Shown: piece after piece, positions 1 through 64,000 of the stretch
Numbering within the stretch: position 1 is the first letter of the stretch
Layout of the letters: each line of letters opens with the position of its first letter
Source: an uncultured Bacilli bacterium
GTDB taxonomy: Bacteria > Bacillota_I > Bacilli_A > RF39 > UBA660
Assembly (NCBI GenBank): GCA_934096805.1
Contig: CAKOMW010000001.1
Coordinates: forward strand, 371,712-435,711
Reading direction: 5' to 3'
Length of the DNA stretch: 64,000 nt
The notes under the pieces: model-generated
What the model was told of the DNA's origin: nothing
What the model saw: the letters and a program-made list of their open reading frames with translations, nothing else
The model's database searches: none
Position numbers and translations under genes: made by a program

Positions 1-1672
1 ATTATAGTTAGTAGTTGTTGTAATAATTCGTTTGTTTTAGGAATTATTATTTTTTCGTCGTAGAAGTCGGCATTTATGTCTTCGTTAGTTAAAAATATTG
101 TGTAGGCTCCACGAGCTTTTACTTCTTTTATGTTGCTTATTGTTTTTTCTGTTAGTTCTTCGTCGGTAGATATGGCTATTACTGGAGTATTTTCTTCGAT
201 TAAGGAAATGGTTCCGTGTTTTAGTTCTCCGGCTTGATAAGCAACGCTATTTATGTAAGATATTTCTTTTAGTTTTAATGATCCTTCCATGCACATTGCG
301 TAGTCTATTCCTCTTCCTATGAAGAAGATATTTTTTTGTTTATATATTTTTTTTGCTATTTCTTTGTATTCATTTTTGTTTATTAAGTTTTCTATTTGTT
401 TTGGTATTTCTTCTATGTATTTGTCTAAGTTAATATTTGCTAAATACATTGTTAAAGCAATGAATACTGTTACTTGTGCTAGGTATGCTTTGGTTGTTGC
501 GACAGCGATTTCGCATCCGGCTTTGGTGTAGATTACATATTTTGATTCTCTTGCGATACTTGATGAAACAACGTTTACAATGCTTAGGGTGTCAATATTT
601 TTTTCTTTTGCTTTTCTTAGGGCTGCTAGTGTGTCTGCTGTTTCACCTGATTGTGATACGAGGATTACTAGGGTGTTTTCGTTTTCGAATGTTTTTTCAT
701 ATCTATATTCGCTTGCTACTTGGATATATACGGGTATGTTTGCATATTTTTCTATTAGGAATTTACCTATTAGTCCAGCATGATAAGCGGAACCGCATGC
801 TACAATGTGAATGTTTGTATATTTTTTTAGATCTGGGATGTTTTGGAAGTTGTTTTCTATACAATTGTTTATTGTTTTTTTGAATGTTTCTGGTTCTTCG
901 TTTATTTCTTTTAGCATGAAATGTTCGTATTTTCCTTTGATGCTTGATTCATAGTCTCCTTCGTATTCATTTATTTCTTTTTCTGTTTCTTTTAGGTCTT
1001 TGTTGTATACGATTATGTCATTGTTTCCTATTTTTGCTATGTCATAATCGTCTAGGATGATATATTTATTTGTATATTTTAGAATAGCTGGAACGTCTGA
1101 TGCTATGTAGTTTTCTTCTTTACCTTTGGCTACGATTAGAGGACTAGATTTTCTAATTGCATATAGGTGTTCTTGGTCGTCTTCGCATATTATTCCAAAT
1201 GCGTATGATCCTTTTAGGATTTTTGTTAGTTTATTTAATGATTTTAGAATATCTTTTTCTTGTTTGTAGATATAGTCTAAGTATGCACAGGCAACTTCGG
1301 TGTCGGTGTCACTTTTAAAGTTATAGTTATTTTTTATTAGTTCTTCTTTTAGGGGAATATAGTTTTCTATTATTCCATTGTGAACTATAGTGAATTTTCC
1401 TACTTTATGAGGGTGAGCATTTGTCTTTGTTGGGTGTCCATGAGTAGCCCATCTAGTGTGACCGATTGCTAGGTTTGACTTTATATCTTTTTCTAGTTTA
1501 CTTTTTAGATTTTTGATTCTTCCTGTTTCTTTTGTTATTATTAATTTATTATCTTTGATATATGCGATTCCAGCTGAGTCATAGCCTCTGTATTCTAAGT
1601 TTTCTAAACCTTCGATTACAGTTGTTATTGCGTTTTCATTTTTTCCTTTGTATCCTACTATTCCACACATAT
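1..1672 (-). CDS. glmS: Glutamine--fructose-6-phosphate aminotransferase GlmS, partial (C-terminus runs off the window start)
   Basis: The reverse-strand reading ends at 1672 with N-terminal MCGIVGY (Ntn Cys2 amidotransferase), followed by SIS-domain-like sequence. The 3' end is truncated by the window edge. Confidence 0.8.
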
Positions 1673-1685
1673 TATACCTTCTTTC

Positions 1686-2228
1686 TTATTTATAGTTGTC
1701 TGCTTTTACTTCCATAAAGCTTTTTTTATGGTTGCAGACTGGACATACTTCTTTAGCTTTTGTTCCGATGTATACGTGTCCGCAGTTGCGACATATCCAC
1801 ATTTTTTCATCGTCTTTTTGGAAGATTTTATCGTCTTCTAAATTTTTTAATAGGGTTAAGTATCTTTCTTCGTGTTCTTTTTCTATTTTTCCAACTTCTT
1901 CGAAGAGATAGGCTATTCTTTCGAATCCTTCTTCTTTTGCTGTTTTGGCGAATTCTTCATACATTGTAGTCCATTCGTAGTTTTCTCCGTTTGCAGCGTC
2001 TTTTAGGTTTTCTAATGTTTTTGGTATTTCACCGTTATTTAGTTCTTTGAACCATAGTTTGGCATGTTCTTTTTCGTTGTTGGCAGTTTCTTCGAAAATT
2101 GCTGCGATTTGTTCATATCCATCTTTTCTTGCTTGTGAAGCATAGTAAGTGTATTTGTTCCTTGCTTGTGATTCTCCAGCGAATGCTGTTAATAGATTTT
2201 TTTCTGTTTTTGTTCCTTTTAATTCCAT
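1686..2228 (-). CDS. rbr: Rubrerythrin (ferritin-like diiron domain plus C-terminal rubredoxin-like CxxC...CxxC)
   Basis: 180 aa ORF. It has ferritin-like E..EH motifs and a C-terminal CRNCGH...CPVCNH. It lies 13 bp upstream of the glmS start. Confidence 0.8.
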
Positions 2229-2309
2229 ATTTTTTCACTCCTTTGCCATAATTATATTAATTGGCTTATATTTATATTATCATTATCTTGTTAAATAATC
2301 AATGTTTTG

Positions 2310-2346
2310 TTGATTTTGAATAAAAAAAAGAGGTCTATTTGACCTC
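2310..2346 (-). terminator. Intrinsic terminator of clpB (hairpin gaggtc-N5-gacctc followed by a U-run on the minus strand)
   Basis: Perfect 6-bp stem at 2330-2346 overlapping the clpB stop codon. On the minus strand it is followed by TTTTTTTTATT. Confidence 0.6.
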
Positions 2347-4428
2347 GATTTGATTGTTTATGAAATCGAATGTTATGGTTTGTTTTGGTTTTATTTCTCC
2401 TTTTATTATTAGGTGTGCTAAAGGTTCTTCGATTTCTTTTGAGATTACTCTTTTTAATGGTCTTGCTCCAAATGCTTTATCGTATCCTAATTCTACTAGA
2501 TAGTCTTTGGCTTTTGGTGTTATTTCAATTTTTATTTGTTTATCGCTTAGTCTTTGTTCTGTTGTTTCTATTAGTTTGTCTAGTATTTCGTACATTACAT
2601 CTTTAGTTAATTCATTAAAGATTATTATTTCGTCGATACGATTAATAAATTCTGGTTTTAAGACTTGTTTTAGTTCTTTTATTACTTCATCTTTTTTGTT
2701 TTCTATGATGTGGTCGCTTCCGATGTTTGAGGTCATGATGATGATTGTGTTTTTAAAGTCTACTGTTCTACCGTTAGAGTCGGTTATTCTACCATCGTCT
2801 AGGATTTGTAATAGTAGATTTAGGACTTCGGGATGGGCTTTTTCTATTTCATCGAATAGAACAATGCTGTAAGGATTTCTTCTTACGGCTTCGGTTAATT
2901 GTCCTCCTTCGTCGTATCCTACGTATCCTGGGGGAGAGCCAATTAATCTTGATGTTGAGAATTTTTCCATGTATTCAGACATGTCTATTCTTATCATGTG
3001 TTTTTCGTCGTCAAATAGTTCATAAGCTAGGGTTTTTGCGACTTCGGTTTTACCAACTCCGGTTGGCCCTAGAAACATGAAAGAACCGATTGGTTTGTTA
3101 GGGTCTTTAATGCCACTTCTTGATTTTATGATTGCTTCTGCTACTAGGTGTAAGGCTTCGTCTTGTCCTTTTACTCTTTTTTTCATGTTTTTTTCTAGGT
3201 TTAGGAGTTTTTCTTTTTCGCTGTTGATTAATTTACTTACAGGAATATTAGTCCATTTTGCTACTACTTCAGCAACTTTTTCTTCGGTTACGGTTTCGCT
3301 TAGGATTTGATTTGTTGTTTGTTTTCTTTTTTCTTCAAGTTGATGTTCCAGTTTTGGAATAGTTCCGTGTTTTAATCTTGCAGCAGTTTCTAAGTCGTAG
3401 TTGCTTTCGGCTTGTTCTAGTTCAAATTTTTTATTTTCTAGCTCTTGTTTTAATTCTTTTATTTCATTGTTTGTTTTCTTTTCTTCTTCCCATTTTGTTT
3501 TTAGGGTTTGTTCTTGTTCTTTTAGGGTTTTTAATTGTTCATTTATTTTGTTTATTCGTTGTTTTGAAAGATCATCTTTTTCTTTTTTTAGAGCTTGTTT
3601 TTCTATTTCTAGACGCATGATGTTTCTTGTTAGTTCATCTAGTTCATTTGGAACTGAATCCATTTGTACTCTTATGGTTGCACATGCTTCGTCAATTAGA
3701 TCGATGGCTTTGTCTGGTAAGTATCTATCTGTTATGTATCTATTTGACATGGTAGCTGCTTTTATTAGAGCTTTGTCTTGGATTGTTACTCCATGGTGTA
3801 TTTCGAATCTTTCTTTTAGGCCTCTTAGGATGGTGATGGTGTCTTCGACTGATGGTTCACTTATTTTTACTTTTTGGAATCTTCGTTCAAGGGCTCCATC
3901 TTTTTCAATGTATTTTCTATATTCATTTAGGGTTGTTGCTCCGATTACATGAATTTCACCACGAGCAAGCATTGGTTTTAAGATGTTTGATGTATCCATT
4001 GCACCGTCTGCTTGGCCTGAGCTTACAATGGTGTGGATTTCGTCGATAAACATTATTATTTGTCCGTTTGATTTTTTAACTTCGTTTAGGACGTTTTTTA
4101 GTCTTTCTTCGAATTCTCCACGGTATTTGGCTCCGGCGATTAATGCAGCCATGTCTAGTTCCCAAATAATTTTGTCTTTTAAGCATGCTGGGATATCATT
4201 TTTTACGATTCTTTGCGCTAATCCTTCGATGATGGCTGTTTTACCGACACCTGGTTCTCCGATTAGAACAGGGTTGTTTTTAGTTTTTCTAGATAGAATT
4301 CTTGTTATGTTTCTTATTTCTTCGTCTCTACCTATTACAGGGTCCATTTTTCCTTGTTTTACTTGTTCGTTTATATTTCGTCCATATTTTTCTAATGGAT
4401 TTTTTTCTTCCTCATATTTCATGTTCAT
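2335..4428 (-). CDS. clpB: AAA+ chaperone ClpB, short form lacking the N-terminal domain
   Basis: 697 aa with two Walker A sites ([16 protein letters not shown]) and a long coiled-coil M-domain between the nucleotide-binding domains. The protein starts directly at NBD1. Confidence 0.85.
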
Positions 4429-4461
4429 AAATATTACCTCCTTTTAAATATTCATATCTAT

Positions 4462-4489
4462 ATTATAACACTTTTTTAGCACTTGTCAA
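4462..4489 (-). promoter_or_regulatory. Sigma-A type promoter for clpB (TTGACA-16-TATAAT on the minus strand)
   Basis: The minus strand reads ttgacaagtgctaaaaaagtgttataat. The -35 and spacer overlap the CIRCE element. Confidence 0.55.
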
Positions 4490-4502
4490 TAGAGAGTGCT
4501 AA
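4476..4502. promoter_or_regulatory. CIRCE element (HrcA operator) TTAGCACTT-N9-GAGTGCTAA
   Basis: 9-bp inverted repeat with a 9-bp spacer and one mismatch to the consensus TTAGCACTC-N9-GAGTGCTAA. It sits between the divergent clpB and mscL genes and overlaps the clpB promoter. Confidence 0.8.
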
Positions 4503-4585
4503 TTTTATTTATTTTTTTTCTATTTTATATTATGTGCTTTATTGCTTTTATTATTTAAATATTGTATACTTTATTTGGTGATATT

Positions 4586-4981
4586 ATGAAGAAATTTTTT
4601 GATGAATTTAAGAAGTTTATAGAACGTGGAAATGTTATTGATTTAGCAGTTGGGGTTGTAATAGGTAGTGCTTTTTCAAAGATTGTTTCTAGCTTGGTTA
4701 ATGATTTGTTTATGCCTGTTATTGGTATTATTATTGGAGGTCATGATTTTTCTAGTCTTAGTTTAAAAGTTGGTGATGCAACGATTAAGTATGGTTCTTT
4801 AATACAGAATATAGTTGATTTTTTAATTATTGCATTTTGTATATTTTTATTTGTTAAGATTATTAATAGATTTTTTGCTAAAAAGAATGATGTTAAGGAT
4901 GATGATATTGTTAAAAAGAGTGAAGAGATTGTACTTCTTGAAGAAATTAGAGATTTGCTAAAAAAGGATGTAGTGAAGTGA
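4586..4981 (+). CDS. mscL: Large-conductance mechanosensitive channel MscL
   Basis: [30 protein letters not shown]... is the typical MscL N-terminus and TM1. The ORF track begins at 4562, but the conserved start is M at 4586. Confidence 0.8.
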
Positions 4982-4982
4982 T

Positions 4983-5663
4983 TTGATGGAACAGGAAAAG
5001 ATTGGAAAATTTATAAAGAAAATAAGGATTGATAATGGTTTTACACAGAAAGAATTTGCTGATAAATTGGGGGTTACTTATCAAGCAGTTAGTAAGTGGG
5101 AGAATGGTAAAAATATTCCAGATATTATGATTCTTAAACTGATTAGTAAAGAATTTAATGTTAATATTGATGATTTGTTGGAGGGAAGAGAGTCTAAAAA
5201 GGAGTTTAATTTTAAAGTGCTTTTTATTGTACTTGGAATTTGTTTTGGTTTGTTTTTTTTGTTTTTTATATTTTTTCATGATGATGATTTTAGATTTAAG
5301 ACGTTGTCTTCTTCTTGTAGTGATTTTAATATTTCTGGTAGTATTTCTTATAACAAAGAGAAGTCTTCGATATATATATCTAATATAGACTATTGTGGTG
5401 GTAATGATATTAATAAGTATAAACTTATTACTTGTGATTTGTATGAGAAGCATGGTGATGTTACGGTTAAGGTTAAGGAATGTGATTATGATAATAATAA
5501 GAATGTTACTTTGGAGGAGTTTTTAAAAGGAGTAAGGTTTGTTACTTCTGATTATCGTAATGTTTGTAAGGATTTGAATATGTATATTGAGATTAATGCT
5601 TTTTTAGATAATGGTAAGTCTATTAATTATAAGATACCGCTTAATTTAGAGGATTGTAAATAA
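4983..5663 (+). CDS. XRE-family HTH (HTH_3) membrane-anchored regulator with an extracytoplasmic domain
   Basis: N-terminal FTQKEFADKLGVTYQAVSKWENGKNIP helix-turn-helix, a single TM segment (LFIVLGICFGLFFLFFIFF), and a C-terminal Cys-containing domain. Confidence 0.6.
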   Translation: MMEQEKIGKFIKKIRIDNGFTQKEFADKLGVTYQAVSKWENGKNIPDIMILKLISKEFNVNIDDLLEGRESKKEFNFKVLFIVLGICFGLFFLFFIFFHDDDFRFKTLSSSCSDFNISGSISYNKEKSSIYISNIDYCGGNDINKYKLITCDLYEKHGDVTVKVKECDYDNNKNVTLEEFLKGVRFVTSDYRNVCKDLNMYIEINAFLDNGKSINYKIPLNLEDCK

Positions 5664-5744
5664 CTCAACTTATGGTTTAGTGTTTTCAACTTCTTTTTTA
5701 TTGCATTTTTATGATTTATTTTTTATACTGGTTTTGGTGATGTT

Positions 5745-6857
5745 ATGAAAGTTTATTTAGATTATAGTGCTACTACATGTGTGGATCCTGATGTTCTTGA
5801 ACGTTTTAACTATGTGGTAGAGAATTTTTATGCTAATCCTAATTCTAGTCATGATATGGGTAGGGGGTGTAATGAACTTATTTCGTCTAGTGTTTCTAGT
5901 ATATGTGATTTTTTTGGAATTTCTTCTGATGAGATTGTTTTTACTAGTGGTGCTAGTGAGGCTAATAATACTGTTTTGAAGGGACTTACTTCTGGTAATG
6001 AAATTATTACTACTAAGTTGGAGCATTCATCAATATATGGACCTTGTAGTTATTTGCAAAAGTTAGGTTATAAGGTGTTTTTTGTTCCTCTTGATAGTGA
6101 TGGAATTGTTGATATTGATTGTTTGGAAAAGATGATTAATTCTAATACAGCGCTTGTATCTATTGGTTGTGTTAATAGTGAAGTTGGTCTTAGACAGCCT
6201 ATTGAAGAAATTGGTCTTATGTTAAAAAAGTATCCTCATGTTTTGTTTCATAGTGATATTACGCAGGCTGTTTCTAAAGTGAAGATTGATTTGACTAATG
6301 TTGATATGGCTAGTTTTTCAGGGCATAAGTTCTTTTGTTTTAAAGGTATTGGTGGTTTAATAAAGAAAAAGGATGTTAAGCTTGTTCCTTTGATTCATGG
6401 GGGTAAGAGTACTTCTGTTTACAGGAGTGGAACTCCTTCGACGGAACTTATTTGTGCACTTTCTTGTGCTTTTGATTTGATTTCTGATATGGATTCTAGG
6501 ATTTCTTATGTACATAATCTTAATAAAAAGATTAGAAAGCATGTTTCTTTATATGATAAGATTCTTATTAATAGCAATGATTTTTGTATTGATAATATAT
6601 TGAATATTAGTTTTGTGGGGAAGGATGCAAATGTCATTTTGAAGTATTTTTCTGATAGAGGTATTTATATTTCGACAAAGACGGCATGTAGTAGTGATGC
6701 TAGTTATTCGCTTTGTATTTATGAACTTTATGGTGATAAGAGCAGAGCCAGTTCAAGTGTTAGAATAAGTCTTTCTTATAAGACAACTTTGGATGAAGTT
6801 GATTATTTTCTTAAAGTATTAGATTGTTTAATGGAGGAATACGATGAAGTTAATTAA
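5745..6857 (+). CDS. Class V aminotransferase / cysteine desulfurase (NifS/IscS-like)
   Basis: 370 aa. SGHKF pyridoxal-lysine motif, fold type I PLP architecture, and RSGT near the C-terminus. Confidence 0.7.
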   Translation: MKVYLDYSATTCVDPDVLERFNYVVENFYANPNSSHDMGRGCNELISSSVSSICDFFGISSDEIVFTSGASEANNTVLKGLTSGNEIITTKLEHSSIYGPCSYLQKLGYKVFFVPLDSDGIVDIDCLEKMINSNTALVSIGCVNSEVGLRQPIEEIGLMLKKYPHVLFHSDITQAVSKVKIDLTNVDMASFSGHKFFCFKGIGGLIKKKDVKLVPLIHGGKSTSVYRSGTPSTELICALSCAFDLISDMDSRISYVHNLNKKIRKHVSLYDKILINSNDFCIDNILNISFVGKDANVILKYFSDRGIYISTKTACSSDASYSLCIYELYGDKSRASSSVRISLSYKTTLDEVDYFLKVLDCLMEEYDEVN

Positions 6858-7119
6858 AATTACGGCAGGATGGTGTATGTCTTGTATTATTATGAATGAT
6901 TTGCTTGATAGTGTCTTATCTGATTGTAATGTTTTGTTTGATGTTGTTAATGTTGATTATGATTTTGATACTGAATTAGTGGAAAAGTTTAACGTTGGTG
7001 ATGTACTTCCTGTTTATATTATTGTGGATGATGATAGAGAAATGGGACGTATTGTTGGTGAAGTTAGTGAGGATAAGCTTGTCTCATTTTTAAAGGATAA
7101 TGGTGGTATTTATGAATAA
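6844..7119 (+). CDS. Small thioredoxin-fold protein with an atypical CMSC active site
   Basis: ITAGWCMSC aligns with the WCGPC region of thioredoxins, and the rest follows the Trx fold. It overlaps the end of the desulfurase gene. Confidence 0.5.
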   Translation: MKLIKITAGWCMSCIIMNDLLDSVLSDCNVLFDVVNVDYDFDTELVEKFNVGDVLPVYIIVDDDREMGRIVGEVSEDKLVSFLKDNGGIYE

Positions 7120-7948
7120 AAGATTTGTGTTTTTAGTAATTGTTTTTTTTATGATGTTTGTTCCTACTTTGGTTTTTGGACTTGATTCTTCTTATGCTGT
7201 TGATACAGGTATTTTTGGTGTTGTTAGTGCTAAGGATGTTTCGCTTCCAATATTTTCTATTTTGGTGGGGGCAGTTGATGGTTTTAATCCTTGTGCAATG
7301 TGGATACTTGTTTTTCTAATTACGATGATGTTTTCAATGCATGATAGAAAGAAAATGTGGATACTTGGATTAACTTTTATTTTTACAAGTGGTTTTGTTT
7401 ATCTTTGTTTTATGCTTTCATGGCTTAGTTTAGCAAGTTTTTTATCGGGGATTACTTTAGTTAGATTTTTAATTGCTTGTTTTGCTATTGTGTTTGGAAT
7501 GGTTAATATTTATAGGTATGTTAAGAGTTTGAGTAGTGATGTTGGATGTGATGTTACTGATAAGTCTAAGAGAATTAAGATTATGGATAAGATTAAGAAA
7601 ATTGTTAATGAAAAAAAGTTTTTTTTGGCAATTTTAGGTGTAATGTTGCTTGCTTTTTCGGTTAATTTGATTGAGCTTCTTTGTTCTTTAGGACTTCCAG
7701 TTATGTTTACTAATGTGCTTGCTCTTAATGACTTGAGTGTTTTAGAATATGCATTTTATATTGGTTTATATTTGATTTTCTTTTTAATTGATGATATATT
7801 AGTATTTGTTATAGCTATGAAGACTTTGAAGATTAAGGGGATTTCTAATAAATATACTAAGTATTCTCATCTTATTGGAGGATTAATAATGGTTTTATTA
7901 GGGCTTTTAATGGTTTTGAAGCCTGAGTGGTTAATGTTTAATTTTTAG
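7100..7948 (+). CDS. Polytopic membrane protein, CcdA/DsbD-like thiol-disulfide transfer candidate
   Basis: 6 or more TM helices with conserved Cys inside TM segments (GFNPCAMW and ELLCSLGLP). It is flanked by two thioredoxin-like genes. Confidence 0.4.
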   Translation: MVVFMNKRFVFLVIVFFMMFVPTLVFGLDSSYAVDTGIFGVVSAKDVSLPIFSILVGAVDGFNPCAMWILVFLITMMFSMHDRKKMWILGLTFIFTSGFVYLCFMLSWLSLASFLSGITLVRFLIACFAIVFGMVNIYRYVKSLSSDVGCDVTDKSKRIKIMDKIKKIVNEKKFFLAILGVMLLAFSVNLIELLCSLGLPVMFTNVLALNDLSVLEYAFYIGLYLIFFLIDDILVFVIAMKTLKIKGISNKYTKYSHLIGGLIMVLLGLLMVLKPEWLMFNF

Positions 7949-7962
7949 GAAGTGATGGTAGT

Positions 7963-8430
7963 ATGAAGAAAAGTACAGAGATTATTTTTGTGATTTTAAC
8001 TATTTTATTACTTGGAGTTATTGTTTATTTTTCTTTTTTTAATGAAAAGAAGATTGATAATGTTGTGAATAAAAATGCAACTTTGGAGAATATAAAAAAG
8101 ACTGATGGAATGGTTAATGTTTATTTGTTTTATGGAAGGGAATGTCCTCATTGCGAAAAGTTAATGGAATATTTTGATAATATTAATGATAAGTATGGTG
8201 AACTTTTTAATCTTTATGGTTTTGAAGTATGGCATGATGGCAATAATCCTAATATAATGAAGGATTTTAGTTCTGCGATTGGTGATGATCTTGGTGGAGT
8301 TCCTTATTATATAATTGGGGATGAGTCTTTTGTTGGTTATAATTATACTTATGATGAAAAGATTGTTAAGGCTATAAAGAAGTATGCTAAGAGTGGTAGC
8401 GATGTTTATTTTGATAAGATAAAGAAGTAA
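7963..8430 (+). CDS. Membrane-anchored extracytoplasmic thioredoxin-like oxidoreductase (CPHC motif)
   Basis: N-terminal signal anchor, then YGRECPHCEKL, the CxxC motif of the DsbA/Bdb/Etrx type. Confidence 0.6.
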   Translation: MKKSTEIIFVILTILLLGVIVYFSFFNEKKIDNVVNKNATLENIKKTDGMVNVYLFYGRECPHCEKLMEYFDNINDKYGELFNLYGFEVWHDGNNPNIMKDFSSAIGDDLGGVPYYIIGDESFVGYNYTYDEKIVKAIKKYAKSGSDVYFDKIKK

Positions 8431-8526
8431 TTGGTTTACTTCTTTTTACATATAATTATTATAATTATAGTTCTTTTCTTTAAAATTGTGGTACAATATT
8501 GTTAAGCGTTATTTGCGGGGTGATTT

Positions 8527-9582
8527 ATGAAGAAAAGAAGATATTTTTTATCGTTTTTATTATTTTTTATCCTTTTTTTAATAACTTATTTTTGGATATT
8601 TAGATGTTATGATTTTAAATTTCTTATTGATTCTTTGAAATTGTGTAACATTAAGTATATATTGTTTGCTATTTTATCAATGTTTATGTTTCCTTTGTTT
8701 GAGGCAATATTTTTAAAGAGTATAGCACGGAATATGGGGATTGAAATGAGTTTTTATAAAGCTCTAGGCTATGTTTTTACGGAGATATATTTTTCGGGAA
8801 TTACACCCTCTTCGATGGGTGGACAGCCTGTTCAGATGTATGAGATGAATAGGGATGGTATTGAATATTATAAATCTAGTATTATTGTTTTGCTTAATAC
8901 AGTTATTTATAAGTGTACACTGGTATTTTTGCTTATTTTGTCTTTGATATTTTTTGGATCTTATATATTTAGTTATTCTACTTTATTTAATGTTCTTGTT
9001 TTAATTGGTTTTGTTATGAATGTTTTGATAATTCTTTTTTTTATAAGTTTGGTTTATTCTAAAAAGACTATTGATTCTACAAGGAAAATTTTTATGTGGT
9101 TTGTGAATAGGTTTAAGTTTATAAAAAATAAAGAGGTTATTTTTGAAAGGTTTGATAAAACTGTTTTGAAGTATAATGATTTAAGTGATTTTACAAGGAA
9201 GAAACCTTTTATTTTTGTCAAGTCTTTTATGATACTTTTAATGCAAAGAATTAGTTTTCTTTTAGTTAGTTATTTTATATATAAATCTTTTGGGCTTGAT
9301 GGTTTTAGTATATTTTTGGTTATTGCTTTTCAGGTTTGTATCGTGATGGCTGGAGACTTTATTCCTACTCCTGGTGGAGTGATGGTGTATGAAGGTATAA
9401 TTTTATCTATTAATGAGCTTTTATATGGAGAAGAGCTTGCTCTTTCTTCGATGTTACTTCAAAGGAGTATTAATTTTTATTTATTGATATTAATTAGTTT
9501 TATAATTTATTTAGTTTTTCATTATGATAAGAAAAGGAGAAAAAGGAAGGAGAAGATTTTGAATGAAAAAAAATATAGTTAA
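8527..9582 (+). CDS. Flippase-like membrane protein (lysylphosphatidylglycerol synthase TM-region family, UPF0104)
   Basis: 8 TM segments and the motif ITPSSMGGQPVQMYEM, typical of the LPG_synthase_TM / MprF N-terminal flippase domain. Confidence 0.55.
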   Translation: MKKRRYFLSFLLFFILFLITYFWIFRCYDFKFLIDSLKLCNIKYILFAILSMFMFPLFEAIFLKSIARNMGIEMSFYKALGYVFTEIYFSGITPSSMGGQPVQMYEMNRDGIEYYKSSIIVLLNTVIYKCTLVFLLILSLIFFGSYIFSYSTLFNVLVLIGFVMNVLIILFFISLVYSKKTIDSTRKIFMWFVNRFKFIKNKEVIFERFDKTVLKYNDLSDFTRKKPFIFVKSFMILLMQRISFLLVSYFIYKSFGLDGFSIFLVIAFQVCIVMAGDFIPTPGGVMVYEGIILSINELLYGEELALSSMLLQRSINFYLLILISFIIYLVFHYDKKRRKRKEKILNEKKYS

Positions 9583-10441
9583 TATGGTACAAGGTTTTTG
9601 TATGGCTCTTGCTGATAGTGTTCCTGGTATATCTGGGGGGACTGTTGCTTTTATCCTTGGTTTTTATGAAAAGTTTATTAATAGTGTTAATGCTATTGTT
9701 ACTAAGGGTGAAGATAAGAAAAAAGCGTTTTCGTTTTTGTTTAAATTAGGTATAGGATGGGCAATTGGAATGGCTCTTGCAGCGATTGTTTTGTCTAAGC
9801 TTTTTGAGGATCATATATATAGTGTTAGTTCACTTTTTATAGGGTTTATAGTGTTTGCAATTCCAATAATTATAAAGGAAGAGAAAAATACATTGAAAGG
9901 TAAGTATGGATATTTAATTTATTCTCTTATAGGAATAGCAATTGTTTCTTTGATTACTTATTTTAATCCTACTGGTGGAGGGAGTAATGTTGACCTTACT
10001 AATCTTAATCCTTTATTGTGTTTGTATGTGTTTATGGCTGGGGTTATTGCAATTTCCGCTATGGTGGTTCCTGGTATATCAGGTTCGACACTTTTGCTTA
10101 TTTTTGGTCTTTATGTACCTATTATTACTTCGATTAGTGAGGTGTTGCATTTTAATTTTGGCTTTTTACCTATTTTAATAGTATTTGGTTTTGGAGTTAT
10201 TACAGGATTGTTGCTTGTTGTTAAACTGATAAAGAAGGCTCTTGATAAGTATAGGGCTGAGACTATTTATATGGTGCTTGGTCTTATGGTTGGTTCAATA
10301 TATGCAATTATTATGGGTCCTACTAGTCTTAGTGTTCCTAAGGAAGCAATGAGTTTTGGTACTTTTAGTATTTTGTTCTTTATTTTTGGAGGTATTATTG
10401 TTTATGGACTTGAAGTTTTAAAAAGAAAACTTGATAAGTAG
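9563..10441 (+). CDS. DUF368 family membrane protein (polyprenyl-phosphate transporter family)
   Basis: Duplicated VPGISGGT / VPGISGST motifs characteristic of DUF368. Confidence 0.65.
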   Translation: MKKNIVNMVQGFCMALADSVPGISGGTVAFILGFYEKFINSVNAIVTKGEDKKKAFSFLFKLGIGWAIGMALAAIVLSKLFEDHIYSVSSLFIGFIVFAIPIIIKEEKNTLKGKYGYLIYSLIGIAIVSLITYFNPTGGGSNVDLTNLNPLLCLYVFMAGVIAISAMVVPGISGSTLLLIFGLYVPIITSISEVLHFNFGFLPILIVFGFGVITGLLLVVKLIKKALDKYRAETIYMVLGLMVGSIYAIIMGPTSLSVPKEAMSFGTFSILFFIFGGIIVYGLEVLKRKLDK

Positions 10442-10536
10442 TTTCATATTGGCACTTTTTAGTGCCTTTTTCTATGGGAAAATATTTTGTACATTGTGAT
10501 TTTATTTGCATATATTATGATAGCAGGAGGTGTATT

Positions 10537-11151
10537 ATGAATTTAGAGAGATGTTTTAATCCAAATGGTAATGTTGATGATATTAATAAAGTTAATTGTT
10601 TTTATATAGGTGTTCCTGGGACAAGGGGACAAAAAGGCGAAAAAGGAGATGTTGGTCCAAAGGGAGATAAAGGTGATATTGGACCTCAAGGTGAGAAAGG
10701 TGAAAAAGGTGATGCTGGAGAGTTAGTGCCTTCTTCGACTGAGGCTATGTTTGCGACTGGTTTTGTTGATAAAGATGATAATGGGGTAATGGAGTTTGAT
10801 ACGCCATGGCTTATACCCAGTGATTCTGCAATTTTTAAAAATGTGAGTAATACAGGAGTTGGAATTGTTTCTGGTATTTATGAGATTGTTGTGTCTGGTT
10901 TGATAAGAGAAGCTGATGACACACATGGGGCGGAGGTTTATCTTGCTAATAGTGAGGGCTCGGCAATTAAGGATTTAACCTTTGAACTAAAAGCAGGTTA
11001 TGGAAAACAAATGTATTTTTCGAAGAGCATTGCTTTTAGGTTTGAAAGTGATACGATTTTAAGTTTGAATGTTAATTTACTTGGTGATTTGGGGACTTCA
11101 AGTGTTGTTGTTGAAAATGTTAATTTAGTTATGAAGAAGATTCATGAATAG
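10537..11151 (+). CDS. Collagen-like triple-helix repeat protein with a BclA/C1q-like C-terminal domain
   Basis: Twelve GXY triplets (GVPGTRGQKGEKGDVGPKGDKGDIGPQGEKGEKGDAGE) followed by a ~150 aa beta-rich domain. An AGGAGGTG RBS precedes the ATG at 10537; the ORF track starts earlier at 10462. Confidence 0.6.
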   Translation: MNLERCFNPNGNVDDINKVNCFYIGVPGTRGQKGEKGDVGPKGDKGDIGPQGEKGEKGDAGELVPSSTEAMFATGFVDKDDNGVMEFDTPWLIPSDSAIFKNVSNTGVGIVSGIYEIVVSGLIREADDTHGAEVYLANSEGSAIKDLTFELKAGYGKQMYFSKSIAFRFESDTILSLNVNLLGDLGTSSVVVENVNLVMKKIHE

Positions 11152-11736
11152 AATGTTTTAAAGAAATTAATTAAAATTACTTGTATAAAGATTAAATAGG
11201 TAGTATATTATATATAAAGAAGCACGTTCTTTAAACGTCGATTTCATGTGTATACAAGTTGCGACGTTTCTCTATATCAGAGAGACGTCGCTTTAGTTAT
11301 TAATTAAACATTTAGATTAATCTATAGATGATAATTAATAAAAAAAGGATTATAATAAGCAGAATGCTAATCAAGTCGTTTTTTTTACTCATTATACATC
11401 ACCTCGCTTTCATAGAAAGTGAAGCCGACGCCCAAAGATACGTGCATGATACAAGTATAAAGTATATGAATACACAATGCAAATGAGTAAAAATGGCATT
11501 TGGTATAAAAAATAGTATTCAATTTTAAAAATTGTCTTAGGGAAAAATAACTTTTGATATAAAAGGGGATACTAAAAAGTATTATTTTGTATAAATTGAA
11601 AAAAATTCTTGAAAAAGAAGTTTTTTTGTTATAGAATTAACTTATAAGAAACTAAGAGAGGAGGAAGAAATTTTGTAATAAACATACATATGTTTGTGAA
11701 ATTTCTGAATTTTTTATGATAAACAAATATTCGTCT

Positions 11737-11747
11737 GGGGGGGGGGG
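11737..11747 (+). repeat. Homopolymeric G11 tract (candidate slipped-strand phase-variation switch)
   Basis: Eleven consecutive G in an otherwise ~28% GC region. It lies between an upstream ATG (11716) and the body of the 11792 surface-protein ORF. Confidence 0.9.
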
Positions 11748-11791
11748 TCAATACTACTAACCCTATAAATAAAAAAAGAAAGGTATTATAT

Positions 11792-13318
11792 TTGATAGCT
11801 TTATCAATGTTTAGTATAGGGATAATAACACTAAGCACTTATGCGTTATATAATAGTGAGTTAGTGACAGGTGAAAACACTATAAAATCAGGACAGGTAA
11901 AAATGAGTTATACTGAAGTAAATGAATTGGCTTTAAATAATGCGTTACCTATGAAAGATGAAGAAGGGAAAAATCTTAATGATTACTTTGATTTTACTGT
12001 GTCATCATGGATAAAAACAAATGCTAATGATAGTACAGAAAGAAAATTAAATTATAATATAGTAATAGAAATGATATCAATGTATATTAATGGAATGGAA
12101 ATACAAGAAGGAAATGATTATTATGTCCCAGGAAAACTTTTATCAGATTATATGTATAAAGTGTATTTAACTACTTTAGATGATAATGGTAATGAAACAG
12201 AAATAACAGAACCAATGACAATTGAAGAGTTAAATAATTATATTATTAAGTCTCAAGAAGAAACATTTAAAAATGGTAAAGCTCAAGTAGATACAAAATA
12301 TAGACTAAGGATATGGGTAGACTATAATTATGATGTAAATATATATAAAACTTTTAATGAAAATGACAATGGATTTACCGTAGATAGTGTAGGCTATAAA
12401 TTTAGAGTAAATGTAAATACAAATAAGATAGAACAACAAGAAATGATACCAATACTTAATATTCCATTGGGAAAAGATAAAACAATAAAAGTAACTCATG
12501 AAATAGATGATACTTTACAAGTAGATAATAAGTTTGCAACAGAATATAGATATACAGGTAAGAATCCTAATAATTATGTTTTATTTAATAATGAATTATG
12601 GAGAATAATAGGAGTAATACCTACTGAAGATACTTCTGGTAATGTAGAAAATAGATTAAAAATAATAAGAACTGAATCGATAGGAAATAAGAAATGGAAT
12701 AGTTGTGAATATACTGTCAAAAATTCTATTTATACTTGCAATGATTCTGGTAAATATTTAAATGATTGGACTGGTGCAACTTTAAATACATATTTAAATA
12801 ATGATTATTATAATACATTAACAAGTGATGCCAAAAACATGATAGGAACAACAAAGTATTATCTTGGAGGATATAGTGGTATAAATATAACATCTGATGT
12901 AATGTGGCAATATGAAAGAAAGAATGATACAAATAGAACAGAATATTATTATGGAACAAACCCAGTAATGCAAAATGATGCATCAAAAAAGATAGCGCTA
13001 ATGTATGCAAGCGATTATGGATATGCTTCAAGTAATGTATGTAAATCTGTCGTTACCAGCATAGGAGCATATGATTCATCTTTTTGCACCTCAACAAATT
13101 GGTTATATTCTGGTTCTGATGAATGGTTACTTCCGCAGAGTTCAGGCGATTCCAGCTATGCTTTCAGTGTGGATTCGACTAACGGTGTCGATAACTACTA
13201 CAACCTAGTCTACATAGACGAGTATACGGTCCGCCCAGTCCTTTATCTGTCATCTAACGTAAAGATTTCAGGTGGAAATGGGACTTCGGAACAACCATAT
13301 CAACTTAGTATCAGTTGA
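11792..13318 (+). CDS. Secreted surface protein, paralog A: TasA/SipW-type N-terminal signal region plus C-terminal DUF1566/Lcl-like C-type-lectin-fold domain. A-rich foreign composition.
   Basis: N-terminal LSTYALYNSELVTGENTIKSGQV resembles the TasA/camelysin AFNDIKS...GTLDL region. The C-terminus ends ...EWLLPQSS...YTVRPVLYL (DUF1566-like). The last ~40 codons switch to NNC codons. The TTG start at 11792 is the ORF-track call; an alternative ATG at 11716 becomes in-frame with G10. Confidence 0.6.
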   Translation: MIALSMFSIGIITLSTYALYNSELVTGENTIKSGQVKMSYTEVNELALNNALPMKDEEGKNLNDYFDFTVSSWIKTNANDSTERKLNYNIVIEMISMYINGMEIQEGNDYYVPGKLLSDYMYKVYLTTLDDNGNETEITEPMTIEELNNYIIKSQEETFKNGKAQVDTKYRLRIWVDYNYDVNIYKTFNENDNGFTVDSVGYKFRVNVNTNKIEQQEMIPILNIPLGKDKTIKVTHEIDDTLQVDNKFATEYRYTGKNPNNYVLFNNELWRIIGVIPTEDTSGNVENRLKIIRTESIGNKKWNSCEYTVKNSIYTCNDSGKYLNDWTGATLNTYLNNDYYNTLTSDAKNMIGTTKYYLGGYSGINITSDVMWQYERKNDTNRTEYYYGTNPVMQNDASKKIALMYASDYGYASSNVCKSVVTSIGAYDSSFCTSTNWLYSGSDEWLLPQSSGDSSYAFSVDSTNGVDNYYNLVYIDEYTVRPVLYLSSNVKISGGNGTSEQPYQLSIS

Positions 13319-13358
13319 GAGTTTTTGAACGAGTCTGCAAGGTAAAATCTTGCGACGA

Positions 13359-13400
13359 GTAATTGAAGAAGAAGTTTTTTGTTTTCTTCTTTTCTTTTTT
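13359..13400 (+). terminator. Intrinsic terminator downstream of paralog A
   Basis: Stem aagaagaa / ttcttctt with a T-rich tail. Confidence 0.5.
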
Positions 13401-13435
13401 CTTTGTTTATTATATAATGGTGGTGAGGTGATACG

Positions 13436-14194
13436 ATGAGGGCACTTATAACTGGGGCTGGTTCTGGGATTGGTCGAGAAATGGCTATTTATTTGGATAG
13501 TATTTCTTATGAGCTAATACTTGTTGATAAGGATGGTTCTTCTTTGGAAAAGTTGAAGTCTGATTTAAAGAATGATCATAAGTTTATTGTTACTGATCTT
13601 TGTGATTTGAAGAAAGTTAAGGATTTATATATTATTACACGTAAGGATAATATTGATATGCTTATTAATAATGCTGGTTTTGGATTTTATGGTGATTATA
13701 ATTCTTGTGATTTACTTACGGAGCTTGATATGATTAATGTTAATGTTGTTGCTGTTCATGTGCTTACTCGTATGTTTTTAAAGGATATGGTTAAGAAGGA
13801 TAAGGGTTATATTTTGAATGTTGCTTCTAGTGCTGGGTTGCTTCGTGGTGGTCCTTTAATGAGTTGTTATTATGGTACTAAGGGTTATGTTGTTGATTTT
13901 ACGTGTGCTCTTTATGAAGAGCTTCGTAGGAATAAATCTCATGTTGTTGTTTCTTGTTTGTGTCCTGGGCCTGTTAGTACTAATTTTAATAAGGTAGCTG
14001 GTGTTAATTTTAATATTAAGTCTCTTTCTGCTTGTGGTGTTGCTCGTTATGGGCTTAAGAAGATGTATTTGGATAAGAAGCTTATTATTGTTCCTGGTTT
14101 TTGGGTTAGGGTTGGCGTTTTCGTTAGTAGGTTTTTGCCTGTTAAGTGGCTTCTTAGAATAACTTATAATATTCAAAGGAAAAAGGGTAGATAG
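13436..14194 (+). CDS. Short-chain dehydrogenase/reductase (SDR)
   Basis: N-terminal TGAGSGIG Rossmann motif and the NNAG and Y..K catalytic pattern. Confidence 0.75.
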   Translation: MRALITGAGSGIGREMAIYLDSISYELILVDKDGSSLEKLKSDLKNDHKFIVTDLCDLKKVKDLYIITRKDNIDMLINNAGFGFYGDYNSCDLLTELDMINVNVVAVHVLTRMFLKDMVKKDKGYILNVASSAGLLRGGPLMSCYYGTKGYVVDFTCALYEELRRNKSHVVVSCLCPGPVSTNFNKVAGVNFNIKSLSACGVARYGLKKMYLDKKLIIVPGFWVRVGVFVSRFLPVKWLLRITYNIQRKKGR

Positions 14195-14195
14195 A

Positions 14196-14948
14196 ATGAA
14201 GTATTTTATTAAATTTTCGTATGATGGCTCTTGTTTTTCTGGTTTTCAAAGACAAAAGGGTCTTAGAACCGTGCAGAGTGTAATGGAAGAGTGTCTTACT
14301 TCTTTGAATAATGGCAATTTTGTTAGTTTATGTGCTTCTGGTAGAACTGATAAGGGGGTTCATGCTAGAGGGCAGTGTGCCCATTTTTGTCTTGATGTTG
14401 ATGTTAAGTTATATAATTTAAAAAAATATCTTAATAAGTGTTTTAATGGAGAAATATATGTATTGGATGTTTTTTTGGTTGATGATGGTTTTCATGCTAG
14501 GTATGATGTTTTGTCTAAGACTTATTGTTATTATATAAATATGGGAGAATTTAATCCTTGTATGAGAAATTATGTTCTTCAGTATAATAGAGCTTTGGAT
14601 GTTTCTTTGATGAAAGAGGCTTCTTTGGTATTTTTAGGAGAACATGATTTTAGAAGTTTTTGTTTTGATTCTAAAAGTCAGGATAATTGTGTTAGGACTA
14701 TTTATGATGTAAATATAAGTGTCAATGATTGTATAGTCGAGATTAGGTTTACAGGTAATGGTTTTCTTAGAAAAATGGTGAGAAATATGGTTTCTGTGCT
14801 TCTTTTGGTTGGCTCTGGAAAGATTAATTGTTCTGATGTTGTTAGTATACTTGAATGTCAAGAAAAGTCGTATAATGTCAAATGCGTGTCTTCTTGTGGA
14901 CTTTATCTTGACAATGTAGTTTACGGTGGTGAATTTGATGAGTTATAG
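14196..14948 (+). CDS. truA: tRNA pseudouridine(38-40) synthase TruA
   Basis: YDGSCFSGFQRQ and the GRTDKGVHA catalytic Asp motif. Confidence 0.8.
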   Translation: MKYFIKFSYDGSCFSGFQRQKGLRTVQSVMEECLTSLNNGNFVSLCASGRTDKGVHARGQCAHFCLDVDVKLYNLKKYLNKCFNGEIYVLDVFLVDDGFHARYDVLSKTYCYYINMGEFNPCMRNYVLQYNRALDVSLMKEASLVFLGEHDFRSFCFDSKSQDNCVRTIYDVNISVNDCIVEIRFTGNGFLRKMVRNMVSVLLLVGSGKINCSDVVSILECQEKSYNVKCVSSCGLYLDNVVYGGEFDEL

Positions 14949-15693
14949 GTTTTCTTCTGATACTCTTATTCATTCTTGTGGGTTTAATTTGTATTCTTTT
15001 TATAATATTTTAAAGAACGGGATTATGTCTTATTCTTATGCAAAAGAGAATGGGTTTGTTGTTGATAGAAATTATTATGGTTCTAATTTGGATGATATGA
15101 TTTCTTGTGTTAGATATTTGTATGTTAATGATTCTATAGAGGATGGCGCTTATAATGCTCATGTGAAGAATGGACTTTCTTTTATTTTGGAGGATGTTTC
15201 TTTTGTTTATGACAAAGGTGATAGATTTATTCATCGTTATGATGAAGTTTTGGTTAAGGATTATATTGATGTTTCTAGGATTAAAGGAGTTCTTGTTCCT
15301 GATTTTTATAAAGATTTTGATGTTTGTGATTTAGAGTTTATTAGAAGGGATTCTACTAGTTATTCTTTAATTCTTAGGAATGTTTCTAATATGCTTTCTT
15401 TTATTGGTTCTCTTGGAGGTAGTGTTAATAAGTCATTGTATGATGATTGTTTTAGGGAGCTTTATTATATTAATGAGGCTTTTAGGAATAGTTCTTCTTC
15501 GGATAAAGAGGTTCTTCGTGATGATTTTGTTTGTGTTATTGATGATTTGAATTATTTGATTGGTACTGATTTTGCTAGAGTTTTTAAGAATATTATTGGT
15601 AAGGATGAAGTTTCTCTTATTGATGTTGTTGATTATTTTAGGGGTGATTTACCTATTTATTATTTGGGGAATAGTGTTTCTTTGAAGAAGTAA
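14926..15693 (+). CDS. Hypothetical protein
   Basis: 255 aa ORF with host-like composition and no recognisable motif. The start is uncertain; it overlaps the truA end. Confidence 0.35.
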   Translation: MVNLMSYRFSSDTLIHSCGFNLYSFYNILKNGIMSYSYAKENGFVVDRNYYGSNLDDMISCVRYLYVNDSIEDGAYNAHVKNGLSFILEDVSFVYDKGDRFIHRYDEVLVKDYIDVSRIKGVLVPDFYKDFDVCDLEFIRRDSTSYSLILRNVSNMLSFIGSLGGSVNKSLYDDCFRELYYINEAFRNSSSSDKEVLRDDFVCVIDDLNYLIGTDFARVFKNIIGKDEVSLIDVVDYFRGDLPIYYLGNSVSLKK

Positions 15694-15708
15694 TAATATT
15701 TTCTTTGA

Positions 15709-16185
15709 TTGTTTCGTATACTATTAAGGGTGATTTGTATGAATTATAAAAAGCTTATTGTTAGTATTTTGATTCCTGTTATTCTTGGTAGTTTGATTGG
15801 TGTTCTTATTGATACTTCTTCGTATGGGTATTTGCTTAAACCTGCTTTGTCTCCACCGTCTTGGTTGTTTCCTGTTATGTGGACTGTTCTTTATATTTTG
15901 ATGGGTATTTCTAGTTATTTAGTTTCTAGAGATGCTGGTTCTTCTGATGCACTTTCTGTTTATGGGTTACAACTTTTTGTTAATTTAATGTGGTCTATTA
16001 TATTTTTTGTATTTAATTTTTATTTAGTTTCGTTTGTTTGGCTTTTAATTTTAGATGCTTTGGTTATTTATATGATTTTTAAATTTTATAAGATTAATAG
16101 GGTTTCGGCTTATTTACAGTTTCCTTATTTGATTTGGATATTGTTTGCTAGTTATTTGAATCTTGGTATTTATATTTTGAATTAA
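15709..16185 (+). CDS. tspO: TspO/MBR family tryptophan-rich sensory protein
   Basis: LKPALSPPSWLFPVMWTVLYILMG is the TspO signature. It has 5 TM helices. The likely start is M at 15739. Confidence 0.7.
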   Translation: MFRILLRVICMNYKKLIVSILIPVILGSLIGVLIDTSSYGYLLKPALSPPSWLFPVMWTVLYILMGISSYLVSRDAGSSDALSVYGLQLFVNLMWSIIFFVFNFYLVSFVWLLILDALVIYMIFKFYKINRVSAYLQFPYLIWILFASYLNLGIYILN

Positions 16186-16211
16186 AAAAATAGAGTTTTT
16201 GTTTTATTACT

Positions 16212-16523
16212 CTATTTTTTAATGTTGTTTAATTCTTCTTCAACTTTTTTGATTGTTCTTTTTAAAGTTTCTACATCAATATAGTTTTCTGTGAATGGGT
16301 GACCTCCACTTTTGGTTTGTTTGCTATTTATGTTGATAGTGACACCTTTTATTTTTTCTTCTATATCTTGTTGGATGGCAGCGGTTGTGCATAGAACTTG
16401 TCCAAGTAATACAAACCAGTTTCCTATAGCATTTTGTTCATTGGCTGTTAAGTCGTCTGTTATGGCTAAGGCTATGGCAAAACAAATAGTTGTCCAAAGT
16501 TTGGTGTCGTTAGAGTTTTTCAT
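16212..16523 (-). CDS. Hypothetical small protein
   Basis: 103 aa ORF in host-like orientation. It has an N-terminal hydrophobic segment and a C-terminal coiled coil. Confidence 0.3.
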   Translation of the reverse strand: MKNSNDTKLWTTICFAIALAITDDLTANEQNAIGNWFVLLGQVLCTTAAIQQDIEEKIKGVTININSKQTKSGGHPFTENYIDVETLKRTIKKVEEELNNIKK

Positions 16524-16589
16524 ACTTAATTTTATAAATTTTTCTATATTTTATTAATAATTGTGTTATAATTTTATTATAGGAAGTAG

Positions 16590-16907
16590 GTGTTAAATAT
16601 GGATTTGCTTGTTTTGGTTTTGCTTGTTGTTATTGTTGGTATTTTTTTCCGTGATACTAAGCGTTTGGTTTATTTGATTGGGATACTTGAATTGTTTTTT
16701 AGACTTGTTCATCATATTGGTGATTTGCTTGGAATAGCTGTTTTTAACAATTTTGTTGATAAGTATATTCCTAATTCTATTTTTACTATTATTTCTGGTC
16801 ACACTAATGGGGTGCTTTGTACAGTGCTTTCATTTGTGGTTGTTGGGATATTGGTGATGTTTTTGTTTTATCTTATTAAGTATTTTTTTAAAGCAAAGAA
16901 GTTATAG
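16590..16907 (+). CDS. Hypothetical small membrane protein
   Basis: 105 aa with three predicted TM segments. Confidence 0.3.
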   Translation: MLNMDLLVLVLLVVIVGIFFRDTKRLVYLIGILELFFRLVHHIGDLLGIAVFNNFVDKYIPNSIFTIISGHTNGVLCTVLSFVVVGILVMFLFYLIKYFFKAKKL

Positions 16908-17125
16908 TTTTATTTTGTTTTTTTTGTATATGTATATGATTGTTAGTATGATTAAGGTACCGATTATTGTTATTTCAACGGTGTCTTTTTTTTCTTGGTG
17001 AATTACTTGTTCTACTTCGTTGTAAGCATTTATTGTTAATGGAATAATTAATAATCCTAGGATGGTTAATTTTTTTAATAATTTTTTGATAATATCACTC
17101 TCTTTTCTATTTAATTATATTTTTT

Positions 17126-19459
17126 TTGTTTTTTTTGATGAAAGTTGAGGATTTTTTTTATTTTTTTTGTTTTATATATATGGAGGGTGATATTGTGTTA
17201 GAGGTAAAGAATGTCTTTAAGTGTTATAAAACTGGGAATTTTGTTCAAAGAACTCTGGATAATGTTAGTGTTAAGTTTAGGAGGAGTGAGTTTGTTTCAA
17301 TACTTGGTACTTCTGGTAGCGGAAAGACTACTTTTCTTAATATTCTTGGTGGTTTGGATAATTATGATAGTGGGGATTTGATTATAAATGGGAAGTCTAC
17401 GAAAAGATTTAAGGATAAGAATTGGGATATTTATAGAAATAATTCGGTTGGTTTTATTTTTCAGAATTATAATTTAATTCCTCATATTAGGGTGATTGAT
17501 AATGTTTGTCTTGCAATGACTATTAGTGGTGTTAGCAGAAGGGAGCGTAAAAAGAGGACTCTTGCAGTTTTGTCTAGGGTTGGTCTTTTGAAGCATGCTT
17601 ATAAAAAACCTAGTGAGCTTTCTGGTGGACAGATGCAGAGGGTTGCTATTGCTAGAGCTTTGGTTAATGATCCAGATATTATTTTGGCTGATGAGCCTAC
17701 TGGGGCACTTGATTTTTCAACTAGTTTGCAAATAATGGATTTGATTAAGGAGATTTCTAGAGATAAGCTGGTTATTATGGTTACTCATAATGGTGATATT
17801 GCTAGGAATTATTCTAATAGAATTATTAGGCTTAAAGATGGAAAGATTGTTGATGATAGTAATCCTTATTTTGGTGATTTTGATGGTGTTTATAACTTTC
17901 GTAAAACGTCGATGTCATTTTTTACTGCTCTTAAGTTGTCGTTTGCTAATATTTTTACGAAAAAGAAAAGGACTTTGCTTACTTCGTTTGCTTCTTCGAT
18001 TGGGATAGTTGGTATTGCACTTATTCTTTCTATTTCTAATGGTTTTGGGGAAAAGATTAATGAATTTGAAAGGAATTCTTTGTTGCAGATGCCTATTACT
18101 GTTTCTAATGGGGTTATTGATACTTCAGATTGGTCTGGTAATAATGATTCTTCTTCGATTGGTGAGTATACTAGCAAAAAGATGGTTATTCCTCGTGATG
18201 ATTCTTCTTTTACACATGTTAATAGAATTACTGATGATTATGTTTCTTATATTAATGATATTGATGAGATTTTACTTAGTGGTGTTTCATATCAAAGAGA
18301 TGCTTTTATTAATGTTGTTTATAAAGCCGATGATTCTTATAGATATGTTGATAATAATAGAGATGGAGTTTCTTCTTTTTGGAATGTTTTTCCTGATAAT
18401 TCTTTGAATGGAAGTTTTTTGGATAATTATGATGTTTTGGCAGGCGAAGTTAATGCTGATGTTGCAGGGTTTATTTTGGTTGTTGATGAATACAATCAAG
18501 TTTCTTCTGATGTTCTTAGAGCTCTTGGTTTTTCTACTGATGTTAGTTTTAGTGATATATTGTCTTTAAAGTATCGTGTTGTTTTTAATGATGATTTTTA
18601 TTATGAGAATGATGGTTATTTTTTTGCTTCTTCTGATTATGAGGCTATGTATAATAGTGATAATAGTATTAATGTGTTTATTCAGGCTATTGTTCGTCCG
18701 AAAAAGGGAAGAGAGTTGGTTTCTTCTTCGGGAATTTTTTATACTTCTTCTTTGATTGATAAAGTGATAAGTGTTAATAAAGATTCTTTGATAGTTAAGA
18801 AGCAGAGAGAGTCTTCTTATAGTGTTTTAAGTTTGGATAATTCTTTTTCTTCTTTTAGTAGGAATAATATTCTTTCTTATTTAGGTGATGATGTTACTCC
18901 TTCTGGAATAATGCTTTATCCAAGTGATTTTGATGCAAAGGAGAAGATAGTTTCGTATTTGGATAAGTATAATGATAATAAGAATTTTTCTGATAAGATT
19001 TTTTATACTGATATGGCTTATATGATTAGTTCTCTTTCTGATGGTATAATATCGGCGATTACGATTGTTCTTGTTTCGTTTAGTTCTATTTCTCTTGTGG
19101 TTTCTAGTATTATGATTGGCATTATTACTTATATTAGTGTTTTGGAGCGTACTCGTGAGGTTGGGATACTTCGGGCTCTTGGGGCGAGGAAGAGGGATAT
19201 AACTAGAGTGTTTAATGCTGAAACTTTTATAATTGGTGCTTGTAGTGGGTGTATTGGAATAGGAATTACTGTTTTTTTAAATGTTTTTGTTAATAAAATT
19301 ATTTATAAATTTACGGAGCTTTCTGGTGTTTCTAGGCTTGATTGGTTTCATGCAACTGTGCTTATTATTGTTAGTATTTTTCTTACTTTAATTGGAGGAT
19401 ATATTCCGGCAAGATTGGCTAGTAAAAAGAGCCCAGTTGTGGCTCTTAGGAGTGAATAA
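17126..19459 (+). CDS. ABC transporter with fused ATP-binding and FtsX-type permease domains (MacB family)
   Basis: Walker A GTSGSGKTT, signature LSGGQMQR and Walker B ILADEPT. The C-terminal FtsX domain has 4 TM segments and a large periplasmic loop. The probable true start is GTG ~17195 behind a GGAGGG RBS. Confidence 0.8.
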   Translation: MFFLMKVEDFFYFFCFIYMEGDIVLEVKNVFKCYKTGNFVQRTLDNVSVKFRRSEFVSILGTSGSGKTTFLNILGGLDNYDSGDLIINGKSTKRFKDKNWDIYRNNSVGFIFQNYNLIPHIRVIDNVCLAMTISGVSRRERKKRTLAVLSRVGLLKHAYKKPSELSGGQMQRVAIARALVNDPDIILADEPTGALDFSTSLQIMDLIKEISRDKLVIMVTHNGDIARNYSNRIIRLKDGKIVDDSNPYFGDFDGVYNFRKTSMSFFTALKLSFANIFTKKKRTLLTSFASSIGIVGIALILSISNGFGEKINEFERNSLLQMPITVSNGVIDTSDWSGNNDSSSIGEYTSKKMVIPRDDSSFTHVNRITDDYVSYINDIDEILLSGVSYQRDAFINVVYKADDSYRYVDNNRDGVSSFWNVFPDNSLNGSFLDNYDVLAGEVNADVAGFILVVDEYNQVSSDVLRALGFSTDVSFSDILSLKYRVVFNDDFYYENDGYFFASSDYEAMYNSDNSINVFIQAIVRPKKGRELVSSSGIFYTSSLIDKVISVNKDSLIVKKQRESSYSVLSLDNSFSSFSRNNILSYLGDDVTPSGIMLYPSDFDAKEKIVSYLDKYNDNKNFSDKIFYTDMAYMISSLSDGIISAITIVLVSFSSISLVVSSIMIGIITYISVLERTREVGILRALGARKRDITRVFNAETFIIGACSGCIGIGITVFLNVFVNKIIYKFTELSGVSRLDWFHATVLIIVSIFLTLIGGYIPARLASKKSPVVALRSE

Positions 19460-19489
19460 TTAAAAAATGCAAGTTTTTGTTCTTGCATT

Positions 19490-19990
19490 TTATATGTGTC
19501 TTATTTTTGCTTTTGGTTCTGATGTGACATTGTAAATTTCTTTTAGGGTTTCGGTCATATCTTTGTATATGTTTATAGCTTCTTCATAGTTTTTGTTTTT
19601 GATGTTGTCAATGGCTTGGTGTATTCTTAAGTATAACATGCTGTTTGCAATTATTTTGTTTTGTTCATCTTGGTATAAATTTTTTGATATTTCTGGTCCG
19701 ATTGCGTTGTATTCATCTAGCAGAGGTGTGTATTTTGGATTATTTTTCATTATGGTGTCTCTAAAGTTTCTTAGGGTTTCTAGAATATGACCATGATCTT
19801 CTTGTCCTAAAATATCACACATTGCTGTTGTAAGGTAACAGTTTGATTCTTTTTTGTTTTGGAAGTCGTTGTTACAACTTCTTTCGTCTGGTTTTACGTA
19901 GATGTGTTTTTTTGTACATCTAAATCCTCTCCAATTTTGGTCTTTTTCGTCTAGCCACACACAGTCTGAGCATTCCCATGGATATCCCAT
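19490..19990 (-). CDS. Hypothetical cytoplasmic Cys-rich protein (N-terminal CxxC cluster plus helical domain)
   Basis: 166 aa. Six Cys in the first 60 residues (WECSDCVW...FRC...SC...NC...MC...HGH). Confidence 0.3.
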   Translation of the reverse strand: MGYPWECSDCVWLDEKDQNWRGFRCTKKHIYVKPDERSCNNDFQNKKESNCYLTTAMCDILGQEDHGHILETLRNFRDTIMKNNPKYTPLLDEYNAIGPEISKNLYQDEQNKIIANSMLYLRIHQAIDNIKNKNYEEAINIYKDMTETLKEIYNVTSEPKAKIRHI

Positions 19991-20074
19991 AATATCAATC
20001 CTTTCTTTGTTTCTTGTTTTGATAGTTTAACATATTTTTTTGTTTTTGTAAATATTATTAAGGGGTGATGTTTT

Positions 20075-20569
20075 ATGAAAGATTGTAGATATGTTGATGA
20101 TGACTTTATTCTTAAGTATGAAGTTATTGATGATAAAATAAGGGTTTATTATAGTGATGGACGTTTTGTTGATTATTGTTATTGTGCGTCTTTGGAGAAG
20201 GAACTTTTGGAGGTTTTAAAGAAACAGCTTTATCAAAATGTAATGTTTAAGGATATGAGAAAAAGAGATGGAGTTTTGTCTAAGGGACTTTTTTATGTTT
20301 TGTTTTTAGGGACTTTTGTTTCTTTTTCTTGTTTATATGATAGTTTTTCTGTTTCTGATTTATTGGCTTTTCTTGGTTTTTTAGGTTTTAGTGTTGGTGA
20401 TTTTGTTTATTTTATAAAGAATGATAAACTTTTTAAGGAGATTTTAAAGGAAGAGTATTATATAGATAATATGGATTTATTTGATGATATAGTTGGTGTT
20501 AATGATCTTGATAATTTTAGTTTTAATGATTTAGTAGATATTAAAAAGGGGCTTGTTAAGAAAAAATAA
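20075..20569 (+). CDS. Hypothetical membrane protein, paralog 1 of a tandem pair
   Basis: N-terminal ILKYEVIDDKIRVYYSDGRF motif shared with the next ORF, followed by TM helices. Confidence 0.35.
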   Translation: MKDCRYVDDDFILKYEVIDDKIRVYYSDGRFVDYCYCASLEKELLEVLKKQLYQNVMFKDMRKRDGVLSKGLFYVLFLGTFVSFSCLYDSFSVSDLLAFLGFLGFSVGDFVYFIKNDKLFKEILKEEYYIDNMDLFDDIVGVNDLDNFSFNDLVDIKKGLVKKK

Positions 20570-20592
20570 AAGGGATATAATGTTGTTGAGGG

Positions 20593-21294
20593 ATGTCTAT
20601 GATTAATTGTAATGATAATAGAAATAATGAAGCTTTTATAAAGTATTATGAGGTTTATGATGATGTTATTAAGTTTTATACAAAAGATGGAGTTTTTACT
20701 ATTTTGAATACTTCAGATAATGTTAAGAGACTTGATAATATTATGGATGGACAAGCACTTGGCAATATTAGTTGTCTTAAGAGTAGGATCAAAGAATTGC
20801 TTTTTGGTATACCTTTTTTACCTTATTTTGGTTATTTTTTAGGAGATTCTTTTTCTTCTCTTGCTTCGTCTTTTGATGGTGGTAATCTTTTTGTGTTTGG
20901 GGCTAGTTTGGCAGCGCTTGCTACTGATGTTTATTATGTTACTTCTCGTGGTGGAATGATAAAAGAGAGTGTTAAGGATAAATTCTATATTCAAAATATT
21001 GATTATATAAATAATTATATAAATGATGAAAATATTAGATCAATGTTTCCTAATTTGGATTCTTATTTGGATGAAGATGGTAAGATTAAATTGTCAATGA
21101 ATGATGTTGATGGGATGAGTTTGGTTGATTTAAAATCTTTTAAAATTGTCATAGATAATATTGTCGATAAAAGTAAGAATACTGATATTGTTGATGGTTT
21201 TGATGTTAAAGAGCAGGATTTGGATTCTTTAAATGATAATTCTTCTTTAAAATTTGACGAAAAAAGTAGTAATAAAAAAAGATTTAGGAAATAG
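20593..21294 (+). CDS. Hypothetical membrane protein, paralog 2 of a tandem pair
   Basis: N-terminal FIKYYEVYDDVIKFYTKDGVF plus TM region, followed by an acidic C-terminal extension. Confidence 0.35.
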   Translation: MSMINCNDNRNNEAFIKYYEVYDDVIKFYTKDGVFTILNTSDNVKRLDNIMDGQALGNISCLKSRIKELLFGIPFLPYFGYFLGDSFSSLASSFDGGNLFVFGASLAALATDVYYVTSRGGMIKESVKDKFYIQNIDYINNYINDENIRSMFPNLDSYLDEDGKIKLSMNDVDGMSLVDLKSFKIVIDNIVDKSKNTDIVDGFDVKEQDLDSLNDNSSLKFDEKSSNKKRFRK

Positions 21295-21309
21295 ATTGGA
21301 GTTGTATTT

Positions 21310-21822
21310 ATGAGTTTTGATGATGTTGTTGGTTCAAGAAGGAGTATTAGAAAGTATACTTCAGAGGATGTTAGTGATGTTGATATTCGAAAAATAGTAG
21401 AGTGTGGGATTTTGGCTCCTTCCGCTAAAAACAGACAACCTTGGAGGATAAAGGTGGTTTCTGATGATTTGAAGGATAAGATTGCTTTTTTTTTAGAAAG
21501 TAAAAAAAGTGATGATGATATTAGTATTTCGCATACTGCTGGTGTGATAAAGGAGGCTAAAAGACTTATTTTAGTATTTGCAGTTGATGGTTATGATAAG
21601 AATGATGTTTTGTCAATTGGGGCTTTTATAGAGAATATGTGTTTGAAGGCTACTGATATGGGGCTTGGTAGCTTGTGGATTGCAAATACAGATAAGGTTA
21701 ATGATTTGATTAAGGATTATTTTGATGTTTCAATGGATTTGATTTCTTGTGTGGCGATTGGGCATAAGAATCAAAATCCTCATGCAAGGCCAAGGATGAG
21801 TTTGGAGGAAATTGTTTTGTAG
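21310..21822 (+). CDS. Nitroreductase-family flavoprotein
   Basis: RRSIRKYTSEDV...ILAPSAKNRQPW is the classic nitroreductase N-terminal motif. Confidence 0.7.
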   Translation: MSFDDVVGSRRSIRKYTSEDVSDVDIRKIVECGILAPSAKNRQPWRIKVVSDDLKDKIAFFLESKKSDDDISISHTAGVIKEAKRLILVFAVDGYDKNDVLSIGAFIENMCLKATDMGLGSLWIANTDKVNDLIKDYFDVSMDLISCVAIGHKNQNPHARPRMSLEEIVL

Positions 21823-21879
21823 CACGATGTGCTATTTTTTTTGTTTTTTCATATAATTTATTGTTAGTATTTTAGGGGT

Positions 21880-23070
21880 GTGAGTTTTATGAATTATAAA
21901 GTTGCTATTAATCCGGTTGGTGGTGGTAGCGACACTGGTTTGGTTGCTTCTGGTGTTACTGAAAAGGATATTTCTTTATTGGTTTCTCGTTATATAAAAA
22001 AGAGGCTTGATGAACTTGGAATAGAGAATGTTATTACAAGGGATACGGATAATGATTTGAGTTTGGAGTCTAGAGTTAATTTTATTAATAGTAGTTTGGG
22101 TTTAACGGATGATGTGATTGTGATTACTAATGGTCTTTCTGATTCTTCGATTGATGGTGTGGAGATTATATATGCGCTTAGAGATAGTAATCGTTTTGCA
22201 AAAATTTTGGCTGAGCAGTTTGCTAATAGTGGGATTGATGTTAATAAGTATTATCAGCTTAGAATGGAGGAAGATACGGCGCTTGATAGTGATTATATAA
22301 TAAGGAATACTGGTGATAGTGAAAGTGTTATTATTAATTATGCTAGTATTAAGGATAGTGATGGTCTTTCTGATTTTGTTAAAAATTATGAGGATTATGG
22401 GGAAGCAGTGGTAAGAGCAATTGCTATTTATACTAAGAGCGATTATGTTCCTACTGCTAAAGGCGATTATTATACTGTTAAGAAAGGGGATAGTTTGTAT
22501 AGTATTGCGAGAGCGTATGATATTTCTGTTTCTGATTTGAAGAATGCAAATAATCTTACTAGTAATGTTTTGTCGATTGGTCAAGTGCTTAAAATTCCTG
22601 ATATTGTAGAGAAGGGAGATACAAGTGTTTATTATGTTAAGAAAGGCGATACTTTGTATGGAATAGCAAAAAATTATGGTGTTAGTGTTGATGAGATAAA
22701 AAAGCTTAATGATCTTAGTGGTAATAATTTGACAATTGGTCAAGAGTTGCTTATTCCTGGTCTTTCTAGTGGAAGTGTTCCTAGTGTTAATGTTTATACT
22801 GTTGTGAAGGGAGATAGTTTGTATAAAATCGCTAATTTGTATGGTGTTAGTGTTGATGAATTGAAGAGTGCAAATAATCTTACTAGTAGTGTTATTTCAA
22901 TTGGACAACAGTTGGTGATACCTAGTGGGTCTTCAAAGACTTATGTGGTGAAGCGTGGGGATACTTTATATGGCATTGCTAGGGATAATAATACAACTGT
23001 TGATAGGTTAAAAGAGCTTAATGGCCTTAGTGGAAATACGCTTTCGGTAGGCCAGGTTCTTAAGTTATGA
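21880..23070 (+). CDS. N-acetylmuramoyl-L-alanine amidase (Amidase_3) with five C-terminal LysM repeats
   Basis: N-terminal Amidase_3-like domain, then 5 copies of Y.VKKGDTLY.IA..Y.VSV..L...N.L. Confidence 0.75.
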   Translation: MSFMNYKVAINPVGGGSDTGLVASGVTEKDISLLVSRYIKKRLDELGIENVITRDTDNDLSLESRVNFINSSLGLTDDVIVITNGLSDSSIDGVEIIYALRDSNRFAKILAEQFANSGIDVNKYYQLRMEEDTALDSDYIIRNTGDSESVIINYASIKDSDGLSDFVKNYEDYGEAVVRAIAIYTKSDYVPTAKGDYYTVKKGDSLYSIARAYDISVSDLKNANNLTSNVLSIGQVLKIPDIVEKGDTSVYYVKKGDTLYGIAKNYGVSVDEIKKLNDLSGNNLTIGQELLIPGLSSGSVPSVNVYTVVKGDSLYKIANLYGVSVDELKSANNLTSSVISIGQQLVIPSGSSKTYVVKRGDTLYGIARDNNTTVDRLKELNGLSGNTLSVGQVLKL

Positions 23071-23165
23071 TGTGGTTATTGATTTTAAAGTATAAGGGTT
23101 TTGACTTAATGTTGAAATCTTTTTTTGATATATGAAAAGTTAATTAAAAAAATAATAAAAAGCAA

Positions 23166-23194
23166 TTGATACAGCAACAAATGTTTGGTACAAT
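23166..23194 (+). promoter_or_regulatory. Promoter TTGATA-17-TGgTACAAT (extended -10) driving the small leader ORF and the DinD-like gene
   Basis: Near-consensus -35, 17-bp spacer, and TG-extended -10. Confidence 0.5.
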
Positions 23195-23218
23195 GTATAA
23201 CAAGGGAGGTTGGTAAAA

Positions 23219-23293
23219 ATGAGTAGTATAGAAGAATATAAAGAAAAAAAATTTGAGGATATAATAGAATTATTTAAATTTGAAGTGAATTAG
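23219..23293 (+). CDS. Small ORF (24 aa, MSSIEEYKEKKFEDIIELFKFEVN) with a strong RBS, immediately upstream of the DinD-like gene
   Basis: GGGAGG RBS 8 nt upstream of the ATG. A-rich island composition. The function is unknown. Confidence 0.3.
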   Translation: MSSIEEYKEKKFEDIIELFKFEVN

Positions 23294-23303
23294 GAGGTTA
23301 TAA

Positions 23304-24155
23304 ATGAATCAGGATAAAATGCATTTAATTAACAAAATTTTTAATAATGAAACAATAAGAACTGTATGGGATAAAGAAGATGAAAAATATTATATTAGTG
23401 TTGTTGATATAGTAGGAGTTTTATCAGAAAGTGAAAATCCTAGAAATTATTGGAAAGTGTTAAAACACAGATTAAAAAAAGATGGGAATGAGTCGGTTAC
23501 AAATTGTAACCAACTGAAATTAAAGTCTTCAGATGGTAAATATTATAATACTGATGTAGTTGATATTGAGGGTATGTTTAGATTAATTGAATCTATTCCT
23601 AGTAAAAATGCTGAACCAATAAAAGGATGGTTAGCTAAATTAGGAAGTGAAAGAATTGATGAAGTATTTGACCCATCACTTGCAGCTCAAAGAGCTATAG
23701 ATATATATCGCGCTAAAGGTTATGATGAAAAATGGATTGCTAAGAGATTAAAAGGAATTCAAGATAGAAAAGAATTAACTGATATTTGGCAAGAAAATGG
23801 TATAACTGATGGTAAAGAATATGCTATATTAACCAATGAAATCTATAAAGAATGGTCTGGTATGACTGCAAAAGAGTATAAACAATATAAAGGACTTCGT
23901 AAAGAGTCTTTAAGAGATAATATGGATAATATTGAAATAATATTAACTGATTTATCAGAAGAAACTACAAAAAGATTTTCAGAAAAACATAAACCACAGG
24001 GTTTAGAGCAAAATAAAGAAGTTGCTAGAATGGGTGGACATGCAGCAAAAGTAGCAAGGGAATATATAGAAAGAAATCTGGGAGAATCTGTTGTTACTAA
24101 ACAAAATAGATTAAATTATGAATATAAAGATGAAATAAAAATTGAAATTAAATAA
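23304..24155 (+). CDS. Bro-N domain protein, DNA-damage-inducible protein D (DinD)-like / phage antirepressor-like
   Basis: The N-terminus has the Bro-N pattern (..WDKEDEKYYISVVDIVGVL...MFRLIESIPSKNAEPIKGWLAKLG) and a C-terminal helical domain. The A-rich composition is atypical for the host. Confidence 0.55.
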   Translation: MNQDKMHLINKIFNNETIRTVWDKEDEKYYISVVDIVGVLSESENPRNYWKVLKHRLKKDGNESVTNCNQLKLKSSDGKYYNTDVVDIEGMFRLIESIPSKNAEPIKGWLAKLGSERIDEVFDPSLAAQRAIDIYRAKGYDEKWIAKRLKGIQDRKELTDIWQENGITDGKEYAILTNEIYKEWSGMTAKEYKQYKGLRKESLRDNMDNIEIILTDLSEETTKRFSEKHKPQGLEQNKEVARMGGHAAKVAREYIERNLGESVVTKQNRLNYEYKDEIKIEIK

Positions 24156-24394
24156 GTGAGCAACAAATGAAAAATAGAAAAGATATGGTGTTACAATTGA
24201 TGATGATGGTTTTTTATAGGAAGTAGATGTGTGAATTAGAAAGAAAGATTATCACAATTAGAAAAGATGAAGGAAAAAAGTTAGTTTATTTGGTAAAATT
24301 AAAAGTAGTTACACTTTAATAATTTTTGATTGTAAACTATTTGTAATAATTAGGTAAATAGTATTTTATTATTTTGGTTTTTGTCAAATACTTT

Positions 24395-24416
24395 GTCAAC
24401 TTCTTGTAAAGTTGAC
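24395..24416. promoter_or_regulatory. Perfect 8-bp inverted repeat GTCAACTT-N6-AAGTTGAC upstream of parC (candidate operator)
   Basis: Palindrome 36 bp upstream of the parC start. It overlaps a TTGACC -35-like hexamer and is preceded by a TTGTCAA direct repeat. Confidence 0.4.
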
Positions 24417-24451
24417 CTTTTTTCGTTTATAATATATATGGATGTGATTAC

Positions 24452-27052
24452 ATGAAAAATATAATAGAGAAGATATATGATTATTCTTTGGAAGAAATAA
24501 TGGGAGAGCGTTTTGGGAGATATTCTAAATATATTATTCAAGATCGTGCTATTCCAGATGTTCGTGATGGGTTAAAGCCTGTACAAAGAAGAATCCTTTA
24601 TGCAATGTATATTGGTAAAAATACATATGATAAACCATATAGAAAGAGTGCAAAGACTGTTGGGGATGTTATAGGTTCTTTCCATCCACATGGTGATAGT
24701 TCTATATATGATGCTATGGTTAGGATGTCTCAGGATTGGAAGATGAAAAATCCTTATATTGATATGCATGGTAATAATGGTTCAATTGATGGTGATAGTC
24801 CGGCAGCATACCGTTATACTGAAGCTCGTCTTTCTAAAATATCTAATGAGCTTTTAAAGGATATTGATAAAAATACAGTGTTATTTGCTCCAAATTTTGA
24901 TGATACTATTATGGAGCCTACTGTACTTCCAGCGAAGTTTCCTAATTTACTTGTTAATGGTACTACTGGTATAAGTGCTGGTTATGCTACTAATATACCA
25001 CCACATAATTTAGGTGAAGTAATTGATGCTACTATTAAGAGGATTGATAGTCCTAATTGCAGGGTTGAAACTTTACTTGATATAGTAAAGGGTCCTGATT
25101 TTCCTACTGGTGGTATTGTTTTTGATAAAAAGGGTATTTATAATGCCCTTACTACTGGTAAAGGCAAGGTAATTGTACGTTCTAAAGTAGTTGAGGAAAA
25201 AGAAAAGGGTAAACTTACATTGGTGGTAACGGAAATACCTTATGAAGTTTTAAAGACTAATATTGTTAGAAAAATAGATGAGATTAGAATAGATAAAAAA
25301 ATTGATGGTATTCTTGAGGTAAGGGATGAGTCTGATAAAGATGGTCTTAGGATTGCTATTGATATAAAGAAGGATGCTAATAAGGAGTTAATTCTTAATT
25401 ATTTGTATAAGAATACTGATCTTCAGGCTTCTTATAATTATAATATGATTGCGATTGTTAAGAGAAGACCTAAACTTCTTTCTTTGATGGATATTCTTGA
25501 TGCTTATATTGATCATTTAAGGAGTGTTATTCTTTCGAGGACTAGGTTTGATTTAGAGCATGCTAAAAAGAGGTATCATATTGTTGAAGGTCTAATTAAA
25601 GCTATTTCTATTTTAGATGAAGTTATTGCATGCATTCGTAAGAGTAAAAACAAAAGTGATGCTAAGGATAACTTGGTTAAAGAGTTTGGTTTTACTTTGG
25701 AACAAGCTGAGGCTATTGTAGTTTTACAACTTTATAGGCTTACTAATACGGATATTGCACTTCTTGAGGAAGAACTTGCTAATCTTAAGTTGATAATTGA
25801 GGGACTTACAAAGATTATTAATGAAGAAGATGCTTTAAAGGATGTTATGAAGAGTGAACTTAGAAAGATTAAGAAAGAGTATGATGTTGTTCGTAAGACT
25901 GAAATAGTGGATGAAGAGATTGAAATTAAGATTGATATGGAAGCGATGATACCTAAAGAGGATGTTGTTACTTTGATTACTAAGGATGGTTATGTTAAGA
26001 GGACTAGCAGGAGAGGTTATCTTGCTAATAGTGAGGATCCTCTTCTTAAAGAGAATGATTATGTTATTGGACTTTATGAACAAAATACACTTGATACATT
26101 GCTTATATTTACTAATTTAGGTAATTATATATATTTGCCGGTTCATGAAATACCTGATATTAAGTGGAAACAACTTGGTAAGCATATAAGTAATATAGTA
26201 AAGGTTCAAGAGAATGAAGTTGTTATTGGTGCTATTCCTGTTAGTGATTTTAGTAAAGGTTTTGATGTTGTTTTGACTAGCAAGAATGGTATGATTAAAA
26301 AAACTAATTTGGAAGATTTTAAAGTTAGTCGTTATTCTAAGCCTATTTCTTGTATGAAACTTAAGGATGATGATGAAGTTGTTAGTGTGTTCTTATCTTT
26401 ATATAATGATATTTTAGTGGCAACTGGTAAATGTTATAGTCTATGGTTTGATGTTAGTGAGGTGCCTTGTTCGGGAATTAAATCAAGTGGTGTTAAGGCT
26501 ATTTCTCTTAAAGATGATTATGTTGTTTCTAGTGTTAATTTTAATAGGGATTTAGAGTATGTTTCAGTGTTTACTGATAAGGGAACAGCAAAAAGAGTTA
26601 AACTTAGTGAGTTTGAAAAGGGTAGTCGTGCAAGACGTGGTCTTATGATTCTTAGAGAGGTTAAGACTAATCCTTATCGTGTTGTTTCAGTGTTTGTGAA
26701 TGATAAGTGTAATTTTGGAATTAAGTCTTCTTCTGGTATTTCATTTGTTAAGAGTACTGAGCTTAGTATTTGTGATAGGTATCAGACTGGTTCTTCAGTT
26801 TGCCGTGATCAAGTTCTTGATGTGTTTATGGTTAATGGTTTGAAAAAGAGAGATGATGAGAAGATCAGTGTCTCTAAAAACGATGAGAGTGAAGTTCTTG
26901 ATGATATTGATTCTAATGTTACAAATGATGGAATTGAGGGTTTGAATGATATTAATTCTAAGAAGAAGTCTGATATCAATGAGTATGGTCATCAAATGTC
27001 TTTGCTTGAGATAGATGATGAATTAAAAAGAATTGATGATATTATTAACTAA
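24452..27052 (+). CDS. parC: Type IIA topoisomerase subunit A, ParC-like (topoisomerase IV A; no GyrA-box seen)
   Basis: [14 protein letters not shown] with the active-site Tyr region. The C-terminal beta-pinwheel domain lacks a QRRGGKG GyrA box, and there is an acidic C-terminal tail. Confidence 0.65.
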
Positions 27053-27252
27053 TGTAAAGTTTTGTAAAAATGTGTAAAGCTTAAAAAATATACTAATTTT
27101 AATATTTTGTTTTATAAAGGGATGTCAATTTTTAAAATTGTCTAGGGCAATTTTGGGGATTGGTGTCTTTTTTCTTTGTGAAATGTTAATAATGGCGATT
27201 TTACTTGTGTTTTTTAATAGGTTATATTTTGGATGAAGGGAGGTGATGGATT

Positions 27253-28134
27253 TTGGGTATATTTCCATCAAGGCAATGTGTTCTTAGTGTTTCTGCAATA
27301 AGGGATCTTTCTTATACTTGTGATAGAAGAAGGGATGGCTATAAGATTCCAATTGTTTCTTCTTTGATGTTTAATGCAATGTTTAATAATGTTTCTAGAA
27401 AGAATTATATTTGTTATTTTATGGCTAGTCTTTTTAATGTTTCTTATGAAGAAATCTTTGATAGTATTTGTTTTGTTAAAGATAGGATTAGTTTTTATTG
27501 TTATGATAGGGATTCTTTGGTTGATTATATTTGTAAAATTAATGGTGAAGTTATTGGGATTCGTATTTGTGTTTGTGAAAGTTCATTTGATATGAAACGT
27601 TTTGTTCAATCTGGAGTGGATATGTCTGTTTTGACAGAAAGACCTTATGATAGAATATTTCAAATTAGTATTAATAATTATACTTTTTCTGGTAATGCTA
27701 GTAGTCTTCATTGTAGTTATTTTGGAAATGATAAGTGTTTTACTTATTCTATTTATTTACCTTTTATCAGGAGAAAGTGTTATAACTATGAAGAACTTGA
27801 GGATTTTGAAAAAGCTATGTTGGTTTTTAATGAAACTAGTTCTTTGATTCTTGATAGGGTTTGTGATAGGGAAATCTTTAAGGAGTATGTTTCTTGTGCT
27901 ATAGATGTTAGTAAGAATGAAATTTCTAGTTTGTATGATGATATTGTTTATCTTAATGAACAGCATTTGTATTATCTTAAGGAAGCTAGGGATGTTTTTT
28001 ATGAGGATGGTGTTAAAGATGGTTCTTATGAAATGGCAAAGAATATTGCTAGTAGTTTGTTTTCTAGTGGTGTTGATGAGTTGACGGTTTCTAAGTGTAC
28101 GGGAATTTCTTTTGATGATATTTTAGATGATTAA
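27253..28134 (+). CDS. Hypothetical Cys-rich protein with an Rpn/YhgA-family-like C-terminal motif
   Basis: The C-terminal EDGVKDGSYEMAKNIASSLFSSGVDELTVSKCTGISFDDI matches the E-G-x3-G-x4-A-x2-L-x3-G-x6-I-x3-TG(L/I)S-x-E/D-I repeat of the Rpn family. The N-terminal PD-(D/E)xK motifs are not clear. TTG start behind a GGGAGGTG RBS. Confidence 0.35.
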   Translation: MGIFPSRQCVLSVSAIRDLSYTCDRRRDGYKIPIVSSLMFNAMFNNVSRKNYICYFMASLFNVSYEEIFDSICFVKDRISFYCYDRDSLVDYICKINGEVIGIRICVCESSFDMKRFVQSGVDMSVLTERPYDRIFQISINNYTFSGNASSLHCSYFGNDKCFTYSIYLPFIRRKCYNYEELEDFEKAMLVFNETSSLILDRVCDREIFKEYVSCAIDVSKNEISSLYDDIVYLNEQHLYYLKEARDVFYEDGVKDGSYEMAKNIASSLFSSGVDELTVSKCTGISFDDILDD

Positions 28135-28182
28135 AAAAACAGTGTGTATTTTTTGATGGTTTCATCTTTAATACATACTGTT

Positions 28183-29091
28183 TTAAATTATTTTTGTTTT
28201 TAGGATTCTTGAGGTGTTGGAAAAGTTTAATTTCGCTACGTTTGTTAGGACTTCTTTTCCATATTTTTCTACTAGTTCTTGTCCTATTTCATCTACTTTT
28301 GTTCCTGCTCCTTTAGGAATTGGTAAATGATATTTGTCACATATTTTATCGAATTCTTCTAGAAAAATGTATCTACTTATGATTGATGAGCATGCTACAG
28401 CAAGATTTTTATCTTCGGCTTTTGTCATAAAAGTAATGCCTTTTAGAATGTTTGGTAGTTCTTTTATGTATTCGTAGTATCTTTTTTCTTTAGTGAATTC
28501 ATCGATTATTATGTAGTCTATTTCATCATTTATTTCGTTTTTTAGAGAGCTTAAAGCATTGTTATGCATAATTGCTTTTATTTTATTCATATTTGTGTCT
28601 TTGCTGTGTCTTTCGTTATATTCAGTGTTTTTTAGAATTAGACTTTTATATTTTATTTTTTTTATTATTTTGGGTGCTATTTTTCTTATTTGGTCGTCGG
28701 TTAGTTTTTTGGAGTCAGCAACTTTTAATTCTTTTAGATAAGGGATATCTTTTTTGTTTACGTATGATGCTGTTACAACGATTGGTCCAAAGTAATCTCC
28801 AGTTCCTACTTCATCGGAACCGATGGAGGAGCAGGTCATATATTTGTCGTATTGTTCGCTGTTTTCATTTTTATCTTTATTTGTTTCGGTTAGTTCGGTC
28901 CACATGTTGGCGTCTATATCAGCGCTTGTTCCTTGGAACATTACTTTACCGGAATTATACATTGTTATGATGGTGTCCATTTCTTGGGCTTGGAAGATGG
29001 CATATGGTGGTGTTTTCTCTCTTAGTTTATCTTTGTAGTATTCTATCATTTTTTGTTTTGTTTCTTCGTTTACTTTTATTACAACGTTCAT
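28183..29091 (-). CDS. rnhC: Ribonuclease HIII
   Basis: N-terminal RNase HIII-specific domain, then RNase HII-like catalytic core with GSDEVGTGDYFGP. Confidence 0.8.
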   Translation of the reverse strand: MNVVIKVNEETKQKMIEYYKDKLREKTPPYAIFQAQEMDTIITMYNSGKVMFQGTSADIDANMWTELTETNKDKNENSEQYDKYMTCSSIGSDEVGTGDYFGPIVVTASYVNKKDIPYLKELKVADSKKLTDDQIRKIAPKIIKKIKYKSLILKNTEYNERHSKDTNMNKIKAIMHNNALSSLKNEINDEIDYIIIDEFTKEKRYYEYIKELPNILKGITFMTKAEDKNLAVACSSIISRYIFLEEFDKICDKYHLPIPKGAGTKVDEIGQELVEKYGKEVLTNVAKLNFSNTSRILKTKII

Positions 29092-29222
29092 TTATATCAC
29101 CAAATTAATTGTACTAAAAAGTGATATTTTTGTAAAGAAGTTTTGCTTTGTTGTTTTAGAAATGATATTATTGATATAGGTATATTTTTAAATATTATGT
29201 ATAATTTTGAAGGGAGCTTTTT

Positions 29223-29936
29223 ATGAGTAAGAGAAAAAAGAAGAGTGGTAGTCCTTTTTTAGTGGCTATTATGTTAACTATTTGTATTTTTGTTTTTTAT
29301 TATTATGATGATGTTTCTTCATTCTTGGGATTTAATGATGAAGTGGTGTCTTATAGTCTTGATAGTATTCCGGATTATAATGGTAAGGCTTATGTTTATA
29401 TTAATAATAATGTTCCTGATTTTTCTTCTTTTCCTTCGTCTTCTTTTCAATTTTATAGTAATTTAGATGCTCTTGGTAGGAGTGGTTATGCTTATGCTAA
29501 TATTGGAAGGGATTTGATGCCTACAGAGAAGAGGGGTAAAATTGGAATGATTAAGCCTAGTGGTTGGCATACGGTTAAGTATGATATTGTTGATGGTAAG
29601 TATTTATATAATAGATGTCATTTGATTGGATATCAACTTACGGGGCAAAATGCGAATGAAAAGAATTTGATTACTTGTACAAGGCAGATGAATGTTGGAG
29701 CAATGTTGGAGTTTGAAAATAAGGTTGCTTCTTATATAAAGGAAACTTCGAATAATGTGCTTTATAGAGTTACACCGGTATATGATGGTGATAACTTACT
29801 TGCTAGTGGAGTTGTTATGGAAGGGTATTCTCCTTCTGATAAGGGTGCAGGTATTAAGTTTAATGTGTTTGTTTATAATGTTCAGGATGGTATAGATATA
29901 GATTACAAAACTGGAGATAGTAAACTTAAGAATTAG
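29223..29936 (+). CDS. Membrane-anchored DNA/RNA non-specific endonuclease (EndA/NucA family)
   Basis: N-terminal TM anchor, then ...YNRCHLIGYQL...N... (the RGH-type beta-beta-alpha-Me nuclease motif). Confidence 0.7.
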   Translation: MSKRKKKSGSPFLVAIMLTICIFVFYYYDDVSSFLGFNDEVVSYSLDSIPDYNGKAYVYINNNVPDFSSFPSSSFQFYSNLDALGRSGYAYANIGRDLMPTEKRGKIGMIKPSGWHTVKYDIVDGKYLYNRCHLIGYQLTGQNANEKNLITCTRQMNVGAMLEFENKVASYIKETSNNVLYRVTPVYDGDNLLASGVVMEGYSPSDKGAGIKFNVFVYNVQDGIDIDYKTGDSKLKN

Positions 29937-29952
29937 TTTTTAGGAGGATTTT

Positions 29953-30465
29953 ATGGAAACTGATATAAAAGCATATGATTTGTTTTGGGATTTGTATAAG
30001 AAGAATGATTCTTTTAGAAGTGTTGTTGATTCTGGTATGTCAAGTAACATGGTTAATTTTTTTGATGATGATTTGTGGGATAAGATTAAGTCACAGAATT
30101 TTATTTCTTATGATGATAGAATGAAAGAGTTTGTTGATATGTTTCTCTTAGGGTATAATATTGGTAATTGTGTTGGTGCTTCTAGACAACTTAGTTATTC
30201 GTTTAATGATGTTGATATAGTTTCAGGGGTGTTGCCTATTATCAAAGGAACTTTAAATGCAGAAAAAGAGGGAGGTCATTGTTGGCTTGAGAATGATTGT
30301 TTTATAATTGATACTTCTTTGATGCTTGTTATTGATAAATCACTTCGTGATGATTTTGGTTATATTGAGGAGAATAGGATTACTAAGGAAAGTCTTAGAA
30401 GATCTCAGGTTTATCAAGCTAGAAAAGATTTTGTTAATGATAATGAACTTCGTAGAAAAAAATAA
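29953..30465 (+). CDS. Hypothetical cytoplasmic protein immediately downstream of the nuclease (possible nuclease inhibitor/immunity protein)
   Basis: 170 aa, no signal peptide, translationally coupled position. No recognisable motif. Confidence 0.3.
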   Translation: METDIKAYDLFWDLYKKNDSFRSVVDSGMSSNMVNFFDDDLWDKIKSQNFISYDDRMKEFVDMFLLGYNIGNCVGASRQLSYSFNDVDIVSGVLPIIKGTLNAEKEGGHCWLENDCFIIDTSLMLVIDKSLRDDFGYIEENRITKESLRRSQVYQARKDFVNDNELRRKK

Positions 30466-30476
30466 AAGAACTATTA

Positions 30477-31052
30477 CTATTTGGTTTTATTTAGTTCTTT
30501 TTCTATTATTTGTTTTATTTCTTTTATAGCAATTTCTAAGTTGTTATTTGTTATGATGTAGTCGTATTCATTTTTGAATGAAATCTCGTATTCTGCTTTG
30601 TTTATTCTTTCTTCGATTACTTTAGCATTATCAGTTTGTCTTTGTAGTAGTCTTTTTTTTAATTCTTGGATATCTGGAGGACAAATAAAGATTAGGATTG
30701 TTTCGTTGTATTCATTTTGAATGTTAAGGGCTCCTTTGACGTCTATTTCTAGAATTATATTTGTTCCTTGGTTTAGTTTTTCAATTACTTTGTTTTTTGG
30801 TGTTCCATAAAAGATGCCTTTGTAGACTTCAGCATATTCTAAGAAATTGTTTTCTTTTATATTTTTTATGAATTCTTCTTTAGTTACGAAGTAGTAGTCT
30901 ATTTTGTTTTTTTCATTTTCTCTTTTTTTTCTGGTGGTCATTGATATTGAGTACCAAAAGTTTTCATATGTTTTTAATATTTCGTTTCTTATTGTGGTTT
31001 TTCCGACTCCGGATGGTCCGGATATAACGAATAGTTTTCCTTTGTTTTTCAT
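30477..31052 (-). CDS. gmk: Guanylate kinase
   Basis: GPSGVGKTT P-loop and conserved guanylate kinase pattern. Confidence 0.85.
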   Translation of the reverse strand: MKNKGKLFVISGPSGVGKTTIRNEILKTYENFWYSISMTTRKKRENEKNKIDYYFVTKEEFIKNIKENNFLEYAEVYKGIFYGTPKNKVIEKLNQGTNIILEIDVKGALNIQNEYNETILIFICPPDIQELKKRLLQRQTDNAKVIEERINKAEYEISFKNEYDYIITNNNLEIAIKEIKQIIEKELNKTK

Positions 31053-31198
31053 ATTTAGTATCGTTCCTTTCTGAATTTAATTTTTTTTATTTCTTTTTTG
31101 ATAATTATAAAGCTATTTTAATAAAAAGAAAAGTAAATCTTTGTATTTTTTGTTATTTTTGGTATAATGGTTATTGATAGAAGATAGAGGTGTTGTTA

Positions 31199-34134
31199 TG
31201 TACTTAAAGGAAATTAAAATCTCAGGTTTTAAATCTTTTGCAGATAAAATAAATCTTAGTTTGGATGATAATATTACTTGTGTTGTAGGACCAAATGGTA
31301 GTGGTAAGAGTAATATTGTTGATGCTGTAAGATGGGTTTTAGGGGAGCAGTCTATAAAGTCTCTTCGTGGTAGTAGTAATATGACTGATGTTATATTTTC
31401 TGGTTCTAAGACAAGAAAGCCTCTTAATTTAGCATCGGTTTCTTTGGTGTTTGATAATAGTGATTCTTATATAAAGGTTCCTTATTCTGAAATTTCTGTT
31501 ATACGTAAGGTTTATAGAAGTGGAGAAAATGAGTATTATATAAATAATGAAAAGTGTCGTTTAAAAGATATTAATGATTTATTCCTTGATAGTGGAATGG
31601 GTAAGTATGCTTTTAATATTATATCTCAGGGTGAAGTTGGTAAAATACTTAGTGATTCTCCAATTGATAGACGTTTTATTATTGAAGAGGCTGCGGGTGT
31701 TTTGAAGTATAAAAAAAGAAAAGAAGAAGCTCTTAGAAAGCTTGATAAGACTAATGATAATTTAATTAGAATTAGAGATATTATTGGTGAGCTTGAGGTA
31801 CAGCTTGAACCTTTGAAGATACAAAGTGAAGAAGCTAGTAAGTTTTTAGAAGTAAAGGAAAAGTTAGAGAATGTAGAAATTGCTCTTATTGCTAATGATT
31901 TAGAGGAGCTTAATAATTCTTATAAGGATACGCTTTTTGATATTGAAAGGATTCAGAATGAAATAGTTTCTAAGAATACGGATATTTCTAAATGGGATGT
32001 TAGTATTTCTAATAGTAAAGAGCTTCTTGATAAGTATAATGTTTCTTTTGTTGATTTAAATAATAAGTTATTTTCTTTGGTTAAGGAAGAGGAAAGACTT
32101 AATGGAGAAAAGAATATTATTCGTGAACGTAGTAAGTATGATAGTGAAGATTCTAAGGTTCATGAAAATATTGCTAATTTAAAGGAGGAAAAGTTACAGC
32201 TTAATAATAGGCTTCTTTCGGTTAAGACTGATATTGGTATTTTGGATAAGAATTTGGAAGAACTTAATGATTTTATTTCTTCGATTAATGAAAAAATAAG
32301 GGTTGCTAGCTTAAAAAGAAATGATTTAGAAAAGGATGTTTATCTTAAGAATAAGAGGGTTAATGAAATTTCTTATAGAATTAATTCTTTGAATGATTAT
32401 ATCGAGCAGGGAGGTAATATTTCTTCGAATGCTAAGAGAGTTTTGTCTAATCCAAAGCTTAAGGGTGTTCATAATGTTATTTCAAAACTTATTTCTATAG
32501 ATGATAAGTATGGTCTTAGTTTAGAGGTTGCTCTTGGTGGAGCAAAGGATTATGTGGTTGTTGATAATCCAGGGGTTGCTAAGAGTGCGATTAATTATTT
32601 AAAGGATAATAATTTGGGTAGGGTTACTTTTTATCCTCTTGATGTAATAAAAGCAAGACATGTTGATAAGGATGTTCTTGATTTACTAAGTAAAGAGAAT
32701 GGTTTTATAGGAGTATTGGCAGATTTTGTTACTTATGATGATTTATATAGAAATGTTATTTATAATCAATTAGGTAATGTTTTGTTGGCTACTGATATCG
32801 ATAGTGCTAATGCAATAAGTAAAAAGATTAACAATAGATATAGAATTGTTACTTTAACTGGTGAAGTTATTAATGTTGGTGGTTCAATTACTGGAGGTAA
32901 GGTTAATAGTAAGTCAGTTATTTCTTATAGACATGATTTACAGAGTCTTACTTTTGAGAAAGAGAAACTTTTAAAGGAAATTGATCTTGTTAATGATTCA
33001 ATTAAGGGTCTTTTGGATGATGAGAAAAGTAATCAGGTTTTGATTATTGAAAAGGAAAAGGAAAAGATTCTTCTTAAGGAAGAGAAGGATAGTAAGCTTA
33101 ATTCTTTTGCTTTGTATAAGAAAAAGTATGAAGGTATTAGTCTTGAACTTAGTAACTTAGAGGATTTATCTAGTGCAGGTTTGCATGAATTAGAGGATAA
33201 GATTATTAACAAGTATTATGATGTTTTAAAGGAAAAGGAAGAGTTAGAAAAACAAATTTCTTTGTCTAATCAAAAGATTGATGCTTTAAAGAATGAGATT
33301 AGTGAGGCTGAAGCTTCTTATAGGCTTGATAGTCAAGGTGTTAGGTCTTTGGAAAGCGATTTAAAGAGTTTAGAGATTAAGAATTCTAAGATTAGTGTTA
33401 AGATGGATAATATGCTTAATATTCTTAGTGATAATTATGCAATTACTTTTGAAAAGGCTAGAAGTAATTATGTTCTTGATATTTCTGTTGATGTTGCAAG
33501 GCGTCAAGTTAATGAACTTAAGAGTACTTTAAAGGGTATTGGAACAGTTAATCTTGGTGCGATTGAAGAGTATGATAGACTTTCTACAAGGCATGATTTT
33601 TTGAGTAAACAGACTGTTGATTTGGAGGAGGCTGCTTCGGCGCTTCTTAAAATAATTGATGAACTTGATTATGTTATGAAAGATGAATTTATTAAAACTT
33701 TTAAACAGATTCAAGTTGAGTTTAATAGTGTTTTCAAGGAACTTTTTGGAGGAGGAGAAGCAAGGCTAGAGCTTACTGATAAGAGTAATGTTTTAGAGAC
33801 TGGTATTGATATAATGGTTACTCCTCCGGGAAAGAAACTTTCTACTATTTCGCTTTTGTCTGGTGGAGAAAAAACACTTACAGCGATTAGTTTACTTTTT
33901 GCAGTTTTGAATATTAAAAAAATACCTTTTTGTATTTTTGATGAAATTGAGGCTGCTCTTGATGAGGCGAATGTTGCAAGGATTGGACAGTATTTTAAGA
34001 AGTATGTTGGTAAGACACAACTTATTATAATTACACATAAGAAGAAAACTATGGAGTATGCTGATATACTTTATGGTATTACGATGCAAGAATCTGGAGT
34101 TTCTAAACTTGTTAGTGTTAAGTTGGTTGATTAG
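31199..34134 (+). CDS. smc: Chromosome segregation protein SMC
   Basis: N-terminal Walker A GPNGSGKSN, long coiled coils with a hinge (ISIDDKYGLSLEVALGG), and C-terminal LSGGEKTL plus Walker B. The likely start is ATG 31199 (MYLKEIKISGFKSF). Confidence 0.85.
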
Positions 34135-34221
34135 AATGATTAATTTCATTCTTTTTTTATGTTCTTCTTTATTCGACATTTATTTCATTTTTTATTTTGT
34201 AGAATAGATGTGGTGATAGTA

Positions 34222-34686
34222 ATGAGAGGAAAATTTTTAATACCAATTGTTTTTTCAATTGTAATAGGGTTCTTTTTTGGGAGGGTGTTTTTTAATTCAT
34301 ATGATGATTCTTTAGTTACGGCTTCTTCTTATGGGGAAAAGGTTTATTTTATACAAAAAGGTGTTTATTCTTCTTTGGATGATTTAAAGAAAAATAATTC
34401 TGATTATAAGAGTTTTCTGTATCTTAAAGAGTCTGATGGGTATCATTTGTATATTGGAATAACAAAAAATGAAAATATTGCTAAAAAAATTAAGGAATTT
34501 TATGAAAAATCTAATATTAATATATATGTAAGTGAAAAATATATTAATAATACGAGTTTTATATCAACTCTTTCAGAATATGATAAGTTGATTGATGTAG
34601 CTTCTCTTAATAGTTTTGTTGACTTACAAAAAATTGTTATATCAAATTATAAGGAGATGGTACTTAATGGGGAGGAATCTAATTAA
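34222..34686 (+). CDS. Hypothetical membrane-anchored protein
   Basis: Single N-terminal TM helix plus a ~130 aa domain. The ORF track starts at 34159; M at 34222 fits better. Confidence 0.3.
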   Translation: MRGKFLIPIVFSIVIGFFFGRVFFNSYDDSLVTASSYGEKVYFIQKGVYSSLDDLKKNNSDYKSFLYLKESDGYHLYIGITKNENIAKKIKEFYEKSNINIYVSEKYINNTSFISTLSEYDKLIDVASLNSFVDLQKIVISNYKEMVLNGEESN

Positions 34687-35368
34687 GGAGTTGCCTGTTA
34701 GTGAAAGGCCTAGAGAAAGGATGCTAAAGTGTGGTGCTAATTCTTTATCTAATTCGGAGTTACTTGCTATTATACTTAAGACAGGTGTTAGTGGTAGTAG
34801 TGTTTATGATTTAGCAAATGATGTTTTAAAAAAGGTTGGTGATATTTCTAATCTTAGTACTGTTAGCGTACAGGAGCTTATGTCTATTAATGGAATAGGT
34901 TGTGCTAAGGCACTTGAGGTTATGGCTTCAATTGAGCTTGGTAAGAGGGTGTTTTTTTCTAGTAGTAAGTTTTTAGAAAAGTTTAGTAATAGTAATGATG
35001 TTTATTCTAAGAATAAGTATTTGTTTTATGGAAAAAAGCAGGAGTATTTTTATTGCTTGTATTTGGATTCAAAAAAAGAGTTAATAGAAAGGAAGTTGTT
35101 ATTTATGGGAACAATTAATAAGAGTATAGTTCATCCAAGGGAAATATTTAAGGAAGCTTATCGTTTGTCTGCTTCATCTATTGTTTGTATGCATAATCAT
35201 CCTAGTGGAGATAAGATGCCTAGTATGGATGATATTATTTTGACTAATGCTTTAGTGGAGATAGGAAGGCTTCAACAAATACCAATTGTTGATCATATGA
35301 TATTTACGGATAATAGTTATTATAGTTTTTATGAGAATGGGGTTTTAGGAAATGAAAAGAGTCTATAA
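34667..35368 (+). CDS. radC: RadC-like JAB/MPN domain protein (UPF0758)
   Basis: HNHPSGD JAMM motif. Sits in the conserved position upstream of mreC. The start at 34667 has an AAGGAG RBS. Confidence 0.8.
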   Translation: MGRNLIKELPVSERPRERMLKCGANSLSNSELLAIILKTGVSGSSVYDLANDVLKKVGDISNLSTVSVQELMSINGIGCAKALEVMASIELGKRVFFSSSKFLEKFSNSNDVYSKNKYLFYGKKQEYFYCLYLDSKKELIERKLLFMGTINKSIVHPREIFKEAYRLSASSIVCMHNHPSGDKMPSMDDIILTNALVEIGRLQQIPIVDHMIFTDNSYYSFYENGVLGNEKSL

Positions 35369-36128
35369 AATTGTTTTGGTTATTATTCTTGTTTTAGGAT
35401 TGTTTTTCTTGTTTAGTGATAGGTTATTTCTTGGTAATAATCCTTTTAAGCAAGTTTATAAAGTGATGATTATTCCTGTTTCTAAGTTGTCTAATTCTTT
35501 TAATGATATTAGGAATTATAAGAGTATTAGTGCTCTTAATAAAAAGTTAGAAAAAGATAATATTTTACTTAATAGTACTTTGGATAAGAATAGTGCTTTG
35601 GAGGAAGAGAATAAAGAACTTAAATCTTTGATGGATCTTTCTTATGAGTCACAGAATAAGGTTTTTGCTAGGGTTATATCTAGGAATAGATTGTATTTTT
35701 TTGATACTTTTATTATATCTCGAGGAAGTGGTTCTGGTATTTCTTTATCTGATGCTGTTTTGTGTAGTGAGGGACTTGTTGGACGGGTTATTTCTATTAG
35801 TAAGAATTATGCTACGGTTAGAATGATTACTAGTAATTATGATGATAATAAATTGTCTGTTGTTATTAAGGGCAAAAAGAATGTTAATGGAGTTGTTAAA
35901 GAGTATAAGAATGGTTATTTACTTATTGATGGTGTTGATAATTATAATAAAGTTTTAGTAGGAGATAAGGTTTATACATCTGGTCTTGGTCTTATGTCTC
36001 GTGGTTTTTATGTGGGAGAAGTTTCTAAGGTTGTTTTAGATAGTTATGGAATAAGTAATTTGGTTTATGTGAAGCCTGTTTCTTCTCTTTCTAATATTAA
36101 TTATGTGATGGTGGTTTCTAATGATTAG
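35352..36128 (+). CDS. mreC: Rod shape-determining protein MreC
   Basis: N-terminal TM and coiled coil, then a beta-rich domain. Conserved radC-mreC-mreD order. Confidence 0.75.
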   Translation: MKRVYKIVLVIILVLGLFFLFSDRLFLGNNPFKQVYKVMIIPVSKLSNSFNDIRNYKSISALNKKLEKDNILLNSTLDKNSALEEENKELKSLMDLSYESQNKVFARVISRNRLYFFDTFIISRGSGSGISLSDAVLCSEGLVGRVISISKNYATVRMITSNYDDNKLSVVIKGKKNVNGVVKEYKNGYLLIDGVDNYNKVLVGDKVYTSGLGLMSRGFYVGEVSKVVLDSYGISNLVYVKPVSSLSNINYVMVVSND

Positions 36129-36573
36129 TGTTTTTATTCTTATAGTTGTTTCTTTTGTTCTTGATTTGTTTTTAGGAAATGTGTTTTATGGATTGGTTCC
36201 AATGTTTATTGTTTGTATTATTCCTTTTATGTCTTTTGTTTCATCTAAGTATAAGTTGTTTTTGTTTTTAATTGTTGGTTTTTTTATGGATATATTGTTT
36301 AGTGATGTTCTTTTTATAAATATTATTTTTTTCTTTATTATGTATTTTATAAAGTTTAAGAAAGGGTTGCTTTATATGATTTTTTCTTGTTTATTTGTTT
36401 ATGTTTTTTATATTTTGTATCTTTTTGGGGTTTTAAGTGTTTTAGGATATGGTTTTTATTTTTCTAAGTTGTTTTCTTTTACTTGGTATTCTTTTGTTAT
36501 TAATGTATTTTATATATTTTTTTCTTGTTTAGTATTTGGTCGTAATTTGGATGATAAAAAGAGTTTATATTAA
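36121..36573 (+). CDS. mreD: Rod shape-determining protein MreD
   Basis: Small polytopic membrane protein directly following mreC. Confidence 0.65.
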   Translation: MISVFILIVVSFVLDLFLGNVFYGLVPMFIVCIIPFMSFVSSKYKLFLFLIVGFFMDILFSDVLFINIIFFFIMYFIKFKKGLLYMIFSCLFVYVFYILYLFGVLSVLGYGFYFSKLFSFTWYSFVINVFYIFFSCLVFGRNLDDKKSLY

Positions 36574-36594
36574 TTCTTTTTTTCATATAATTTT

Positions 36595-37218
36595 ATGGGT
36601 GATATTATGTATGAGTATAAGAGTGTTAATAAGTATCTTCAAAAGAATGGGAAAAGGAAGAAGGAAAGAAGGGGTTTTAAGGGGTTTTTGTATAGTGTTT
36701 TTATTAAATTACTTATTTGTATTTTAATAGTTCTTGCGGTTTTAATTATTGTTAAGATTGATAAGAAGAGTAGTGGAAAGATTAATTCGTTTTTATATGA
36801 GAATAATATTAATTTTTCGAGGATAAATAAGTGGTATAATGAACATTTTGGTGATGTTTTGCCTAATTCTTCTAAGGCGATTAGTAATGCTACACCAGTT
36901 TTTAGTGAGAGTTTAGATTATAGTGGCGCAAATATATATAAAGATGGTGTTAGTTTGGCGGTTGCTAGTTCTTATTTGGTGCCTATATTAGGGGATGGAA
37001 TTGTTGTTTTTAGTGGAACTAAAGATGGTTATGGAAATACTGTTATTGTTCAACAAAGTGATGGGATTGATGTTTGGTATGGAAATATAGCTAATTGCAA
37101 TGTTAAGTTATATGATTATGTATCAAAGGGTGAGTTTTTGGGAGAAGTTAATAATAAGCTTTATTTAGTTTTTCAAAAGGATGGGAAGTATTTAGATTAT
37201 AAGAACTATATTTCGTAA
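36595..37218 (+). CDS. spoIVFA: Membrane-anchored degenerate M23/LytM-domain protein, SpoIVFA-like
   Basis: C-terminal LytM fold (GDGIVVFSGTKDGYGNTVIVQQSDGIDVWYGNI) lacking the catalytic His residues, as in SpoIVFA. It precedes an S2P protease gene. Confidence 0.5.
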   Translation: MGDIMYEYKSVNKYLQKNGKRKKERRGFKGFLYSVFIKLLICILIVLAVLIIVKIDKKSSGKINSFLYENNINFSRINKWYNEHFGDVLPNSSKAISNATPVFSESLDYSGANIYKDGVSLAVASSYLVPILGDGIVVFSGTKDGYGNTVIVQQSDGIDVWYGNIANCNVKLYDYVSKGEFLGEVNNKLYLVFQKDGKYLDYKNYIS

Positions 37219-37243
37219 GTTTTATATACATCCTCTTACGGTT

Positions 37244-37951
37244 TTGCTTTTGATACTTGTTATTTTTACAGGTCTTTTTAAGGAATTTTTGTTAGTTTTT
37301 TCAATTATTATTATTCATGAATTGGGGCATTTATTTAGTGCTGTTTATTATAAGTGGAATATTGATAAGATAAGTATATATCCTTATGGAGGGTGTGTTA
37401 GTTTTAATGAGAAGTTAAATAGACCTATTAGGGAAGAGTTTATTATTTTAATAATGGGTCCTTTGGTACAAGTGTTTTATTTATTGGTGTTTTATTTATT
37501 TTTTAGATTTGGTTTTGTTTCTTTTAAGACTTTTGTTTTGTTTAAGACTTATAATTTTACACTTCTTTGTTTTAATTTGTTACCTATTTATCCTCTTGAT
37601 GGAGGGAGGATTGTTAATTTGTTGTTTAACTTTTTTTTACCTTATAGGAAGTGTAATTTTTTAATAATAGTTATTTCTATTTTGTTTATATTTATTGTTA
37701 TTGTTAATTGTTCTAGTGTTAATTTGGTTATGATGATGGTATTTGTATTGTCTGAAGTTTTTGTTTTTATTAAACAACAAGATTATTTATATAATAAGTT
37801 TTTGCTTGAAAGGTTTCTTTTTAATTTTTCTTTTTATAGAGTTAGGGTTATAAAGAATAAGAATAATTTTTATAGGGGTAAGAGGCATGTGCTTTATAAT
37901 AATTTTAAATATGTTACGGAAAAGGAGTATTTAAAGGGGAGGTATAGATGA
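37244..37951 (+). CDS. spoIVFB: Site-2 protease, M50 family (SpoIVFB-like intramembrane metalloprotease)
   Basis: HELGH inside TM helix 1 and an LDGG motif (IYPLDGGRIV) in a later TM helix. Confidence 0.7.
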   Translation: MLLILVIFTGLFKEFLLVFSIIIIHELGHLFSAVYYKWNIDKISIYPYGGCVSFNEKLNRPIREEFIILIMGPLVQVFYLLVFYLFFRFGFVSFKTFVLFKTYNFTLLCFNLLPIYPLDGGRIVNLLFNFFLPYRKCNFLIIVISILFIFIVIVNCSSVNLVMMMVFVLSEVFVFIKQQDYLYNKFLLERFLFNFSFYRVRVIKNKNNFYRGKRHVLYNNFKYVTEKEYLKGRYR

Positions 37952-39117
37952 AAAGGGTTATATTTCTAATGATTGTTATACTTTTAGGTGCTTTGTATCT
38001 TAATTATGATGGGGATACTAAGAAGAGTGATAATGTGCCTACTTCGGATTCTTCGATGAAGGGGGTATTTGTTTCTTATATTGATTATGCAAGTTTGAAG
38101 GGGAAAGAGGTTAAGGAACAAAAGAATATTATTAATGAAATGGTTAATAATGTTTCATATTTTGGTTTTAATACAGTTATATTACAAGTTAGGGCTTTTT
38201 CTGATGCAATCTATGATTCTTCTTATTTTCCTTTGTCTAGTGTGATGGCTTATGATGAACAAGGGGTTTTGTTTGATGTTTTATCTTATTTTATTGAGAA
38301 ATGTAATAATAAGGATATTTTAGTTTATGCATGGATTAATCCTTATAGGATTTCTAATGATGGGGATAAGAGTAAAATTAGTAAAAATGCTAGTTATTAT
38401 AAGTGGCTTGATACAAATAAAATTGGAGTATATGATAATGGGATTTATTTTAATCCGGCGGATTCTGATGTTTTAGAGCTTATTTTGAATGGGGTTTCAG
38501 AGATAGTTAAGAATTATAAGGTTGCTGGTGTTTTATATGATGATTATTTTTATCCTAATGATGTAATAGATATGCAGAATTATGAGGATTATAAGGGTGA
38601 GCTTTCTTTGAATTCGTATAGGGTTAATAATATTAGTAATTTGCTTAAGGAGTCTTATCTTAGGGTAAAGAGTATTAATAAGGATGTTTTGTTTGGGATT
38701 AGTCCTTCTGGTAATGTGGAGAATAATCTTAATTATGAATATTTAGATATTAAGAATGTTTTAAAGGATAAGTATTTGGATTTTATAATGCCTCAGCTTT
38801 ATTATGGGTTTAATAATCAGAATAAACCTTATATGAAAGTGCTTAAGGAATGGAGTGGTCTTAATGTTAATAAGATAGATTTATATGTAGCTCTTTCTTT
38901 GTATAAGTCTGGTATGGTTGATACTTATGCTGGTAATGGTAAGGATGAGTGGGTTTCTAATAGTGATATTATTAAGAGACAGGTTCTTTCTTCTTCAGTT
39001 GTTAATGATTATAGTGGTTTTGTTATTTTTAGGTATGAATATTTGTTTGAGATTTTTGATAATGATAATTTAGTTTCTGAGGTTAATGGTTTACAGAAGA
39101 TAATGAATATTAAATAA
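37948..39117 (+). CDS. Glycoside hydrolase-like family 10 (GHL10, YngK-like) lipoprotein/secreted protein
   Basis: Signal peptide, then FGFNTVILQVRAFSDAIYDS... typical of GHL10 TIM-barrel proteins. Confidence 0.55.
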   Translation: MKRVIFLMIVILLGALYLNYDGDTKKSDNVPTSDSSMKGVFVSYIDYASLKGKEVKEQKNIINEMVNNVSYFGFNTVILQVRAFSDAIYDSSYFPLSSVMAYDEQGVLFDVLSYFIEKCNNKDILVYAWINPYRISNDGDKSKISKNASYYKWLDTNKIGVYDNGIYFNPADSDVLELILNGVSEIVKNYKVAGVLYDDYFYPNDVIDMQNYEDYKGELSLNSYRVNNISNLLKESYLRVKSINKDVLFGISPSGNVENNLNYEYLDIKNVLKDKYLDFIMPQLYYGFNNQNKPYMKVLKEWSGLNVNKIDLYVALSLYKSGMVDTYAGNGKDEWVSNSDIIKRQVLSSSVVNDYSGFVIFRYEYLFEIFDNDNLVSEVNGLQKIMNIK

Positions 39118-39191
39118 TTTTTTGGATATTTTATTTACACTTTTCATTAATTTTGATATAATTTGTGTTAGAATATGAGGAGTTGAATTTG

Positions 39192-41123
39192 ATGAAGAAA
39201 AGTATTTATTATTTATTTATATTTGGATTTTTATTTTTTGTATTTAGTTTTAGTGTTAATGCTTTAGAAGCTAGTATGAGTGTAAAATGTAATACTTTGA
39301 AGCTTAATGGTAGCTCTACTTGTAAAGTTTATGCAAATATAAGTGGAGGAGGTCTTGAAGGTGTTAGTGTTTCTTCGTTAGAGATTGTTTCTGGTGATGA
39401 TGTTGTTGCTATTGCGGAAACTTTTAAGGCTAATGATAATAGATTTTCTGCGGGAAAGAATGTGTATTTAGGTACTTTTAAGATAAAGTCTTTGGGAAAG
39501 AATGGTACAGGTAAAGTTAATTTAAAGCTTGTTGCTAGGAGTGATCCAGGGCAAGCTACTGTTACTCTTAGTCCTAAGACGGGAGTTGTGGCAACGTTTA
39601 ATGTTTTGTCTTCGGTTGCAACACTTTCTAGTATAAGTGTTAATGATGCTCCGATTAATGGTTTTGATAGCAATGTTTATTCTTATAAACTTAGTGGAAT
39701 TACTACTAGTAGTGTAAAGGTGTCTGCGCTTGGTAGTCTTTCTAGTGTAAAGGTAAGTGGTGCTGGTACTCATAAGTTGAAATGTGGTAATAATACTGTT
39801 GTTTTAAATACTGTTTCACAGGATAAGAGTAAAAAGTTAAAATATACACTTACTATTAATAGAACTTGTGATGATAATACAACTTTAAAGAATATAGTTT
39901 TATCTAGTGGTACTTTGGCTCCTGCTTTTAGTGCTAGTACAACTGATTATAAAGTTAATGTTGATTCTAAGACTGAAAATATTACAATTAATGTTGATAA
40001 AGGTAGTGAAGGGCAAAAAATAAGTGGTCTTGTTAATAATAAAAAGCTTGCTTTTGGTGATAATACTTTTAAGATAAAGGTTACTAGTGAAAAGGGTTCT
40101 AGTAGGACTTATAAGATTATAGTTAATCGTGCTGATGATAGGTCTAATAATGCGCTTTTGTCCACTCTTACTTTAGATAGTGGTAAGCTTAATTTTGATA
40201 AGAATGTATTTAATTATGAAGTTAAGGTTTTAAATACTGTAGAAAAAATTAATGTTGTTGCTAATGCAGAGGATGCAAAGGCTAAGGTTGATGTTACTAA
40301 TCCTGATACTTTGAAAGAGGGAGAAAATAACATAGTAGTTAAGGTAACTGCTGAGAATGGTTCAACACAAGAGTATACGATAAAGGTTAATAGACTTAAA
40401 GCTGGAGAAGTTATGGGGGATAATCCTAATATAAAGTTACTTACTATTACAGGTTATACTATTAATTTTAATCCTCTTACGACTAGTTATAATTTAAAGA
40501 TTGATAATAAGACTGATAGTTTAGGAATTAATGTTATAATGGAAGAAGATGGTGCAACTTATTTAATTAGTGGAAATGAAAACTTAAAAGATGGTTCGGT
40601 TATTGTTATTGATACTACTTCTTTAGATGGAACTAAGAATACTTATAAGATTATTATTGAAAAGAGTAATACTGATTTTTATATTCTTATTGGGGCTGGA
40701 GTGCTTCTTGTTGGAAGTCTTAGTGCTATTATAGCGATAATGGTTAAAAAGAGAAAAGGTAAGAATAATGGTATTATGGATTCTATAGGTAGTAGTGCTG
40801 GTAGTGTGGATGCATCAAAGAGTGATGTTGTGGAAGAGGTTAATCCAATTCAAGAAGAACCTGTAGAAGGTGGTGACTTTGGTAAGAGTAAGGGTTGGTT
40901 TAGAAAGCATAAGAGTGTACCTAAGAATGAAGTCATGTCTTTTGAAGAATTAAAGAAATATGATCCTACTAATAAAGGGAATGGTATTGTAGGTAGATCT
41001 GCTCCATCAGAAGAGTATGAAAGGGTAGAAATTACTGAGGATCAAACTAAACAATGTCCTAAGTGTGGACATAGAATTAATTTTTCTGCTAAAGTGTGTC
41101 CTTATTGTGATAAAGAGTTTTAA
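39192..41123 (+). CDS. Surface protein with multiple cadherin-like beta-sandwich repeats, a TM anchor and a C-terminal zinc-ribbon tail
   Basis: Signal peptide, then repeats of L(S/T)L..G.L.P.F.....Y.V (Cadherin-like pfam12733 pattern). TM helix YILIGAGVLLVGSLSAIIAIMV, then a C-terminal CPKCGH...CPYCDKEF. Confidence 0.6.
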   Translation: MKKSIYYLFIFGFLFFVFSFSVNALEASMSVKCNTLKLNGSSTCKVYANISGGGLEGVSVSSLEIVSGDDVVAIAETFKANDNRFSAGKNVYLGTFKIKSLGKNGTGKVNLKLVARSDPGQATVTLSPKTGVVATFNVLSSVATLSSISVNDAPINGFDSNVYSYKLSGITTSSVKVSALGSLSSVKVSGAGTHKLKCGNNTVVLNTVSQDKSKKLKYTLTINRTCDDNTTLKNIVLSSGTLAPAFSASTTDYKVNVDSKTENITINVDKGSEGQKISGLVNNKKLAFGDNTFKIKVTSEKGSSRTYKIIVNRADDRSNNALLSTLTLDSGKLNFDKNVFNYEVKVLNTVEKINVVANAEDAKAKVDVTNPDTLKEGENNIVVKVTAENGSTQEYTIKVNRLKAGEVMGDNPNIKLLTITGYTINFNPLTTSYNLKIDNKTDSLGINVIMEEDGATYLISGNENLKDGSVIVIDTTSLDGTKNTYKIIIEKSNTDFYILIGAGVLLVGSLSAIIAIMVKKRKGKNNGIMDSIGSSAGSVDASKSDVVEEVNPIQEEPVEGGDFGKSKGWFRKHKSVPKNEVMSFEELKKYDPTNKGNGIVGRSAPSEEYERVEITEDQTKQCPKCGHRINFSAKVCPYCDKEF

Positions 41124-41188
41124 AAGTACTTGAAAAAGTGCTTTTTTTTTATTATAATTATTTTAGAATAGACTATGGAGGTTAGATT

Positions 41189-42748
41189 ATGCCAGTTAGA
41201 GAAAAGTTTGATAGTTTTAAAAAGGATAATCCTTTGTTTAGAGATGTAAAAGAGTATAATAAGTATTTATTAATGTTGATTAGTGTTTCTATATTAGTAC
41301 TTACTGGGGTTATTTCTTATTTTGTAAGTGGTTCTTATGCTAGATGGAATATGGTTGTGGAGTCTAGTAACATATTGAAGTTAGGGGTTAAAAGTCTTAA
41401 TTTGGATGAAAGTGGTGCTAACAAGCCTGAACTTACAAGTAATATGATACCGGTTTATTATGATAATACAAGTAGTAGTTGGAAGAAAGCTGATGAAAAT
41501 AATAGGGATGAAGCTTATAAGTGGTATGATTATGATAGTAAAATGTGGGCAAATGCTGTAACTGTTACAGAAGCTAATAGAGATACTTATTTGAAAGCAA
41601 GCGCAGGTACAGAAATACCAATGGATGATATAAATACAATGTGGGTATGGATACCAAGATATACATATACATATCTGAAAACTAATACACCAGAAGAAAT
41701 AAAGATAAAGTTTGAGAAGGGAATAGAAAGCACAGGTACAATAAAGTGTACTGATAATGTATCAGGAAGTGGAACAACATCACAAACATGTACAGATACA
41801 ACAAATGGAGGTTTAAAAGCAGGAACAAGTACATATACCCATCCAGCTTTCACATTTGGAGATACAGAACTAACAGGATTATGGGTAGGTAAGTTTGAGA
41901 GTAGTGCAACAACAATACCAACAAGTGCTTCAACAACAGAATCTACAGTAATAATAAAACCAAATGTCCAATCATTAAGATATAAAACAGTATCATATCA
42001 ATTTAGAGATGCAAGACAAATGGAGAAAGCAAATAATGTATATGGCTTTTCACAAAGTAATAACACAACATTTAATTGGAATGGTAATTTAACTGGAGAT
42101 ATCAATAATATAGATATACATATGATGAAGAATACAGAATGGGGAGCAGTAACATATTTATATCATTCAAAATATGGAAGATGTACTTCTGGTACTTGTG
42201 TAGAATTAACAATAAATAACTGTAGTACATATACAACAGGAATAGGAGCAGATACAGTAAGTGCTAATGAGTCTTCGATAACATGTACGACAAATAAGAA
42301 TAAATATAATGGAGAAAGCGGAGTAAAAGCAAGTACAACAGGAAATGTATATGGTGTGTATGACATGTCTGGAGGCACATGGGAATATACAATGGGCAAT
42401 ATGGTAAATTCATCTAATCAATTTTATACATCAAGTGCAAGTAATTGGAGTACAACAACATATCCATTATCAAAGTACTATGATAGTTATACATATAATA
42501 CTGATGAAGCAACATATTCAAAAGGAAGGTTAGGAGATGCAACAATAGAAATGAGTCCTTCATCTAGTTCTACTACTTCATGGTATTCAGATTATGCCTT
42601 CTTCCCATACTCGAACATGACTTGGTTCCTACGTGGGGGTGGCTACAGTAATGGTACGGGTGTGGGTGCTTTCTCCTTTGGATTTGGCAATGGTTCTGCG
42701 CTCAACTTCCGCTCGTTTCGGGTTTCTCTTGGCGTTCAGGCCTCTTAA
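41189..42748 (+). CDS. Secreted protein, paralog B: SipW/TasA-type signal-anchor plus C-terminal FGE-sulfatase-like C-type-lectin-fold domain (candidate DGR variable protein)
   Basis: N-terminal ...GSYARWNMVVESSNILKLG after a hydrophobic anchor. The C-terminal GNVYGVYDMSGGTWEYT ... RGGGYSNG ... NFRSFRVS matches the FGE-sulfatase signature motifs (G.YDM.GN.WEW, RGGS., GFR). The last ~45 codons are GC-rich NNC/NNT. A GGAGGT RBS precedes the start. Confidence 0.65.
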   Translation: MPVREKFDSFKKDNPLFRDVKEYNKYLLMLISVSILVLTGVISYFVSGSYARWNMVVESSNILKLGVKSLNLDESGANKPELTSNMIPVYYDNTSSSWKKADENNRDEAYKWYDYDSKMWANAVTVTEANRDTYLKASAGTEIPMDDINTMWVWIPRYTYTYLKTNTPEEIKIKFEKGIESTGTIKCTDNVSGSGTTSQTCTDTTNGGLKAGTSTYTHPAFTFGDTELTGLWVGKFESSATTIPTSASTTESTVIIKPNVQSLRYKTVSYQFRDARQMEKANNVYGFSQSNNTTFNWNGNLTGDINNIDIHMMKNTEWGAVTYLYHSKYGRCTSGTCVELTINNCSTYTTGIGADTVSANESSITCTTNKNKYNGESGVKASTTGNVYGVYDMSGGTWEYTMGNMVNSSNQFYTSSASNWSTTTYPLSKYYDSYTYNTDEATYSKGRLGDATIEMSPSSSSTTSWYSDYAFFPYSNMTWFLRGGGYSNGTGVGAFSFGFGNGSALNFRSFRVSLGVQAS

Positions 42749-42844
42749 GCCTATTTAATATAAAGTTTAATATAATAAGATATAATATTTAAAAAGGGTT
42801 CTAATGACTCTTTTTTTTCATATAATTTTTTAGGAGGAATAGTT

Positions 42845-43342
42845 ATGATTAATAAGCAGGGTTTATGGTTTTTAACTTTATTTAGTTTAGTATTGGTGCT
42901 TAGTGTTTATTATATTACAATGCCTAATGAGGTGTTTACTAATAGTGGTACTTTGTCTAATACTAAGAAGACTACTGAGGTTAATAAGGAAGTAAAGGAA
43001 TCTAATTATATTGCTACTTTGAAGATTGAGCTTGATGATAAGAGGAATGAATCTTTGAAGGAGTATGAGTCTATTTTGTCTAATAGTTCTTCTAGTACTG
43101 ATGATAAGAATAAGGCTTATGAGGGAATTAAGGATATTAATTCTACTAAGGCTCTTGAGGAGGGGATTGTTTCTCTTATTAAGAGTGAATTAGGACTTAA
43201 TAGTTTTGTAGAGGTTAAGTCTACTTCGGTATCGGTTGTTGTTGATAAGAAGGATCATGATGTTAAACTTGCTAATAAGATTATGAATTTGGTTCAGGGG
43301 GAGTTTAATGATTATGTAAGTGTTTCTGTTAAATTTTCTTGA
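42845..43342 (+). CDS. Membrane-anchored sporulation-associated protein (SpoIIIAH/YhcN-like fold candidate)
   Basis: N-terminal TM, acidic linker, and a C-terminal domain (...VEVKSTSVSVVVDKKDHDVKLANKIMNLVQGEF...) that resembles YscJ/SpoIIIAH-type domains. Confidence 0.3.
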   Translation: MINKQGLWFLTLFSLVLVLSVYYITMPNEVFTNSGTLSNTKKTTEVNKEVKESNYIATLKIELDDKRNESLKEYESILSNSSSSTDDKNKAYEGIKDINSTKALEEGIVSLIKSELGLNSFVEVKSTSVSVVVDKKDHDVKLANKIMNLVQGEFNDYVSVSVKFS

Positions 43343-43379
43343 TTTTTTCACGTTTTCTTTGTTTGTATCATAAAATATT

Positions 43380-43631
43380 ATGGATAATATAAAACCACCC
43401 AATCTGAAAGTGAGGGAATGCTTTTTGAAAAAATCTATACTTACAAAGAGAGAAAAAGAAGTGTTTGAGTTATTGATTTTGAATAAGACTACTAAGGAAA
43501 TTGCTAGTAAGCTTAATATTAGTGAAAAGACTGTAAGAAATCATATTTCCAATGCTATGCAGAAACTTGGGGTTAAAGGACGAGCTGCTGCAGTTGTAGA
43601 ACTTTTGAAATTAAAGGAATTATCACTATAA
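43380..43631 (+). CDS. gerE: GerE-like LuxR-family HTH transcription regulator
   Basis: LTKREKEVFELLILNKTTKEIASKLNISEKTVRNHISNAMQKLGVKGRAAAVVELLKLKEL is nearly co-linear with Bacillus GerE. The true start may be an internal GTG/TTG near 43410-43425. Confidence 0.75.
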   Translation: MDNIKPPNLKVRECFLKKSILTKREKEVFELLILNKTTKEIASKLNISEKTVRNHISNAMQKLGVKGRAAAVVELLKLKELSL

Positions 43632-43667
43632 CATGTGCTAAAGGCACATGTTTTTTCATATTATTAA

Positions 43668-44603
43668 TTGGTGAAGTTTATGTTTTGGAAGAAGTCTATT
43701 AATAAGATATTTTTTACTACTTTGATTGTTTTTATTTGTTTTATTATGTATAGTTTTAATTTGACTGATTATGATAGTTCTAGTAGTGGTGGGATTTCTT
43801 CTAATGTTAATTTGTATACTGTTAATAATGATTCTTATGTTTCTATGACTAGTGTTTTTCTTGATAGTGATAGTTTGGAGGATAAGGTTCGTGATGTTCT
43901 TGATATAATGGTTGTTGATAGTAATAAGAGTGCACTTTTACCTAGTTATTTTAATCCTATTCTTCCTAAGAATACTAAGGTTTTGGATGTTGTTTTTGAT
44001 GGAGATGTTTTGAAGATTTATTTTTCTTCAGAGCTTATGGATATAACTAGTGAACAGTCGGAGAAAATGATTGAGTCTATTACTTATACTTTGCTTGGTT
44101 TTGATGAGGTTGTTGGGGTAGAGATTTATGTTTCTGGTTCTTTGCTTAAGTATGTTCCTAATACTAATAAAAAGTTGCCAGCGGTTCTTACTTCTTCTTA
44201 TGGGGTTAATAAAAGTTATGATCTTAGTAGTAATATGGATATTAAAAGGATTTTGCTTTATTATTATACGATGAATAATGATTCTTATTATTTGATTCCT
44301 GTTACTAAGTATGTTAATGATAAGAGGGAGAAGGTTGAGATTATTATTGAGGAGTTGTCTGGTTTTATTTATCATGATAATTTGGTTTCGATGCTTAGTA
44401 ATAATATTAGGCTTGTTGATTATAAGGTTTCTTCGGATAGGATTTCTTTGGTTTTTGATGAGGGATTTACTTCTTTTTCTGATATAATGGTTAAGCCTTT
44501 GTTTTGTTCAATTTTTGCTAATTATGATGTTGATTTTGTTGATATTAGTGTTAATGAGGATAAAATTTTAGAAAAAAGTAAAAAAGATATTGAAAATTAT
44601 TAA
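43668..44603 (+). CDS. gerM: GerMN-domain germination/sporulation protein GerM-like
   Basis: Signal anchor plus two GerMN-like repeats. Adjacent to gerE. Confidence 0.55.
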   Translation: MVKFMFWKKSINKIFFTTLIVFICFIMYSFNLTDYDSSSSGGISSNVNLYTVNNDSYVSMTSVFLDSDSLEDKVRDVLDIMVVDSNKSALLPSYFNPILPKNTKVLDVVFDGDVLKIYFSSELMDITSEQSEKMIESITYTLLGFDEVVGVEIYVSGSLLKYVPNTNKKLPAVLTSSYGVNKSYDLSSNMDIKRILLYYYTMNNDSYYLIPVTKYVNDKREKVEIIIEELSGFIYHDNLVSMLSNNIRLVDYKVSSDRISLVFDEGFTSFSDIMVKPLFCSIFANYDVDFVDISVNEDKILEKSKKDIENY

Positions 44604-44635
44604 ATTTTGTTGTATAATTAAATGGCATTTGAGGA

Positions 44636-44712
44636 TGTCCTGGTAGCTCAGCTGGATAGAGCATCGGCCTTCTAAGCCGGCGGTCAGGGGTTCGAATCCC
44701 TTCCAGGACGCC
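44636..44712 (+). tRNA. tRNA-Arg (anticodon TCT)
   Basis: Manually folded cloverleaf. Acceptor gtcctgg/ccaggac, D-arm gctc...gagc, anticodon loop cttCTaa, T-arm agggg-ttcgaat-ccctt, encoded CCA. Confidence 0.85.
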
Positions 44713-44716
44713 ATTT

Positions 44717-44793
44717 CCGGAGAGTGGCTCAACTTGGTAGAGCACTTGGTTTGGGACCAAGGGGTTGCAGGTTCAAATCCTGTCTCTCCGACC
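44717..44793 (+). tRNA. tRNA-Pro (anticodon TGG)
   Basis: Acceptor cggagag/ctctccg, anticodon stem cttgg/ccaag with loop ttTGGga, T-loop ttcaaat, encoded CCA. Confidence 0.85.
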
Positions 44794-44862
44794 ATTTTTG
44801 TTTATTAACCCGTTTGGGTTTTTTTCTTTGGTTGCAAATGTTTTTGTTTTGTGTTATAATTT

Positions 44863-45363
44863 TTGAGGTGGTTATGTGTGAAAAGTGAGTATTATAATAT
44901 AGTTAATGATATTATTAATAATAAAGATTATATGAGACTTAAGTCTGAGGTTCATCATTATAGTTATGAGAGATATTCTCATTGTATTGATGTTTCTTAT
45001 AAAGTTTATAGGGTTTGTAAAAGGCTTCATTTAGATTATGTTAGTGCGACTCGTGCTGCGGTTGTTCATGATTATTTTTTTAATGAAGAGTTTTCTGATA
45101 AGAGTAAGTTTTATAGAATAACTCATCATTATGAAAAGGCTCTTGCCAATGCTTGTGAAATTACTTCTTTATCTTCGAAGGAAAAAAATATTATTAGTTC
45201 TCATATGTTTCCTATCGGTGGTGTTCTTCCTAGATGCTTAGAGAGTGTTATTGTTGATTTGATTGATGATGTTGTGGCGCTTAAAGAGGTTGTTTCTTGT
45301 AGATATCATTTAATTAAGAATGTTGCTTATTGTTTAGTTGTTTGTGTTCTTTTTTGGAAATAG
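44863..45363 (+). CDS. HD-domain phosphohydrolase family protein
   Basis: H...HD pattern (HCIDVSYK ... VVHDYFF). The probable start is GTG 44878 behind a GAGGTGG RBS. Confidence 0.5.
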   Translation: MRWLCVKSEYYNIVNDIINNKDYMRLKSEVHHYSYERYSHCIDVSYKVYRVCKRLHLDYVSATRAAVVHDYFFNEEFSDKSKFYRITHHYEKALANACEITSLSSKEKNIISSHMFPIGGVLPRCLESVIVDLIDDVVALKEVVSCRYHLIKNVAYCLVVCVLFWK

Positions 45364-45372
45364 TTTCTTTTT

Positions 45373-45449
45373 GTCCTCGTAGCTCAGCAGGATAGAGCAA
45401 TTGCCTCCTAAGCAATAGGTCGGAAGTTCGAATCTTCTCGAGGACGCCA
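45373..45449 (+). tRNA. tRNA-Arg (anticodon CCT)
   Basis: Acceptor gtcctcg/cgaggac, anticodon stem attgc/gcaat with loop ctCCTaa, T-loop ttcgaat, encoded CCA. Confidence 0.85.
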
Positions 45450-45490
45450 TATAAAAAAATAAGAGAAAAGCATTTATTTGTTTTTCTCTT

Positions 45491-46189
45491 TTAATTTTTT
45501 CTTCCTAGATATTCTATTGATATTGTTACTAAAGGATTTGTAAAGTATGAAGAGGATGCTATATTATTTAAATCTGGTGTATTTAAATATATTGATTTTT
45601 TACCTAGGTTTTCGAAATAATATGTATTTTGTGTATTTTCTACTGATAATATTCCTTGTGCTATTGTTTGATGGGATATGTTATCTTTTGACCAAGTGCT
45701 TGCACCAATATAAATATTGTCAGTGTTGGCTAATTTTAGTCCTATTGATATGATATCTTCGTCTTTGTTGAAATTTTGTTCTTTTTTAGTGTAGGCTTGA
45801 ATGATGAATGTTATTTTGTAGTATCCTATTTTGTTAAAATTTATGGTTTGCTTATTGTTTAAGGTTATTATGTTTTGATAGTTTATTTCTTCTCTGTCGA
45901 TAGGGATTTTTTCGTTTGGTTTTATTTCTATTTCTTGTCCAGAGTTGAATTTTACGAGGTTAGCTGATTTTATTGTTTCTTGTCCTCCTTTTGGGATTAT
46001 AAAGTCTAGAATGTGATTGTTTCCTTGTGGTGTATCGATTACTTTTGCATCTTCGTATGGGTCGGCGGTTATGGTGTTTCTAATTGTTATTTTATCGGCG
46101 TCTCCTTTAGGACCTTTTGGTCCTTGAGGACCTAGAATGCCAATGTAGGCTGGTAAGTTTTTCTTTTTGGTTGGATTACATTTTTTCAT
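45491..46189 (-). CDS. Short collagen-like repeat protein with a BclA/C1q-like C-terminal domain
   Basis: GILGPQGPKGPKGD GXY run after a basic N-terminus, then a ~190 aa beta-rich domain. Confidence 0.45.
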   Translation of the reverse strand: MKKCNPTKKKNLPAYIGILGPQGPKGPKGDADKITIRNTITADPYEDAKVIDTPQGNNHILDFIIPKGGQETIKSANLVKFNSGQEIEIKPNEKIPIDREEINYQNIITLNNKQTINFNKIGYYKITFIIQAYTKKEQNFNKDEDIISIGLKLANTDNIYIGASTWSKDNISHQTIAQGILSVENTQNTYYFENLGKKSIYLNTPDLNNIASSSYFTNPLVTISIEYLGRKN

Positions 46190-46430
46190 ATTTTTCTCCT
46201 TTCATTATATTTTATTTTAATTTTTTTTATTTGTGGCAACGAATATCTTATTAATGGTTGATTTTTTAATAAAGAGTCTTGTTTTTTAGGGAAATGTTTG
46301 GTTGTAATGGTGTTTTTTGATGAAATGTTTTTGTTTAGAGGTCTTACTTTTTTTGAAAAAATTTTTATTTTTTTAGAAAAATATTTCTTTTTTTTATTTA
46401 ATGTTATATAATGTACTTAGAGGTGATAGT

Positions 46431-47108
46431 ATGAAAAGTTTTTCAAATATTTTATGGGGTATAGTGTTGGTATTGCTTGGTCTTGTTTTTGGACTTAATG
46501 CGATTGGAGTTACTGATATTAATTTGTTTTTTGATGGTTGGTGGACTCTTATTATAATTATTCCTTGTTTTATTAATTTGTTTCATGATGATGAAAAGAT
46601 TGGTAGTTTAATTGGGGTGTGTATTGGTGTTTTCTTGCTTTTGGGGTGTCAAGGGATTATTGATTTTTCTTTGATATGGAAACTTATTGTACCTATTGTT
46701 CTTGTTGTTATAGGGCTTTCTATGTTGTTTAAAAATAGTGTTAAGGATAAGATTAAGAAAGAGATTGGTTCAATTAATAAGAAGAGTAATAATAAAGAAT
46801 ATAGTGCTTGTTTTTCTGGTACTGATTTAGATTTTTCTAATGAGGAGTTTCGTGGATGTGATTTGAATGCTTCTTTTGGTGGTATTAAGTGTGATTTAAG
46901 GAAGAGTAAGATTAAAAAAGATGCTGTTATTAATGCATTTAGTGTTTTTGGTGGTATTACTATTTTTGTTCCTGATGATGTTAATGTAAAGATTGTTTCT
47001 AGTTCAATATTTGGTGGAGTTTCTGGCAAAGGTAGGGATGTTTCTTCTGATGCCAAGACTGTTTATATTAATGCTAGTTGTTTGTTTGGGGGTGTTGAGA
47101 TTAAATGA
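46431..47108 (+). CDS. LiaF-like (DUF2154) membrane protein, cell-envelope stress module
   Basis: N-terminal multi-TM region and a C-terminal toastrack-like domain with repeated FGG..I motifs (FGGIKCDL, FGGITIFV, FGGVSGKG, FGGVEI). Confidence 0.55.
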   Translation: MKSFSNILWGIVLVLLGLVFGLNAIGVTDINLFFDGWWTLIIIIPCFINLFHDDEKIGSLIGVCIGVFLLLGCQGIIDFSLIWKLIVPIVLVVIGLSMLFKNSVKDKIKKEIGSINKKSNNKEYSACFSGTDLDFSNEEFRGCDLNASFGGIKCDLRKSKIKKDAVINAFSVFGGITIFVPDDVNVKIVSSSIFGGVSGKGRDVSSDAKTVYINASCLFGGVEIK

Positions 47109-47899
47109 ATGGTTTGCAAAAGTTAGTTAAGTATTTTGCTGTTGCTCTTGCTTGTTTTTTAATTGTTAGTATTATTTCTATTGCTGTTTCTTTTATGGCT
47201 TCTTTGGGAGATGTTTTTAGTAATAAGATTGAGCCTAGGACTAGTGTTAATCTTGATAATTATTCAAGTTATCTAGATGTTGATGTTTCTTCTAGTTCTT
47301 TAGAGATAAGAAGTGGGGATAGTTTTTTAGTTAGTTCCACTTCTGATGATGTTTCAGTTGTTTCTGATGATGAAAAGATTGTTATAAAGGAAAAGAAGGG
47401 GTTTAATTTTAATAAGGATAATTTGGTGATTGTTACTGTTCCTTATGATTATTCTTTTGATTTTGTTTCTATTTCTGTTGGGGTAGGTAAGGTCAAGATT
47501 GCTGAGCTTGTTACTGATAAGTTTTATTGTGATATGGGTATTGGTAGTGCTGTTATAGAGAGGTTAAACGTTAAAGATGAGGCTGTTATTGATGGAGGAA
47601 TTGGCAAGATTAGAATTAATGATGGTGTTTTGAATAATTTTAATTATGATATGGGTATTGGTGCTGTTATTATTAATTCTAAAGTGACTGGTAAGAGTGA
47701 GATTGATGGAGGAATTGGAGATATTTCTCTTAAGTTACTTGATAGTGCTTCTTCTTATACTTTTGATGTTTCTAGTGGTATTGGTTCTGTTTATCTTAAT
47801 GGTTCCGTTATAAAGGGGGATACTGTTTCTGGTAACGGAGTTAATGATATTTCGGTTTCTAGTGGTATCGGTTCGATTAAGATTGATACTTTAGAGTAA
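47105..47899 (+). CDS. DUF4097 / putative adhesin beta-helix (toastrack) protein
   Basis: Signal anchor, then repeated G(I/V)G...(I/V) beta-strand motifs (MGIGSAVI, GGIGKIRI, MGIGAVII, GGIGDISL, SGIGSVYL, SGIGSIKI). Confidence 0.55.
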   Translation: MNGLQKLVKYFAVALACFLIVSIISIAVSFMASLGDVFSNKIEPRTSVNLDNYSSYLDVDVSSSSLEIRSGDSFLVSSTSDDVSVVSDDEKIVIKEKKGFNFNKDNLVIVTVPYDYSFDFVSISVGVGKVKIAELVTDKFYCDMGIGSAVIERLNVKDEAVIDGGIGKIRINDGVLNNFNYDMGIGAVIINSKVTGKSEIDGGIGDISLKLLDSASSYTFDVSSGIGSVYLNGSVIKGDTVSGNGVNDISVSSGIGSIKIDTLE

Positions 47900-47936
47900 T
47901 AAAAAAAAGAGATTTTTCTTTGAGAAATTTTCTCTT

Positions 47937-48677
47937 TTATTTTTGTCTTTTTTTTGCTTCTTGTACGAGAGTTTTGAATATTTCGTTGTCTTTCATTAGT
48001 TCTGGGTGGAAATGGAGTCCAATGATGAAGTGGCTTTTCTTTTTGTATTCAATTATTTCCTTAACGTTATCGTTTGCAATAGCGGTTATTTTAAAATCGC
48101 TTCCGGTGTGTTTAAAGTCAAAGTTATGCATGCTTGGAACAGATAGTTTTTCTTTTTTGTATATTTGATATGCTAATGACTGTTTGTCGATGATGGTTAT
48201 TTCGTGGGTTAGGTCATCATAGTTTGTTTTTAGTTTAGTGTCGTTGTTGTGAATGTTGTTTGGTTCTAGTTCTTGGAGTAGTGTGTTATTGTATTTCTTT
48301 TTAAGGTTTATGTATATTTCTTCGTATGTTTTGGTTTTGTTTTCTTCTTTTGTTGCTTCTTCTTTAATACAACTGTAGATGTTTATTGCTTCGGCACCTA
48401 GACATATTCCTAGAAGGGGTTTATTGTTTCTTATAGCATAGTCGATTATTTTGTAGACGTATTTTTGAACTTTGTTGCCTCCTTGAATTATGAAGGCGTC
48501 GTATATTTCAAGGTTTTTATCGTTTATAGTGTTGTCGTTTAGTAAGATTCCAGTTGGTATTGCGTTTTCTTCTAGTATTTTTTCAGCGTAGATTGATGTG
48601 TATTTGAAGTATTTATCGTATGGGTCTTTTGATTCTTCGATGTAGTTTGGTACGATTCCAATAATAGTTTTTTTCAT
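47937..48677 (-). CDS. Class I glutamine amidotransferase-like / peptidase C26 (gamma-glutamyl hydrolase family)
   Basis: GICLGAEAINIY nucleophile elbow, with HFHPE toward the C-terminus. Confidence 0.65.
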   Translation of the reverse strand: MKKTIIGIVPNYIEESKDPYDKYFKYTSIYAEKILEENAIPTGILLNDNTINDKNLEIYDAFIIQGGNKVQKYVYKIIDYAIRNNKPLLGICLGAEAINIYSCIKEEATKEENKTKTYEEIYINLKKKYNNTLLQELEPNNIHNNDTKLKTNYDDLTHEITIIDKQSLAYQIYKKEKLSVPSMHNFDFKHTGSDFKITAIANDNVKEIIEYKKKSHFIIGLHFHPELMKDNEIFKTLVQEAKKRQK

Positions 48678-48910
48678 ATGTTTCTCCTTTTGTTTTTCAT
48701 TTATTATATATTTTTTTGATGTTTTTGAAATGGAGTTTATATCTATTTTGTCCTTTTTTGTATTATGTTTTGTCTTTTTTCATTTTTCATCTTATCATAG
48801 ATGTTTTTTGTTTGCAATTGTTTTATATTTTTTTTAATTTTTGCTTTTGTTTTTTCATATATTTTGTTAGAATTAAGATAGAATATATAAGATAAGAGGA
48901 GGCGTATATT

Positions 48911-51529
48911 ATGAAGTATGTTTATAGTTTTAAAGAAGGAAACAAGGATATGAAGAATGTTCTTGGAGGGAAAGGTGCTAATCTAGCAGAAATGGTTAGT
49001 TTGGGGCTTCCTGTTCCTATGGGGTTTACGGTATCGTGTGATGCTTGTTTGAAATATTATGAGGATGAAATGAGTATTAGTTCTAATATTTGTGATGAAA
49101 TATTTTTGCAAATAAGTGAACTTGAAAAACATACTGGTAAGAAGTTTGGAGATTATACTAATCCGCTTTTGGTTAGTGTTAGGAGTGGTGCAAGGGTTAG
49201 TATGCCAGGTATGATGGATACTGTTTTGAATCTTGGTCTTAATGATTTGGTTGTTGAAAATTTTAGTGAAGTTGTTGATAATCCAAGGTTTATTTATGAT
49301 AGTTATCGTCGTTTTATTCAGATGTTTGCTGATGTTGTAAAGGGTTTTGATAGGTCTTTATTTGAAGAGATTCTTGATAAGGTTAAGAGCGAAAAGGATG
49401 TAGCTGATGATGCAATGCTTTCGGTTGATGATTTAAAGGTTGTTGTTGCTCTTTTCCTTGATTTATATGAAAAGCTTGATGGTGATTATTTTCCACAGGA
49501 TCCAAAGGAACAACTTATGGAGGCTATAAAGGCGGTTTTTAGATCTTGGAATAATGAAAGGGCTATATTTTATCGTAAAATGAATGATATACCTGATTCT
49601 TGGGGAACTGCGGTTAATGTACAAGAAATGGTTTATGGTAATTTGAATAATGATTCTGGTACAGGAGTCGCTTTTACAAGGAATCCTGCGACAGGGGATA
49701 ATAAGTTGTTTGGTGAGTATTTAATGAATGCTCAAGGAGAAGATGTGGTTGCTGGTATTCGTACTCCTTCAGATATTACTACTTTGAATGATGTTATGCC
49801 TGATTGTTATAAGGAATTTTGTGATATTTGTAAGGTTCTTGAAAATCATTATAGGGATATGCAGGATATGGAGTTTACAATTGAAAATAAAAAGCTTTAT
49901 ATTTTACAAACTAGGAGTGGTAAGAGGACTGGTGCAGCAGCGGTTAAGATTGCGGTTGATTTAGTTAATGAAGGACTTATTACAAAAGAAGAGGCTCTTA
50001 TGAGGGTTGATGGTAAACTTCTTGATCAATTGCTTCATAAAACGTTTGATACTTCTTCTTTAAAAAATGGAAAGGTTATTGCTAAGGGTTTAGCGGCTTC
50101 TCCTGGAGCTTCTTATGGAAAGGTTGTTTTTGATGTTAACGATATTGTTAATAAAGATGATGATTATATATTGGTGAAATTAGAGACTTCTCCTGAAGAT
50201 ATTGAGGGAATGGCTATTTGTAATGGAATTCTTACTGTTCGTGGTGGAATGACTTCGCATGCTGCTGTTGTTGCAAGGGGTATGGGTACTTGTTGTGTTT
50301 GTGGTTGTGAAGAATTAGTTATTGATAGTGCTTCAAAAACTTTGACAACTGGTTCTTCGATTGTTGTTAAAGAAGGGGATTATATTAGTTTGGATGGTTC
50401 GACAGGTATGGTTTATCTTGGGAAGATTGATACTGTTGATCCGGCAATTGGTGGTGATTTTAAAACTTTTATGTCTTGGGCTGATGATGTAAAGAAGCTG
50501 GAAGTTAGAACTAATGCGGATAATGGGCGTGATGCTCGTGTTGCCAGAGATTTTGGGGCATGTGGTATTGGACTTTGTCGTACTGAGCATATGTTCTTTG
50601 ATGAAGAGAGAATATTTAATTTTAGAAAGATGATTGTAGCGGATACTGTTTCGGAAAGAGAGGCTGCTCTTGAACTTATTCTTCCTTATCAAAAGCAGGA
50701 CTTTATGGACTTGTTTAGGGAAATGGATGGATATCCTGTTACGATTAGGTTTTTAGATCCACCTTTACATGAATTTTTACCTAATAAAGAGGATGAGATT
50801 GCTACTTTGGCGAATGATCTTAGTGTTTCTGTTTCTTTTCTTAAAAATAAGATTGATAGTTTAAAAGAGTTTAATCCAATGATGGGGCATCGGGGATGTA
50901 GGCTGTCTATTACGTATCCTGAGATTGTTGCTATGCAAACGAAGGCTGTTTGTTTGGCAGCGATTGAGTGTATGAAGGATGGAATTTCGGTTAAGCCTCA
51001 TATAATGATTCCTTTGGTTGGGGATGTTAATGAGTTTAAGTATTTGAAGGATATTATTGCACCTTTATTTGATTCTTTGCTTTTGGAACATAATGTTTCT
51101 TTGGATTATAAGATTGGAACAATGATTGAGATACCTCGTGCTGCTCTTACTGCTGATGAGATTGCTAAGGAAGCTGATTTCTTCTCGTTTGGTACGAATG
51201 ATCTTACTCAAATGACTTATGGTTTCTCACGTGATGATGCTTCAAAATTTTTGAATTGTTATTATGATAAAAAGATATTTTTAAATGATCCATTTGTTAG
51301 GCTTGATATTAATGGTGTTGGTGAGCTTATTAAGATTGCGACTGCTAAAGCTAGGAGTGTTAATCCGAAAATTGATCTTGGTATATGTGGTGAGCATGGT
51401 GGAGAAGAGACTAGTATTAAGTTTTGTAATGATTTAGGTCTTAATTATGTTTCTTGTAGTCCTTATCGTGTGCCTATTGCTCGTCTTGCTGCTGCTAAGG
51501 CTGCGATAATGGAGAATGATAATAAATAG
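48911..51529 (+). CDS. ppdK: Pyruvate, phosphate dikinase
   Basis: 872 aa. N-terminal ATP-grasp region, central phosphohistidine domain (GGMTSHAAVVARG), and C-terminal PEP-utilising TIM barrel (CGE...GLNYVSCSPYRV). Confidence 0.9.
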   Translation: MKYVYSFKEGNKDMKNVLGGKGANLAEMVSLGLPVPMGFTVSCDACLKYYEDEMSISSNICDEIFLQISELEKHTGKKFGDYTNPLLVSVRSGARVSMPGMMDTVLNLGLNDLVVENFSEVVDNPRFIYDSYRRFIQMFADVVKGFDRSLFEEILDKVKSEKDVADDAMLSVDDLKVVVALFLDLYEKLDGDYFPQDPKEQLMEAIKAVFRSWNNERAIFYRKMNDIPDSWGTAVNVQEMVYGNLNNDSGTGVAFTRNPATGDNKLFGEYLMNAQGEDVVAGIRTPSDITTLNDVMPDCYKEFCDICKVLENHYRDMQDMEFTIENKKLYILQTRSGKRTGAAAVKIAVDLVNEGLITKEEALMRVDGKLLDQLLHKTFDTSSLKNGKVIAKGLAASPGASYGKVVFDVNDIVNKDDDYILVKLETSPEDIEGMAICNGILTVRGGMTSHAAVVARGMGTCCVCGCEELVIDSASKTLTTGSSIVVKEGDYISLDGSTGMVYLGKIDTVDPAIGGDFKTFMSWADDVKKLEVRTNADNGRDARVARDFGACGIGLCRTEHMFFDEERIFNFRKMIVADTVSEREAALELILPYQKQDFMDLFREMDGYPVTIRFLDPPLHEFLPNKEDEIATLANDLSVSVSFLKNKIDSLKEFNPMMGHRGCRLSITYPEIVAMQTKAVCLAAIECMKDGISVKPHIMIPLVGDVNEFKYLKDIIAPLFDSLLLEHNVSLDYKIGTMIEIPRAALTADEIAKEADFFSFGTNDLTQMTYGFSRDDASKFLNCYYDKKIFLNDPFVRLDINGVGELIKIATAKARSVNPKIDLGICGEHGGEETSIKFCNDLGLNYVSCSPYRVPIARLAAAKAAIMENDNK

Positions 51530-51682
51530 ATTTTGTTTTTCTTGATGTTTTTGGACGTGAGAGTATTATTGTTTTATAAAAGTGATTAACTTCATCAAAT
51601 GATGGAGTTTTTTACTATTTTTTTCATATTTTTTTCTTGTAATTATATAATTATAATGATATAATTGTTTTGTTAGTTTGTT

Positions 51683-51756
51683 GGGGCTATAGCCAAGTGG
51701 TAAGGCATGGGTCTGCAAAACCTTGAGCACCGGTTCAAATCCGGTTAGCCCCTCCA
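51683..51756 (+). tRNA. tRNA-Cys (anticodon GCA)
   Basis: Co-linear with Bacillus tRNA-Cys. Acceptor ggggcta/tagcccc, D-arm gcc-aagtggtaa-ggc, anticodon loop ctGCAaa, T-arm accgg-ttcaaat-ccggt, encoded CCA. An intrinsic terminator follows at 51768-51797. Confidence 0.85.
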
Positions 51757-52140
51757 TAAGATATTTAATCGAACTTTTTAGTTCGTTTTTTTTACATAAA
51801 TTTATGATGGTCGAATAGTGGTCGAATTGATAAAAAAATTGAAAAATAATTATAAGAATTTAAAAAAATAAAAACAAAAAAGAAAAAAATGATGTTTTGA
51901 TAATTAAGGCCATTATCTATGTTTAGTGTTATTTGAGATAGAGCTTTTTATTATCGATTCTGTATTGTCTGACATTATTCTTAATTTCTGTTTGAATTTC
52001 TTGTATAATGTTTAAATTGTTTTTAGAAATTTGATTATAATGATATTGTCATCAAATTATTATATTATGGATGCTACATTCGTTGATAATGATGCTTTTT
52101 TATGATATAATTTGTTTATATTTAGGTGTTGGTGATTTAA

Positions 52141-53232
52141 ATGAATAGAAAAGTAGTAATTATTATTTTTTTGTGTTGTTTTTTTTCTTTTGGTTTGAAT
52201 GTATATGCTACAGGCGGTGCTTTAAGAAAAAATACAATTAAGACTTGTTCTAATGGAATAACTTATGGACTTCATAGTGATGGAAAAGGTGGAACACATT
52301 GGCACAAGGCAATAACGAATGGAAAAAATTATTATCCAGATGGTTCTGCTTTGTCTGCTGACCCTTGTCCTAATTCTAAGGTTAATAAAGGAACAGCTGG
52401 GAAAACTTCTACTAAAAGAGTAACGAAGTCTGGTGTTTCAAAGGAAACATCAAAGAAAAAAAGTGATAAACAATCTATTAGAAAATCTAAAACTAGTAAA
52501 AACGGTATTAAAAAAAGTGAATCTAAGAAAATGAATGCTACTTTAGCAAAAAAAAGTGTTGATTCTAAAGGAGTAACGAATGATTCAAATAAACAGAAAG
52601 CTAAAGTACAGGAAAGTAGTGATGCTACTTTAAAAAGTGTTGTTATTAATGGTGATGATATTGTTGTTTCGGAAAAAATGAGTTATAGCACTTTTGCAGC
52701 AAAGGTTGATGTAAGTGCTATAGCTAATGATAGTAAGGCTAGTATAAAGATGAGTAATGCTGATTTAAATATTGGAAATAACTTGTTGTTAATAAATGTT
52801 GTTGCTCCTGATGGTACAAAAAAAGAATATGGGATAAATGTATTTAAAAAACGAAATTTTATTGAAGAATTTGTTATTGATTCGTCAAAGTTGATTTTTC
52901 GAAACAATGAGGCAACTTATTCTGTTCTTAAAGGAGAATCTTCTTTTAAGTATTCGTATAAATTAAGTGATAAGAGTGCTGATTTAGTTGTCTTTCATAA
53001 TGGTGTTATGGTTGATAAAATAGAAGATTTAAAGGACAATGATGTTTTAAAGTTGATTGTTATGTGTGATGATGTTGTTGAAAATACTTATGAGGTAAAA
53101 ATAGAGGAGTTATCTTTATTGGGTACTATCTTTGTGTATGGGCTGACTATTGGATTGTTGTTATCTCCTATTGCTTTAGTTATTTATTTATATTTAAGAA
53201 TACGGAAAAAGAAAAAAATCAAGAATTCTTAA
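52141..53232 (+). CDS. Lysine-rich secreted protein with a cadherin-like beta-sandwich domain and a C-terminal TM anchor
   Basis: Signal peptide, an HSDGKGGTHWH motif, a K/S-rich low-complexity linker, a cadherin-like domain (LKSVVINGDDIVV...EYGINVFK), and a C-terminal TM plus KKKK tail. A-rich island composition. Confidence 0.45.
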   Translation: MNRKVVIIIFLCCFFSFGLNVYATGGALRKNTIKTCSNGITYGLHSDGKGGTHWHKAITNGKNYYPDGSALSADPCPNSKVNKGTAGKTSTKRVTKSGVSKETSKKKSDKQSIRKSKTSKNGIKKSESKKMNATLAKKSVDSKGVTNDSNKQKAKVQESSDATLKSVVINGDDIVVSEKMSYSTFAAKVDVSAIANDSKASIKMSNADLNIGNNLLLINVVAPDGTKKEYGINVFKKRNFIEEFVIDSSKLIFRNNEATYSVLKGESSFKYSYKLSDKSADLVVFHNGVMVDKIEDLKDNDVLKLIVMCDDVVENTYEVKIEELSLLGTIFVYGLTIGLLLSPIALVIYLYLRIRKKKKIKNS

Positions 53233-53320
53233 TTTTTTACATATTTTTTTCTTTGGTTTTCTATTTTTGAAACTTATATGTGTGTTGGTGTTTCTTTTAG
53301 TTTATGGTTTTTATGTAAAA

Positions 53321-53348
53321 AAAAGTACGAGTTGTTTTTCGTACTTTT
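53321..53348. terminator. Hairpin AAAAGTACG-N10-CGTACTTTT (bidirectional terminator; copy A of a repeated hairpin flanking fic)
   Basis: Perfect 9-bp inverted repeat overlapping the fic stop codon. Confidence 0.6.
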
Positions 53349-53883
53349 ATTCATTTGTTTCATAATAATATGATGTTTCGATACCTTTGAATATGGTTTC
53401 TAGAGAAGTATCTTCGGTTAAGTTATTTTTAATTAAAGTTTTTATTTCTAAAGTGTTAATTGGGCTTCTTTCCATTGCCTGTAAGTATAGTTTTTTGTCT
53501 ATGTTTTCCCAGTTTACTATTTTGTTTTGTCTTTTTTTAAGAATTAAATCTAACCATATTCTTGTGCTTCTTCCGTTTCCTTCTAGAAAAGGATGGGCAA
53601 TGTTCATTTCTACGTATTTATCTATGATTTCATCTATGGTTGTTTCGCTCATTGTTTCAATTTTTTTTAGTATTTCTTTCAGGTATAGAGTGTTTGCGAA
53701 TCTGAAGCTTCCTTTTGAAATATTTTCTTTTCTGATTTCTCCAGCAAAGTCGTATATGTTGTTGAAGATGTATTTGTGTATTTGTTGTAATCCTCTTGTT
53801 GTTCCAATTTCTATATTGCTAATGTCGTTACTTTTGAATAGTTTTTTGGCATTTTCTAGACTTTGTCTATCAGTTTCATTCAT
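53347..53883 (-). CDS. fic: Fic/Doc family protein (AMPylating toxin-like)
   Basis: Canonical Fic motif [12 protein letters not shown]. 178 aa, A-rich island composition, flanked by tRNA genes. Confidence 0.8.
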
Positions 53884-53929
53884 TTTATCACCACACTTTT
53901 AAATTTTAGTGTTTATTAATTACTTTGAT

Positions 53930-53954
53930 AAAAGTACGATTTTTTCGTACTTTT
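53930..53954. terminator. Hairpin AAAAGTACG-N7-CGTACTTTT (copy B of the repeated hairpin; terminator for tRNA-Trp)
   Basis: Same 9-bp arms as the 53321-53348 hairpin with a different loop. Confidence 0.55.
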
Positions 53955-53995
53955 TATTTATATTCTCTATTTTATTAGAGTTTGTTTCTAATTAA

Positions 53996-54069
53996 TGGCA
54001 GGGGTAGCAGGAGTTGAACCCACATCAGCGGTTTTGGAGACCGTTATTCTACCATTGAACTATACCCCT
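53996..54069 (-). tRNA. tRNA-Trp (anticodon CCA)
   Basis: The reverse complement folds with acceptor aggggta/tacccct, D-arm gttc-aatggta-gaat, anticodon loop ctCCAaa, T-loop ttcaact, encoded CCA. Confidence 0.8.
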
Positions 54070-54124
54070 GTGTCTAGTTAATTATATCATATAAATGTAA
54101 ATATTAAAACTATTTTTTGAAAAA

Positions 54125-54583
54125 TTGCATATGTTTTTTATGGGTGATGTATTTTTGAGTATAATAAAATATTCTACTAAAGAGAGAAATCTTTTGGCTA
54201 GACTTATGAGGGCTGAGGCTCTTGGAGAAGGTGATTTGGGAATGTTAATGGTTGGTAATGTTATTGTTAATCGTGCTCTTGCTGATTGCCTTACTTTTAA
54301 AAAGATAAGAACTATTACTGATGTTGTTTATCAGAGTCCTGGTGGTTTTGTTGGCGTTAATTCTTCTTTATTTGTTGGTAATCCTACTGCTAAGGAGATA
54401 AGTTTAGCTAATAGAATTTTGAGGGGAGAGTATTATCATCCTGCTACTAATGCTTTATGGTTTTATGCTCCGAAAAAGGATGAGTCTTGTGTTGCTCTTT
54501 GGTATGATCAAAGAAATTCAGGCAGATATAAGAATCATTGTTTTTATATTCCTCAGGCTGGTGTTTGTAGAGAAATTCATTAA
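54125..54583 (+). CDS. sleB: SleB-type cell wall hydrolase domain protein
   Basis: LARLMRAEALGEG...VGNVIVNR...YQSPGGF...WFY is the Hydrolase_2 (SleB/CwlJ) signature. Confidence 0.7.
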   Translation: MHMFFMGDVFLSIIKYSTKERNLLARLMRAEALGEGDLGMLMVGNVIVNRALADCLTFKKIRTITDVVYQSPGGFVGVNSSLFVGNPTAKEISLANRILRGEYYHPATNALWFYAPKKDESCVALWYDQRNSGRYKNHCFYIPQAGVCREIH

Positions 54584-54604
54584 AATAATTCACTGTTTGG
54601 TGAA

Positions 54605-55807
54605 TTATTTTTTAGGTATTAGTAGAATTTGTCCAATTGCAAGGGTGTCATTGTTTAAATTGTTTAGTTTAATTATATCGTTTATTGGAACGCCATATTG
54701 GTTGGATATTTTCCATAGACTGTCGCCACTTTTTACAGTGTATTTTTCATAGTCTTCTTGTTCTGGTATGTTTAGTTTTTGTCCTATTTTTAACATATTA
54801 GTAGATAGGTTGTTTAGTGTTTTTAGTTTGTCTACAGAAATGTTGAATTTTTTAGCGATACTCCATAGACTGTCTCCTCTTTGAACGATGTAAATATTTT
54901 GACTGTCGTCTGTTTCTTTGGTTTCTTCTTTTTTGGTTGGTATAAGAATTTGTTGTCCGATTGTGAGTACTGTTGTTCCTAGGTTGTTTAAGGTTACTAA
55001 ATCATTTACGCTTATACCGTATTTGTTAGCGATGCTCCATAGGCTGTCTCCTTTTTCTACGGTGTATATGGTGTAGTCTTCTTTTGATGTTGTTGGTATG
55101 ATAAGTTTTTGTCCTATTTGTAGAATGTTGCTTGTTAGATTGTTTGCATTTTTAAGTTGTTCTACTGAGATGTTGTATTTGTTAGCAATACTATATAGAC
55201 TGTCTCCTTTTTTAACGATGTATTGGTTGCTTGTTTGTGGTGGAGTATATGGAACATTTATGTAATCAGTTAATGCTTTTACTACTGCTTCTGCATAGTC
55301 TTCTAGATTGTTTTGTAATTGATATACATCGTCTTTTGGACTGTCTATAAAGCCATATTCTAGTAATAGAGATTGTAAGTTACCTGTGTCTCTTATGATG
55401 AAGTAGTAGTCTTTGCTAGGGTTTTCTGGTAATCTTCTTTGATAGGCTCCTCGAATGTTTTGTCCTTGTTTTGCTATTTCGCTTAAAATGTTTGTTGCTA
55501 GGGTATCATCGTTTCTTAAAGCATATACTATCTCAGCTCCGTCTCCACCACCGGCGTTTATGTGGTTTGATATAAGTATTACATCTGATCTGTTACCAAA
55601 TGCATTCATTATTCTATTTATTCTTTCTTTTCGATCTAATGTTTCGTCTGTTGTTCTTGTTATTTTTACTGGAACACCTAGTTCGTTTAATCTATTGTAT
55701 ATATAAAGGGCTGCTTCTAGTGTGAAGTCTTTTTCTTGAAGGCCGTTTGCTACTGCTCCTGGGTCAACACCACCGTGTCCGGCGTCTATAACTATTTTAT
55801 AATTCAT
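54605..55807 (-). CDS. N-acetylmuramoyl-L-alanine amidase (Amidase_3) with five LysM repeats; paralog of 21880-23070
   Basis: N-terminal IDAGHGG Amidase_3 start, then 5 LysM repeats (Y.V.KGDSLWSIA.KY..SV..L..LN.L). Confidence 0.8.
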   Translation of the reverse strand: MNYKIVIDAGHGGVDPGAVANGLQEKDFTLEAALYIYNRLNELGVPVKITRTTDETLDRKERINRIMNAFGNRSDVILISNHINAGGGDGAEIVYALRNDDTLATNILSEIAKQGQNIRGAYQRRLPENPSKDYYFIIRDTGNLQSLLLEYGFIDSPKDDVYQLQNNLEDYAEAVVKALTDYINVPYTPPQTSNQYIVKKGDSLYSIANKYNISVEQLKNANNLTSNILQIGQKLIIPTTSKEDYTIYTVEKGDSLWSIANKYGISVNDLVTLNNLGTTVLTIGQQILIPTKKEETKETDDSQNIYIVQRGDSLWSIAKKFNISVDKLKTLNNLSTNMLKIGQKLNIPEQEDYEKYTVKSGDSLWKISNQYGVPINDIIKLNNLNNDTLAIGQILLIPKK

Positions 55808-55972
55808 TTAAATCACCTAGATTATTTTATGTTTGTTTGTGTTTTTTGTGACTTTGTCTATTTGTATGAAATGTTTTAGTGGTTTTCTTGTTATTTTTGT
55901 AAAATGAAATGTGGTTTAGGCTTGTATTATTCTTGTTTTTTAATATATAATATTATTAAGGAAGTGATATTG

Positions 55973-56686
55973 GTGATTGGAATAGTTGATGCTTGTATAA
56001 TAGGTATTATATTGGTATTTGGGGTTGCTGGTTTAAGGAATGGTTTTTTTAAACAGGTTGTTATAACGATTGGTACAATATTGTTATTTGTGTTGTCTTA
56101 TTATCTTAAAGATTTTGTTGCTGATTTTTTGAGTTATCATTTACCGTTTTTTAGTTTTGGTGGTGATTTAACTGGTCTTGTTTCTTTGAATATAATAATG
56201 TATCAACTTATTGGTTTTATTTTGGTTTTTGTAGTGCTTTCTATAGCGTTTATTATTTTAGTGAAGATTACTGGTATTTTAGAGAAGGTTTTAAAGTTTA
56301 CGATTGTTCTTGGGATACCATCGAAGATATTAGGTTTTATAGTTGGTCTTATTGAAGGATATGTTATTGTGTTTATATTACTTTTCTTTTTACATCAACC
56401 TATAGTTAATATTGGAGTTTTGGGTGATTCTAAGTTTATGAATCCAGTTTTATCTTCTTCTCCAGTTTTATCTAATGTAGTTTCTGATACGAATGATGTT
56501 GTAAATGAAGTTTATGGTTTAGTTGATGATTATACTAAGGATAAGGATGTTCATAAGTTTAATGTTAAGTCAATTGATGTTATGTTAAAGTATGATGTTA
56601 TTGATGCTTATTATATGGATAAATTGATTGAAAAAGATAAGATTGATATACCTGGTATTACCATGGTTGTTGATAAATATCGTTAG
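55973..56686 (+). CDS. cvpA: CvpA family membrane protein (colicin V production protein-like)
   Basis: 4 TM helices in CvpA-like arrangement. GTG start behind an AAGGAAGTGA RBS; the ORF track starts earlier at 55904. Confidence 0.5.
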   Translation: MIGIVDACIIGIILVFGVAGLRNGFFKQVVITIGTILLFVLSYYLKDFVADFLSYHLPFFSFGGDLTGLVSLNIIMYQLIGFILVFVVLSIAFIILVKITGILEKVLKFTIVLGIPSKILGFIVGLIEGYVIVFILLFFLHQPIVNIGVLGDSKFMNPVLSSSPVLSNVVSDTNDVVNEVYGLVDDYTKDKDVHKFNVKSIDVMLKYDVIDAYYMDKLIEKDKIDIPGITMVVDKYR

Positions 56687-56696
56687 GAGGAATATT

Positions 56697-56993
56697 ATGT
56701 TAAAGTATTTAGAAAGTGAAAAGTTTAATGATGTTATTAGTGATGGTTTAGTTTTAGTTGATTTTTATGCGGAGTGGTGTGGTCCTTGTAAGATGCTTAC
56801 TCCAGTTCTTGAAAGGTTGGCTACTGATTATGATATAGTTAAGGTTGATGTTGATAAGCATGATTTTCTTGCTAGGGAGTATGGAATTATGTCTGTTCCG
56901 TCACTTATTGTTTTTCGTGATGGGGAAGTGGTTGATAAAATGATAGGTTTTATGTCTTATGAGGATATAAAGGATGTTTTGGATAGAGCATAG
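56697..56993 (+). CDS. trxA: Thioredoxin
   Basis: VLVDFYAEWCGPCKMLTPVLE is the canonical WCGPC active site. A GGAGGAA RBS precedes the start. Confidence 0.85.
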   Translation: MLKYLESEKFNDVISDGLVLVDFYAEWCGPCKMLTPVLERLATDYDIVKVDVDKHDFLAREYGIMSVPSLIVFRDGEVVDKMIGFMSYEDIKDVLDRA

Positions 56994-57069
56994 GCTCTTT
57001 TTTTCTTCTTTTTCTTGAAGTTTTAATTTGTTTATTGTATAATTTTATTAAGATATTGAGGGATGATTT

Positions 57070-58296
57070 ATGAGAAAGATATTTACTAGTATTGATATTG
57101 GAACAAATGAAATTAAGATTGTTACAGTTGAAAAATTTAATAATAAATTTAATGTTTTAGCTGCTTCATCAGTTAAGTCTTTTGGTGTTAGACAAGGTTT
57201 AATAGTGGATGCAGGGTTGGTTAGTTCTGCGATAAAAAAATGTATAAAAGATAATGAAAGTAAGCTTGGAGTAAAAATTACTTCAGTTATTGCTATTGTT
57301 CCATCTAATAATATTGAAATATCTATGAAAACTGGTAAAGTTAATGCAAATGGTGATATGATTAATGGTGATGTTATTTTTGATTGTATTGAAAATTCGC
57401 TTAAGGGAGAAAAAATGCCTAATATGGAGATTGTTAATGTTTCTCCGATTGAGTTTAGAATAGATGGTAAGAAGAAAGTTAAGAATCCTCTTGGACTTGA
57501 TGGGGAAGTTTTGGAGTCTAAAAATATTGTTTGTTTTGTTCCAAAGAAGAATGTGTATTCTGTTGTAAGTGTTATAGAAAATTTGAATATTCAAGTGACA
57601 GATATTATTATTTCTTCAATAGGGGATTATTATTCAATTAAGAATAAAGAACTTGATTCTAAAGTTGGTGCAATTGTTAATATTGGTGAGGAAAAGACTG
57701 TTGTTTCTATATTTAATAAGGGAATTATAATGAGTGAATCAATTATGTCAATTGGATCTCGTTTGATTGATTCGGAACTTGTTTTTAATTATAAAATTGA
57801 TGAAAAAGAAGCTATTAATATTAAGAATACTTTTGCTGTTGCTAGTAGAAGATATGCTGATGGAGAAGAGGTTTATGAGTTTGTTAATAAAGCTTCGAAT
57901 AAAGTTGAAATTAATCAGTACCAACTTGCTGAACTTTTGGAAGCTAATTTGGTAGAAATGTTGAAAAGTATAAAAAATGAGATAAATGACTTAACAAAAC
58001 GTGAAATTAATTATATAATAGTAACTGGGGGAGTTACTTCGATGTTGGGATTTAATTCTTTGGTTGAAGAACTTTATGGTAGATATAGTGGTGTTATGAA
58101 TCTTCCTGTTATAGGAATTAGGAATAATAAATATTCTACTTCATATGGTGCGATTAAGTATTTTTGTGAAAAGCTTGATTTGAGAGAGAAAGATTATACT
58201 ATGTTTAGTGAAGAAATGATAAATGAATTAACACAAGTAAGAAAGAAAATAGGGGCAAGTAGTGTGTTAAGCAAAGTATTTAAACTGTTTGATTAA
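57070..58296 (+). CDS. ftsA: Cell division protein FtsA
   Basis: Actin-like ATPase (IDIGTNEIKIV N-terminus) immediately upstream of ftsZ. Confidence 0.85.
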   Translation: MRKIFTSIDIGTNEIKIVTVEKFNNKFNVLAASSVKSFGVRQGLIVDAGLVSSAIKKCIKDNESKLGVKITSVIAIVPSNNIEISMKTGKVNANGDMINGDVIFDCIENSLKGEKMPNMEIVNVSPIEFRIDGKKKVKNPLGLDGEVLESKNIVCFVPKKNVYSVVSVIENLNIQVTDIIISSIGDYYSIKNKELDSKVGAIVNIGEEKTVVSIFNKGIIMSESIMSIGSRLIDSELVFNYKIDEKEAINIKNTFAVASRRYADGEEVYEFVNKASNKVEINQYQLAELLEANLVEMLKSIKNEINDLTKREINYIIVTGGVTSMLGFNSLVEELYGRYSGVMNLPVIGIRNNKYSTSYGAIKYFCEKLDLREKDYTMFSEEMINELTQVRKKIGASSVLSKVFKLFD

Positions 58297-58308
58297 GGAG
58301 ATGAGATA

Positions 58309-59391
58309 ATGTTTGATATGTCGATGGTGGATCAATTAGCGAAGATAAAAGTAGTAGGAGTTGGTGGTGGCGGTTGTAACGCTATTAACCGAATGATTGA
58401 AGCTGGGGTTCGTGGGGTTGAGTTTATTGTAGTTAATACTGATGCTCAGGTGCTTAATGCATCTAAAGCGGATATAAAGATTCAATTAGGACATGGACTT
58501 GGTGCTGGTGCTAAGCCTGAAATAGGTAAGGAAACAGCGATTAAAGCTAAGAAAGAAATAGAAGAATCTTTAAAAGGTGCCGATATGGTGTTTGTTACAT
58601 GTGGAATGGGTGGAGGTACTGGAACTGGTGCTGCACCAGTTATTGCTGAGATTGCACAAAATTTAGGTGCTTTAACTGTTGCTATTGTAACACGTCCATT
58701 TTCTTTTGAAGGTAAGAGAAGAATGGATAATGCTTTAGCAGGTATTGAAGAATTAAAGAAAAGTGTTGATACTTTGATAGTTATACCTAATGATAGATTG
58801 AGAGAAATTATAGATAAATCTACTTCAATGCTTGATGCATTTAAGGAAGTAGATAATGTACTTCTTCGTGGAGTTCAATCTATATCTGATTTAATTGCAG
58901 TAGTAGGATTGGTAAACTTGGATTTTGCGGATATTAGGTCAGTTATGGAAAAATCGGGTAATGCCATTATTGGTATTGGTATTGGTATGGGAGAAGATAG
59001 AGCTATTGAAGCTGCAAAGCAAGCTGTTTCGTCTCCACTTCTTGAAACTTCAATTCATGGTGCTACTGATGCTATTATAAATATTACTGGTGGTGCTAAT
59101 TTGACATTGTTTGAAGCAGAACAAGCTGCTGAAGTTGTGCGTGCTGCTGCTAATACTGATATAAATGCTATATTTGGTTCTGTTATTAATGAAAATCTTA
59201 CTGATGAAGTTATTGTTACAGTAATTGCTACTGGTTTTGATAAGAAGTCTAAAAAGCAACCTTTGTATAATCAAATTAATCAAACTAAGAGATCTGATAC
59301 TACGTATGATTTAGATGATGATGACAGTGCTTCGACTCCATTTGAACCTACTGAAATAGAAATTCCAACATTTATGCATAAGAATTTTTAG
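58309..59391 (+). CDS. ftsZ: Cell division GTPase FtsZ
   Basis: [13 protein letters not shown] and [13 protein letters not shown] tubulin signature motifs. Confidence 0.95.
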
Positions 59392-59552
59392 TTTGTAATA
59401 TTTCTAATATTTAGTTATAGTTTTTAAATGAAATTTAAAAAAGTGCTTAAGAGAAAACTTGTTTTTTCTCTTTTGTTTTGGATTTAATTTTAAAAAATGG
59501 TCGTTTGACTTCTGTTTTTCTTTCCTTTATAGTGAGTTTCGGAGGTGATAAT

Positions 59553-60569
59553 GTGACTGTTTTAACAAAGAAAAGACTAAAGCCAATGATGAGTATTGAT
59601 GATATGATTATTAGTCTTAAGGCTAAAAATATTAAGTTTAATTATATTAGTGAAGATGAGGTTAAAAATTATTTGATGTTTAATAATAGTTATTATAATG
59701 TGTTGAGTTATGAGGGGAATTTTATGAAGTATCCTAGTCCAGCAGGAAAGTATGAAGGAATGTTTATTGATTTAGATTTTGCTTATTTAAAGGATATGTC
59801 TATTATTGATTTAAGGGTGAGGTTTCTTCTTTTAGATATGATTTTAGATATAGAACATTATCTAAAGTTAAGAATACTTAATATGATGTATGCTATAGAA
59901 CAAGAAGATGGCTATAGAGTAGTTAATTTATATTTAGAAAATGATTATAATAATGAAAAAAGATTACATTCTAGTATAAGGAAGAAAGCTTTTAATAGTT
60001 ATTATAGAAAGATGTTTTCTGATATTGATATGGATGATGATAAGAAACTAGAAGATATACCTATATGGGATTTTTTAGAGATAGCAACACTGGGTGAGCT
60101 TGTAGATTTTTATGATTTTTTTACAAAAGAATATGACTTGAAAATTGATAAAGAATATGTTCATATACTTAGAGATATAGTAAGATTAAGAAACGCTGCC
60201 GGACATAATACCAATGTTTTAACTGACTTAGGAGAAAGTGATAAGCCTCAAAGGCCACATATGCATGTAATTAGGTATTTAGATAGGTGTGGAATACGAT
60301 TGAGGGCTAGATATAAAAGATTATCTAACTCAAAAATAAGACAGATTACATATACACTTTATATGTTTAATAAAATAGTAACAAGTGAAGGAGTGAAGAA
60401 AAAGATAAATAAAAAAATAAACTACTTGTTTTATAAGAGGATACCTAAGAACAAAGATTATTATAAGAATAATGATTTATTAAAGTCTATTTATTATTAT
60501 TTTGATAAGATAATAAGTATTGATTATAATCCAAAAAAATCTGAAAGAAATTTCAGAAAAAAGGCTTGA
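59553..60569 (+). CDS. Abi_2 family abortive-infection protein (AbiD/AbiF-like)
   Basis: ~340 aa with Abi_2-like conserved blocks (LMFNNSYYNVLSYEGNF ... LRNAAGHN). The likely start is GTG 59553 behind a GGAGGTG RBS; the ORF track starts at 59478. Confidence 0.6.
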   Translation: MTVLTKKRLKPMMSIDDMIISLKAKNIKFNYISEDEVKNYLMFNNSYYNVLSYEGNFMKYPSPAGKYEGMFIDLDFAYLKDMSIIDLRVRFLLLDMILDIEHYLKLRILNMMYAIEQEDGYRVVNLYLENDYNNEKRLHSSIRKKAFNSYYRKMFSDIDMDDDKKLEDIPIWDFLEIATLGELVDFYDFFTKEYDLKIDKEYVHILRDIVRLRNAAGHNTNVLTDLGESDKPQRPHMHVIRYLDRCGIRLRARYKRLSNSKIRQITYTLYMFNKIVTSEGVKKKINKKINYLFYKRIPKNKDYYKNNDLLKSIYYYFDKIISIDYNPKKSERNFRKKA

Positions 60570-61050
60570 CTATGCTAACACAATATGTTATATTAAATGC
60601 ATAGGGAAAAAAACGTTAAATCGTTTTTTGTAAGATAGCTATTATCGGTAGCGGTCTATTTTTTTGTCTTGATAATCAATAAACATTGGTTATGATTTTA
60701 ATAAAATTAATAAAATAATTGGAGAAAAAGGTGTGAATAATTAGCGAAAAATGCTTGACTGTGTTAACACTATGTGTTATATTAGATACATAGGGAAAAA
60801 AACGTTTTAACGTTTTTTGTAAGATAGCTATTATCGGTAGCGGTCTATTTTTTTGCTTTAATAATCGATAAATGTTGGTTATAGTTTTAATAAAGTAATT
60901 AAAGAAAAGCACTTGACTATATCAACACAGTATGTTATATTATATTTGTTAGTAAAAAAACGTTTTAACATTTTTTGTAAGACAGCTATTTTCGGATAGG
61001 GGTCTATTTTTTTGTTTTGATTGATTTTTTCTTTTTTTCGTGATATAATA
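60565..61050 (+). repeat. Three tandem ~160-190 bp repeat units (starts 60565, 60754, 60912). Each has a sigma-A-like promoter (TTGACT-17-TATATT), then a short transcript with conserved hairpins and a U-tract (putative small RNA array)
   Basis: Direct-repeat units share cttgact...tatgttatatta...atagggaaaaaaacgtt(t)aa(t/a)cgttttttgtaagatagctattatcggtagcggtctatttttttg. Hairpin 1 is AAAAAACG-loop-CGTTTTTT. A second hairpin (ATAATC(A/G)A / TTGGTTAT) is shared by copies 1-2 with a compensatory difference (A-U in copy 1, G-U in copy 2). Copy 3 is degenerate and leads into the next gene. Confidence 0.7.
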
Positions 61051-61075
61051 AAGCAACTTTTAAGGGGGCTTTTTT

Positions 61076-62305
61076 ATGTATAGTTTTACAGAAAATAATG
61101 GTAAGATTTGTGTATATTGTACTGATAATGATGAAGAGATTGTTTTAGATATTGATGAAGTAACTAGTGATGTTATTTTATGTTTGTTTAGGGATAGAGA
61201 TAAGAATATATTTACTAATTATTCTGATTTATGGACTGATGTTACTAAGCGTTTTATTGAAAAGTTAAATGATTTTGAGATAGTTATTAATGTTGATGAT
61301 CATAGTTCTTTTTTAGATTTTGTTTCTGATTTTGATAAGGGTGTTTTGGATAATATTTATGTTAATTATCAAAGTTCTTCTGCTACTTGTAATTTTTTTG
61401 ATTATAAGAATATGATGGATAAGATTAATTTTATTGTGTCTTCAATTAATGATTATGATTTGTCTTGTATGGAAATTATTATGGTTGTATATGATATTGT
61501 TAAGGCTTATAAGTATGGTAATTTGTCTTTTGATGATTATACTGTTTCTAGAGCTCTTCATAATGTTGTTAAAAATGATAGTTGTGTTTGTGCGGGTTTT
61601 AGTAATTATTTTAATTTTTTACTTAATGAGCTTGGTGTTAAGAGTGATGTTTTAATGCTTAAGAGAAAAGATAGTAATATTGGACATCAAAGAAGTTTTA
61701 TTTATGTTGATGATGATAAGTATGATGTTAATGGAATATTTTTGTTTGATCCTACTTTTGATTGTAATAGAAATGTTGATTATATAAATAATTATAATTA
61801 TTTTATGCAAAGTGCTGGTTTTTTTAAATATATTGATGGTGGTAGAATGATTTATGATGAGATTTATAAGTCTCATGATTTGTATAAGGTTTTAGATTAT
61901 AAAAAGTTGGATATTGATAATATTGATACTTTAGAATGGTTTAAAATACTTAGTGTAGTTAGATATCTTAATAGATTTACTGGTGCAGAGGATAAGGGGA
62001 TTAGTTTTGATGCTAATGTATATAAAGAAGATTTAAATAAGTATTATAATCTTTTGAATCAATGTTTAGGGTATGAAGATTTTATAAGGCTTTTATATAA
62101 TGTTAGGAATGTAGAGTATGACATGGGTATTATAGATGAGAAAGTGTCCAAAGAAGAGGTTATTGAGGTTTGTTATAGTAAGTATTGTAAGATGTTTAAA
62201 AGAATTAAACAGGATGATAAGCTTAGTTATTTTAAATTACTTTTTAGATTAAGTGATTTTGATAGTTTATTTGATGAGGTTAAGGTTAAGATAAGAGAAA
62301 AATAA
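61076..62305 (+). CDS. Cytoplasmic transglutaminase-like cysteine protease superfamily protein
   Basis: Cys-His-Asp core in canonical order and spacing: CVCAGFS (Cys), IGHQRSFIYV (His), FLFDPTFD (Asp), matching the G.C..F.....GIP.R...G....H.W.E.......DPT pattern of the TGase-like fold. Confidence 0.5.
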   Translation: MYSFTENNGKICVYCTDNDEEIVLDIDEVTSDVILCLFRDRDKNIFTNYSDLWTDVTKRFIEKLNDFEIVINVDDHSSFLDFVSDFDKGVLDNIYVNYQSSSATCNFFDYKNMMDKINFIVSSINDYDLSCMEIIMVVYDIVKAYKYGNLSFDDYTVSRALHNVVKNDSCVCAGFSNYFNFLLNELGVKSDVLMLKRKDSNIGHQRSFIYVDDDKYDVNGIFLFDPTFDCNRNVDYINNYNYFMQSAGFFKYIDGGRMIYDEIYKSHDLYKVLDYKKLDIDNIDTLEWFKILSVVRYLNRFTGAEDKGISFDANVYKEDLNKYYNLLNQCLGYEDFIRLLYNVRNVEYDMGIIDEKVSKEEVIEVCYSKYCKMFKRIKQDDKLSYFKLLFRLSDFDSLFDEVKVKIREK

Positions 62306-62403
62306 AAAATGTTTAATTTGGGTTAAAAATAAAGTGAAAGTACTTTATTTTTTTTTGGTTTCTTGTTATAATTTAAATAGTATAGGATACAAGGAGTGAT
62401 ACT

Positions 62404-64000
62404 TGTGAGGAAAAATATTACTAAAGATGATATAAAAAAGATGTTACCTGCTTTAGTAGTGTTATTTATTTTAATAGCATTAGGTACATATGCTTTTGAT
62501 AAAGTTGATTTACTTGGTAAACAAAATTTAGGAATAGTTGCTAATGAAGAGGTGGCTTTAAGGCTTGTTGAGGGGGAACAAGATTTTAAAGTAGGGAATA
62601 CTCCTCTTAGTGATAGTGCTGGGAAGGCTCAGACTACTTATTATGAGTTTAATGTAGAAGGGGTTTCTAATGTTGTATATAATTTAGATTATTATTTGTA
62701 TTTGATACCTAAAAATGGTGGTAATACAGTTGATGCTTCTTTTGTTAAACTTTATCTTACTAAAGTGGTTAATAATTCTGAGACAGTAGTGGTTGATGTT
62801 ACTACTTTAGATAAGTTAAAGGATTTTGGATTTAATAAGTTAGTTACAAATAGCACTTTTAATTTTACTAGTAATAGTAAGACTACTAAAACAGATACAT
62901 ATAGATTAAGAGTTTGGTTAGCTGAAGGTGCTACTGATAATGAAGAAACGGCTCCTGATGTAAAAGAAACTGATGATGGTCTTAATATTAAGGCTATATC
63001 AGGAGGGTATAGTTTTAGTATGGGTGTTAGTTCATATAAGATTGGTGAACCTAATAAACCAGAGTTAACTAGTAATATGATACCTGTGTATTATGATAGT
63101 ACGAATGCAGTATGGAAAAAAGCAGATAGTAGTAATACAAATGAAACATATAAATGGTATGATTATGATAATAAAATGTGGGCAAATGCTGTGACTGTTA
63201 CTGAAACTAATAGAGATACTTATTTGAAAGCGAATGCAGGAACAGAAATAAATATGAATGATATAAATACAATGTGGGTATGGATACCAAGATATACATA
63301 TACATATTTAAATACAAATACACCAGAGGAGATAAAGATAAAGTTTGAAAATGGAACAGAAAGTCATGGTACAATAAAGTGTACTGATGCAGTAACAGGA
63401 AATGGCACAACATCCCAAACATGTACAGATACAACAAATGGAAGTTTAAAAGCAGGAACCAGTACATATACACATCCAGCTTTTACATTTGGAGATACAG
63501 AATTAACAGGATTATGGGTAGGAAAGTTTGAGAGTAGTGCAACAGAAATACCAACATCATCATCTACAACAGAATCAACAATTATAATAAAACCAAATGT
63601 CCAGTCATTAAGATATAAAGCAGTATCATATTTCTTTCGCGATGCCCGACAAATGGAGAAAACAAGTAATGTATATGGTTTTCCACAAAGTAGTAGTACA
63701 ACATTTAACTACAACGGTAATTTAACTGGAGACACAAATAATATAGATATACATATGATGAAGAATACAGAATGGGGAGCAGTAACATATTTATATCATA
63801 GTAAATATGGAAGATGTACAAACGGTTCATGTGAAGAAATAACAATAAATAATTGTATTAATATGACAACAGGAATAGGAGCAGACACAGTAAGTGCAAG
63901 CAGGTCTGATACAACATGTACAACAGATAAGAATAAATATAATGGAGAGAGTGGAGTAAAAGCATCAACCACTGGAAATGTATATGGTGTGTACGACATG
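62404..64000 (+). CDS. Secreted protein, paralog C (partial, runs off the window end): TasA/SipW-type N-terminal region plus the same FGE-sulfatase-like lectin-fold core as 41189-42748
   Basis: GTG start behind an AAGGAG RBS. N-terminal LGTYAFDKVDLLGKQNLGIVANEEVAL resembles the TasA N-terminus. From NKPELTSNMIPVYYD to NVYGVYDM it is visibly almost identical to paralog B (only scattered residue and base differences, 63054-64000 vs 41419-42367). Confidence 0.6.

Follow-up and report, generated by a model that had tools for sequence, protein, structure and literature searches.

The window analyzed here, a 64-kb (64,000-nt) stretch of DNA from an uncultured Bacilli bacterium, carries a gene for a predicted secreted protein downstream of a collagen-repeat gene, and near the 5′ end of this gene lies a run of 11 Gs. 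Reading along the plus strand, the locus comprises the following features:

11261–11291 (+), terminator-like hairpin closing the upstream collagen-repeat gene (13-bp stem with 7 GC pairs, then a T-rich tail)
11609–11637 (+), promoter-like site TTGAAA-17-TAGAAT (10/12 match), conserved among family paralogues
11658–11664 (+), Shine-Dalgarno (SD) sequence GAGGAGG, the nearest to the start codon, 51 nt upstream of ATG 11716
11666–11706 (+), palindromic insert (~40–41 nt) between SD and ATG, predicted to form a hairpin
11716–11736 (+), leader start ATG (11716–11718) and six conserved leader codons (M I N K Y S S)
11737–11747 (+), G11 homopolymer, predicted slippage-prone switch, at codons 8–11 of the leader ORF (G11 = OFF, G10/G13 = ON)
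11758–11760 (+), TAA stop of the leader frame in the G11 state, after 14 codons
11771–11845 (+), predicted signal peptide or signal anchor region: KKRK n-region, 17-residue hydrophobic core VLYLIALSMFSIGIITL, then S-T-Y-A
11792–13318 (+), main ORF as mechanically listed (TTG start, 508 aa; frame open from 11723)
13134–13238 (+), GC-rich VR-like segment (candidate DGR VR), ending in CGCCCAG

The G11 tract was the sole run of seven or more Gs or Cs in the window, where the next-longest G run was 6 and no C run reached 5. From the plus-strand composition (G 0.205, C 0.094), only ~0.0013 runs of at least 11 Gs would be expected per 64 kb, and the tract is thus over-represented; it also exceeds the ~7–8 nt from which a homopolymer is taken to be hypermutable. 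With 11 Gs, the frame opened by ATG 11716 translates to MINKYSSGGGGQYY and then meets the TAA, while the 522-codon surface-protein frame, which lies in the −1 register relative to it, is open from 11723 to its stop at 13316–13318 and offers only two canonical starts, TTG 11792 and ATG 11807. One G fewer (G10) or two more (G13) fuses ATG 11716 to this ORF, giving a product that begins MINKYSSGGGVNTTNPINKKRKVLYLIALSMFSIGIITLSTYA and has YSSGGGVNTTNPINK as its leader peptide, such that a change in repeat number shifts the locus from a 14-codon peptide (G11) to a 533-aa ORF (G10). The initial annotation of this DNA, which had described a tract unique to the window, an ATG frame closing after 14 codons and a G10 or G13 tract joining the ATG to the ORF, was thus confirmed on each of these points, and the G10 form exists as a called protein (see below).

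That annotation had also assigned the ON form a signal peptide that proteins initiated at the downstream TTG or ATG would lack. We found that a Sec-type pattern (basic n-region, hydrophobic h-region of ~15–20 residues, small residues at −3/−1) does fit by rule; the assignment was made by eye and rule together with a family alignment, in which the n-region contains an invariant Lys and G/S-T-Y-A is conserved. The Lys-rich part lost from internal starts contains this invariant Lys, in agreement with the earlier claim. The predicted mature N-terminus is LYNSELVTGENTIK. We take the signal to resemble the SipW-cognate type (TYA-L/I-W/Y...TG.NT); membership of the SipW/TasA class was unsupported, the SipW-cognate signal model being unmatched in an NCBIfam scan in which the ON protein and two paralogues gave no match at E up to 1. 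The remainder of the main ORF product consists of a beta-rich N-terminal domain and a DUF6273-like C-terminal domain, the latter matching Pfam DUF6273 below the cut-off (E = 4.8e-4) in the window protein, with PF19789 precomputed for many homologues. DUF6273 has been described as C-lectin-like (PMC10743442). An AF2 model built from a 35-sequence alignment had a mean pLDDT of 53.7, with an unreliable C-terminal half (<50), and placed a helix at residues 16–46, in the signal-peptide region.

Upstream of the leader, the terminator-like hairpin indicates that the gene forms a separate transcription unit. The promoter region shares 74% identity with that of a window paralogue at 41122–41175, and the promoter-like site is near-identical in orthologues and also at loci L034, L007 and L073. 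Because the G tract lies ~100 nt downstream of the conserved −10, a role as a promoter spacer was ruled out. There is no SD directly upstream of ATG 11716, a point that the initial annotation omitted. Translation of the ON form from this ATG is consequently presumed here, at an uncertain strength. In paralogue L007, the same GGAGGAAGAAA is followed immediately by TTTTATG, the insert being absent. The insert hairpin has a predicted MFE of −13 to −14 kcal/mol and a z-score of −2.0 to −2.6, which provides modest support, and one compensatory pair change was seen in L055; both further cassettes in the window's genome have matching geometry with a different stem sequence. The hairpin may place the SD beside the start codon. 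The 41-nt insert occurs once in the window and otherwise only at orthologous loci, ruling out a dispersed repeat; by eye it could also be read as a duplicated start region, for which the inverted-repeat reading is the better fit. An Rfam scan of the whole window returned five tRNAs only, and neither a leader family nor a riboswitch was placed at this locus.

We next compared tract length across genomes, as the initial annotation had suggested. The window (assembly ERZ4561113) and locus L072 (ERZ27287093), two assemblies possibly made from the same reads, aligned over 4,602 nt with no mismatches and a single gap, corresponding to G11 in the window and G10 in L072. The protein called in L072 (P0121, 533 aa) matches the predicted ON form exactly. 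This was the one same-allele pair with differing tract length that an ungapped comparison of flanks revealed. Syntenic orthologues that are ~5% diverged (gene order VCA0040-like / collagen / X / adh_short / TruA) carry tracts of G9, G10 or G11, in frame and out, with L002 and L003 being G10/ON and L004, L005 and L006 G9/OFF at the same syntenic locus.

The leader and its tract recur as a cassette, ATG xNKYS[SY] followed by G7–11, on dozens of paralogues from related uncultured Bacilli MAGs. Ahead of the tract, ATG-xAA-AAC-AAA-TAT-TCG-T[AC]T is conserved at the DNA level at more than 40 loci. In the 434 kb made up of the window and 72 loci, we counted 46 G runs of at least 7, 42 of which lie 18–22 nt past a leader ATG; the remaining four also have the AAATATTCG motif ahead of them but have lost the ATG. 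The glycines are encoded as GGG GGG GGG in all copies despite a GC content of 30%, and the residues that follow differ between copies (Q, V, D, K), which points to conservation at the level of DNA. Modal tract lengths in the family are 9–10, and within one MAG the length differs between paralogues. Of the 35 loci that we scored, all with a leader ATG followed by an ORF of 300 codons or more, 12 were ON and 23 OFF, close to the 1:2 ratio expected if the frame drifts freely, with downstream ORFs open for 338–605 codons in these 30% GC genomes. The window's own contig holds two further cassettes (L073, at 3766 and 6272), one G10 with a 640-codon ORF and one G9 with a 473-codon ORF, both OFF. A scan for the leader and poly-G pattern among the viral contigs of IMG/VR gave 0 matches, indicating that the cassette is not phage-borne in that collection.

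Taken together, we consider it probable that the G11 tract is a hypermutable phase-variation switch in the leader of a gene for a presumably secreted or surface-anchored DUF6273-like protein of putative C-type-lectin type. The proposal of the initial annotation, a translational switch that is currently OFF, gains support from the G10 allele, from G7–G11 tracts in both frames and from the intact ORFs beneath them. Slipped-strand mispairing in replication would add or remove a G. At G10 or G13, ATG 11716 would be in frame and yield a precursor of 533 aa that carries the full signal peptide for export (ON), while at G11 or G12 translation would stop after 14–17 codons (OFF), and products of the internal TTG or ATG would be made without the basic n-region. 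Length polymorphism, both in an otherwise identical genome and in related ones, is directly observed, as are mixed states over intact ORFs; from these we infer that switching would proceed, at some rate, within clonal populations, and export and a surface location are presumed. The tract would be part of a portable promoter-SD-leader-polyG cassette heading many paralogues in the lineage, from which we propose that each cell displays a stochastic subset of the repertoire.

An unlikely alternative is that the tract does not gate expression, the protein being made from TTG 11792 or ATG 11807, or the frame being partially restored by RNA-polymerase or ribosome slippage, which is known on long homopolymers for A/T runs. 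The motif AGAAAGG (11776–11782) lies 9 nt upstream of TTG 11792 and presumably pairs with the 16S 3′ end; it could serve that start as a weak SD, and the OFF state may accordingly be leaky. At G10, canonical cassettes also gain an ATG in frame, formed by TAT+G (MGGGQ...) and picked up by gene callers, but the window copy has no such start, since TCT precedes its tract. Moreover, the internal starts are not conserved across the family: paralogue L007 has TTA or CTT in place of the TTG, and most members carry Leu instead of Met31. Their products would miss the invariant Lys of the n-region needed for export, the length polymorphism is seen directly in DNA, and constitutive expression would leave no reason for an unbroken run of G9–11 to persist in dozens of copies.

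A sequencing or assembly artefact, in which every tract is truly in frame and the OFF calls, G11 included, are consensus errors, seems to us quite improbable. Short-read platforms are prone to errors in long stretches of G, a tract lies within ~200 nt of the end of several metagenome contigs, and the only same-allele difference is one G; if L072 and the window were re-assembled from the same reads, that gap might stem from a mixed population or from an erroneous consensus at a long G run. Against this stand the ~34x coverage of the window's contig (per the record name) and the presence of the OFF call (P0001) on 8 contigs versus the ON call on 1. The divergent tract lengths of paralogues within one MAG also speak against error, and two-thirds of the 35 loci are out of frame with G9–G11 across many assemblies and assembly programs, a frequency and regularity beyond what random error would give. 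Finally, that the window copy is a decaying pseudogene with a fixed frameshift is a very remote prospect: the consensus is OFF in 3/3 cassettes known from this genome and the downstream ORF is broken in one relative (L043), but the ORF of 522 codons is unbroken, the very same allele occurs in frame (L072), orthologues ~5% diverged keep the ORF open in ON and OFF states alike, and the C-terminal VR retains a DGR-type scaffold.

Along with the poly-G switch, we examined the putative DGR diversification that the initial annotation had placed on the same gene, with the switch as the presumably faster layer. The VR-like segment of the DUF6273-like C-terminal domain ends with an IMH-like CGCCCAGTC, and among orthologues its codon positions 1 and 2 are hypervariable over an invariant scaffold. 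A template repeat (TR) lies at 2583–2684 of L026, from a related MAG, and differs from VRs of that same MAG at adenines only (13/13, 19/19 and 16/16; 48/48 overall), which indicates that the DGR layer is real in the lineage. Compared with this TR, which comes from the related MAG and not from the window genome, the VR-like segment of the window has 14 of its 22 differences at TR adenines. When the 3′ end of the gene was compared with the window by BLAST, no TR came up, and no RT domain was found by Pfam among 16 window ORFs scanned, mostly those near paralogues. Downstream of the TR, L026 has a 124-aa ORF that appears MutS-domain-I-like by eye only, and the locus ends before any RT. Through the VR-like segment and the lineage's TR, a DGR acting on the window gene itself thus has indirect support only.

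We tentatively propose, as a possibility just short of probable, a two-tier system of surface-receptor variation in which a single DGR rewrites the C-terminal lectin-like sites of dozens of chromosomal paralogues, while poly-G tracts gate each paralogue independently. The DGR would in this way diversify the C-terminus of the same repertoire that the cassettes switch. In the window genome, the structured insert between SD and AUG may constitute a third, translational layer.

Homopolymer contingency loci are textbook in Campylobacter, Neisseria, Haemophilus and Helicobacter. Mismatch repair is not known from C. jejuni, whereas in the present case a MutS gene was found in a relative. C. jejuni genomes carry ~29 polyG/polyC tracts of at least 7, with a modal length of 9 and a mutability ~10-fold higher at G11 than at G8 (PMC3401435, PMC4965091). 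The window's family resembles C. jejuni in its ~30% GC content, its modal lengths (9–10 versus 9), its rare but strongly over-represented G9–11 tracts within reading frames at multiple loci, and ON/OFF control by frameshift. It differs in that its tracts occupy one fixed position in the shared leader of a single secreted paralogous family, whereas those of C. jejuni are scattered among unrelated surface-modification enzymes, and in that its host belongs to a spore-forming Gram-positive-type Bacilli lineage. The repeats of Neisseria pilC and opa reportedly lie in the signal-peptide-coding region. Phase variation there involves genic G9–20 in pilC and genic CTTCT repeats in opa (PMC5953494). As in our system, these repeats sit in the 5′ coding region of a surface adhesin, upstream of or within the signal peptide, and opa is likewise a multi-copy family, the copies of which switch independently for combinatorial display. 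Unlike our system, they belong to Gram-negative pathogens, the opa repeat is a pentamer and not a homopolymer, and pilC and opa are varied by recombination, with no DGR known to act on them. The Vlp, Vsa and Vsp systems of Mycoplasma, a low-GC organism related to Bacillota, are families of variable surface lipoproteins with homopolymer-based ON/OFF control, and the vlp switch of Mycoplasma hyorhinis is a poly-A tract in the promoter spacer, acting on transcription. These share with the window's family a multigene surface-protein organization, a conserved 5′ cassette and homopolymer switching, but in our case the tract is poly-G in a coding leader and would act on translation, the proteins are unrelated, and the window's protein has no lipobox. 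Known DGR-diversified targets with a C-type-lectin fold include DUF6273 "tentaclins" and Faecalibacterium prophage targets (PMC10743442, PMC11792537), to which the window's gene would be similar in its putative DUF6273-like C-terminal domain and its candidate GC-rich VR with an IMH-like end. Such known targets are mostly phage receptor-binding proteins (PMC10743442, PMC11792537), whereas the present family is chromosomal, has signal peptides, numbers dozens per genome and bears a 5′ poly-G switch.

The mechanism itself is a classic one; its occurrence in this host lineage and on DGR targets seems not to have been described before. Homopolymer contingency loci are little documented in Gram-positive-type gut commensals and, per the searchable literature, never on DGR targets; in that literature we found no paper combining a DGR and homopolymer phase variation on the same genes, and the literature on poly-G phase variation in MAGs or Firmicutes held no description of this system. 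If our reading is true, two programmed hypervariation mechanisms would converge on one large secreted lectin-like family in an uncultured human-gut Bacilli lineage, such that diversification and stochastic expression act on the same genes and each cell shows a random ~1/3 of a continually re-diversified repertoire. This would provide a natural system for studying how bacteria weigh "which receptor" and "whether to show it" when phages, IgA or substrates exert pressure. The switch also affects how these genes are recorded: gene callers shorten OFF alleles (503 versus 533 aa) and mis-start many others (MGGGQ..., MEVKLW...), and as a result such loci are systematically misrepresented in the annotation and pangenome statistics of these MAGs.

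The initial annotation had described the run of 11 Gs at 11737-11747 as unique in the window, as ending the frame of the ATG at 11716 after 14 codons, and as fusing this ATG to the downstream surface-protein ORF (paralog A, here the switch gene) when shortened to ten. A reading of 11400-12200 bore out all three points. The features concerned are as follows.

11261-11291, + strand, terminator-like hairpin closing the upstream collagen-repeat gene
11609-11637, + strand, promoter-like TTGAAA-17-TAGAAT, upstream of the tract
11716-11718, + strand, leader start ATG
11737-11747, + strand, unbroken G11
11758-11760, + strand, TAA ending the leader frame
11792-13318, + strand, long ORF of a mechanical listing (TTG start, 508 aa)

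Translation from ATG 11716 gives M I N K Y S S G G G G Q Y Y up to the stop, and the frame of the long ORF is open back to 11723, with TTG 11792 and ATG 11807 as its only canonical starts. When one G was removed, ATG 11716 was joined to the long ORF and the product acquired the predicted N-terminus MINKYSSGGGVNTTNPINKKRKVLYLIALSMFSIGIITLSTYA; below, ON denotes a leader ATG in frame with the long ORF, and OFF a leader frame that stops early. The second-longest G run in this window of 29.8% GC is 6 nt, C runs of at least 5 are absent from it, and ~0.0013 G runs of at least 11 are expected from the + strand composition (A.295, C.094, G.205, T.407); the G11 run is a non-chance feature of the window. 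Since the promoter-like site, which is conserved in the promoter region of a paralogue (41122-41175, repeat family D18) and in paralogues from other genomes, lies upstream of the tract, G11 would fall within a transcribed and translated leader. We considered and rejected G11 as a promoter spacer, the tract being downstream of this site and inside the leader.

With the hypothetical ON sequence as query against protein databases, we found P0001, an OFF call of 503 aa that starts MFSIG... and occurs on 8 contigs, and P0121 (533 aa), which belongs to the same 90% cluster and is identical to the predicted ON protein. The P0121 locus (L072) lies on a 325-kb contig of a different ENA assembly and aligns with window 10216-14818 over 4,602 nt with 0 mismatches and 1 gap, G10 against the G11 of the window, so that the G10 ON allele that had been predicted exists, with the tract as its sole difference over this distance. 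The same syntenic locus in strains ~5% diverged (L002-L006) carried, after TCGTCT, G10 + ATACT (L002 and L003; ON, 515 aa, protein P0002), A + G9 + CAATACT (L004 and L005; OFF) or G9 + ATACT (L006; OFF), and the downstream ORF was intact in every one (504-522 codons). These alleles indicate that tract length varies between identical or near-identical flanks and that both frames occur naturally; across strains the tract is G9, G10 or G11, not fixed at 11. We regard it as very likely that the G11 tract is a genuine slipped-strand ON/OFF switch, currently OFF as had been proposed, a reading supported by the G10 twin allele, the G9-G11 orthologues and the intact ORFs in both states.

The same leader also heads homologues at other chromosomal positions, including L007 (neighbours RNB and BipA; G9, ON), L008 (GGAG7, ON), L009 (neighbour MutS; G10, ON) and L010 (G10, OFF). 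In a species-representative genome collection, 42 loci from five uncultured Bacilli MAGs matched the query, 15 of them with G9-G11 at the same place, and a DNA-pattern scan of metagenome contigs gave 19 further loci with G8-G10. The resulting cassette has the consensus GGAGGT-N7-ATG xAA AAC AAA TAT TCG TAT, a G run and then CAAAATACT, and is carried by two gene classes, a DUF6273 class ('...KLTNPNRKKVL...') and a class starting '...NPLFKDVKEYNKYLL...', the latter resembling the window paralogue at 41189, whose own leader is ordinary and tract-free. Across the window and 72 loci (434 kb) there were 46 G runs of at least 7, of which 42 lay 18-22 nt after a leader ATG; the other four kept the AAATATTCG motif and had lost the ATG. 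The glycines are always encoded as GGG GGG GGG despite 30% GC, and the residues immediately after the tract are variable, which argues that a DNA homopolymer rather than a peptide motif is conserved.

Frame state by tract length at the 35 loci where a leader ATG is recognisable and the ORF behind it has 300 codons or more
Tract: ON, OFF
G7: 1, 0
G9: 7, 4
G10: 4, 15
G11: 0, 4
Total: 12, 23

The ratio of 12 ON to 23 OFF is close to the 1:2 expected under a freely drifting frame, and the ORFs of the scored loci are open for 338-605 codons, although random frames there close within a few codons. Two more cassettes ~150 kb away on the window's own contig (L073) were both OFF, with G10 before a 640-codon ORF and G9 before a 473-codon ORF. 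It is possible that the single G10/G11 difference between the window and L072 arose when a long G run was misassembled, since the two assemblies may not be independent; such an error does not account for the family-wide tract pattern, the window contig at 34x, the OFF call on 8 contigs, or the unequal tract lengths among paralogues of one MAG.

Some further observations concern the cassettes and paralogues. At canonical cassettes in the G10 state (L034 1213-1260, L041, L013, L010), an ATG in the ORF frame (MGGGQ...) arises from TAT and the first G of the run, and an ATG inside the SD (ATGGAGGT, MEVKLWKTNIRMGGG...) is sometimes in the ORF frame too; gene callers use these ATGs, and P0006 and P0060 are examples of proteins called with such wrong starts. 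Five of the 19 metagenome contigs (L055, L059, L060, L064, L068) stop no more than ~200 nt from the leader/poly-G site; the shared cassette seems to interrupt assembly, through repeat collapse or tract heterogeneity, and MAGs may thus under-count cassette genes. The window paralogues 41189-42748 and 62405-64000, which are 84% identical to each other over 300 nt and make up repeat family D2, have a weak FGE-sulfatase/C-lectin-type match and ordinary, tract-free leaders, the promoter of the first resembling that of the switch gene; both have the look of constitutively expressed genes within the superfamily of the switch gene.

Most tract-free family members start M-x-N-K-K-K-[IV]-L with a hydrophobic core right behind, and Lys is invariant in the n-region of the family alignment. 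TTG 11792 is a non-start Leu codon in L007 and Met31 (ATG 11807) is Leu in most members; neither codon is conserved as a start, and translation from either would give a protein that misses the basic n-region, as had been noted. ATG 11716 is thereby favoured as the functional start, with G11 as its OFF state. Tract-independent expression, from an internal start or by RNA or ribosome slippage, is possible as leakiness, and AGAAAGG at 11776-11782, 9 nt before TTG 11792, may act as a weak SD for a leaky OFF state; as a full explanation, tract-independent expression would leave unexplained the upkeep of uninterrupted G9-11 in dozens of copies. That the switch-gene copy is a fixed pseudogene is contradicted by the intact ORFs and by an identical allele in frame.

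No SD adjoins ATG 11716. Compared with L007, 40 nt are inserted (GGAGGA, insert, TTTTATG) in the window, at 11666-11706, and in its orthologues; this insert is an inverted repeat with a predicted MFE of -13 to -14 kcal/mol (z -2.0 to -2.6). Two other cassettes of the window genome have different inserts with the stem TAGGTGT...ACACCTA, and all three share the geometry GGAGG-A-[stem...stem]-9 nt-ATG. In the three SD-to-ATG segments (window 11658-11718, L073 ~3680-3745 and ~6200-6251) the inserts are 40-75 nt long and use two unrelated stem sequences, fold z-scores across the three are only -0.4 to -2.6, and the L055 hairpin has one compensatory pair change. The hairpin might conceivably loop the insert out and place the SD near the AUG. 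Phage T4 genes have been reported to contain such split ribosome-binding sites, and the insert could be one or a regulatory hairpin; the switch conclusion does not depend on it. A small upstream ORF at 11690-11719 (ATG TTT GTG AAA TTT CTG AAT TTT TTA TGA), whose stop overlaps the leader start as ATGA, is preserved in orthologues that are too similar for this to carry much weight, and the overlap could reflect translational coupling or chance.

The DGR (a variation system with a template repeat, TR, a variable region, VR, and a reverse transcriptase, RT) that had been proposed to diversify this gene was borne out in the lineage; in the window itself no TR was found, nor an RT among 16 ORFs scanned with Pfam. 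Among orthologues, 13134-13238 is GC-rich and combines an invariant scaffold with hypervariable codon positions 1 and 2, ending CGCCCAGTC. In a related MAG (contig CAKOLK010000007, locus L026), a TR (...AATTCCAACAATGCTTTCAATGTGAATTCG...AATAACAACAACAACGTCAACAACAAC...) lies at 2583-2684, ~200 nt downstream of a family gene, with a VR at 2196-2300 and, after the TR, a 124-aa ORF at 2867-3241 that is MutS-domain-I-like by eye. VRs of the same MAG differ from this TR at adenines only (13/13, 19/19 and 16/16; 48/48 in total), and of the 22 positions at which the window VR departs from this heterologous TR, 14 are adenines. The adenine-only differences argue for a genuine DGR in the lineage, one that probably targets the switch gene. 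Dozens of paralogues per MAG carry the scaffold ending CGCCCAGTC, which suggests a single DGR with very many chromosomal targets.

The C-terminal half of the switch-gene product has a weak, sub-threshold Pfam match to DUF6273 (E=4.8e-4), a C-type-lectin-like domain diversified by DGRs (PMC10743442), and PF19789 is precomputed for many homologues. An NCBIfam scan of the product gave no match, and its AF2 model is poor (pLDDT 53.7) except for a long N-terminal helix (residues 16-46).

Judged by its sequence, the poly-G locus is a mechanistically classic contingency locus, and of the six features that define an SSR contingency locus, four were tested and found. C. jejuni, likewise with a 30% GC genome, has G/C tracts of at least 7 (modal length 9) at ~29 loci, where mutability rises ~10-fold when G8 is extended to G11 (PMC3401435, PMC4965091); Neisseria pilC (G9-20) and opa (CTTCT repeats) have genic repeats in surface-protein genes (PMC5953494). 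A full-text literature search gave no description of a DGR paired with homopolymeric or phase-variable control. What appears new is that the host is a spore-forming Bacilli lineage of the gut, as yet uncultured, that the tract comes as part of a portable leader cassette common to a large paralogous family, and that it is coupled to DGR target genes.

The switch gene has housekeeping neighbours (VCA0040-like, short-chain dehydrogenase, TruA), FtsA, FtsZ, SpoIIIAH and Germane genes are present elsewhere in the window, and a leader-pattern scan of IMG/VR returned zero matches; the gene is chromosomal, and its bacterium is a low-GC spore-former. The related genomes are MAGs from Hadza gut metagenomes, under the title 'uncultured Bacilli bacterium'. 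The collagen-repeat gene upstream (10462-11151 in the window) adjoins the switch gene in all orthologous loci; its product combines collagen-triple-helix (GXY) repeats with a C-terminal domain that is globular, and is reminiscent of BclA-type exosporium proteins. The + strand of the window is highly asymmetric (G 20.5% vs C 9.4%; T 40.7% vs A 29.5%), with 17 G runs of at least 5 against zero such C runs, and carries nearly all of the long ORFs. Three intergenic tandem copies of a ~157-nt unit (62-87% identity) lie at 60558-61061, just upstream of the paralogue at 62405, with an Abi_2-domain gene on one side and an unannotated 409-aa ORF on the other.

Follow-up and report, generated by a model that had tools for sequence, protein, structure and literature searches.

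The stretch of DNA analysed here, hereafter the window, comprises 64,000 nucleotides from an uncultured Bacilli bacterium and carries on its plus strand a gene whose product is anchored in the membrane by its N-terminus and continues through a stalk module to a DUF6273-like domain at the C-terminus (Table 1). An exact look-up of the 508-residue product with the TTG start returned no record, the gene as called in the databases being the version that begins with ATG 11807. The C-terminal domain matches the PF19789 profile with 20.5 bits (E = 4.8e-4), under the curated cut-off of 23.5; the same profile is matched at E < 0.01 by 22 of 32 relatives (best E = 3.9e-5), and precomputed matches to it are present in several homologs. 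On these profile matches the domain is best regarded as a divergent relative of DUF6273 rather than a clean member. A preliminary description of the window had assigned it to DUF1566/Lcl-C, an assignment that has to be replaced, as no DUF1566 profile match was found and DUF6273 was matched instead; the folds of the two are related. A full-length structure model was too poor for use (pLDDT 55, with the C-terminal domain below 50). A model of the domain by itself was of moderate quality (pLDDT 61) and was similar to a solved DUF6273 or CLec fold. The sole solved relative of the domain is part of a gut-bacterial IgA protease, and neither a structure search of BFVD (no significant match) nor a sequence-profile search of the PDB (no match) added to it.

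Table 1. Positions of the features discussed, in window coordinates except for the cassettes of other assemblies
Feature	Position	Strand	Remarks
True 5' end of the gene	11716-11791	+	ATG at 11716; reads MINKYSS-(G)n-VNTTNPINKKRKVLY; out of frame with the main ORF
Poly-G tract	11737-11747	+	11 G, the OFF register; 10 G would be ON
Target gene ORF	11792-13318	+	508 aa from TTG, or 503 aa from ATG 11807 (P0001)
DUF6273 (PF19789) match	12725-13252	+	aa 312-487; lectin-like ligand-binding domain, with the VR at its C-terminal end
Probable variable region (VR)	13131-13241	+	aligns to TR26, TR77 and TR85; putatively mutagenised core 13136-13225
GC-rich 3' boundary of the VR, IMH-like	13226-13241	+	ACGGTCCGCCCAGTCC; end of TR-VR homology
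Hairpin after the stop codon	13329-13360	+	core stem 13333-13356, loop GTAAAAT; candidate target-recognition structure
L026 cassette (own contig)	target 8201-10885; TR ~11083-11187; RT 11731-12840		recognised by scaffold motif and RT motifs
L075 cassette			found through an RT homolog
L090 cassette			found through a bAvd homolog
L077 cassette			found in metagenomes by means of the conserved TR-spacer
L084 (P0123) cassette			TR of a different type
L085/L086 (P0258) cassettes			TR85; contigs begin just upstream of the TR
L072			degenerate copy of the cassette

Read in frame from 11792, the gene is written mostly in codons ending in A or T, and this style is broken towards its C-terminus, just as the preliminary description had observed. 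Over stretches of 40 codons the fraction of codons with a third-position C (C3) lies at 0.00-0.10 as far as about 12930 and then reaches up to 0.42 at 13142, so that the last ~60 codons of the gene see a rise from about 0.03 to 0.42. The GC content of 120-nt stretches goes from 0.22-0.28 to 0.40-0.43 across 13040-13340, the C-terminal block having a GC of 0.43 against about 0.25 in the rest of the gene. For the entire window GC is 29.8% and C3 is 0.051 (17,658 codons), a rate at which 17 or more C-ending codons out of 40 would arise with a binomial probability of 3e-12. The minus-strand genes of the window show C3 values of 0.22-0.32 throughout, and since these are raised by a very strong strand asymmetry, the plus-strand genes form the fair comparison set. 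Among the latter, C3 exceeds 0.125 in just two: the target gene (maximum 0.425, at codon 451) and the gene at 41189-42748 (0.375, at codon 469), whose own C-terminal block lies at about 42593-42745. The C-terminal codon switch is real and far above chance. The target gene as a whole is also a compositional outlier, with an AT skew of +0.16 against negative values in the adjoining genes.

The protein belongs to a very large family (more than 5,366 matches). Among the GTDB representative genomes, from which the window's own species is absent, the best relative of the protein is 56-57% identical, and the family is concentrated in a few MAGs labelled 'uncultured Bacilli bacterium' from the Hadza gut, two of which have at least 17 and at least 22 loci. 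The housekeeping DNA of these family-rich MAGs is about 83-85% identical to that of the window, and we therefore treat them as sister species. Relatives of the host are also found under the labels Mycoplasma sp. CAG:611 or Tenericutes. An alignment of the closest homologs (70-88% identical overall) revealed a single shared hypervariable block, extending from EWLLPQ to VRPVL, in which the fixed residues S..AF.V.S.G.V...E are interspersed with sites where almost any of N, S, T, Y, D, G, A, F, L, I, H, R, C and V can stand. The contrast with the remainder of the protein is well illustrated by the alleles P0006 and P0008, which differ at 15 of 32 residues of this block and at 18 of 425 outside it.

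A source for such a block was encountered when all loci under study were scanned for the scaffold motif of the variable region. In one of them (L026, from the MAG CAKOLK) a non-coding copy of the block lies 380 nt downstream of a family member and translates as QNSDNSNNAFNVNSSGYVNNNNNVNNNEYAVRP. This copy is a template repeat (TR26), and it is followed by a small ORF and then by a 369-residue reverse transcriptase (RT) with IGNMTSQ and YMDD motifs. Profile matches within the cassette were to RVT_1 and bAvd, together with a weak match to MutS_I (E = 0.0065), from which a MutS-like ORF (MSL) is assigned. Intact cassettes share the order target-TR-MSL-bAvd-RT. Further cassettes were recovered from other assemblies by several routes (Table 1), with the TR core given by CAGAATTCAGAYAATTCYAACAAYGCTTTCAATGTGAAYTCGASTGGCTATGTC and the spacer next to the TR by GAGTGTATTAAAGGACAAAACATATCTTTGAG; scanning collections for the conserved TR-spacer and TR core sequences yielded one metagenome match, L077. 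Neither sequence had a match in IMG/VR, nor had the cassette RT a relative there, so that a phage origin is unsupported. The TRs read AAC or AAT at every variable codon and sit in non-coding DNA adjoining the RT. Two of the cassettes, L075 and L090, come from different samples and have the same TR and the same flanks with different VRs; the comparison of the two is direct evidence of live diversification in their lineage.

In CAKOLK, the VR beside the template and two remote ones differ from it at adenines only. Over the 87-nt core of TR26, which has 35 adenines and 52 other bases, the VR adjoining the repeat (L026) differs at 16/35 adenines and at 0/52 other positions, apart from a 3-nt insertion. 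Two VRs on other contigs of the same MAG behave in the same way, with 13/35 adenines and 0/52 other bases in L004 and 19/35 and 0/52 in L010, and a third, L033, has 15/33 and 1/51. Remote targeting in trans from the single TR found is thereby shown in CAKOLK, as judged from the mismatch patterns of L004 and L010. Other paralogs of this MAG (L015, L042 and L054) have 5-7 non-adenine mismatches when compared over two ungapped blocks of TR26 with 59 non-adenine positions. As the paralogs range from 0 to 5-7 such mismatches, the family comprises current targets alongside decayed or differently templated copies.

These observations weigh heavily on a reading that dispenses with a retroelement altogether, under which diversifying selection and a gene conversion hotspot among paralogs would generate the variation, and the C-rich codons would follow from the choice of amino acids. 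The many paralogs in each genome would provide material for such exchange, and the entire C-terminal domain, rather than the VR alone, varies between strains. However, this reading has no place for non-coding TRs that stand by an RT and read AAC or AAT at each variable codon, nor for three VRs with 0/52 non-adenine and 13-19/35 adenine mismatches, nor for scaffold codons that are the same between species even at synonymous sites; we consider it very improbable. Even less credit can be given to the alternative offered by the preliminary description itself, namely a segment recombined from a donor of higher GC. It would agree with the elevated local GC and with the unusual skew of the whole gene, but all family members, whichever of the examined genomes they come from, share this GC-rich block at the corresponding position, and the block matches an endogenous TR, which makes a foreign relative unnecessary.

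The block in the window belongs to the same series. The segment 13131-13241 can be brought into register, one codon after another, with the VRs and TRs of L026, L077 and L085, and its variable codons fall where the TRs read AAT or AAC. Its scaffold codons (tca, tcc, gct ttc, gtg, tcg, gtc, gag tat, cgc cca g) are the same as those of the TRs, in keeping with the constancy of VR scaffold codons across species even at synonymous sites. The preliminary description had placed the codon switch at 13141-13260; the switch itself holds, and its limits need to be redrawn, as the compositional block (~13040-13340) is wider than the TR-matching stretch. It had also listed the codons of the block as derivatives of AAC without exception. 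This is correct for some, agt, ggc, gat, agc, tat, tac and gac among them, whose template codon is AAC or AAT, many of the variable codons ending in T rather than C; others, namely tca, tcc, gct ttc, gtg, tcg, gtc and cgc cca, are scaffold unchanged from the template. Compared with TR26, which comes from another species, the window VR has mismatches at 14/35 adenines and 5/52 other bases (Fisher p = 1e-3), plus a 3-nt insertion. The non-adenine mismatches number 5 in the core and 8 when the 3' boundary is counted, about half of them being GC-to-AT changes, as drift predicts. The VR has a cluster reading 'act aac ggt' against 'aGt/aCt ggc tat' in the TRs, and additionally two C-to-A changes at third positions and one extra codon.

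Three other strains have the gene at the same locus, with a collagen-like gene upstream and SDR and truA genes downstream. Relative to the window their flanks are ~100% identical and the N-terminal halves of the proteins 96-100%, whereas the VRs are only 53-68% identical. Against TR26 these syntenic alleles show mismatches at 22/33 adenines and 2/51 other bases (L078), 13/35 and 3/52 (L079), and 13/35 and 2/52 (L081), and the corresponding figures for two paralogs that share a genome with the window are 16/35 against 4/52 and 18/35 against 4/52. The concentration of mismatches at adenines in strain alleles and paralogs implies that the TR of this species must resemble TR26. Furthermore, as the VRs differ mainly at TR adenines while the flanks are practically identical, a DGR has acted on the locus since the strains diverged. 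The strain comparison proposed in the preliminary description thus yielded a hypervariable VR, with 13-22 adenine against 2-3 other mismatches, and also variation beyond it: outside the VR the C-terminal domain diverges by 7-24% between strains with the same flanks. Part of the allele turnover is for this reason to be ascribed to recombination among paralogs, besides homing. Of the four alleles, that of the window departs furthest from any available TR, and the window protein is unchanged in 9 assemblies, in 8 as a contig match and in one with an in-frame N-terminus.

At the 3' boundary of the homology the TRs read CGCCCAGCCCC and the VRs read CGCCCAGTCC. Beyond the stop codon follows a hairpin, which is kept at this place in more than 20 paralogs and in which 5 of the 12 predicted pairs show compensatory changes; it is unlike an intrinsic terminator, because no T-run follows it. 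An IMH-like element, which the preliminary description had advised seeking at the 3' end of the VR, is accordingly present at the sequence level in the form of the GC-rich end and the conserved hairpin. The Mtd/Brt/Avd system of Bordetella phage BPP-1 is the paradigm DGR, and it is from this paradigm that we infer a role in homing for the boundary and the hairpin. The correspondence extends to adenine-specific TR-VR differences, to the placing of the VR at the target's 3' end, to a boundary on the 3' side that is rich in GC, and to a downstream hairpin. The present hairpin differs in lying ~90 nt past the VR end, beyond the stop codon, whereas that of BPP-1 directly follows the IMH; the targets also belong to another fold family and act in trans.

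The machinery that would have written the window copy was not encountered nearby. No TR was detected in the window, either by a plain repeat scan or by one tolerating any base at TR adenines; a YxDD scan of its six frames gave two matches, neither in an RT context, and no Avd was present. The claim that neither TR nor RT lies in the window was therefore accurate. Likewise, no TR, RT or Avd was found in 21.7 kb around two paralogs of the window's genome, and the species' contigs of 539, 477, 433 and 325 kb had no RT among the best 120 homologs listed and none of the 44 bAvd matches. The absence from these large contigs is weak evidence, because the cassettes of other assemblies occupy short contigs broken at the TR. 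As for the candidate cassettes on short contigs, P0122 and P0260 (L089) have no TR on their contigs, P0263 (L090) carries a TR of the TR75 type, and TR85 of P0258 (L085/L086) accounts for the 'act' codon of the window but not for 'aac ggt'. The proposal that the gene is a remote target in trans is hence sustained by analogy with the trans targets of the sister genome CAKOLK, the cognate TR and RT of the window's genome not having been found.

[quoted passage not shown] Its poly-G tract is the sole run of eight or more G or C in the window, and its length leaves the true start out of register with the rest of the gene. A tract of 10 G would yield the N-terminus MINKYSSGGGVNTTNPINKKRKVLY..., and exactly this protein exists as P0241 in another assembly; the N-terminus is also in frame in P0005 and L079. 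Tracts of 9-11 G, 18-21 nt past the ATG, stand at the head of dozens of paralogs in all related genomes, and among 38 scorable paralogs, with tract lengths of 9, 10 and 11, 7 are in frame and 31 out of frame. On this pattern the tract is likely to be a slipped-strand phase switch layered on the DGR. Homopolymer-tract contingency genes are known from the poly-G genes of Campylobacter and the variable surface proteins of Mycoplasma. The tracts described here resemble them in lying inside the 5' coding end of many paralogs and in varying in length between copies and assemblies, with the length setting the frame; they differ in that phase switching is read here from assemblies only, and in their combination with a DGR-written tip, for which we found no precedent in the literature searched.

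Taken at the level of the family, the homology to VRs, the enrichment of mismatches at adenines and the strain alleles differing at those very positions point to 13131-13241 as the VR of a DGR target, and bear out the interpretation of the codon switch as the footprint of such an element; we would put the probability of a DGR origin for the block at about 0.88. Whether the window copy is still subject to rewriting is a separate matter. It might be a relic, written in an ancestor or imported from a paralog, in which only drift and recombination among paralogs now operate and no DGR acts. Several observations lean this way: the allele is unchanged in 9 assemblies; compared with the nearest TR it shows an insertion and 5-8 mismatches at bases other than adenine, where the alleles of the sister strains have 2-3; the species' large contigs lack RT and Avd (for RT, among the best 120 matches); L015, L042 and L054 are similarly decayed although they share a genome with TR26; the length of the poly-G tract leaves the gene OFF; and the domain outside the VR is a mosaic among strains. 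Set against these are the same-species strains with ~100% identical flanks, whose VRs differ almost only at TR adenines and so speak for very recent DGR action, the intact GC-rich boundary and hairpin, and the occurrence of cassettes elsewhere on short broken contigs (L085, L086), which robs the absence from big contigs of most of its force. We regard a relic as a serious contender, at slightly less than even odds, and we would only tentatively maintain, with rather more doubt than belief, that the copy at 11792-13318 is still being rewritten.

Under the favoured reading, that of a DGR-written VR, events would run as follows. 1) A cassette of the sister-species form, target-TR-MSL-bAvd-RT, would transcribe its template repeat. 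2) The RT would copy the TR, placing random bases at adenines. 3) The cDNA would replace the VR of the adjoining gene and those of paralogs elsewhere in the genome, a GC-rich 3' boundary and a hairpin after the stop possibly guiding the homing. 4) The outcome would be NNC and NNT codons, and with them a GC-rich block inside a gene of otherwise 25% GC. The tip of the domain is itself encoded by a cassette, in which scaffold codons without mutable adenines (tcc, gct ttc, gtg, tcg, gtc) alternate with AAC/AAT-templated ones. 5) The TR from which the copy in the window was written would lie elsewhere in the same genome or population. 6) The product would be a variable adhesin or receptor, its expression gated by the 5' poly-G tract.

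The individual components have counterparts among described systems. DUF6273 is a published lectin-like DGR target in gut phages, with the VR at its C-terminal end, as in the tentaclins of nd4/nd12 and in the Faecalibacterium prophages Lelie, CP11, Roos and Pioen (PMC10743442, PMC11792537). The family described here shares with these phage targets PF19789 (though the match is weak), the location of the VR at the C-terminal end of DUF6273 and variable codons derived from AAC or AAT. It differs in consisting of chromosomal, membrane-anchored, multi-copy cellular proteins, whereas the phage targets are tail or receptor-binding proteins, and in the tentaclins the DUF6273 domain is N-terminal. The TvpA DGR of Treponema denticola is cellular and has several remote targets (PMC5758913, PMC4891356); here too one TR would serve an adjoining gene and distant paralogs, and the proteins targeted are surface proteins whose variable domain is of the CLec type. 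DGRs with MSL and avd accessory genes, of 'Architecture D', were described by Wu et al. 2018 in Legionella and others (PMC5758913). Like the LdtA system of Legionella pneumophila, the sister cassettes have the arrangement target-TR-MSL-like ORF-bAvd-RT and the diversified protein would be on the cell surface; LdtA, in contrast, is a lipoprotein with a different target domain, and the MSL here is assigned from a weak MutS_I match (E = 0.0065). As DUF6273 targets, remote cellular targets and MSL-containing DGRs have all been described, the finding extends a known kind of element to a host group and a protein family that are new, with no new mechanism.

The result demonstrates that composition by itself can pinpoint what is probably a remote DGR target when neither TR nor RT is in the sequence at hand, the cue being that, in an AT-rich genome, the codons at a gene's end locally become poor in adenine and end in C. 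It also places a DGR-diversified family of lectin-like surface proteins in uncultured gut Bacilli with small genomes, sampled from the Hadza and other humans. These proteins are candidate variable adhesins, or receptors for interactions with the host, phages or IgA, and they offer a test case for how many paralogs a DGR can serve and for how VRs decay once homing ends. The features most deserving of attention are the trans targeting of multiple paralogs, the poly-G gating and a probable second target family, represented by the gene at 41189-42748.

One model uniting these features is a two-tier programmed variation of one surface-protein family, combining the 5' poly-G switch with one chromosomal MSL-bAvd-RT DGR; we consider its chances evenly balanced. 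In the first tier, poly-G slippage would select the few expressed members among dozens of paralogs, about 80% being OFF in the assemblies. In the second, the DGR would rewrite the lectin-like tip of the adjoining gene and, in trans, those of several paralogs. Such a system, if true, would be a retroelement-driven counterpart of the antigenic or adhesin variation of the Mycoplasma style.

Some minor observations concern the remainder of the window. An Rfam scan returned five tRNAs only, none of them close to the target gene. No TR for the C-terminus of the second family (B-type) was present in the loci examined; its members may be served likewise by a DGR. The gene at 41189-42748 belongs to this paralog family, which has an FGE-sulfatase-like tip, and its C3 rises at the C-terminus as that of the target gene does.

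Strain comparison of the gene at 11792-13318, which encodes a membrane-anchored surface protein, revealed that its C-terminal domain differs well beyond the variable region (VR). Across 12675-13130, the part of this domain lying outside the VR, identity between strains is only 38-93%, despite flanking genes that are about 100% identical. A diversity-generating retroelement (DGR) cannot account for the strain differences in this segment; the low domain identity between nearly invariant flanks suggests instead that paralogs have replaced one another's alleles in a mosaic fashion.

The gene at 41189-42748 is the only other plus-strand gene in the window with a C-terminal block of C-ending codons, and its product shows a weak likeness to FGE-sulfatase domains. 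Paralogs in sister genomes are hypervariable at exactly the same C-terminal block, while the scaffold PW.LRGG.Y..G...AGAF.F......G.A....SARAV is fixed. The family is probably a second group of DGR targets; no template repeat (TR) for the block was found in the window or the fetched loci. Its paralog near the window end shares with it a 300-nt repeat (84% DNA identity), and has an N-terminal anchor and stalk module similar to those of 11792-13318. Different lectin-like tips seem to be carried on one stalk.

Features of the surface-protein genes and variable regions (C3, fraction of codons with third-position C)
Feature	Location	Strand	Remarks
11-G tract	window 11737-11747	+	21 nt 3' of true ATG (11716); throws gene 11792-13318 out of frame
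Indel block	12675-12790	+	strain comparison of 11792-13318
Variable cysteine-loop region	13046-13090	+	strain comparison of 11792-13318
C-ending-codon block, C-terminus of 41189-42748	about 42593-42745	+	C3 = 0.375
Third gene, paralog of 41189-42748	62402-64000, continues past window end		repeat 41418-41717 / 63051-63350
VRs with codon gain or loss	L026 10703-10812; L075; window 13208-13210		TR-VR comparison

Within the DGR cassettes, the roughly 110 nt 3' of each TR are very strongly conserved (11188-11300 in L026, the cassette of sister-species MAG CAKOLK, and likewise in L075, L077, L084 and L090 from other assemblies), including a stretch of more than 40 nt that is identical across cassettes (GGTTATTATATGAGTGTATTAAAGGACAAAACATATCTTTGAGT). 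The conserved region of about 110 nt presumably serves as the spacer of the DGR RNA, priming the synthesis of cDNA. In L026, which belongs to the GTDB representative MAG, an in-frame deletion fuses the MutS-like ORF to bAvd, yielding a 124-aa ORF (11367-11741) that lacks most of Avd; both ORFs are intact in near-identical cassettes from other samples (L077 4287-4975, L085 646-1336). The fused bAvd notwithstanding, three VRs of this MAG have no non-adenine mismatches to the TR. A cassette from the more distant MAG CAKOMS (L072 518-2090) comprises Avd and a reverse transcriptase (RT) split by frameshifts, and is flanked by two DUF6273-like genes.

Several VRs have one codon more or fewer than their TR within an (AAC)n run, a change that in the cis VR of L026 accompanies no other non-adenine mismatch. 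Slippage in the AAC repeats, by the RT or at the integration step, seems to be responsible for these single-codon gains and losses.

Tracts of 9-11 G also occur at the 5' ends of dozens of paralogs (L001, L007-L079), and the reading frame is kept in 7 of 38 tract-bearing copies and lost in 31. The gene at 11792-13318 is itself in frame in one other assembly (P0241). The 5' poly-G tract is likely to mediate phase variation.

The whole window displays extreme strand asymmetry, with third-position C at ~0.03 and GC skew at ~+0.45 in plus-strand genes, and C3 of 0.22-0.32 in minus-strand genes. Four genes are compositional outliers (11792-13318, 41189-42748, 62402-63999 and 23304-24155), with AT skews of +0.13 to +0.23 and GC skews mostly of 0.22-0.28 (0.39 in 23304-24155). 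In nearly all remaining plus-strand genes the AT skew falls between about -0.03 and -0.44, the exceptions being three genes at +0.01 to +0.06, and the GC skew is 0.31-0.67. These deviations suggest that the surface-protein genes are out of equilibrium with the local strand bias, through inter-copy recombination or recent acquisition.

What the first reader, a model, noticed from the sequence alone, without database searches (positions are those of the whole stretch)
42590..42748. Paralog B: FGE-sulfatase-type lectin-fold C-terminus with a second candidate variable region
The C-terminus carries the FGE-sulfatase family signature motifs (GVYDMSGGTWEYT, RGGGYSNG, NFRSFRVS), a fold typical of DGR variable proteins. 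After WFLRGGGY the codons become GC-rich and A-poor NNC/NNT: ggc tac agt aat ggt acg ggt gtg ggt gct ttc tcc ttt gga ttt ggc aat ggt tct gcg ctc aac ttc cgc. Together with paralog A this makes at least two candidate variable proteins in one window. A single DGR diversifying several remote paralogous targets would resemble the Treponema and Legionella systems. The C-terminus of paralog C lies beyond the window end, and a TR/RT cassette could follow it.
Basis: partly seen in the sequence, partly recalled or inferred. Interest (0 to 1): 0.7.

Follow-up and report, generated by a model that had tools for sequence, protein, structure and literature searches.

The report
Orphaned DGR variable region in surface protein
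The last 150 bases of this gut-bacterial surface-protein gene are a genuine variable region of the kind written by a diversity-generating retroelement, but the only retroelement cassette found nearby, just past the window end, is broken, so this copy is probably frozen; the system is a known kind.

Summary
Window 42590-42748 ends a 519-aa gene (41189..42748, +). It has 54% GC and 10-14% A in a 30% GC window, where only a tRNA cluster is GC-richer.

The gene belongs to a family of more than 8000 proteins in uncultured gut Bacilli, often several copies per genome. Its hypervariable residues are the codons that are AAC/AAT in the template repeats (TR).

Relatives carry intact DGRs with A-specific TR/VR mismatches (20/22, 10/10, about 19/21).

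A near-identical scaffold continues past the window: paralog C, a fourth paralog D, then a TR about 3.7 kb beyond position 64000. That cassette is dead: the TR lacks 21 nt, the MutS-like gene lacks 96 nt, and avd is fused to the last 42 codons of the RT.

VR-B is A-biased against this TR (17/26 A sites versus 18/98 non-A sites changed), but it is not an A-only copy. It has a different 3' end, lacks the hairpin seen after VR-C and VR-D, and is identical in the other contigs checked.

Verdict: a real DGR-type variable region, probably a frozen relic. It is a new member of a known kind.

The parts
41189..42748 (+). Gene B: 519-aa membrane-anchored protein of a large family of DGR target proteins from uncultured gut Bacilli.
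   Evidence: ORF. At least 7995 homologs with E<=1e-3. 568 related stretches in species-representative genomes, with several copies per MAG. AlphaFold model pLDDT 84.3, pTM 0.84.
41246..41329 (+). N-terminal hydrophobic helix (aa 20-47), read as a signal anchor that places the rest of the protein outside the cell.
   Evidence: Helix H20-47 in the model. The sequence KYLLMLISVSILVLTGVISYFVSGSYA is visible. The topology is inferred.
41400..42592 (+). A-rich conserved body that carries the FGE-like C-type-lectin scaffold. It is mosaic between paralogs.
42593..42743 (+). VR-B: the variable region, 151 nt, collinear with full-length template repeats of the lineage.
   Evidence: Same length as the L090 TR, with no indels. 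17/26 TR-adenine sites changed against 18/98 non-adenine sites, p=8e-6. Family entropy is 1.96 bits for aa 468-510 against 0.89 for aa 60-440, and the peaks fall on TR AAC/AAT/CAA codons. GC 53% and A 12%, as in the VRs next to TRs that were listed.
42713..42743 (+). 3' end of VR-B (TCGTTTCGGGTTTCTCTTGGCGTTCAGGCCT). This is the position of the initiation-of-homing (IMH-like) sequence. It is of the '..QAS' class.
   Evidence: It differs at 6 of 32 non-A positions from the '..GALD' TR 3' end. It is almost identical to the 3' end of the C-equivalent gene in L004. No TR with this end was found in any held locus.
42744..42790 (+). Sequence downstream of VR-B. It lacks the 7-bp GACTGAC/GTCAGTC hairpin that follows VR-C and VR-D.
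   Evidence: The DNA fold gives only a 4-bp stem, -2.7 kcal/mol, no better than shuffles. VR-C and VR-D have a 7-bp stem. This downstream sequence is conserved in all B orthologs.
62405..64000 (+). Paralog C, cut by the window end. In the near-identical scaffold it is 658 aa, ends ..SLGALD, and carries its own VR and hairpin.
   Evidence: tblastn 83% identity to B. Full gene at L001 9992..11968. VR-C against the TR: 13 A and 6 non-A mismatches in the 5' 87 nt. The TR and degraded cassette lie at about window-equivalent 67745-68750, outside the window.

Best explanation
Gene B encodes a membrane-anchored, outward-facing protein. Its C-terminal FGE-like C-type-lectin domain ends in a 151-nt variable region (42593-42743).

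This region was written by mutagenic retrohoming. An AAC-rich template repeat is transcribed and reverse-transcribed with random misincorporation opposite adenines, and the cDNA replaces the 3' end of the target gene. The DGR type responsible in this lineage has the order target(s), hairpin, a structured spacer of about 300 nt, TR, MutS-like gene, avd, RT.

In the strain represented by the window, the only cassette I could find sits about 25 kb downstream of VR-B, after paralogs C and D and about 3.7 kb past the window end. It is dead: the TR has lost 21 nt, the MutS-like gene 96 nt, and about 1 kb from avd codon 76 into the RT C-terminus is gone.

VR-B is therefore most likely a frozen relic. 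It was either last rewritten by a related TR with a '..QAS' 3' end or imported by gene conversion from a diversified paralog. Present differences between strains come from past DGR activity plus recombination among paralogs.

Shown: the fold, collinearity with the TR, the adenine bias, the dead cassette in the near-identical scaffold, and the mosaicism. Inferred: surface exposure, binding function, and present inactivity.

Sub-confidences: DGR origin of the region about 0.9; currently inactive about 0.6.
For: - Intact relatives: L028 has target, MutS_I ORF, TR and RT (RVT_1 E 2.4e-19), with about 19 of 21 mismatches at TR adenines. L032 has 10/10 at adenines. L090 has 20/22. L088 and L089 carry an intact MutS-like gene, avd and RT N-terminus, and this Avd is 92% identical to the remnant.
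- VR-B: 17/26 adenine sites changed against 18/98 non-adenine sites. Across five VRs, 25/26 TR-A columns vary against 27/98 others, p=9e-11.
- Dead cassette. bAvd matches profile positions 1-69 of 107 only. The 42-aa ORF aligns to RT residues 296-329. The same decay, or worse, is seen in two other strains, L003 and L004.
- Frozen state: VR-B is identical in the window and in ERZ28615777 scaffold_12, and the same protein sits on two further contigs. There is no hairpin. VR-B has 18 non-A mismatches, whereas VR-C and VR-D of L004 have 2 each against their own TR.
- Recombination: flanks are 98-100% identical between strains while the gene falls to 64-68% in the VR. All 11 scaffold_12 SNPs in gene B carry the paralog D allele.
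Against: - I could not scan the rest of the genome. An intact DGR with a '..QAS'-type TR could sit on another contig and act in trans, since remote targets are documented (PMC5758913).
- VR-B keeps the full GC-rich, A-poor imprint, whereas the syntenic orthologs in L083 and L086 are much more AT-rich there (41-45% GC). This argues that VR-B was written or imported fairly recently.
- Several GC-rich VRs of relatives also lack a hairpin by my simple test, so the missing hairpin is not decisive.
- The contigs sharing an identical VR-B may come from related samples.
- The TR and cassette evidence comes from a near-identical scaffold (24 clustered mismatches in 11.6 kb), not from the window itself.
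Confidence: 0.6

Rival explanations
1. VR-B is an active remote target. A second, intact DGR elsewhere in the genome, with a TR ending ..GVQAS or ..GAQAS, rewrites it in trans, as in the Treponema multi-target system.
For: - Most close family members end in ..QAS, which suggests a TR class with that end exists.
- VR-B keeps a strong GC-rich, A-poor imprint.
- Intact cassettes of the same lineage exist in other samples, with Avd 92% identical.
- Remote targets are documented for chromosomal DGRs (PMC5758913).
Against: - No '..QAS'-type TR was found in any of the 94 held loci, in the viral collection or among the TRs from the metagenome scan.
- No RT homolog was listed on a contig of the length of this strain's long scaffolds.
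- VR-B is invariant across the contigs available.
- There is no hairpin downstream.
Confidence: 0.22
2. The GC-rich patch was never diversified at this locus. It arrived ready-made by gene conversion or allelic replacement from another paralog or strain whose VR had been written by a DGR.
For: - Divergence between strains is not confined to the VR. It covers 41400-42750, while the flanks are 98-100% identical.
- Gene B is 93-98% identical to paralog D over 41869-42168. The scaffold_12 allele equals the D allele at all 11 differing sites.
- The syntenic orthologs L083 and L086 carry quite different, AT-richer VRs.
Against: - No donor with the same VR was found. The closest VRs (C, D) are only 60-68% identical to B in the VR.
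- All B orthologs share the same '..CAGGCCTCTTAAGCC' end, so the 3' boundary has been stable at this locus.
- This reading overlaps with the best explanation and does not exclude it.
Confidence: 0.15
3. The region is not DGR-related. The composition is a by-product of a Gly/Ser/Phe-rich peptide or of horizontal transfer from a GC-richer organism.
For: - Pfam FGE-sulfatase is below threshold.
- There is no TR or RT in the window.
Against: - GC enrichment also affects synonymous positions (for example ggc, acg, gcg, ctc, cgc).
- The region is collinear with AAC-rich TRs.
- The adenine bias has p=8e-6.
- Homologs sit next to intact DGRs.
- The best structural match is a DGR variable protein.
Confidence: 0.03

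Closest known systems
TaqVP, the DGR variable protein of Thermus aquaticus (PDB 5VF4)
   Different: Sequence identity is only about 15-20%. Gene B has an N-terminal membrane anchor and belongs to a multi-copy family of gut Bacilli. No working cognate DGR has been shown for it.
Treponema denticola TvpA and its DGR with seven remote targets
   Different: Here the neighbouring cassette is degraded, and VR-B does not meet the 'A-only differences' criterion used to assign remote targets. The accessory genes are a MutS-like gene plus avd. Wu et al. list the Treponema DGR among the HRDC-containing ones.
DGRs with MSL (MutS-like) plus avd accessory genes, 'Architecture D' of Wu et al. 2018, which includes the Legionella DGR
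   Same: Intact relatives carry a 117-aa MutS_I-domain protein, a 116-aa Avd and then the RT. This matches the description that MSL-containing DGRs also contain avd (PMC5758913).
   Different: In this lineage the TR lies upstream of MSL-avd-RT and is preceded by a conserved structured spacer of about 270-330 nt. In the window's strain, MSL, avd, RT and TR all carry deletions.
Bordetella phage BPP-1 Mtd/DGR: target recognition by IMH plus a hairpin or cruciform
   Same: VR-C and VR-D, and the VRs that precede the TR in L090, L091, L093 and L094, are followed by a 7-bp GC-containing hairpin at the stop codon. This parallels the element required for retrohoming in BPP-1 (PMC3240598).

Membership tests
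DGR variable region (target of mutagenic retrohoming) | A cognate template repeat whose differences from the VR are (almost) only at TR adenines | tested here: not met
   Against the nearest TR (in the near-identical scaffold, L001 15341-15470), 17 adenine and 18 non-adenine differences occur over 124 aligned nt. The bias is strong (p=8e-6) but the pattern is not A-only. Homologs do meet the criterion: L032 10/10, L090 20/22, L028 about 19/21.
DGR variable region (target of mutagenic retrohoming) | A DGR-clade reverse transcriptase in the same genome | tested here: inconclusive
   No RT in the window (the YxDD/SQ motif scan covered fetched loci only; no TR). In the near-identical scaffold only a 42-aa C-terminal RT remnant is left. 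The rest of the genome could not be searched. No close RT was listed on this strain's long scaffolds.
DGR variable region (target of mutagenic retrohoming) | The VR lies at the 3' end of a gene encoding a C-type-lectin (or Ig) fold ligand-binding domain | tested here: met
DGR variable region (target of mutagenic retrohoming) | Hypervariability among homologs confined to adenine-templated codons on a conserved scaffold | tested here: met
   Entropy is 1.96 bits for aa 468-510 against 0.89 for aa 60-440. 25/26 TR-A columns vary against 27/98 non-A columns.
DGR variable region (target of mutagenic retrohoming) | An IMH matching the TR 3' end, followed by a hairpin or cruciform | tested here: not met
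   The 3' end is '..QAS'-type and differs from the TR at 6 of 32 non-A positions. The only stem is 4 bp and no better than shuffles. VR-C and VR-D do have the hairpin.
DGR variable region (target of mutagenic retrohoming) | Ongoing diversification, seen as within-population polymorphism at the VR | not testable with these tools
   Only assemblies are available. VR-B is identical in the window, in scaffold_12, and in the protein cluster on two further contigs. Read-level data are needed.
Pfam PF03781 FGE-sulfatase | HMM score at or above the gathering threshold (23.3 bits) | tested here: not met
MSL+Avd DGR cassette (Architecture D, Wu et al. 2018) | MutS_I-like small protein, Avd, TR and RT together | tested here: inconclusive
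   All four are present but damaged in the near-identical scaffold: the 85-aa MSL derivative has no Pfam hit, bAvd is truncated at 76 aa, the RT remnant is 42 aa, and the TR lacks 21 nt. MSL, Avd and the RT N-terminus are intact in L088 and L089. All of this lies outside the window.

The most novel reading that the evidence does not exclude
VR-B is still being rewritten in trans by an unobserved DGR whose TR ends ..QAS and which needs no downstream hairpin. More broadly, uncultured gut Bacilli would maintain a very large repertoire of membrane-anchored lectin-fold receptors: more than 8000 variants in public data and up to seven or more genes per genome among the loci returned. In that repertoire, DGR hypermutation of the tip and gene conversion between paralog bodies would act together. 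Lineages would repeatedly lose the cassette and leave frozen receptors behind.
Probability: 0.2. Interest if true: 0.55.

Novelty: new member of a known kind. Interest (0 to 1): 0.35.

Why it matters
It shows that a composition anomaly read by eye (an A-poor, GC-rich 3' end in an AT-rich genome) can correctly flag a DGR variable region even when no TR or RT is in view.

It documents a multi-copy DGR target family in uncultured human-gut Bacilli that current Pfam and NCBIfam models do not name.

It also gives a clear case of DGR decay. Three independent deletions have disabled the cassette, and two other strains show the same or further loss, while the target genes stay intact and keep exchanging segments.

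This matters for annotation, because orphan VRs should not be counted as active hypermutation sites. It also bears on how gut bacteria vary their surface receptors. The mechanism itself is well known, so the finding is of moderate interest.

Tried and rejected
- **TR inside the window.** blastn with word size 7 of 42500-42760 against the whole window found only chance 11-19-nt matches. There is no TR in the window.
- **TR-specific scan of genomes.** The pattern AACTACAATAATGGTACGAAC gave 0 hits in the 185,579 species-representative genomes. The window's own species is probably not represented, as the best related locus is 59% identical.
- **Viral collection.** Scans for the TR-upstream motif and for the '..QAS' VR end gave 0 hits each. 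The system is chromosomal, not phage-borne, as far as that collection shows.
- **'..QAS'-type TR in held loci.** Only VRs were found in the 94 loci.
- **Sequence-profile search of the PDB.** The only hit was a non-significant one to 5VF4 (E 0.2). The fold had to be tested by structure prediction.
- **NCBIfam.** No family for B, C, D or A.
- **Rfam on the spacer between VR-D and the TR.** Only a chance RsmY-like hit (E 0.2, 16 bits against 57).
- **Look-up of P0037.** Not on record.
- **RT homolog search.** I hoped to see an RT on a contig of the same length as this strain's scaffolds. None was listed, which is not conclusive.
- **A first self-repeat scan** printed nothing, probably because the BLAST scoring options I set were not accepted. 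It worked when rerun without them.
- **Rejected idea: composition explained by peptide content alone.** Synonymous positions are also GC-rich and the region is collinear with TRs.

Full report

Yes. The ORF 41189..42748 (+) encodes 519 aa. The motifs GVYDMSGGTWEYT, RGGGYSNG and NFRSFRVS and the quoted codon string are all in the sequence.

The window is 30% GC with a strongly skewed + strand (T 40.7%, A 29.5%, G 20.4%, C 9.4%). The body of gene B (41400-42580) is A-rich (A 42%). The last 159 nt are A 14%, C 24%, G 27%. The 120-nt window at 42621 has A 10% and GC 54%. Only the tRNA-Arg/tRNA-Pro cluster at about 44600-44720 is GC-richer in the whole window. The switch is abrupt and far outside the background.

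**2. What the protein is**

Pfam gives only a sub-threshold FGE-sulfatase hit: E 0.0075, 16.4 bits against a cut-off of 23.3, aa 368-404. NCBIfam gives nothing.

A database search found at least 7995 homologs. An AlphaFold2 model built on 95 of them is confident (pLDDT 84.3, pTM 0.84). It shows an N-terminal helix (aa 20-47), read as a membrane anchor, followed by a large globular region.

**3. Family-level evidence for a variable region**

The C-termini of the 60 closest homologs share the scaffold WYSDYAxFPxSSxSWFxRGGxYxxGxxAGAFxFxxxxGxAxxxxSFRVSLG. The x positions take almost any residue. Column entropy is 1.96 bits for aa 468-510 against 0.89 for aa 60-440.

Related genes occur in many 'uncultured Bacilli' gut MAGs (human cohorts such as the Hadza, plus a sheep-rumen MAG and others), often with five to seven copies among the loci returned for one MAG. 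Their last 150 nt fall into two groups, on gene bodies that are all about 33% GC:
- GC 50-66% with A 9-19%;
- GC 29-45% with A 21-34%.

Gene B belongs to the first group.

**4. The template repeat and the cassette**

No TR is in the window. The full-length paralog C protein (P0024) led to ENA ERZ28615777 scaffold_12 (388 kb). Its stretches L001 and L002 overlap the window. They differ from it only by clustered SNPs inside the paralog genes: 24 in 11.6 kb and 11 in 21.6 kb.

Past the window end, the order on scaffold_12 is as follows:
- paralog C (658 aa, ..GALD);
- a fourth paralog D (895 aa, ..GALD);
- a spacer of about 330 nt;
- an AAC-rich TR at L001 15341-15470, window-equivalent about 67745-67874, which is 3.7 kb past position 64000 and 25 kb from VR-B;
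- an 85-aa ORF;
- a bAvd fragment of 76 aa (PF22296, profile positions 1-69 of 107);
- a 42-aa ORF;
- an unrelated MuF_C gene.

The TR translates as DANFPNSSNSWFQRGGNYNNGTNAGAFNFNNNNSFRASLGALD. The family's variable positions are its AAC/AAT/CAA codons.

**5. The cassette is dead in this lineage**

Intact relatives were reached through the Avd fragment (Avd 92% identical). They have a 117-aa MutS_I protein, a 116-aa Avd (NF033474, E 7e-19) and then an RT.

Alignment of L088 with L001 shows two deletions. One is an in-frame loss of about 96 nt in the MutS-like gene. The other runs from avd codon 76 to near the RT C-terminus. The remaining 42-aa ORF aligns with RT residues 296-329 of the intact RT in L028 (E 3e-4). 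The TR also lacks 21 nt relative to every VR and to full-length TRs.

Strain L003 has the same state. Strain L004 keeps only the first 85 nt of the TR. L092 is another lone, decayed TR.

**6. Homologs are bona fide DGR targets**

- L028 carries target, MutS_I ORF, TR and RT (RVT_1 E 2.4e-19, YMDD). It has 21 TR/VR mismatches, 90% of them at TR adenines.
- L032 has 10/10 mismatches at adenines.
- L090 has 20/22.
- VR-C and VR-D of L004 have 8-9 adenine and 2 non-adenine mismatches against their own TR.

The gene order and the MSL-plus-avd accessory pair match 'Architecture D' of Wu et al. 2018 (PMC5758913).

**7. How VR-B itself fares**

VR-B (42593-42743) has the same length as a full-length TR (151 nt) and no indels. 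Over the 124 nt that align with the L001 TR, 17 of 26 adenine sites are changed against 18 of 98 other sites (OR 8.4, p=8e-6). Across five VRs, 25/26 TR-A columns vary against 27/98 others (p=9e-11).

Eighteen non-adenine differences are still far too many for a direct template. They cluster at the 5' end, at codons 491-492, and in the 3' end, which reads ..LGVQAS rather than ..LGALD.

VR-C, VR-D and the VRs that precede the TR in L090, L091, L093 and L094 are followed by a 7-bp hairpin, GACTGAC-GAA-GTCAGTC. VR-B has only a 4-bp stem that is no better than shuffles. In phage BPP-1, an IMH plus a hairpin or cruciform is needed for efficient homing (PMC3240598).

No TR with a '..QAS' end turned up in any held locus or scan. 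VR-B is identical in the window, in scaffold_12 and in the protein cluster seen on two more contigs.

**8. Variation beyond the VR**

Syntenic orthologs (L083, L086; same cadherin-like and SpoIIIAH neighbours) have flanks 98-100% identical to the window. Gene B falls from 98% at its 5' end to 74-92% in the body and 64-68% in the VR. DGR action alone would not change the body.

Gene B is 93-98% identical to paralog D over 41869-42168. The 11 SNPs that separate the scaffold_12 allele from the window all carry the paralog D base. Gene conversion between paralogs (or, less interestingly, assembly cross-talk) therefore adds to the variation.

The orthologs' VRs are AT-richer (41-45% GC). They look as if they are decaying towards genome composition, whereas the window's VR-B looks more recently written or imported.

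**9. Conclusion**

This is an FGE-like lectin-fold C-terminus that carries a DGR-type variable region, and a TR cassette does lie beyond paralog C.

What is not supported is a working single DGR that serves remote targets. The cassette within reach is degraded, and VR-B fails the strict TR-match and hairpin criteria.

The best reading is a frozen relic (about 0.6). The main alternative is an active remote target of an unseen '..QAS'-type DGR (about 0.2). The system is a new member of a known kind, an MSL+avd chromosomal DGR with multiple C-type-lectin-fold targets. Interest is moderate to low.

Noticed in passing
window 13100-13318 (3' end of the gene at 11792..13318, 'paralog A'): This gene is not homologous to B, but its 3' end looks like a second class of variable region. 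Composition shifts from A 44% to A 25% and GC to 43%. Homologs in L043, L013, L070 and L020, which lie just upstream of B-type genes, share the scaffold WLLPQ.S...F.V.S.G.V...AVRPVLYLSSNVKISGG.GTS..PYQLSIS with a hypervariable middle. In L043, L013 and L070 the last ~110 nt are nearly identical to the window's. Pfam gives only a weak DUF6273 hit. No TR for it was found in the window or the held loci.
   Followed up: partly
L001 15060-15344 (window-equivalent about 67460-67750, beyond the window end); also L004, L089-L091, L093, L094: A non-coding spacer of about 270-330 nt directly upstream of the TR is conserved across diverged cassettes. It folds into four or five hairpins, and 14 base pairs are kept through changes on both sides. 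It has no Rfam family. It may be the 5' part of the DGR RNA in MSL-type DGRs.
   Followed up: partly
window 41927-42102, 59834-60090 and 63662-63733: The only differences between the window and ENA ERZ28615777 scaffold_12 are three tight SNP clusters, two of them inside paralog genes B and C. In B, all 11 scaffold_12 alleles equal the paralog D base. This points to gene conversion between paralogs or to assembly cross-talk.
   Followed up: partly
window 41400-42580 and 63020-64000, against the rest of the window: The + strand of the window is T-rich (T 40.7%, A 29.5%). The bodies of the B and C genes are the reverse (A 42%, T 26%) although they are coded on the same strand. The first ~210 nt of gene B have the ordinary T-rich composition. 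This suggests that the receptor module has a separate history from its N-terminal anchor.
   Followed up: no
proteins P0128-P0246 (RT homologs): Many DGR RT homologs in the database are only about 192-205 aa long, yet some sit on long contigs (up to 135 kb). They lack a precomputed RVT_1 hit. They may be truncated or split RT genes, or an effect of gene calling.
   Followed up: no
window 39165-41123 and 37948-39117: Immediately upstream of gene B lie a 652-aa protein with four cadherin-like beta-sandwich repeats, a membrane segment and a C-terminal zinc ribbon, and a GHL10 glycosyl-hydrolase-like protein. Downstream are sporulation genes (SpoIIIAH, GerE-type regulator, GerM-like). The host is therefore a spore-former.
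   Followed up: no
L001 16443-17093 (beyond the window end): A 216-aa gene with a phage MuF C-terminal domain sits where the RT should be. It is followed by an AAA_14/DUF4143 ATPase and a YafQ-type toxin pair. Mobile or defence-type genes occupy the site of the decayed cassette.
   Followed up: no

Follow-up and report, generated by a model that had tools for sequence, protein, structure and literature searches.

Diversity-generating retroelements (DGRs) copy an AAC-rich template repeat by a reverse transcription that is error-prone at adenines, and the cDNA made in this way takes the place of a variable region (VR). The lectins of this kind described so far are for the most part components of phage tails or a few bacterial lipoproteins. 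The variable proteins Mtd (Bordetella phage), TvpA (Treponema denticola), TaqVP (Thermus aquaticus) and LdtA (Legionella) have a C-type-lectin fold similar to that of the formylglycine-generating enzyme (FGE), and a GC-rich VR in their last ~50 residues. Several targets may depend on one AAC-rich template, from which the VRs differ by adenine-specific mismatches, and an avd gene is found nearby. All these features are shared by the genes described below.

Three other kinds of systems resemble parts of these genes. TasA, BsaA and camelysin (CalY), described by the models TIGR04088, TIGR04090 and PF12389, have a signal that ends in a small residue, an aromatic residue and Ala; next come another aromatic residue and a strand with the pattern N.i..G.l.l. 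In contingency loci (e.g., opa, opc and pgtA of Neisseria, loci of Haemophilus, the poly-A of the vlp promoters of Mycoplasma, the poly-G of Campylobacter), a homopolymeric tract lies in the −35/−10 spacer or directly behind the start codon, the gain or loss of one base shifts the frame or the spacer length, and the majority of the copies of a multigene family are OFF. The DGR targets of gut phages (the "tentaclins", the targets of Faecalibacterium prophages and crAss-like tail fibres) have their VR at the C-terminal end of a lectin domain, which is DUF6273-like as in gene A or FGE-like as in genes B and C.

The window analysed here is a 64-kb stretch of DNA from an uncultured gut member of the Bacilli; its features are listed in the table. 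The initial annotation described three paralogues, A, B and C, that combine a TasA/SipW-type N-terminal region with lectin-fold C-termini. The main point was absent from it: the lectin cores are DGR targets. We consider with good confidence that B is a cell-surface, ligand-binding lectin diversified by a DGR, and that it belongs to a modular family in which poly-G tracts provide a second layer of variation.

Table. Features of genes A, B and C in the window (position 1 is its first nucleotide; the slash in motifs marks the end of the YA segment).
Feature	Position	Strand	Basis
Gene A	11792-13318	+	
A, 5' control region	11609..11757	+	sequence; layout shared with L082 and L083
G11 homopolymer 5' of A, putative translational phase-variation switch	11737..11747	+	sequence, related loci
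A, N-terminal part: hydrophobic segment STYA/LYNSELVTGENTIKSGQVKMSY and N-module of the C class	11792..12445	+	TIGR04088 score, alignment
A, C-terminal DUF6273-like domain	12545..13315	+	PF19789, BLASTP
B, predicted promoter (sigma-70-type)	41130..41158	+	inference from sequence reading
ORF B (519 aa)	41189-42748	+	translation of the window
B residues 1-47, cytoplasmic tail and single transmembrane/signal segment	41189..41329	+	translation, AlphaFold, motif conservation
B residues 48-69, TasA/SipW-class motif GSYA/RWNMVVESSNILKLGVKS	41330..41395	+	family-wide motif; hhalign
B residues 70-467, C-type-lectin/FGE-like scaffold	41396..42589	+	Foldseek, viral library, weak PF03781 match, repeat, composition
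B variable region (VR), DGR-type	42590..42745	+	template alignment, GC content, entropy, orthologue comparison
C residues 1-30, signal/transmembrane segment ending GTYA/F	62405..62494	+	sequence
C, N-module: beta-sandwich domain, T-rich host-like four-fold sites	62495..63050	+	
C, lectin core: second repeat copy, cut by the window end	63051..64000	+	86% identical to 41418-42367

The predicted promoter of B, as read from the sequence, consists of TTGAAA (41130-41135) and TATAAT (41153-41158), separated by a 17-nt spacer that contains a T9 run, and a GGAGG ribosome-binding site is read 7 nt 5' of the ATG. The protein would be exported by means of a short cytoplasmic tail and one transmembrane or signal segment. 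The tail has the motif NPLF(R/K)DVKEYNKY, which is conserved across homologues, and residues 20-47 form a transmembrane helix in the AlphaFold model. A predicted cleavage site and an N-terminal strand follow at residues 48-69; pLDDT falls below 50 at residues 47-68 of the model. Most of the protein is a lectin domain, whose C-terminal ~50 residues would form a binding surface presumably exposed to the outside.

Structure prediction, which the initial annotation had proposed, was run on B and gave a model (pLDDT 77) with a C-type-lectin fold. Its best match in the PDB according to Foldseek is the DGR variable protein TaqVP (5vf4, E 7.7e-5), with Mtd, PvdO and PorK next in rank, and its matches in a viral library are phage tail-fibre and FGE-like proteins. 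This model bears out the lectin-fold C-termini proposed for B and C, and places both cores in the FGE-like subtype. With ~440 amino acids, the domain that B and C have in common is bigger than the solved examples, and no Pfam model finds it above threshold. The match of PF03781 (FGE-sulfatase) to B has a score of 16.4 bits (E 0.0075; cut-off 23.3 bits) over 37 residues, C has no match to this model, and an NCBIfam scan of full-length A, B and C returned none. The PF03781 match and the FGE-fold proteins among the structural matches might be taken to mean that the core is a formylglycine-generating (sulfatase-modifying) enzyme rather than a binding domain. We find this scarcely credible: the match is short and below the cut-off, the structures that resemble the core most are DGR variable proteins, which are not enzymes, and the region that would have to be functional is hypervariable.

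The initial annotation was also silent on the GC-rich 3' end of B. The last ~155 bp of the gene (42590-42745) form an island of 54% GC in a genome of 30% GC; the GC content of the VRs is 54-63%, compared to 32% in the core. The VR, which encodes the last ~50 residues, has the highest entropy of the lectin domain, and orthologues of B are 84-85% identical in the core and 50-55% in the VR. The template repeat and avd are outside the window and are known from the contig L084, which is 99.79% identical to positions 52405-64000 over 11.6 kb and then continues past the window end. The AAC-rich template repeat is at positions 15341-15469 of L084, ~3.7 kb beyond the end of the window. The VR of B differs from it at 18 of the 29 template adenines and at 18 of the 97 other positions (p 1.6e-5). 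The corresponding mismatches are 17/29 and 9/97 for the VR of C (p 1e-7), and 17/29 and 6/97 for that of a fourth paralogue of 895 aa, located just past the window end (p 6e-9). These mismatches, centred on adenines, show the VRs to be related to the template as in DGR targets. An element, CTCGTTTCGGG..TC.CTTGG, is conserved in the template repeat and in all three VRs. The adenine pattern is noisier in B than in C and the fourth paralogue; as the VR of B departs from the template at 19% of the non-adenine positions, it may have been written from another template, or its diversification may be old. No template repeat for B or for A was found inside the 64-kb window.

The retroelement itself appears to be incomplete, unlike those that diversify Mtd, TvpA, TaqVP and LdtA. 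A match to PF22296 (bAvd) at positions 15993-16223 of L084 (42.3 bits, cut-off 40 bits) adjoins the template repeat, but the avd is truncated and covers 69 of the 107 profile positions. A motif scan for a DGR reverse transcriptase (GN..SQ ... YxDD), which covered the window, L084 and 80 related loci, found none, and no RVT domain is present among the called genes of L084. A 42-aa ORF that contains FYDDF is a candidate remnant of the reverse transcriptase; it has no meaningful match in the PDB. In a DGR, the two repeats are expected to be equally long and to share a conserved GC-rich 3' element (IMH); here the VRs exceed the template repeat by 21 nt, which suggests decay. The lack of a reverse transcriptase, the truncation of avd and the shortening of the template together suggest that the DGR has probably decayed and that the tips are now frozen. 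B and C are targets of this probably decayed DGR, the tip codons of B having presumably been rewritten from an AAC-rich template.

The initial annotation reported a core of ~950 bp in two copies 21.6 kb apart, and the window does contain a direct repeat of this size (41418-42367 and 63051-64000, 21,633 bp apart). The two copies are not near-identical, as had been stated: their DNA is 86% identical (818 matches, 130 mismatches and 4 gap nucleotides) and the encoded proteins 83%. In B, the repeat is contained in the scaffold, which is A-rich at four-fold sites. The repeat may be understood as the conserved scaffold of paralogous DGR targets, namely B, C and the fourth paralogue. The difference in N-terminal modules was described correctly, the core being preceded by ~70 aa in B and by ~215 aa, including a beta-sandwich, in C. 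Gene C starts with GTG at 62405, downstream of AAGGAG, and runs past the window end. The remainder of the gene, with its VR, is present in L084, and a full-length form (P0024, 655 aa) is 98.5% identical. A search for homologues of the C N-module found three new fragments and revealed no other fusions.

The switch of the core to an A-rich composition, which had been noticed from the sequence, is real and persists at four-fold degenerate sites. In B, the T4 of the 5' part is 0.70 and the A4 of the core is 0.61, with a maximum of 0.82 over segments of 300 nt; in C, the values are 0.67 and 0.75, respectively. The switch falls at the module junction. The synonymous-site composition of the lectin core is non-host, and the core is A-rich in nearly all of the 80 related loci and in the syntenic orthologue, regardless of the local strand bias. 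Two other causes of the switch were considered and rejected. Inversion, as in a shufflon, is contradicted by the lack of inverted repeats of at least 60 nt in the window and by the strand-independence of the A-rich core across almost the whole set of 80 loci. Nor does a translational preference for codons ending in A account for it, the ribosomal-protein genes beside the family gene of L081 being T-rich.

In homologues, the same core is preceded by N-terminal parts of at least five different kinds, and relatives have DUF6273, Big or pilin-like parts. The orthologue of B in the syntenic locus L007 has an additional module of 860 nt exactly at the junction between the N-terminal part and the core. 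The composition switch at the junction, the variety of N-termini and the extra module of L007 support the cassette-like mosaic assembly that had been suggested, and on the basis of these sequence comparisons the family is modular. The sharp break in synonymous composition within single genes is a clean marker of cassette exchange.

The non-host composition of the core would also fit the possibility that B and C are phage tail-fibre (receptor-binding) genes left over from prophage remnants. The fold is like that of phage tail-collar, tail-fibre and FGE-like proteins, phage DGRs typically act on DUF6273 and FGE-like lectin domains, and in L084 a MuF_C domain adjoins the template repeat, as does avd. 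We consider this origin very unlikely. The N-terminal transmembrane/signal segments of B and C are host-like in composition, no phage structural genes were found flanking either gene, and B lies in a conserved chromosomal neighbourhood, syntenic with L007, which comprises GHL10, a cadherin-like protein, spoIIIAH and gerM. Unlike the "tentaclins", the Faecalibacterium prophage targets and the crAss-like tail fibres, the members of this family are chromosomal, are carried on bacterial export or anchor modules, and occur in several copies per genome among housekeeping genes.

The nature of the N-termini is debatable. In all three proteins, a hydrophobic segment ends in (S/T)YA followed by a short stretch that usually begins with an aromatic or aliphatic residue (STYA/LYN in A, GSYA/RWN in B, GTYA/FDK in C), and a transmembrane segment followed by (S/T)(Y/F)A is found in at least 24 ORFs of the family. 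The comparison of the N-terminal profile with TasA, proposed by the initial annotation, gave a mixed answer: hhalign aligns the N-module with TasA over 72 columns (E 5e-4, probability 31%), with the motif of the family in register with GTWA/AFND of TasA, while the profile found nothing among PDB sequences, even at E 10. Against the BsaA-like protein of L075, the signal peptide is aligned and nothing beyond. The model of the SipW-cognate signal peptide (TIGR04088, cut-off 19 bits) gives A 13.3-14.1 bits, below the cut-off, and does not match B, C or six other N-termini. P0020, in which an A-type module is fused to a B-type core, passes it with 27.9 bits. Of the 16 N-modules compared with PF12389, two match it weakly (E 9.4e-4 at best). 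The N-modules of C and A are predicted to be beta-sandwiches, the best fold match of which is the TasA fibre; B has no such module. A TasA/SipW-type N-terminus is thus plausible for the family but not established: the P0020 score and the gene clusters of L007 and L075 speak for it, the sub-threshold score of A, the failure of TIGR04088 on B and C, and the lack of a sipW gene in the window and on the long contigs of the closest relatives against it. No literature that treats TasA/SipW together with C-type lectins or DGRs was found.

The annotation's statement that the window has no SipW-type signal peptidase is confirmed by scanning for motifs and by a tblastn search in which 94 SipW-type sequences served as queries; none is present in L084 either. 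The search beyond the window was positive in two relatives. In L075, a gene of the BsaA family (TIGR04090, 123.9 bits) and one of the sipW type (TIGR02228, 90.9 bits, above the cut-off) come after the family gene. In L007, the B orthologue has, 3-8 kb further downstream, a cluster of two sipW-type genes (above the TIGR02228 cut-off), small TasA-like genes and an A-like gene of 429 aa; at the syntenic site of the window, a tRNA and a BclA-like gene replace it. Of 91 SipW homologues retrieved by a search for shared exact words, none was placed on the long contigs of the closest relatives of B (the longest contig being used as a proxy). A sipW gene occurs within 10 kb of 2-3 of the 80 loci, about as many as would be expected if each 1.3-Mb genome had a single copy at a random place.

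Two interpretations of the N-termini have to be weighed. According to the first, the segment is a true SipW-class signal, cut after ...YA by an archaeal/ER-type signal peptidase; the exposed strand would insert into a TasA-like sandwich by donor-strand exchange, so that C and A polymerise or join TasA-like fibres which B, having a strand and no sandwich, caps or decorates with a lectin head. The motif is co-linear with the cleavage site and the first strands of TasA, P0020 passes the signal-peptide model, and the sipW/tasA-like genes of L075 and L007 lie beside or near family genes. We regard it as rather doubtful, given the TIGR04088 results on A, B and C, the lack of PDB matches, the restriction of the BsaA alignment to the signal peptide, the tRNA and BclA-like gene at the syntenic site of the window, the absence of sipW from the window and, by the word search, from the long contigs of the closest relatives, and its near-chance frequency around the 80 loci. 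In addition, a conserved cytoplasmic motif, NPLFKDVKEYNKY, would be odd in a signal peptide that is discarded. According to the second, B, C and A are type II membrane proteins held by an uncleaved signal-anchor, and their TasA-like features are vestigial or convergent. The single transmembrane helix with a positively charged N-tail of conserved sequence, the absence of SipW from the window and the related long contigs, the sub-threshold scores of the SipW-class models and the lack of a beta-sandwich in B fit this interpretation, to which we give slightly less than an even chance. The YA-aromatic motif and the strand pattern are nevertheless kept across very different N-terminal modules, which argues for a role beyond anchoring, and sipW/tasA clusters are retained beside family genes in relatives.

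In either case, the mode of display would differ from that of Mtd, TvpA, TaqVP and LdtA: a transmembrane segment with a TasA/SipW-class motif, and in C also a TasA-like beta-sandwich, would take the place of a lipoprotein signal or a phage tail. The proteins differ from TasA, BsaA and camelysin by the large lectin domain at their C-terminus and by the absence of the sandwich in B; most sequence models of these proteins failed, and there is no sipW or tapA in the window. As in the TasA, BsaA and camelysin systems, sipW-type peptidase genes adjoin family genes in some relatives.

Gene A turns out not to be a paralogue of B, having a DUF6273-like C-terminus and sharing with C the class of its N-module (23% identity in the alignment). 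PF19789 matches A with 20.5 bits (E 4.8e-4), below its cut-off of 23.5 bits, and the C-terminal domain is related to a protein of the sipW/tasA-like cluster of L007 (BLASTP E 2e-14). The relation between this domain and the core of B is not demonstrable (hhalign E 0.14; tblastn E 0.56). DUF6273 has been described as a C-lectin-like DGR target domain (PMC10743442, PMC11792537), so the lectin fold that was attributed to A has the weak DUF6273 match and this literature (PMC10743442) behind it. A GC-rich 3' island in A (13121-13240) looks like a variable region.

The tract just upstream of A was not mentioned in the initial annotation. In the control region, TTGAAA...TAGAAT resembles a promoter, short ORFs lie upstream, and a frame of 14 codons (MINKYSSGGGGQYY, then stop) begins with the ATG at 11716. 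This frame runs through a G11 tract (11737-11747), the sole run of at least seven G or C in the window. A tract of G10 or G13 would fuse the ATG to A and give a 533-aa protein; with G11, the gene is OFF. Promoter, ATG and poly-G are arranged alike in two related loci, L082 and L083. The related loci, 1.13 Mb in all, contain 16 G runs of at least eight bases, each of them on the strand of the family gene and within either the promoter spacer or the 5' part of the coding sequence. In ten of the 11 tracts of the coding type, the frame is off by one base, and for each of them a single class of G numbers restores an ORF of 350-650 aa. Homologues are ON with G9 (e.g., P0004 and L055) and OFF with G10 or G11; these lengths are taken from assemblies and are uncertain. 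No length difference between samples was seen at the one locus pair that could be compared, L082 and L083 both having G10, and B and C have no poly-G tract. The consequences of the tracts for the frame are direct; that the tracts do switch the genes is our inference. Compared to the known contingency loci, the host is an uncultured gut member of the Bacilli with a small genome of 30% GC, and the switched genes are DGR-type lectins, the switching being deduced from sequence.

The family is very large and unannotated. It has at least 8000 matches in a clustered protein database, and 1121 clusters at 50% identity with E ≤ 1e-30; 569 loci were found in metagenome-assembled genomes of uncultured gut Bacilli with small (~1.3-Mb) genomes, where several copies per genome are scattered among housekeeping genes.

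Taken together, these data favour a scheme in which one lectin core is carried on varied N-terminal display modules, a short anchor in B and a TasA-like beta-sandwich in C, and in which many members, including A (G11, currently OFF), would be switched by slipped-strand changes of poly-G tracts. Two features are new here: the G11 tract that puts A out of frame, tracts of this kind recurring in relatives, and the non-host synonymous composition of the core. A more ambitious idea is a combinatorial adhesive fibre of a Gram-positive-type gut commensal, with a donor strand exposed by SipW-type cleavage, TasA-like N-modules that polymerise by strand exchange, DGR-written lectin heads on each subunit or on each B-type cap, and a choice of heads by poly-G tracts. 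We think it improbable; if it were true, one organelle would join three principles, a fibre built by donor strands, hypermutation by a retroelement and phase variation by strand slippage, and the non-host composition of the heads would reflect a continual exchange of cassettes with phage receptor-binding proteins.

The presence of lectin heads on N-terminal parts of the TasA/SipW class hints that the machinery of biofilm fibres has been reused to show hypervariable binders. The poly-G gating of some members, which is not seen in Mtd, TvpA, TaqVP or LdtA, means that sequence hypervariation and ON/OFF switching would meet in one family and, in L055, in a single gene. With several copies in a genome of ~1.3 Mb, these proteins are probably a main interface of uncultured gut Bacilli with their host, with phages or with neighbouring cells.

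The window contains only one long repeat (41418-42367 versus 63051-64000, spaced by 21,633 bp), which is shared by genes B and C. The two copies, described as near-identical in the initial annotation, are clearly related, yet their identity is 86% at the DNA level (in a gapped alignment, 818 positions match, 130 mismatch and 4 are gaps) and 83% at the protein level. Gene A, which had been assigned to the same family, shares its class of N-terminal module with C (23% identity, alignment A2), but its C-terminal half is DUF6273-like (Pfam E 4.8e-4, under the Pfam cut-off) and has no relation to the B core that sequence and profile comparison could detect. What A shares with the family is thus the class of its N-terminal module only.

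Features of the lectin genes, the probable retroelement remnant and the promoter-spacer G tracts (VR, variable region; L084, a near-identical contig that continues past the window end; other L numbers, related loci)
Feature	Position	Strand	Remarks
ORF A ("paralog A")	11792-13318	+	
ORF B	41189-42748	+	519 aa
Gene C	GTG start 62405	+	AAGGAG ribosome-binding site 5'; 532 codons up to window end
GC-rich stretch	13121-13240	+	48% GC; 3' end of A DUF6273-like domain, ending ...YTVRPVLYL
GC-rich stretch	42561-42760	+	B VR
GC-rich stretch	44601-44820		two adjacent tRNA genes 44637-44791
GC-rich stretch	50881-51000		
Rest of C including its VR	L084, beyond window end		C = 655 aa in all
Fourth paralogue with own VR	L084, beyond window end		895 aa
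Template repeat	L084 15341-15469 (~window coordinate 67,745)		non-coding AAC-rich copy of gene 3' ends
85-aa ORF	L084, beyond window end		
Truncated bAvd gene	L084, beyond window end		42.3 bits vs 40-bit cut-off; 69/107 profile positions
MuF_C gene	L084, beyond window end		
Promoter-spacer tracts G8-G10, pattern-confirmed	L022 1002; L025 9305, 16229; L026 2548; L033 9416; L041 146; L073 9479		
Promoter-spacer-like tracts, unclassified by automated pattern	L034 96; L078 17387		

The search of B against Pfam gives solely a sub-threshold FGE-sulfatase match. An AlphaFold model of B, built with 62 homologues (pLDDT 77, pTM 0.80), was compared with the PDB using Foldseek. The top match is the variable protein TaqVP of a diversity-generating retroelement (DGR) from Thermus aquaticus (E 7.7e-5, probability 1.0), followed by Bordetella phage Mtd, PvdO, PorK, ToxD and OvoA, all of which have the C-type-lectin/FGE-like fold. 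Among predicted viral structures, a "sulfatase-modifying factor-like" phage protein ranks first (E 4.7e-7), and the best matches also include many tail-collar fibre proteins of gut phages. By its modelled structure, the core common to B and C is thus a C-type-lectin/FGE-like domain of the kind that DGRs use. Across homologues, the column entropy of the domain peaks in the last ~50 residues, at about 2 bits; DGR variable regions sit in the final ~50 residues of such domains. These lectin cores are DGR variable proteins, which are of an already known kind, and for DUF6273, the domain found in A, a role as C-lectin-like DGR target has already been reported from gut phages (PMC10743442, PMC11792537).

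The contig L084 was reached via P0024, the full-length form of C (98.5% identical), and its first 11,596 bases are colinear with window 52405-64000 (99.79% identical). The region L084 11817-16348 (~window 64,220-68,750) looks like a decayed DGR cassette. Its AAC-rich copy was taken as the template and aligned with three gene 3' ends. In the fourth paralogue, mismatches affect 17/29 template adenines and 6/97 other bases (p 6e-9); the values are 17/29 and 9/97 for C (p 1e-7), and 18/29 and 18/97 for the VR of B at 42590-42745 (p 1.6e-5). Adenine-specific mismatch is the hallmark of DGR mutagenic homing. Between B and its orthologues P0002 and P0003, identity drops from 93-96% (N-terminus) through 84-85% (core) to 50-55% (VR); the VR of P0001, from the near-identical strain, is identical to that of B.

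The GC content is 54-63% in the variable regions, 50% in the template and 32% in the core, and just four 120-nt stretches in the window reach at least 47%. The one at the 3' end of A resembles a DGR variable region of a second type; no template repeat for it was found within the 64-kb window.

A motif scan of the window, L084 and the 80 related loci detected no reverse transcriptase motif. Because of this, and since the avd gene is truncated and the template falls 21 nt short of the variable regions in length, the DGR element looks decayed. In L084, a GC-rich hairpin-like stretch follows the stop codon of the fourth paralogue, and a 42-aa ORF with "FYDDF" is a candidate remnant of a reverse transcriptase. 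The locus L055, which encodes a distant member, has a template-like copy (1863-1999) 190 nt 3' of the gene, with 20/36 mismatches at template adenines. The downstream copy in L044 shows no template-adenine mismatch bias.

Gene A is preceded by the sole G or C run of at least 7 in the window, a G11 tract at 11737-11747; about 0.002 such runs are expected from composition alone. The tract lies between ATG 11716 (MINKYSSGGGGQYY*) and the ORF of A and puts this ATG out of frame with A, while G10 or G13 would join the two into 533 aa. Upstream of the tract are GGAGG then TTG-TAA (11660-11678), and a 9-codon uORF (11690-11719) whose stop overlaps ATG 11716. The homologues start with "M.NKYS.GGGQNT.KINPLFKD", which indicates that the tract is conserved. 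B and C have no G tract.

Related loci totalling 1.13 Mb contain 16 G runs of at least 8, all on the strand of the family gene (none as C runs). Seven lie just past a start codon; the other nine occupy, or seem to occupy, a TTGACA-N16/17-TATAAT promoter spacer, and an automated pattern confirmed 7 of them. In such promoters, a change by one G would shift the spacer between 16 and 17 nt and thereby act as a transcriptional phase switch. Among 11 tracts of the coding type, in which L081-L083 are counted, ten are out of frame by a single base, and for each tract exactly one class of G numbers restores an ORF of 350-650 aa. Many "short" database proteins starting with "MLKLSV" or "MESKNV" are OFF-phase gene calls of this kind. 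L055 (30-1999) combines the two features in one gene, with a 5' coding G9 tract in frame (ON) and the template-like repeat downstream.

In all full-length members, a hydrophobic segment ends in (G/S)(S/T)(Y/F)A; an aromatic or aliphatic residue comes next and, about ten residues further, an x-I-x-x-G-x-hydrophobic-x-hydrophobic strand. This order is co-linear with TasA, whose mature chain begins at A28, following GTWA (the sequence used was checked against 8aur and 5of1). With hhalign, the N-module profile aligns to TasA (E 5e-4, probability 31%); the aligned part spans the signal and cleavage region, the first strands and also the strand "F.F.N.GS". The SipW-cognate signal model TIGR04088 is passed solely by the N-terminus of P0020, in which the module type of A is fused to the core of B (27.9 bits, cut-off 19); A scores 13-14 bits, and B, C and six other N-termini give no match. 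The TasA/SipW-type N-terminus proposed earlier is thus only partly supported: the motif order and P0020 speak for it, the TIGR04088 results of A, B and C against it.

The gene context is supportive of this link. Downstream of a family gene, L075 has a BsaA-family gene (TIGR04090 123.9 bits; PF12389 26.5 bits) and a gene for a sipW-type peptidase (TIGR02228 90.9 bits). In L007, which is syntenic with window 34000-49600, a cluster 3-8 kb downstream of the B orthologue contains two genes of sipW type together with small TasA-like ones and an A-like gene of 429 aa. At the site syntenic to this 5-kb cluster (L007 14372-19053), window 45373-46189 contains nothing but a tRNA and, on the minus strand, a BclA-like gene. 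As had been noted, the 64-kb window encodes no SipW-type peptidase, and no SipW homologue mapped to the long contigs bearing the closest relatives of B. In our reading, the family N-terminus belongs to the TasA/SipW class by ancestry. That it is now an uncleaved anchor has slightly less than an even chance, and its cleavage by SipW to give a TasA-like fibre with lectin heads appears rather unlikely.

The window (29.8% GC) encodes spoIIIAH, gerM, ftsA, ftsZ and a LysM amidase; the source is a spore-former-like organism with a small genome. The public genomes closest to it are MAGs of uncultured gut "Bacilli" or "Tenericutes", including one closed chromosome of 1.31 Mb. Collagen-like G-x-y repeat proteins with weak resemblance to the BclA C-terminal domain are encoded at 10462-11151 (+) and 45491-46189 (-); such putative exosporium-type proteins fit an organism that forms spores even though its genome is small. 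Directly 5' of B, a gene conserved in the L007 synteny (39165-41123) encodes another predicted large surface protein, in which four cadherin-like beta-sandwich domains are combined with a signal, a TM segment and a zinc ribbon on the cytoplasmic side. Just downstream of ftsZ, an Abi_2 (abortive-infection-like) gene (59478-60569) has an intermediate four-fold-site composition, which suggests recent acquisition. Between it and ORF 61076, three tandem units of ~160-190 nt (60558-61061) may be small RNA genes; each combines a promoter-like TTGACT-N17-TATATT site with a short hairpin and a T-run end resembling a terminator. They have no Rfam match at the gathering threshold.

The clustered protein database contains at least 8000 relatives of B, none of which bears a name. 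Clusters at 50% identity with E <= 1e-30 number 1121, and 569 loci were confirmed in reference genomes, several per MAG. One core type stands behind differing N-terminal parts: a roughly 85-aa tail and TM as in B, a beta-sandwich module of roughly 210-230 aa with several subtypes as in C, the same module with Big_3, or, in the single case of P0089, a type IV pilin-like part (KGFALAEILAV). Some variants have an additional ~230-aa insertion or extension within the core region, and the giant P0215, P0216 and P0240 (3700-4500 aa) carry five or six core copies. The L007 orthologue keeps the B-type N-terminus, with an 860-nt DUF6273-like module exactly at the core junction. The literature searched describes neither DGR-type lectin cores mounted on TasA/SipW-class N-terminal modules, nor putative simple-sequence phase variation added to a DGR-lectin family, nor how large this family is in uncultured gut Bacilli.

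The fractions of T and A at four-fold degenerate sites (T4 and A4) show an extreme strand bias in the window: plus-strand genes have T4 0.6-0.86 and A4 0.06-0.25, and minus-strand genes, in their own sense, A4 0.57-0.67. In B and C, this plus-strand bias is kept by the 5' parts (T4 0.70 and 0.67, respectively) and broken by the cores, where A4 is 0.61 in B (41419-42589) and 0.75 in C (63053-64000), with up to 0.8 in 300-nt windows. The earlier description of an A-rich core behind a host-like 5' part is therefore correct, and the switch, at the module junction inside single genes, supports cassette assembly. Gene A is A-rich along its whole length; the L007 orthologue has a similar switch, its DUF6273-like insert being host-like and its core A-rich. 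A single recent inversion and translational selection were both excluded as causes. The core is A-rich in almost all 80 loci regardless of the composition of the neighbouring genes, and a possible source of the break is recurrent exchange with a pool of A-rich sequences, for instance those of phage receptor-binding proteins.
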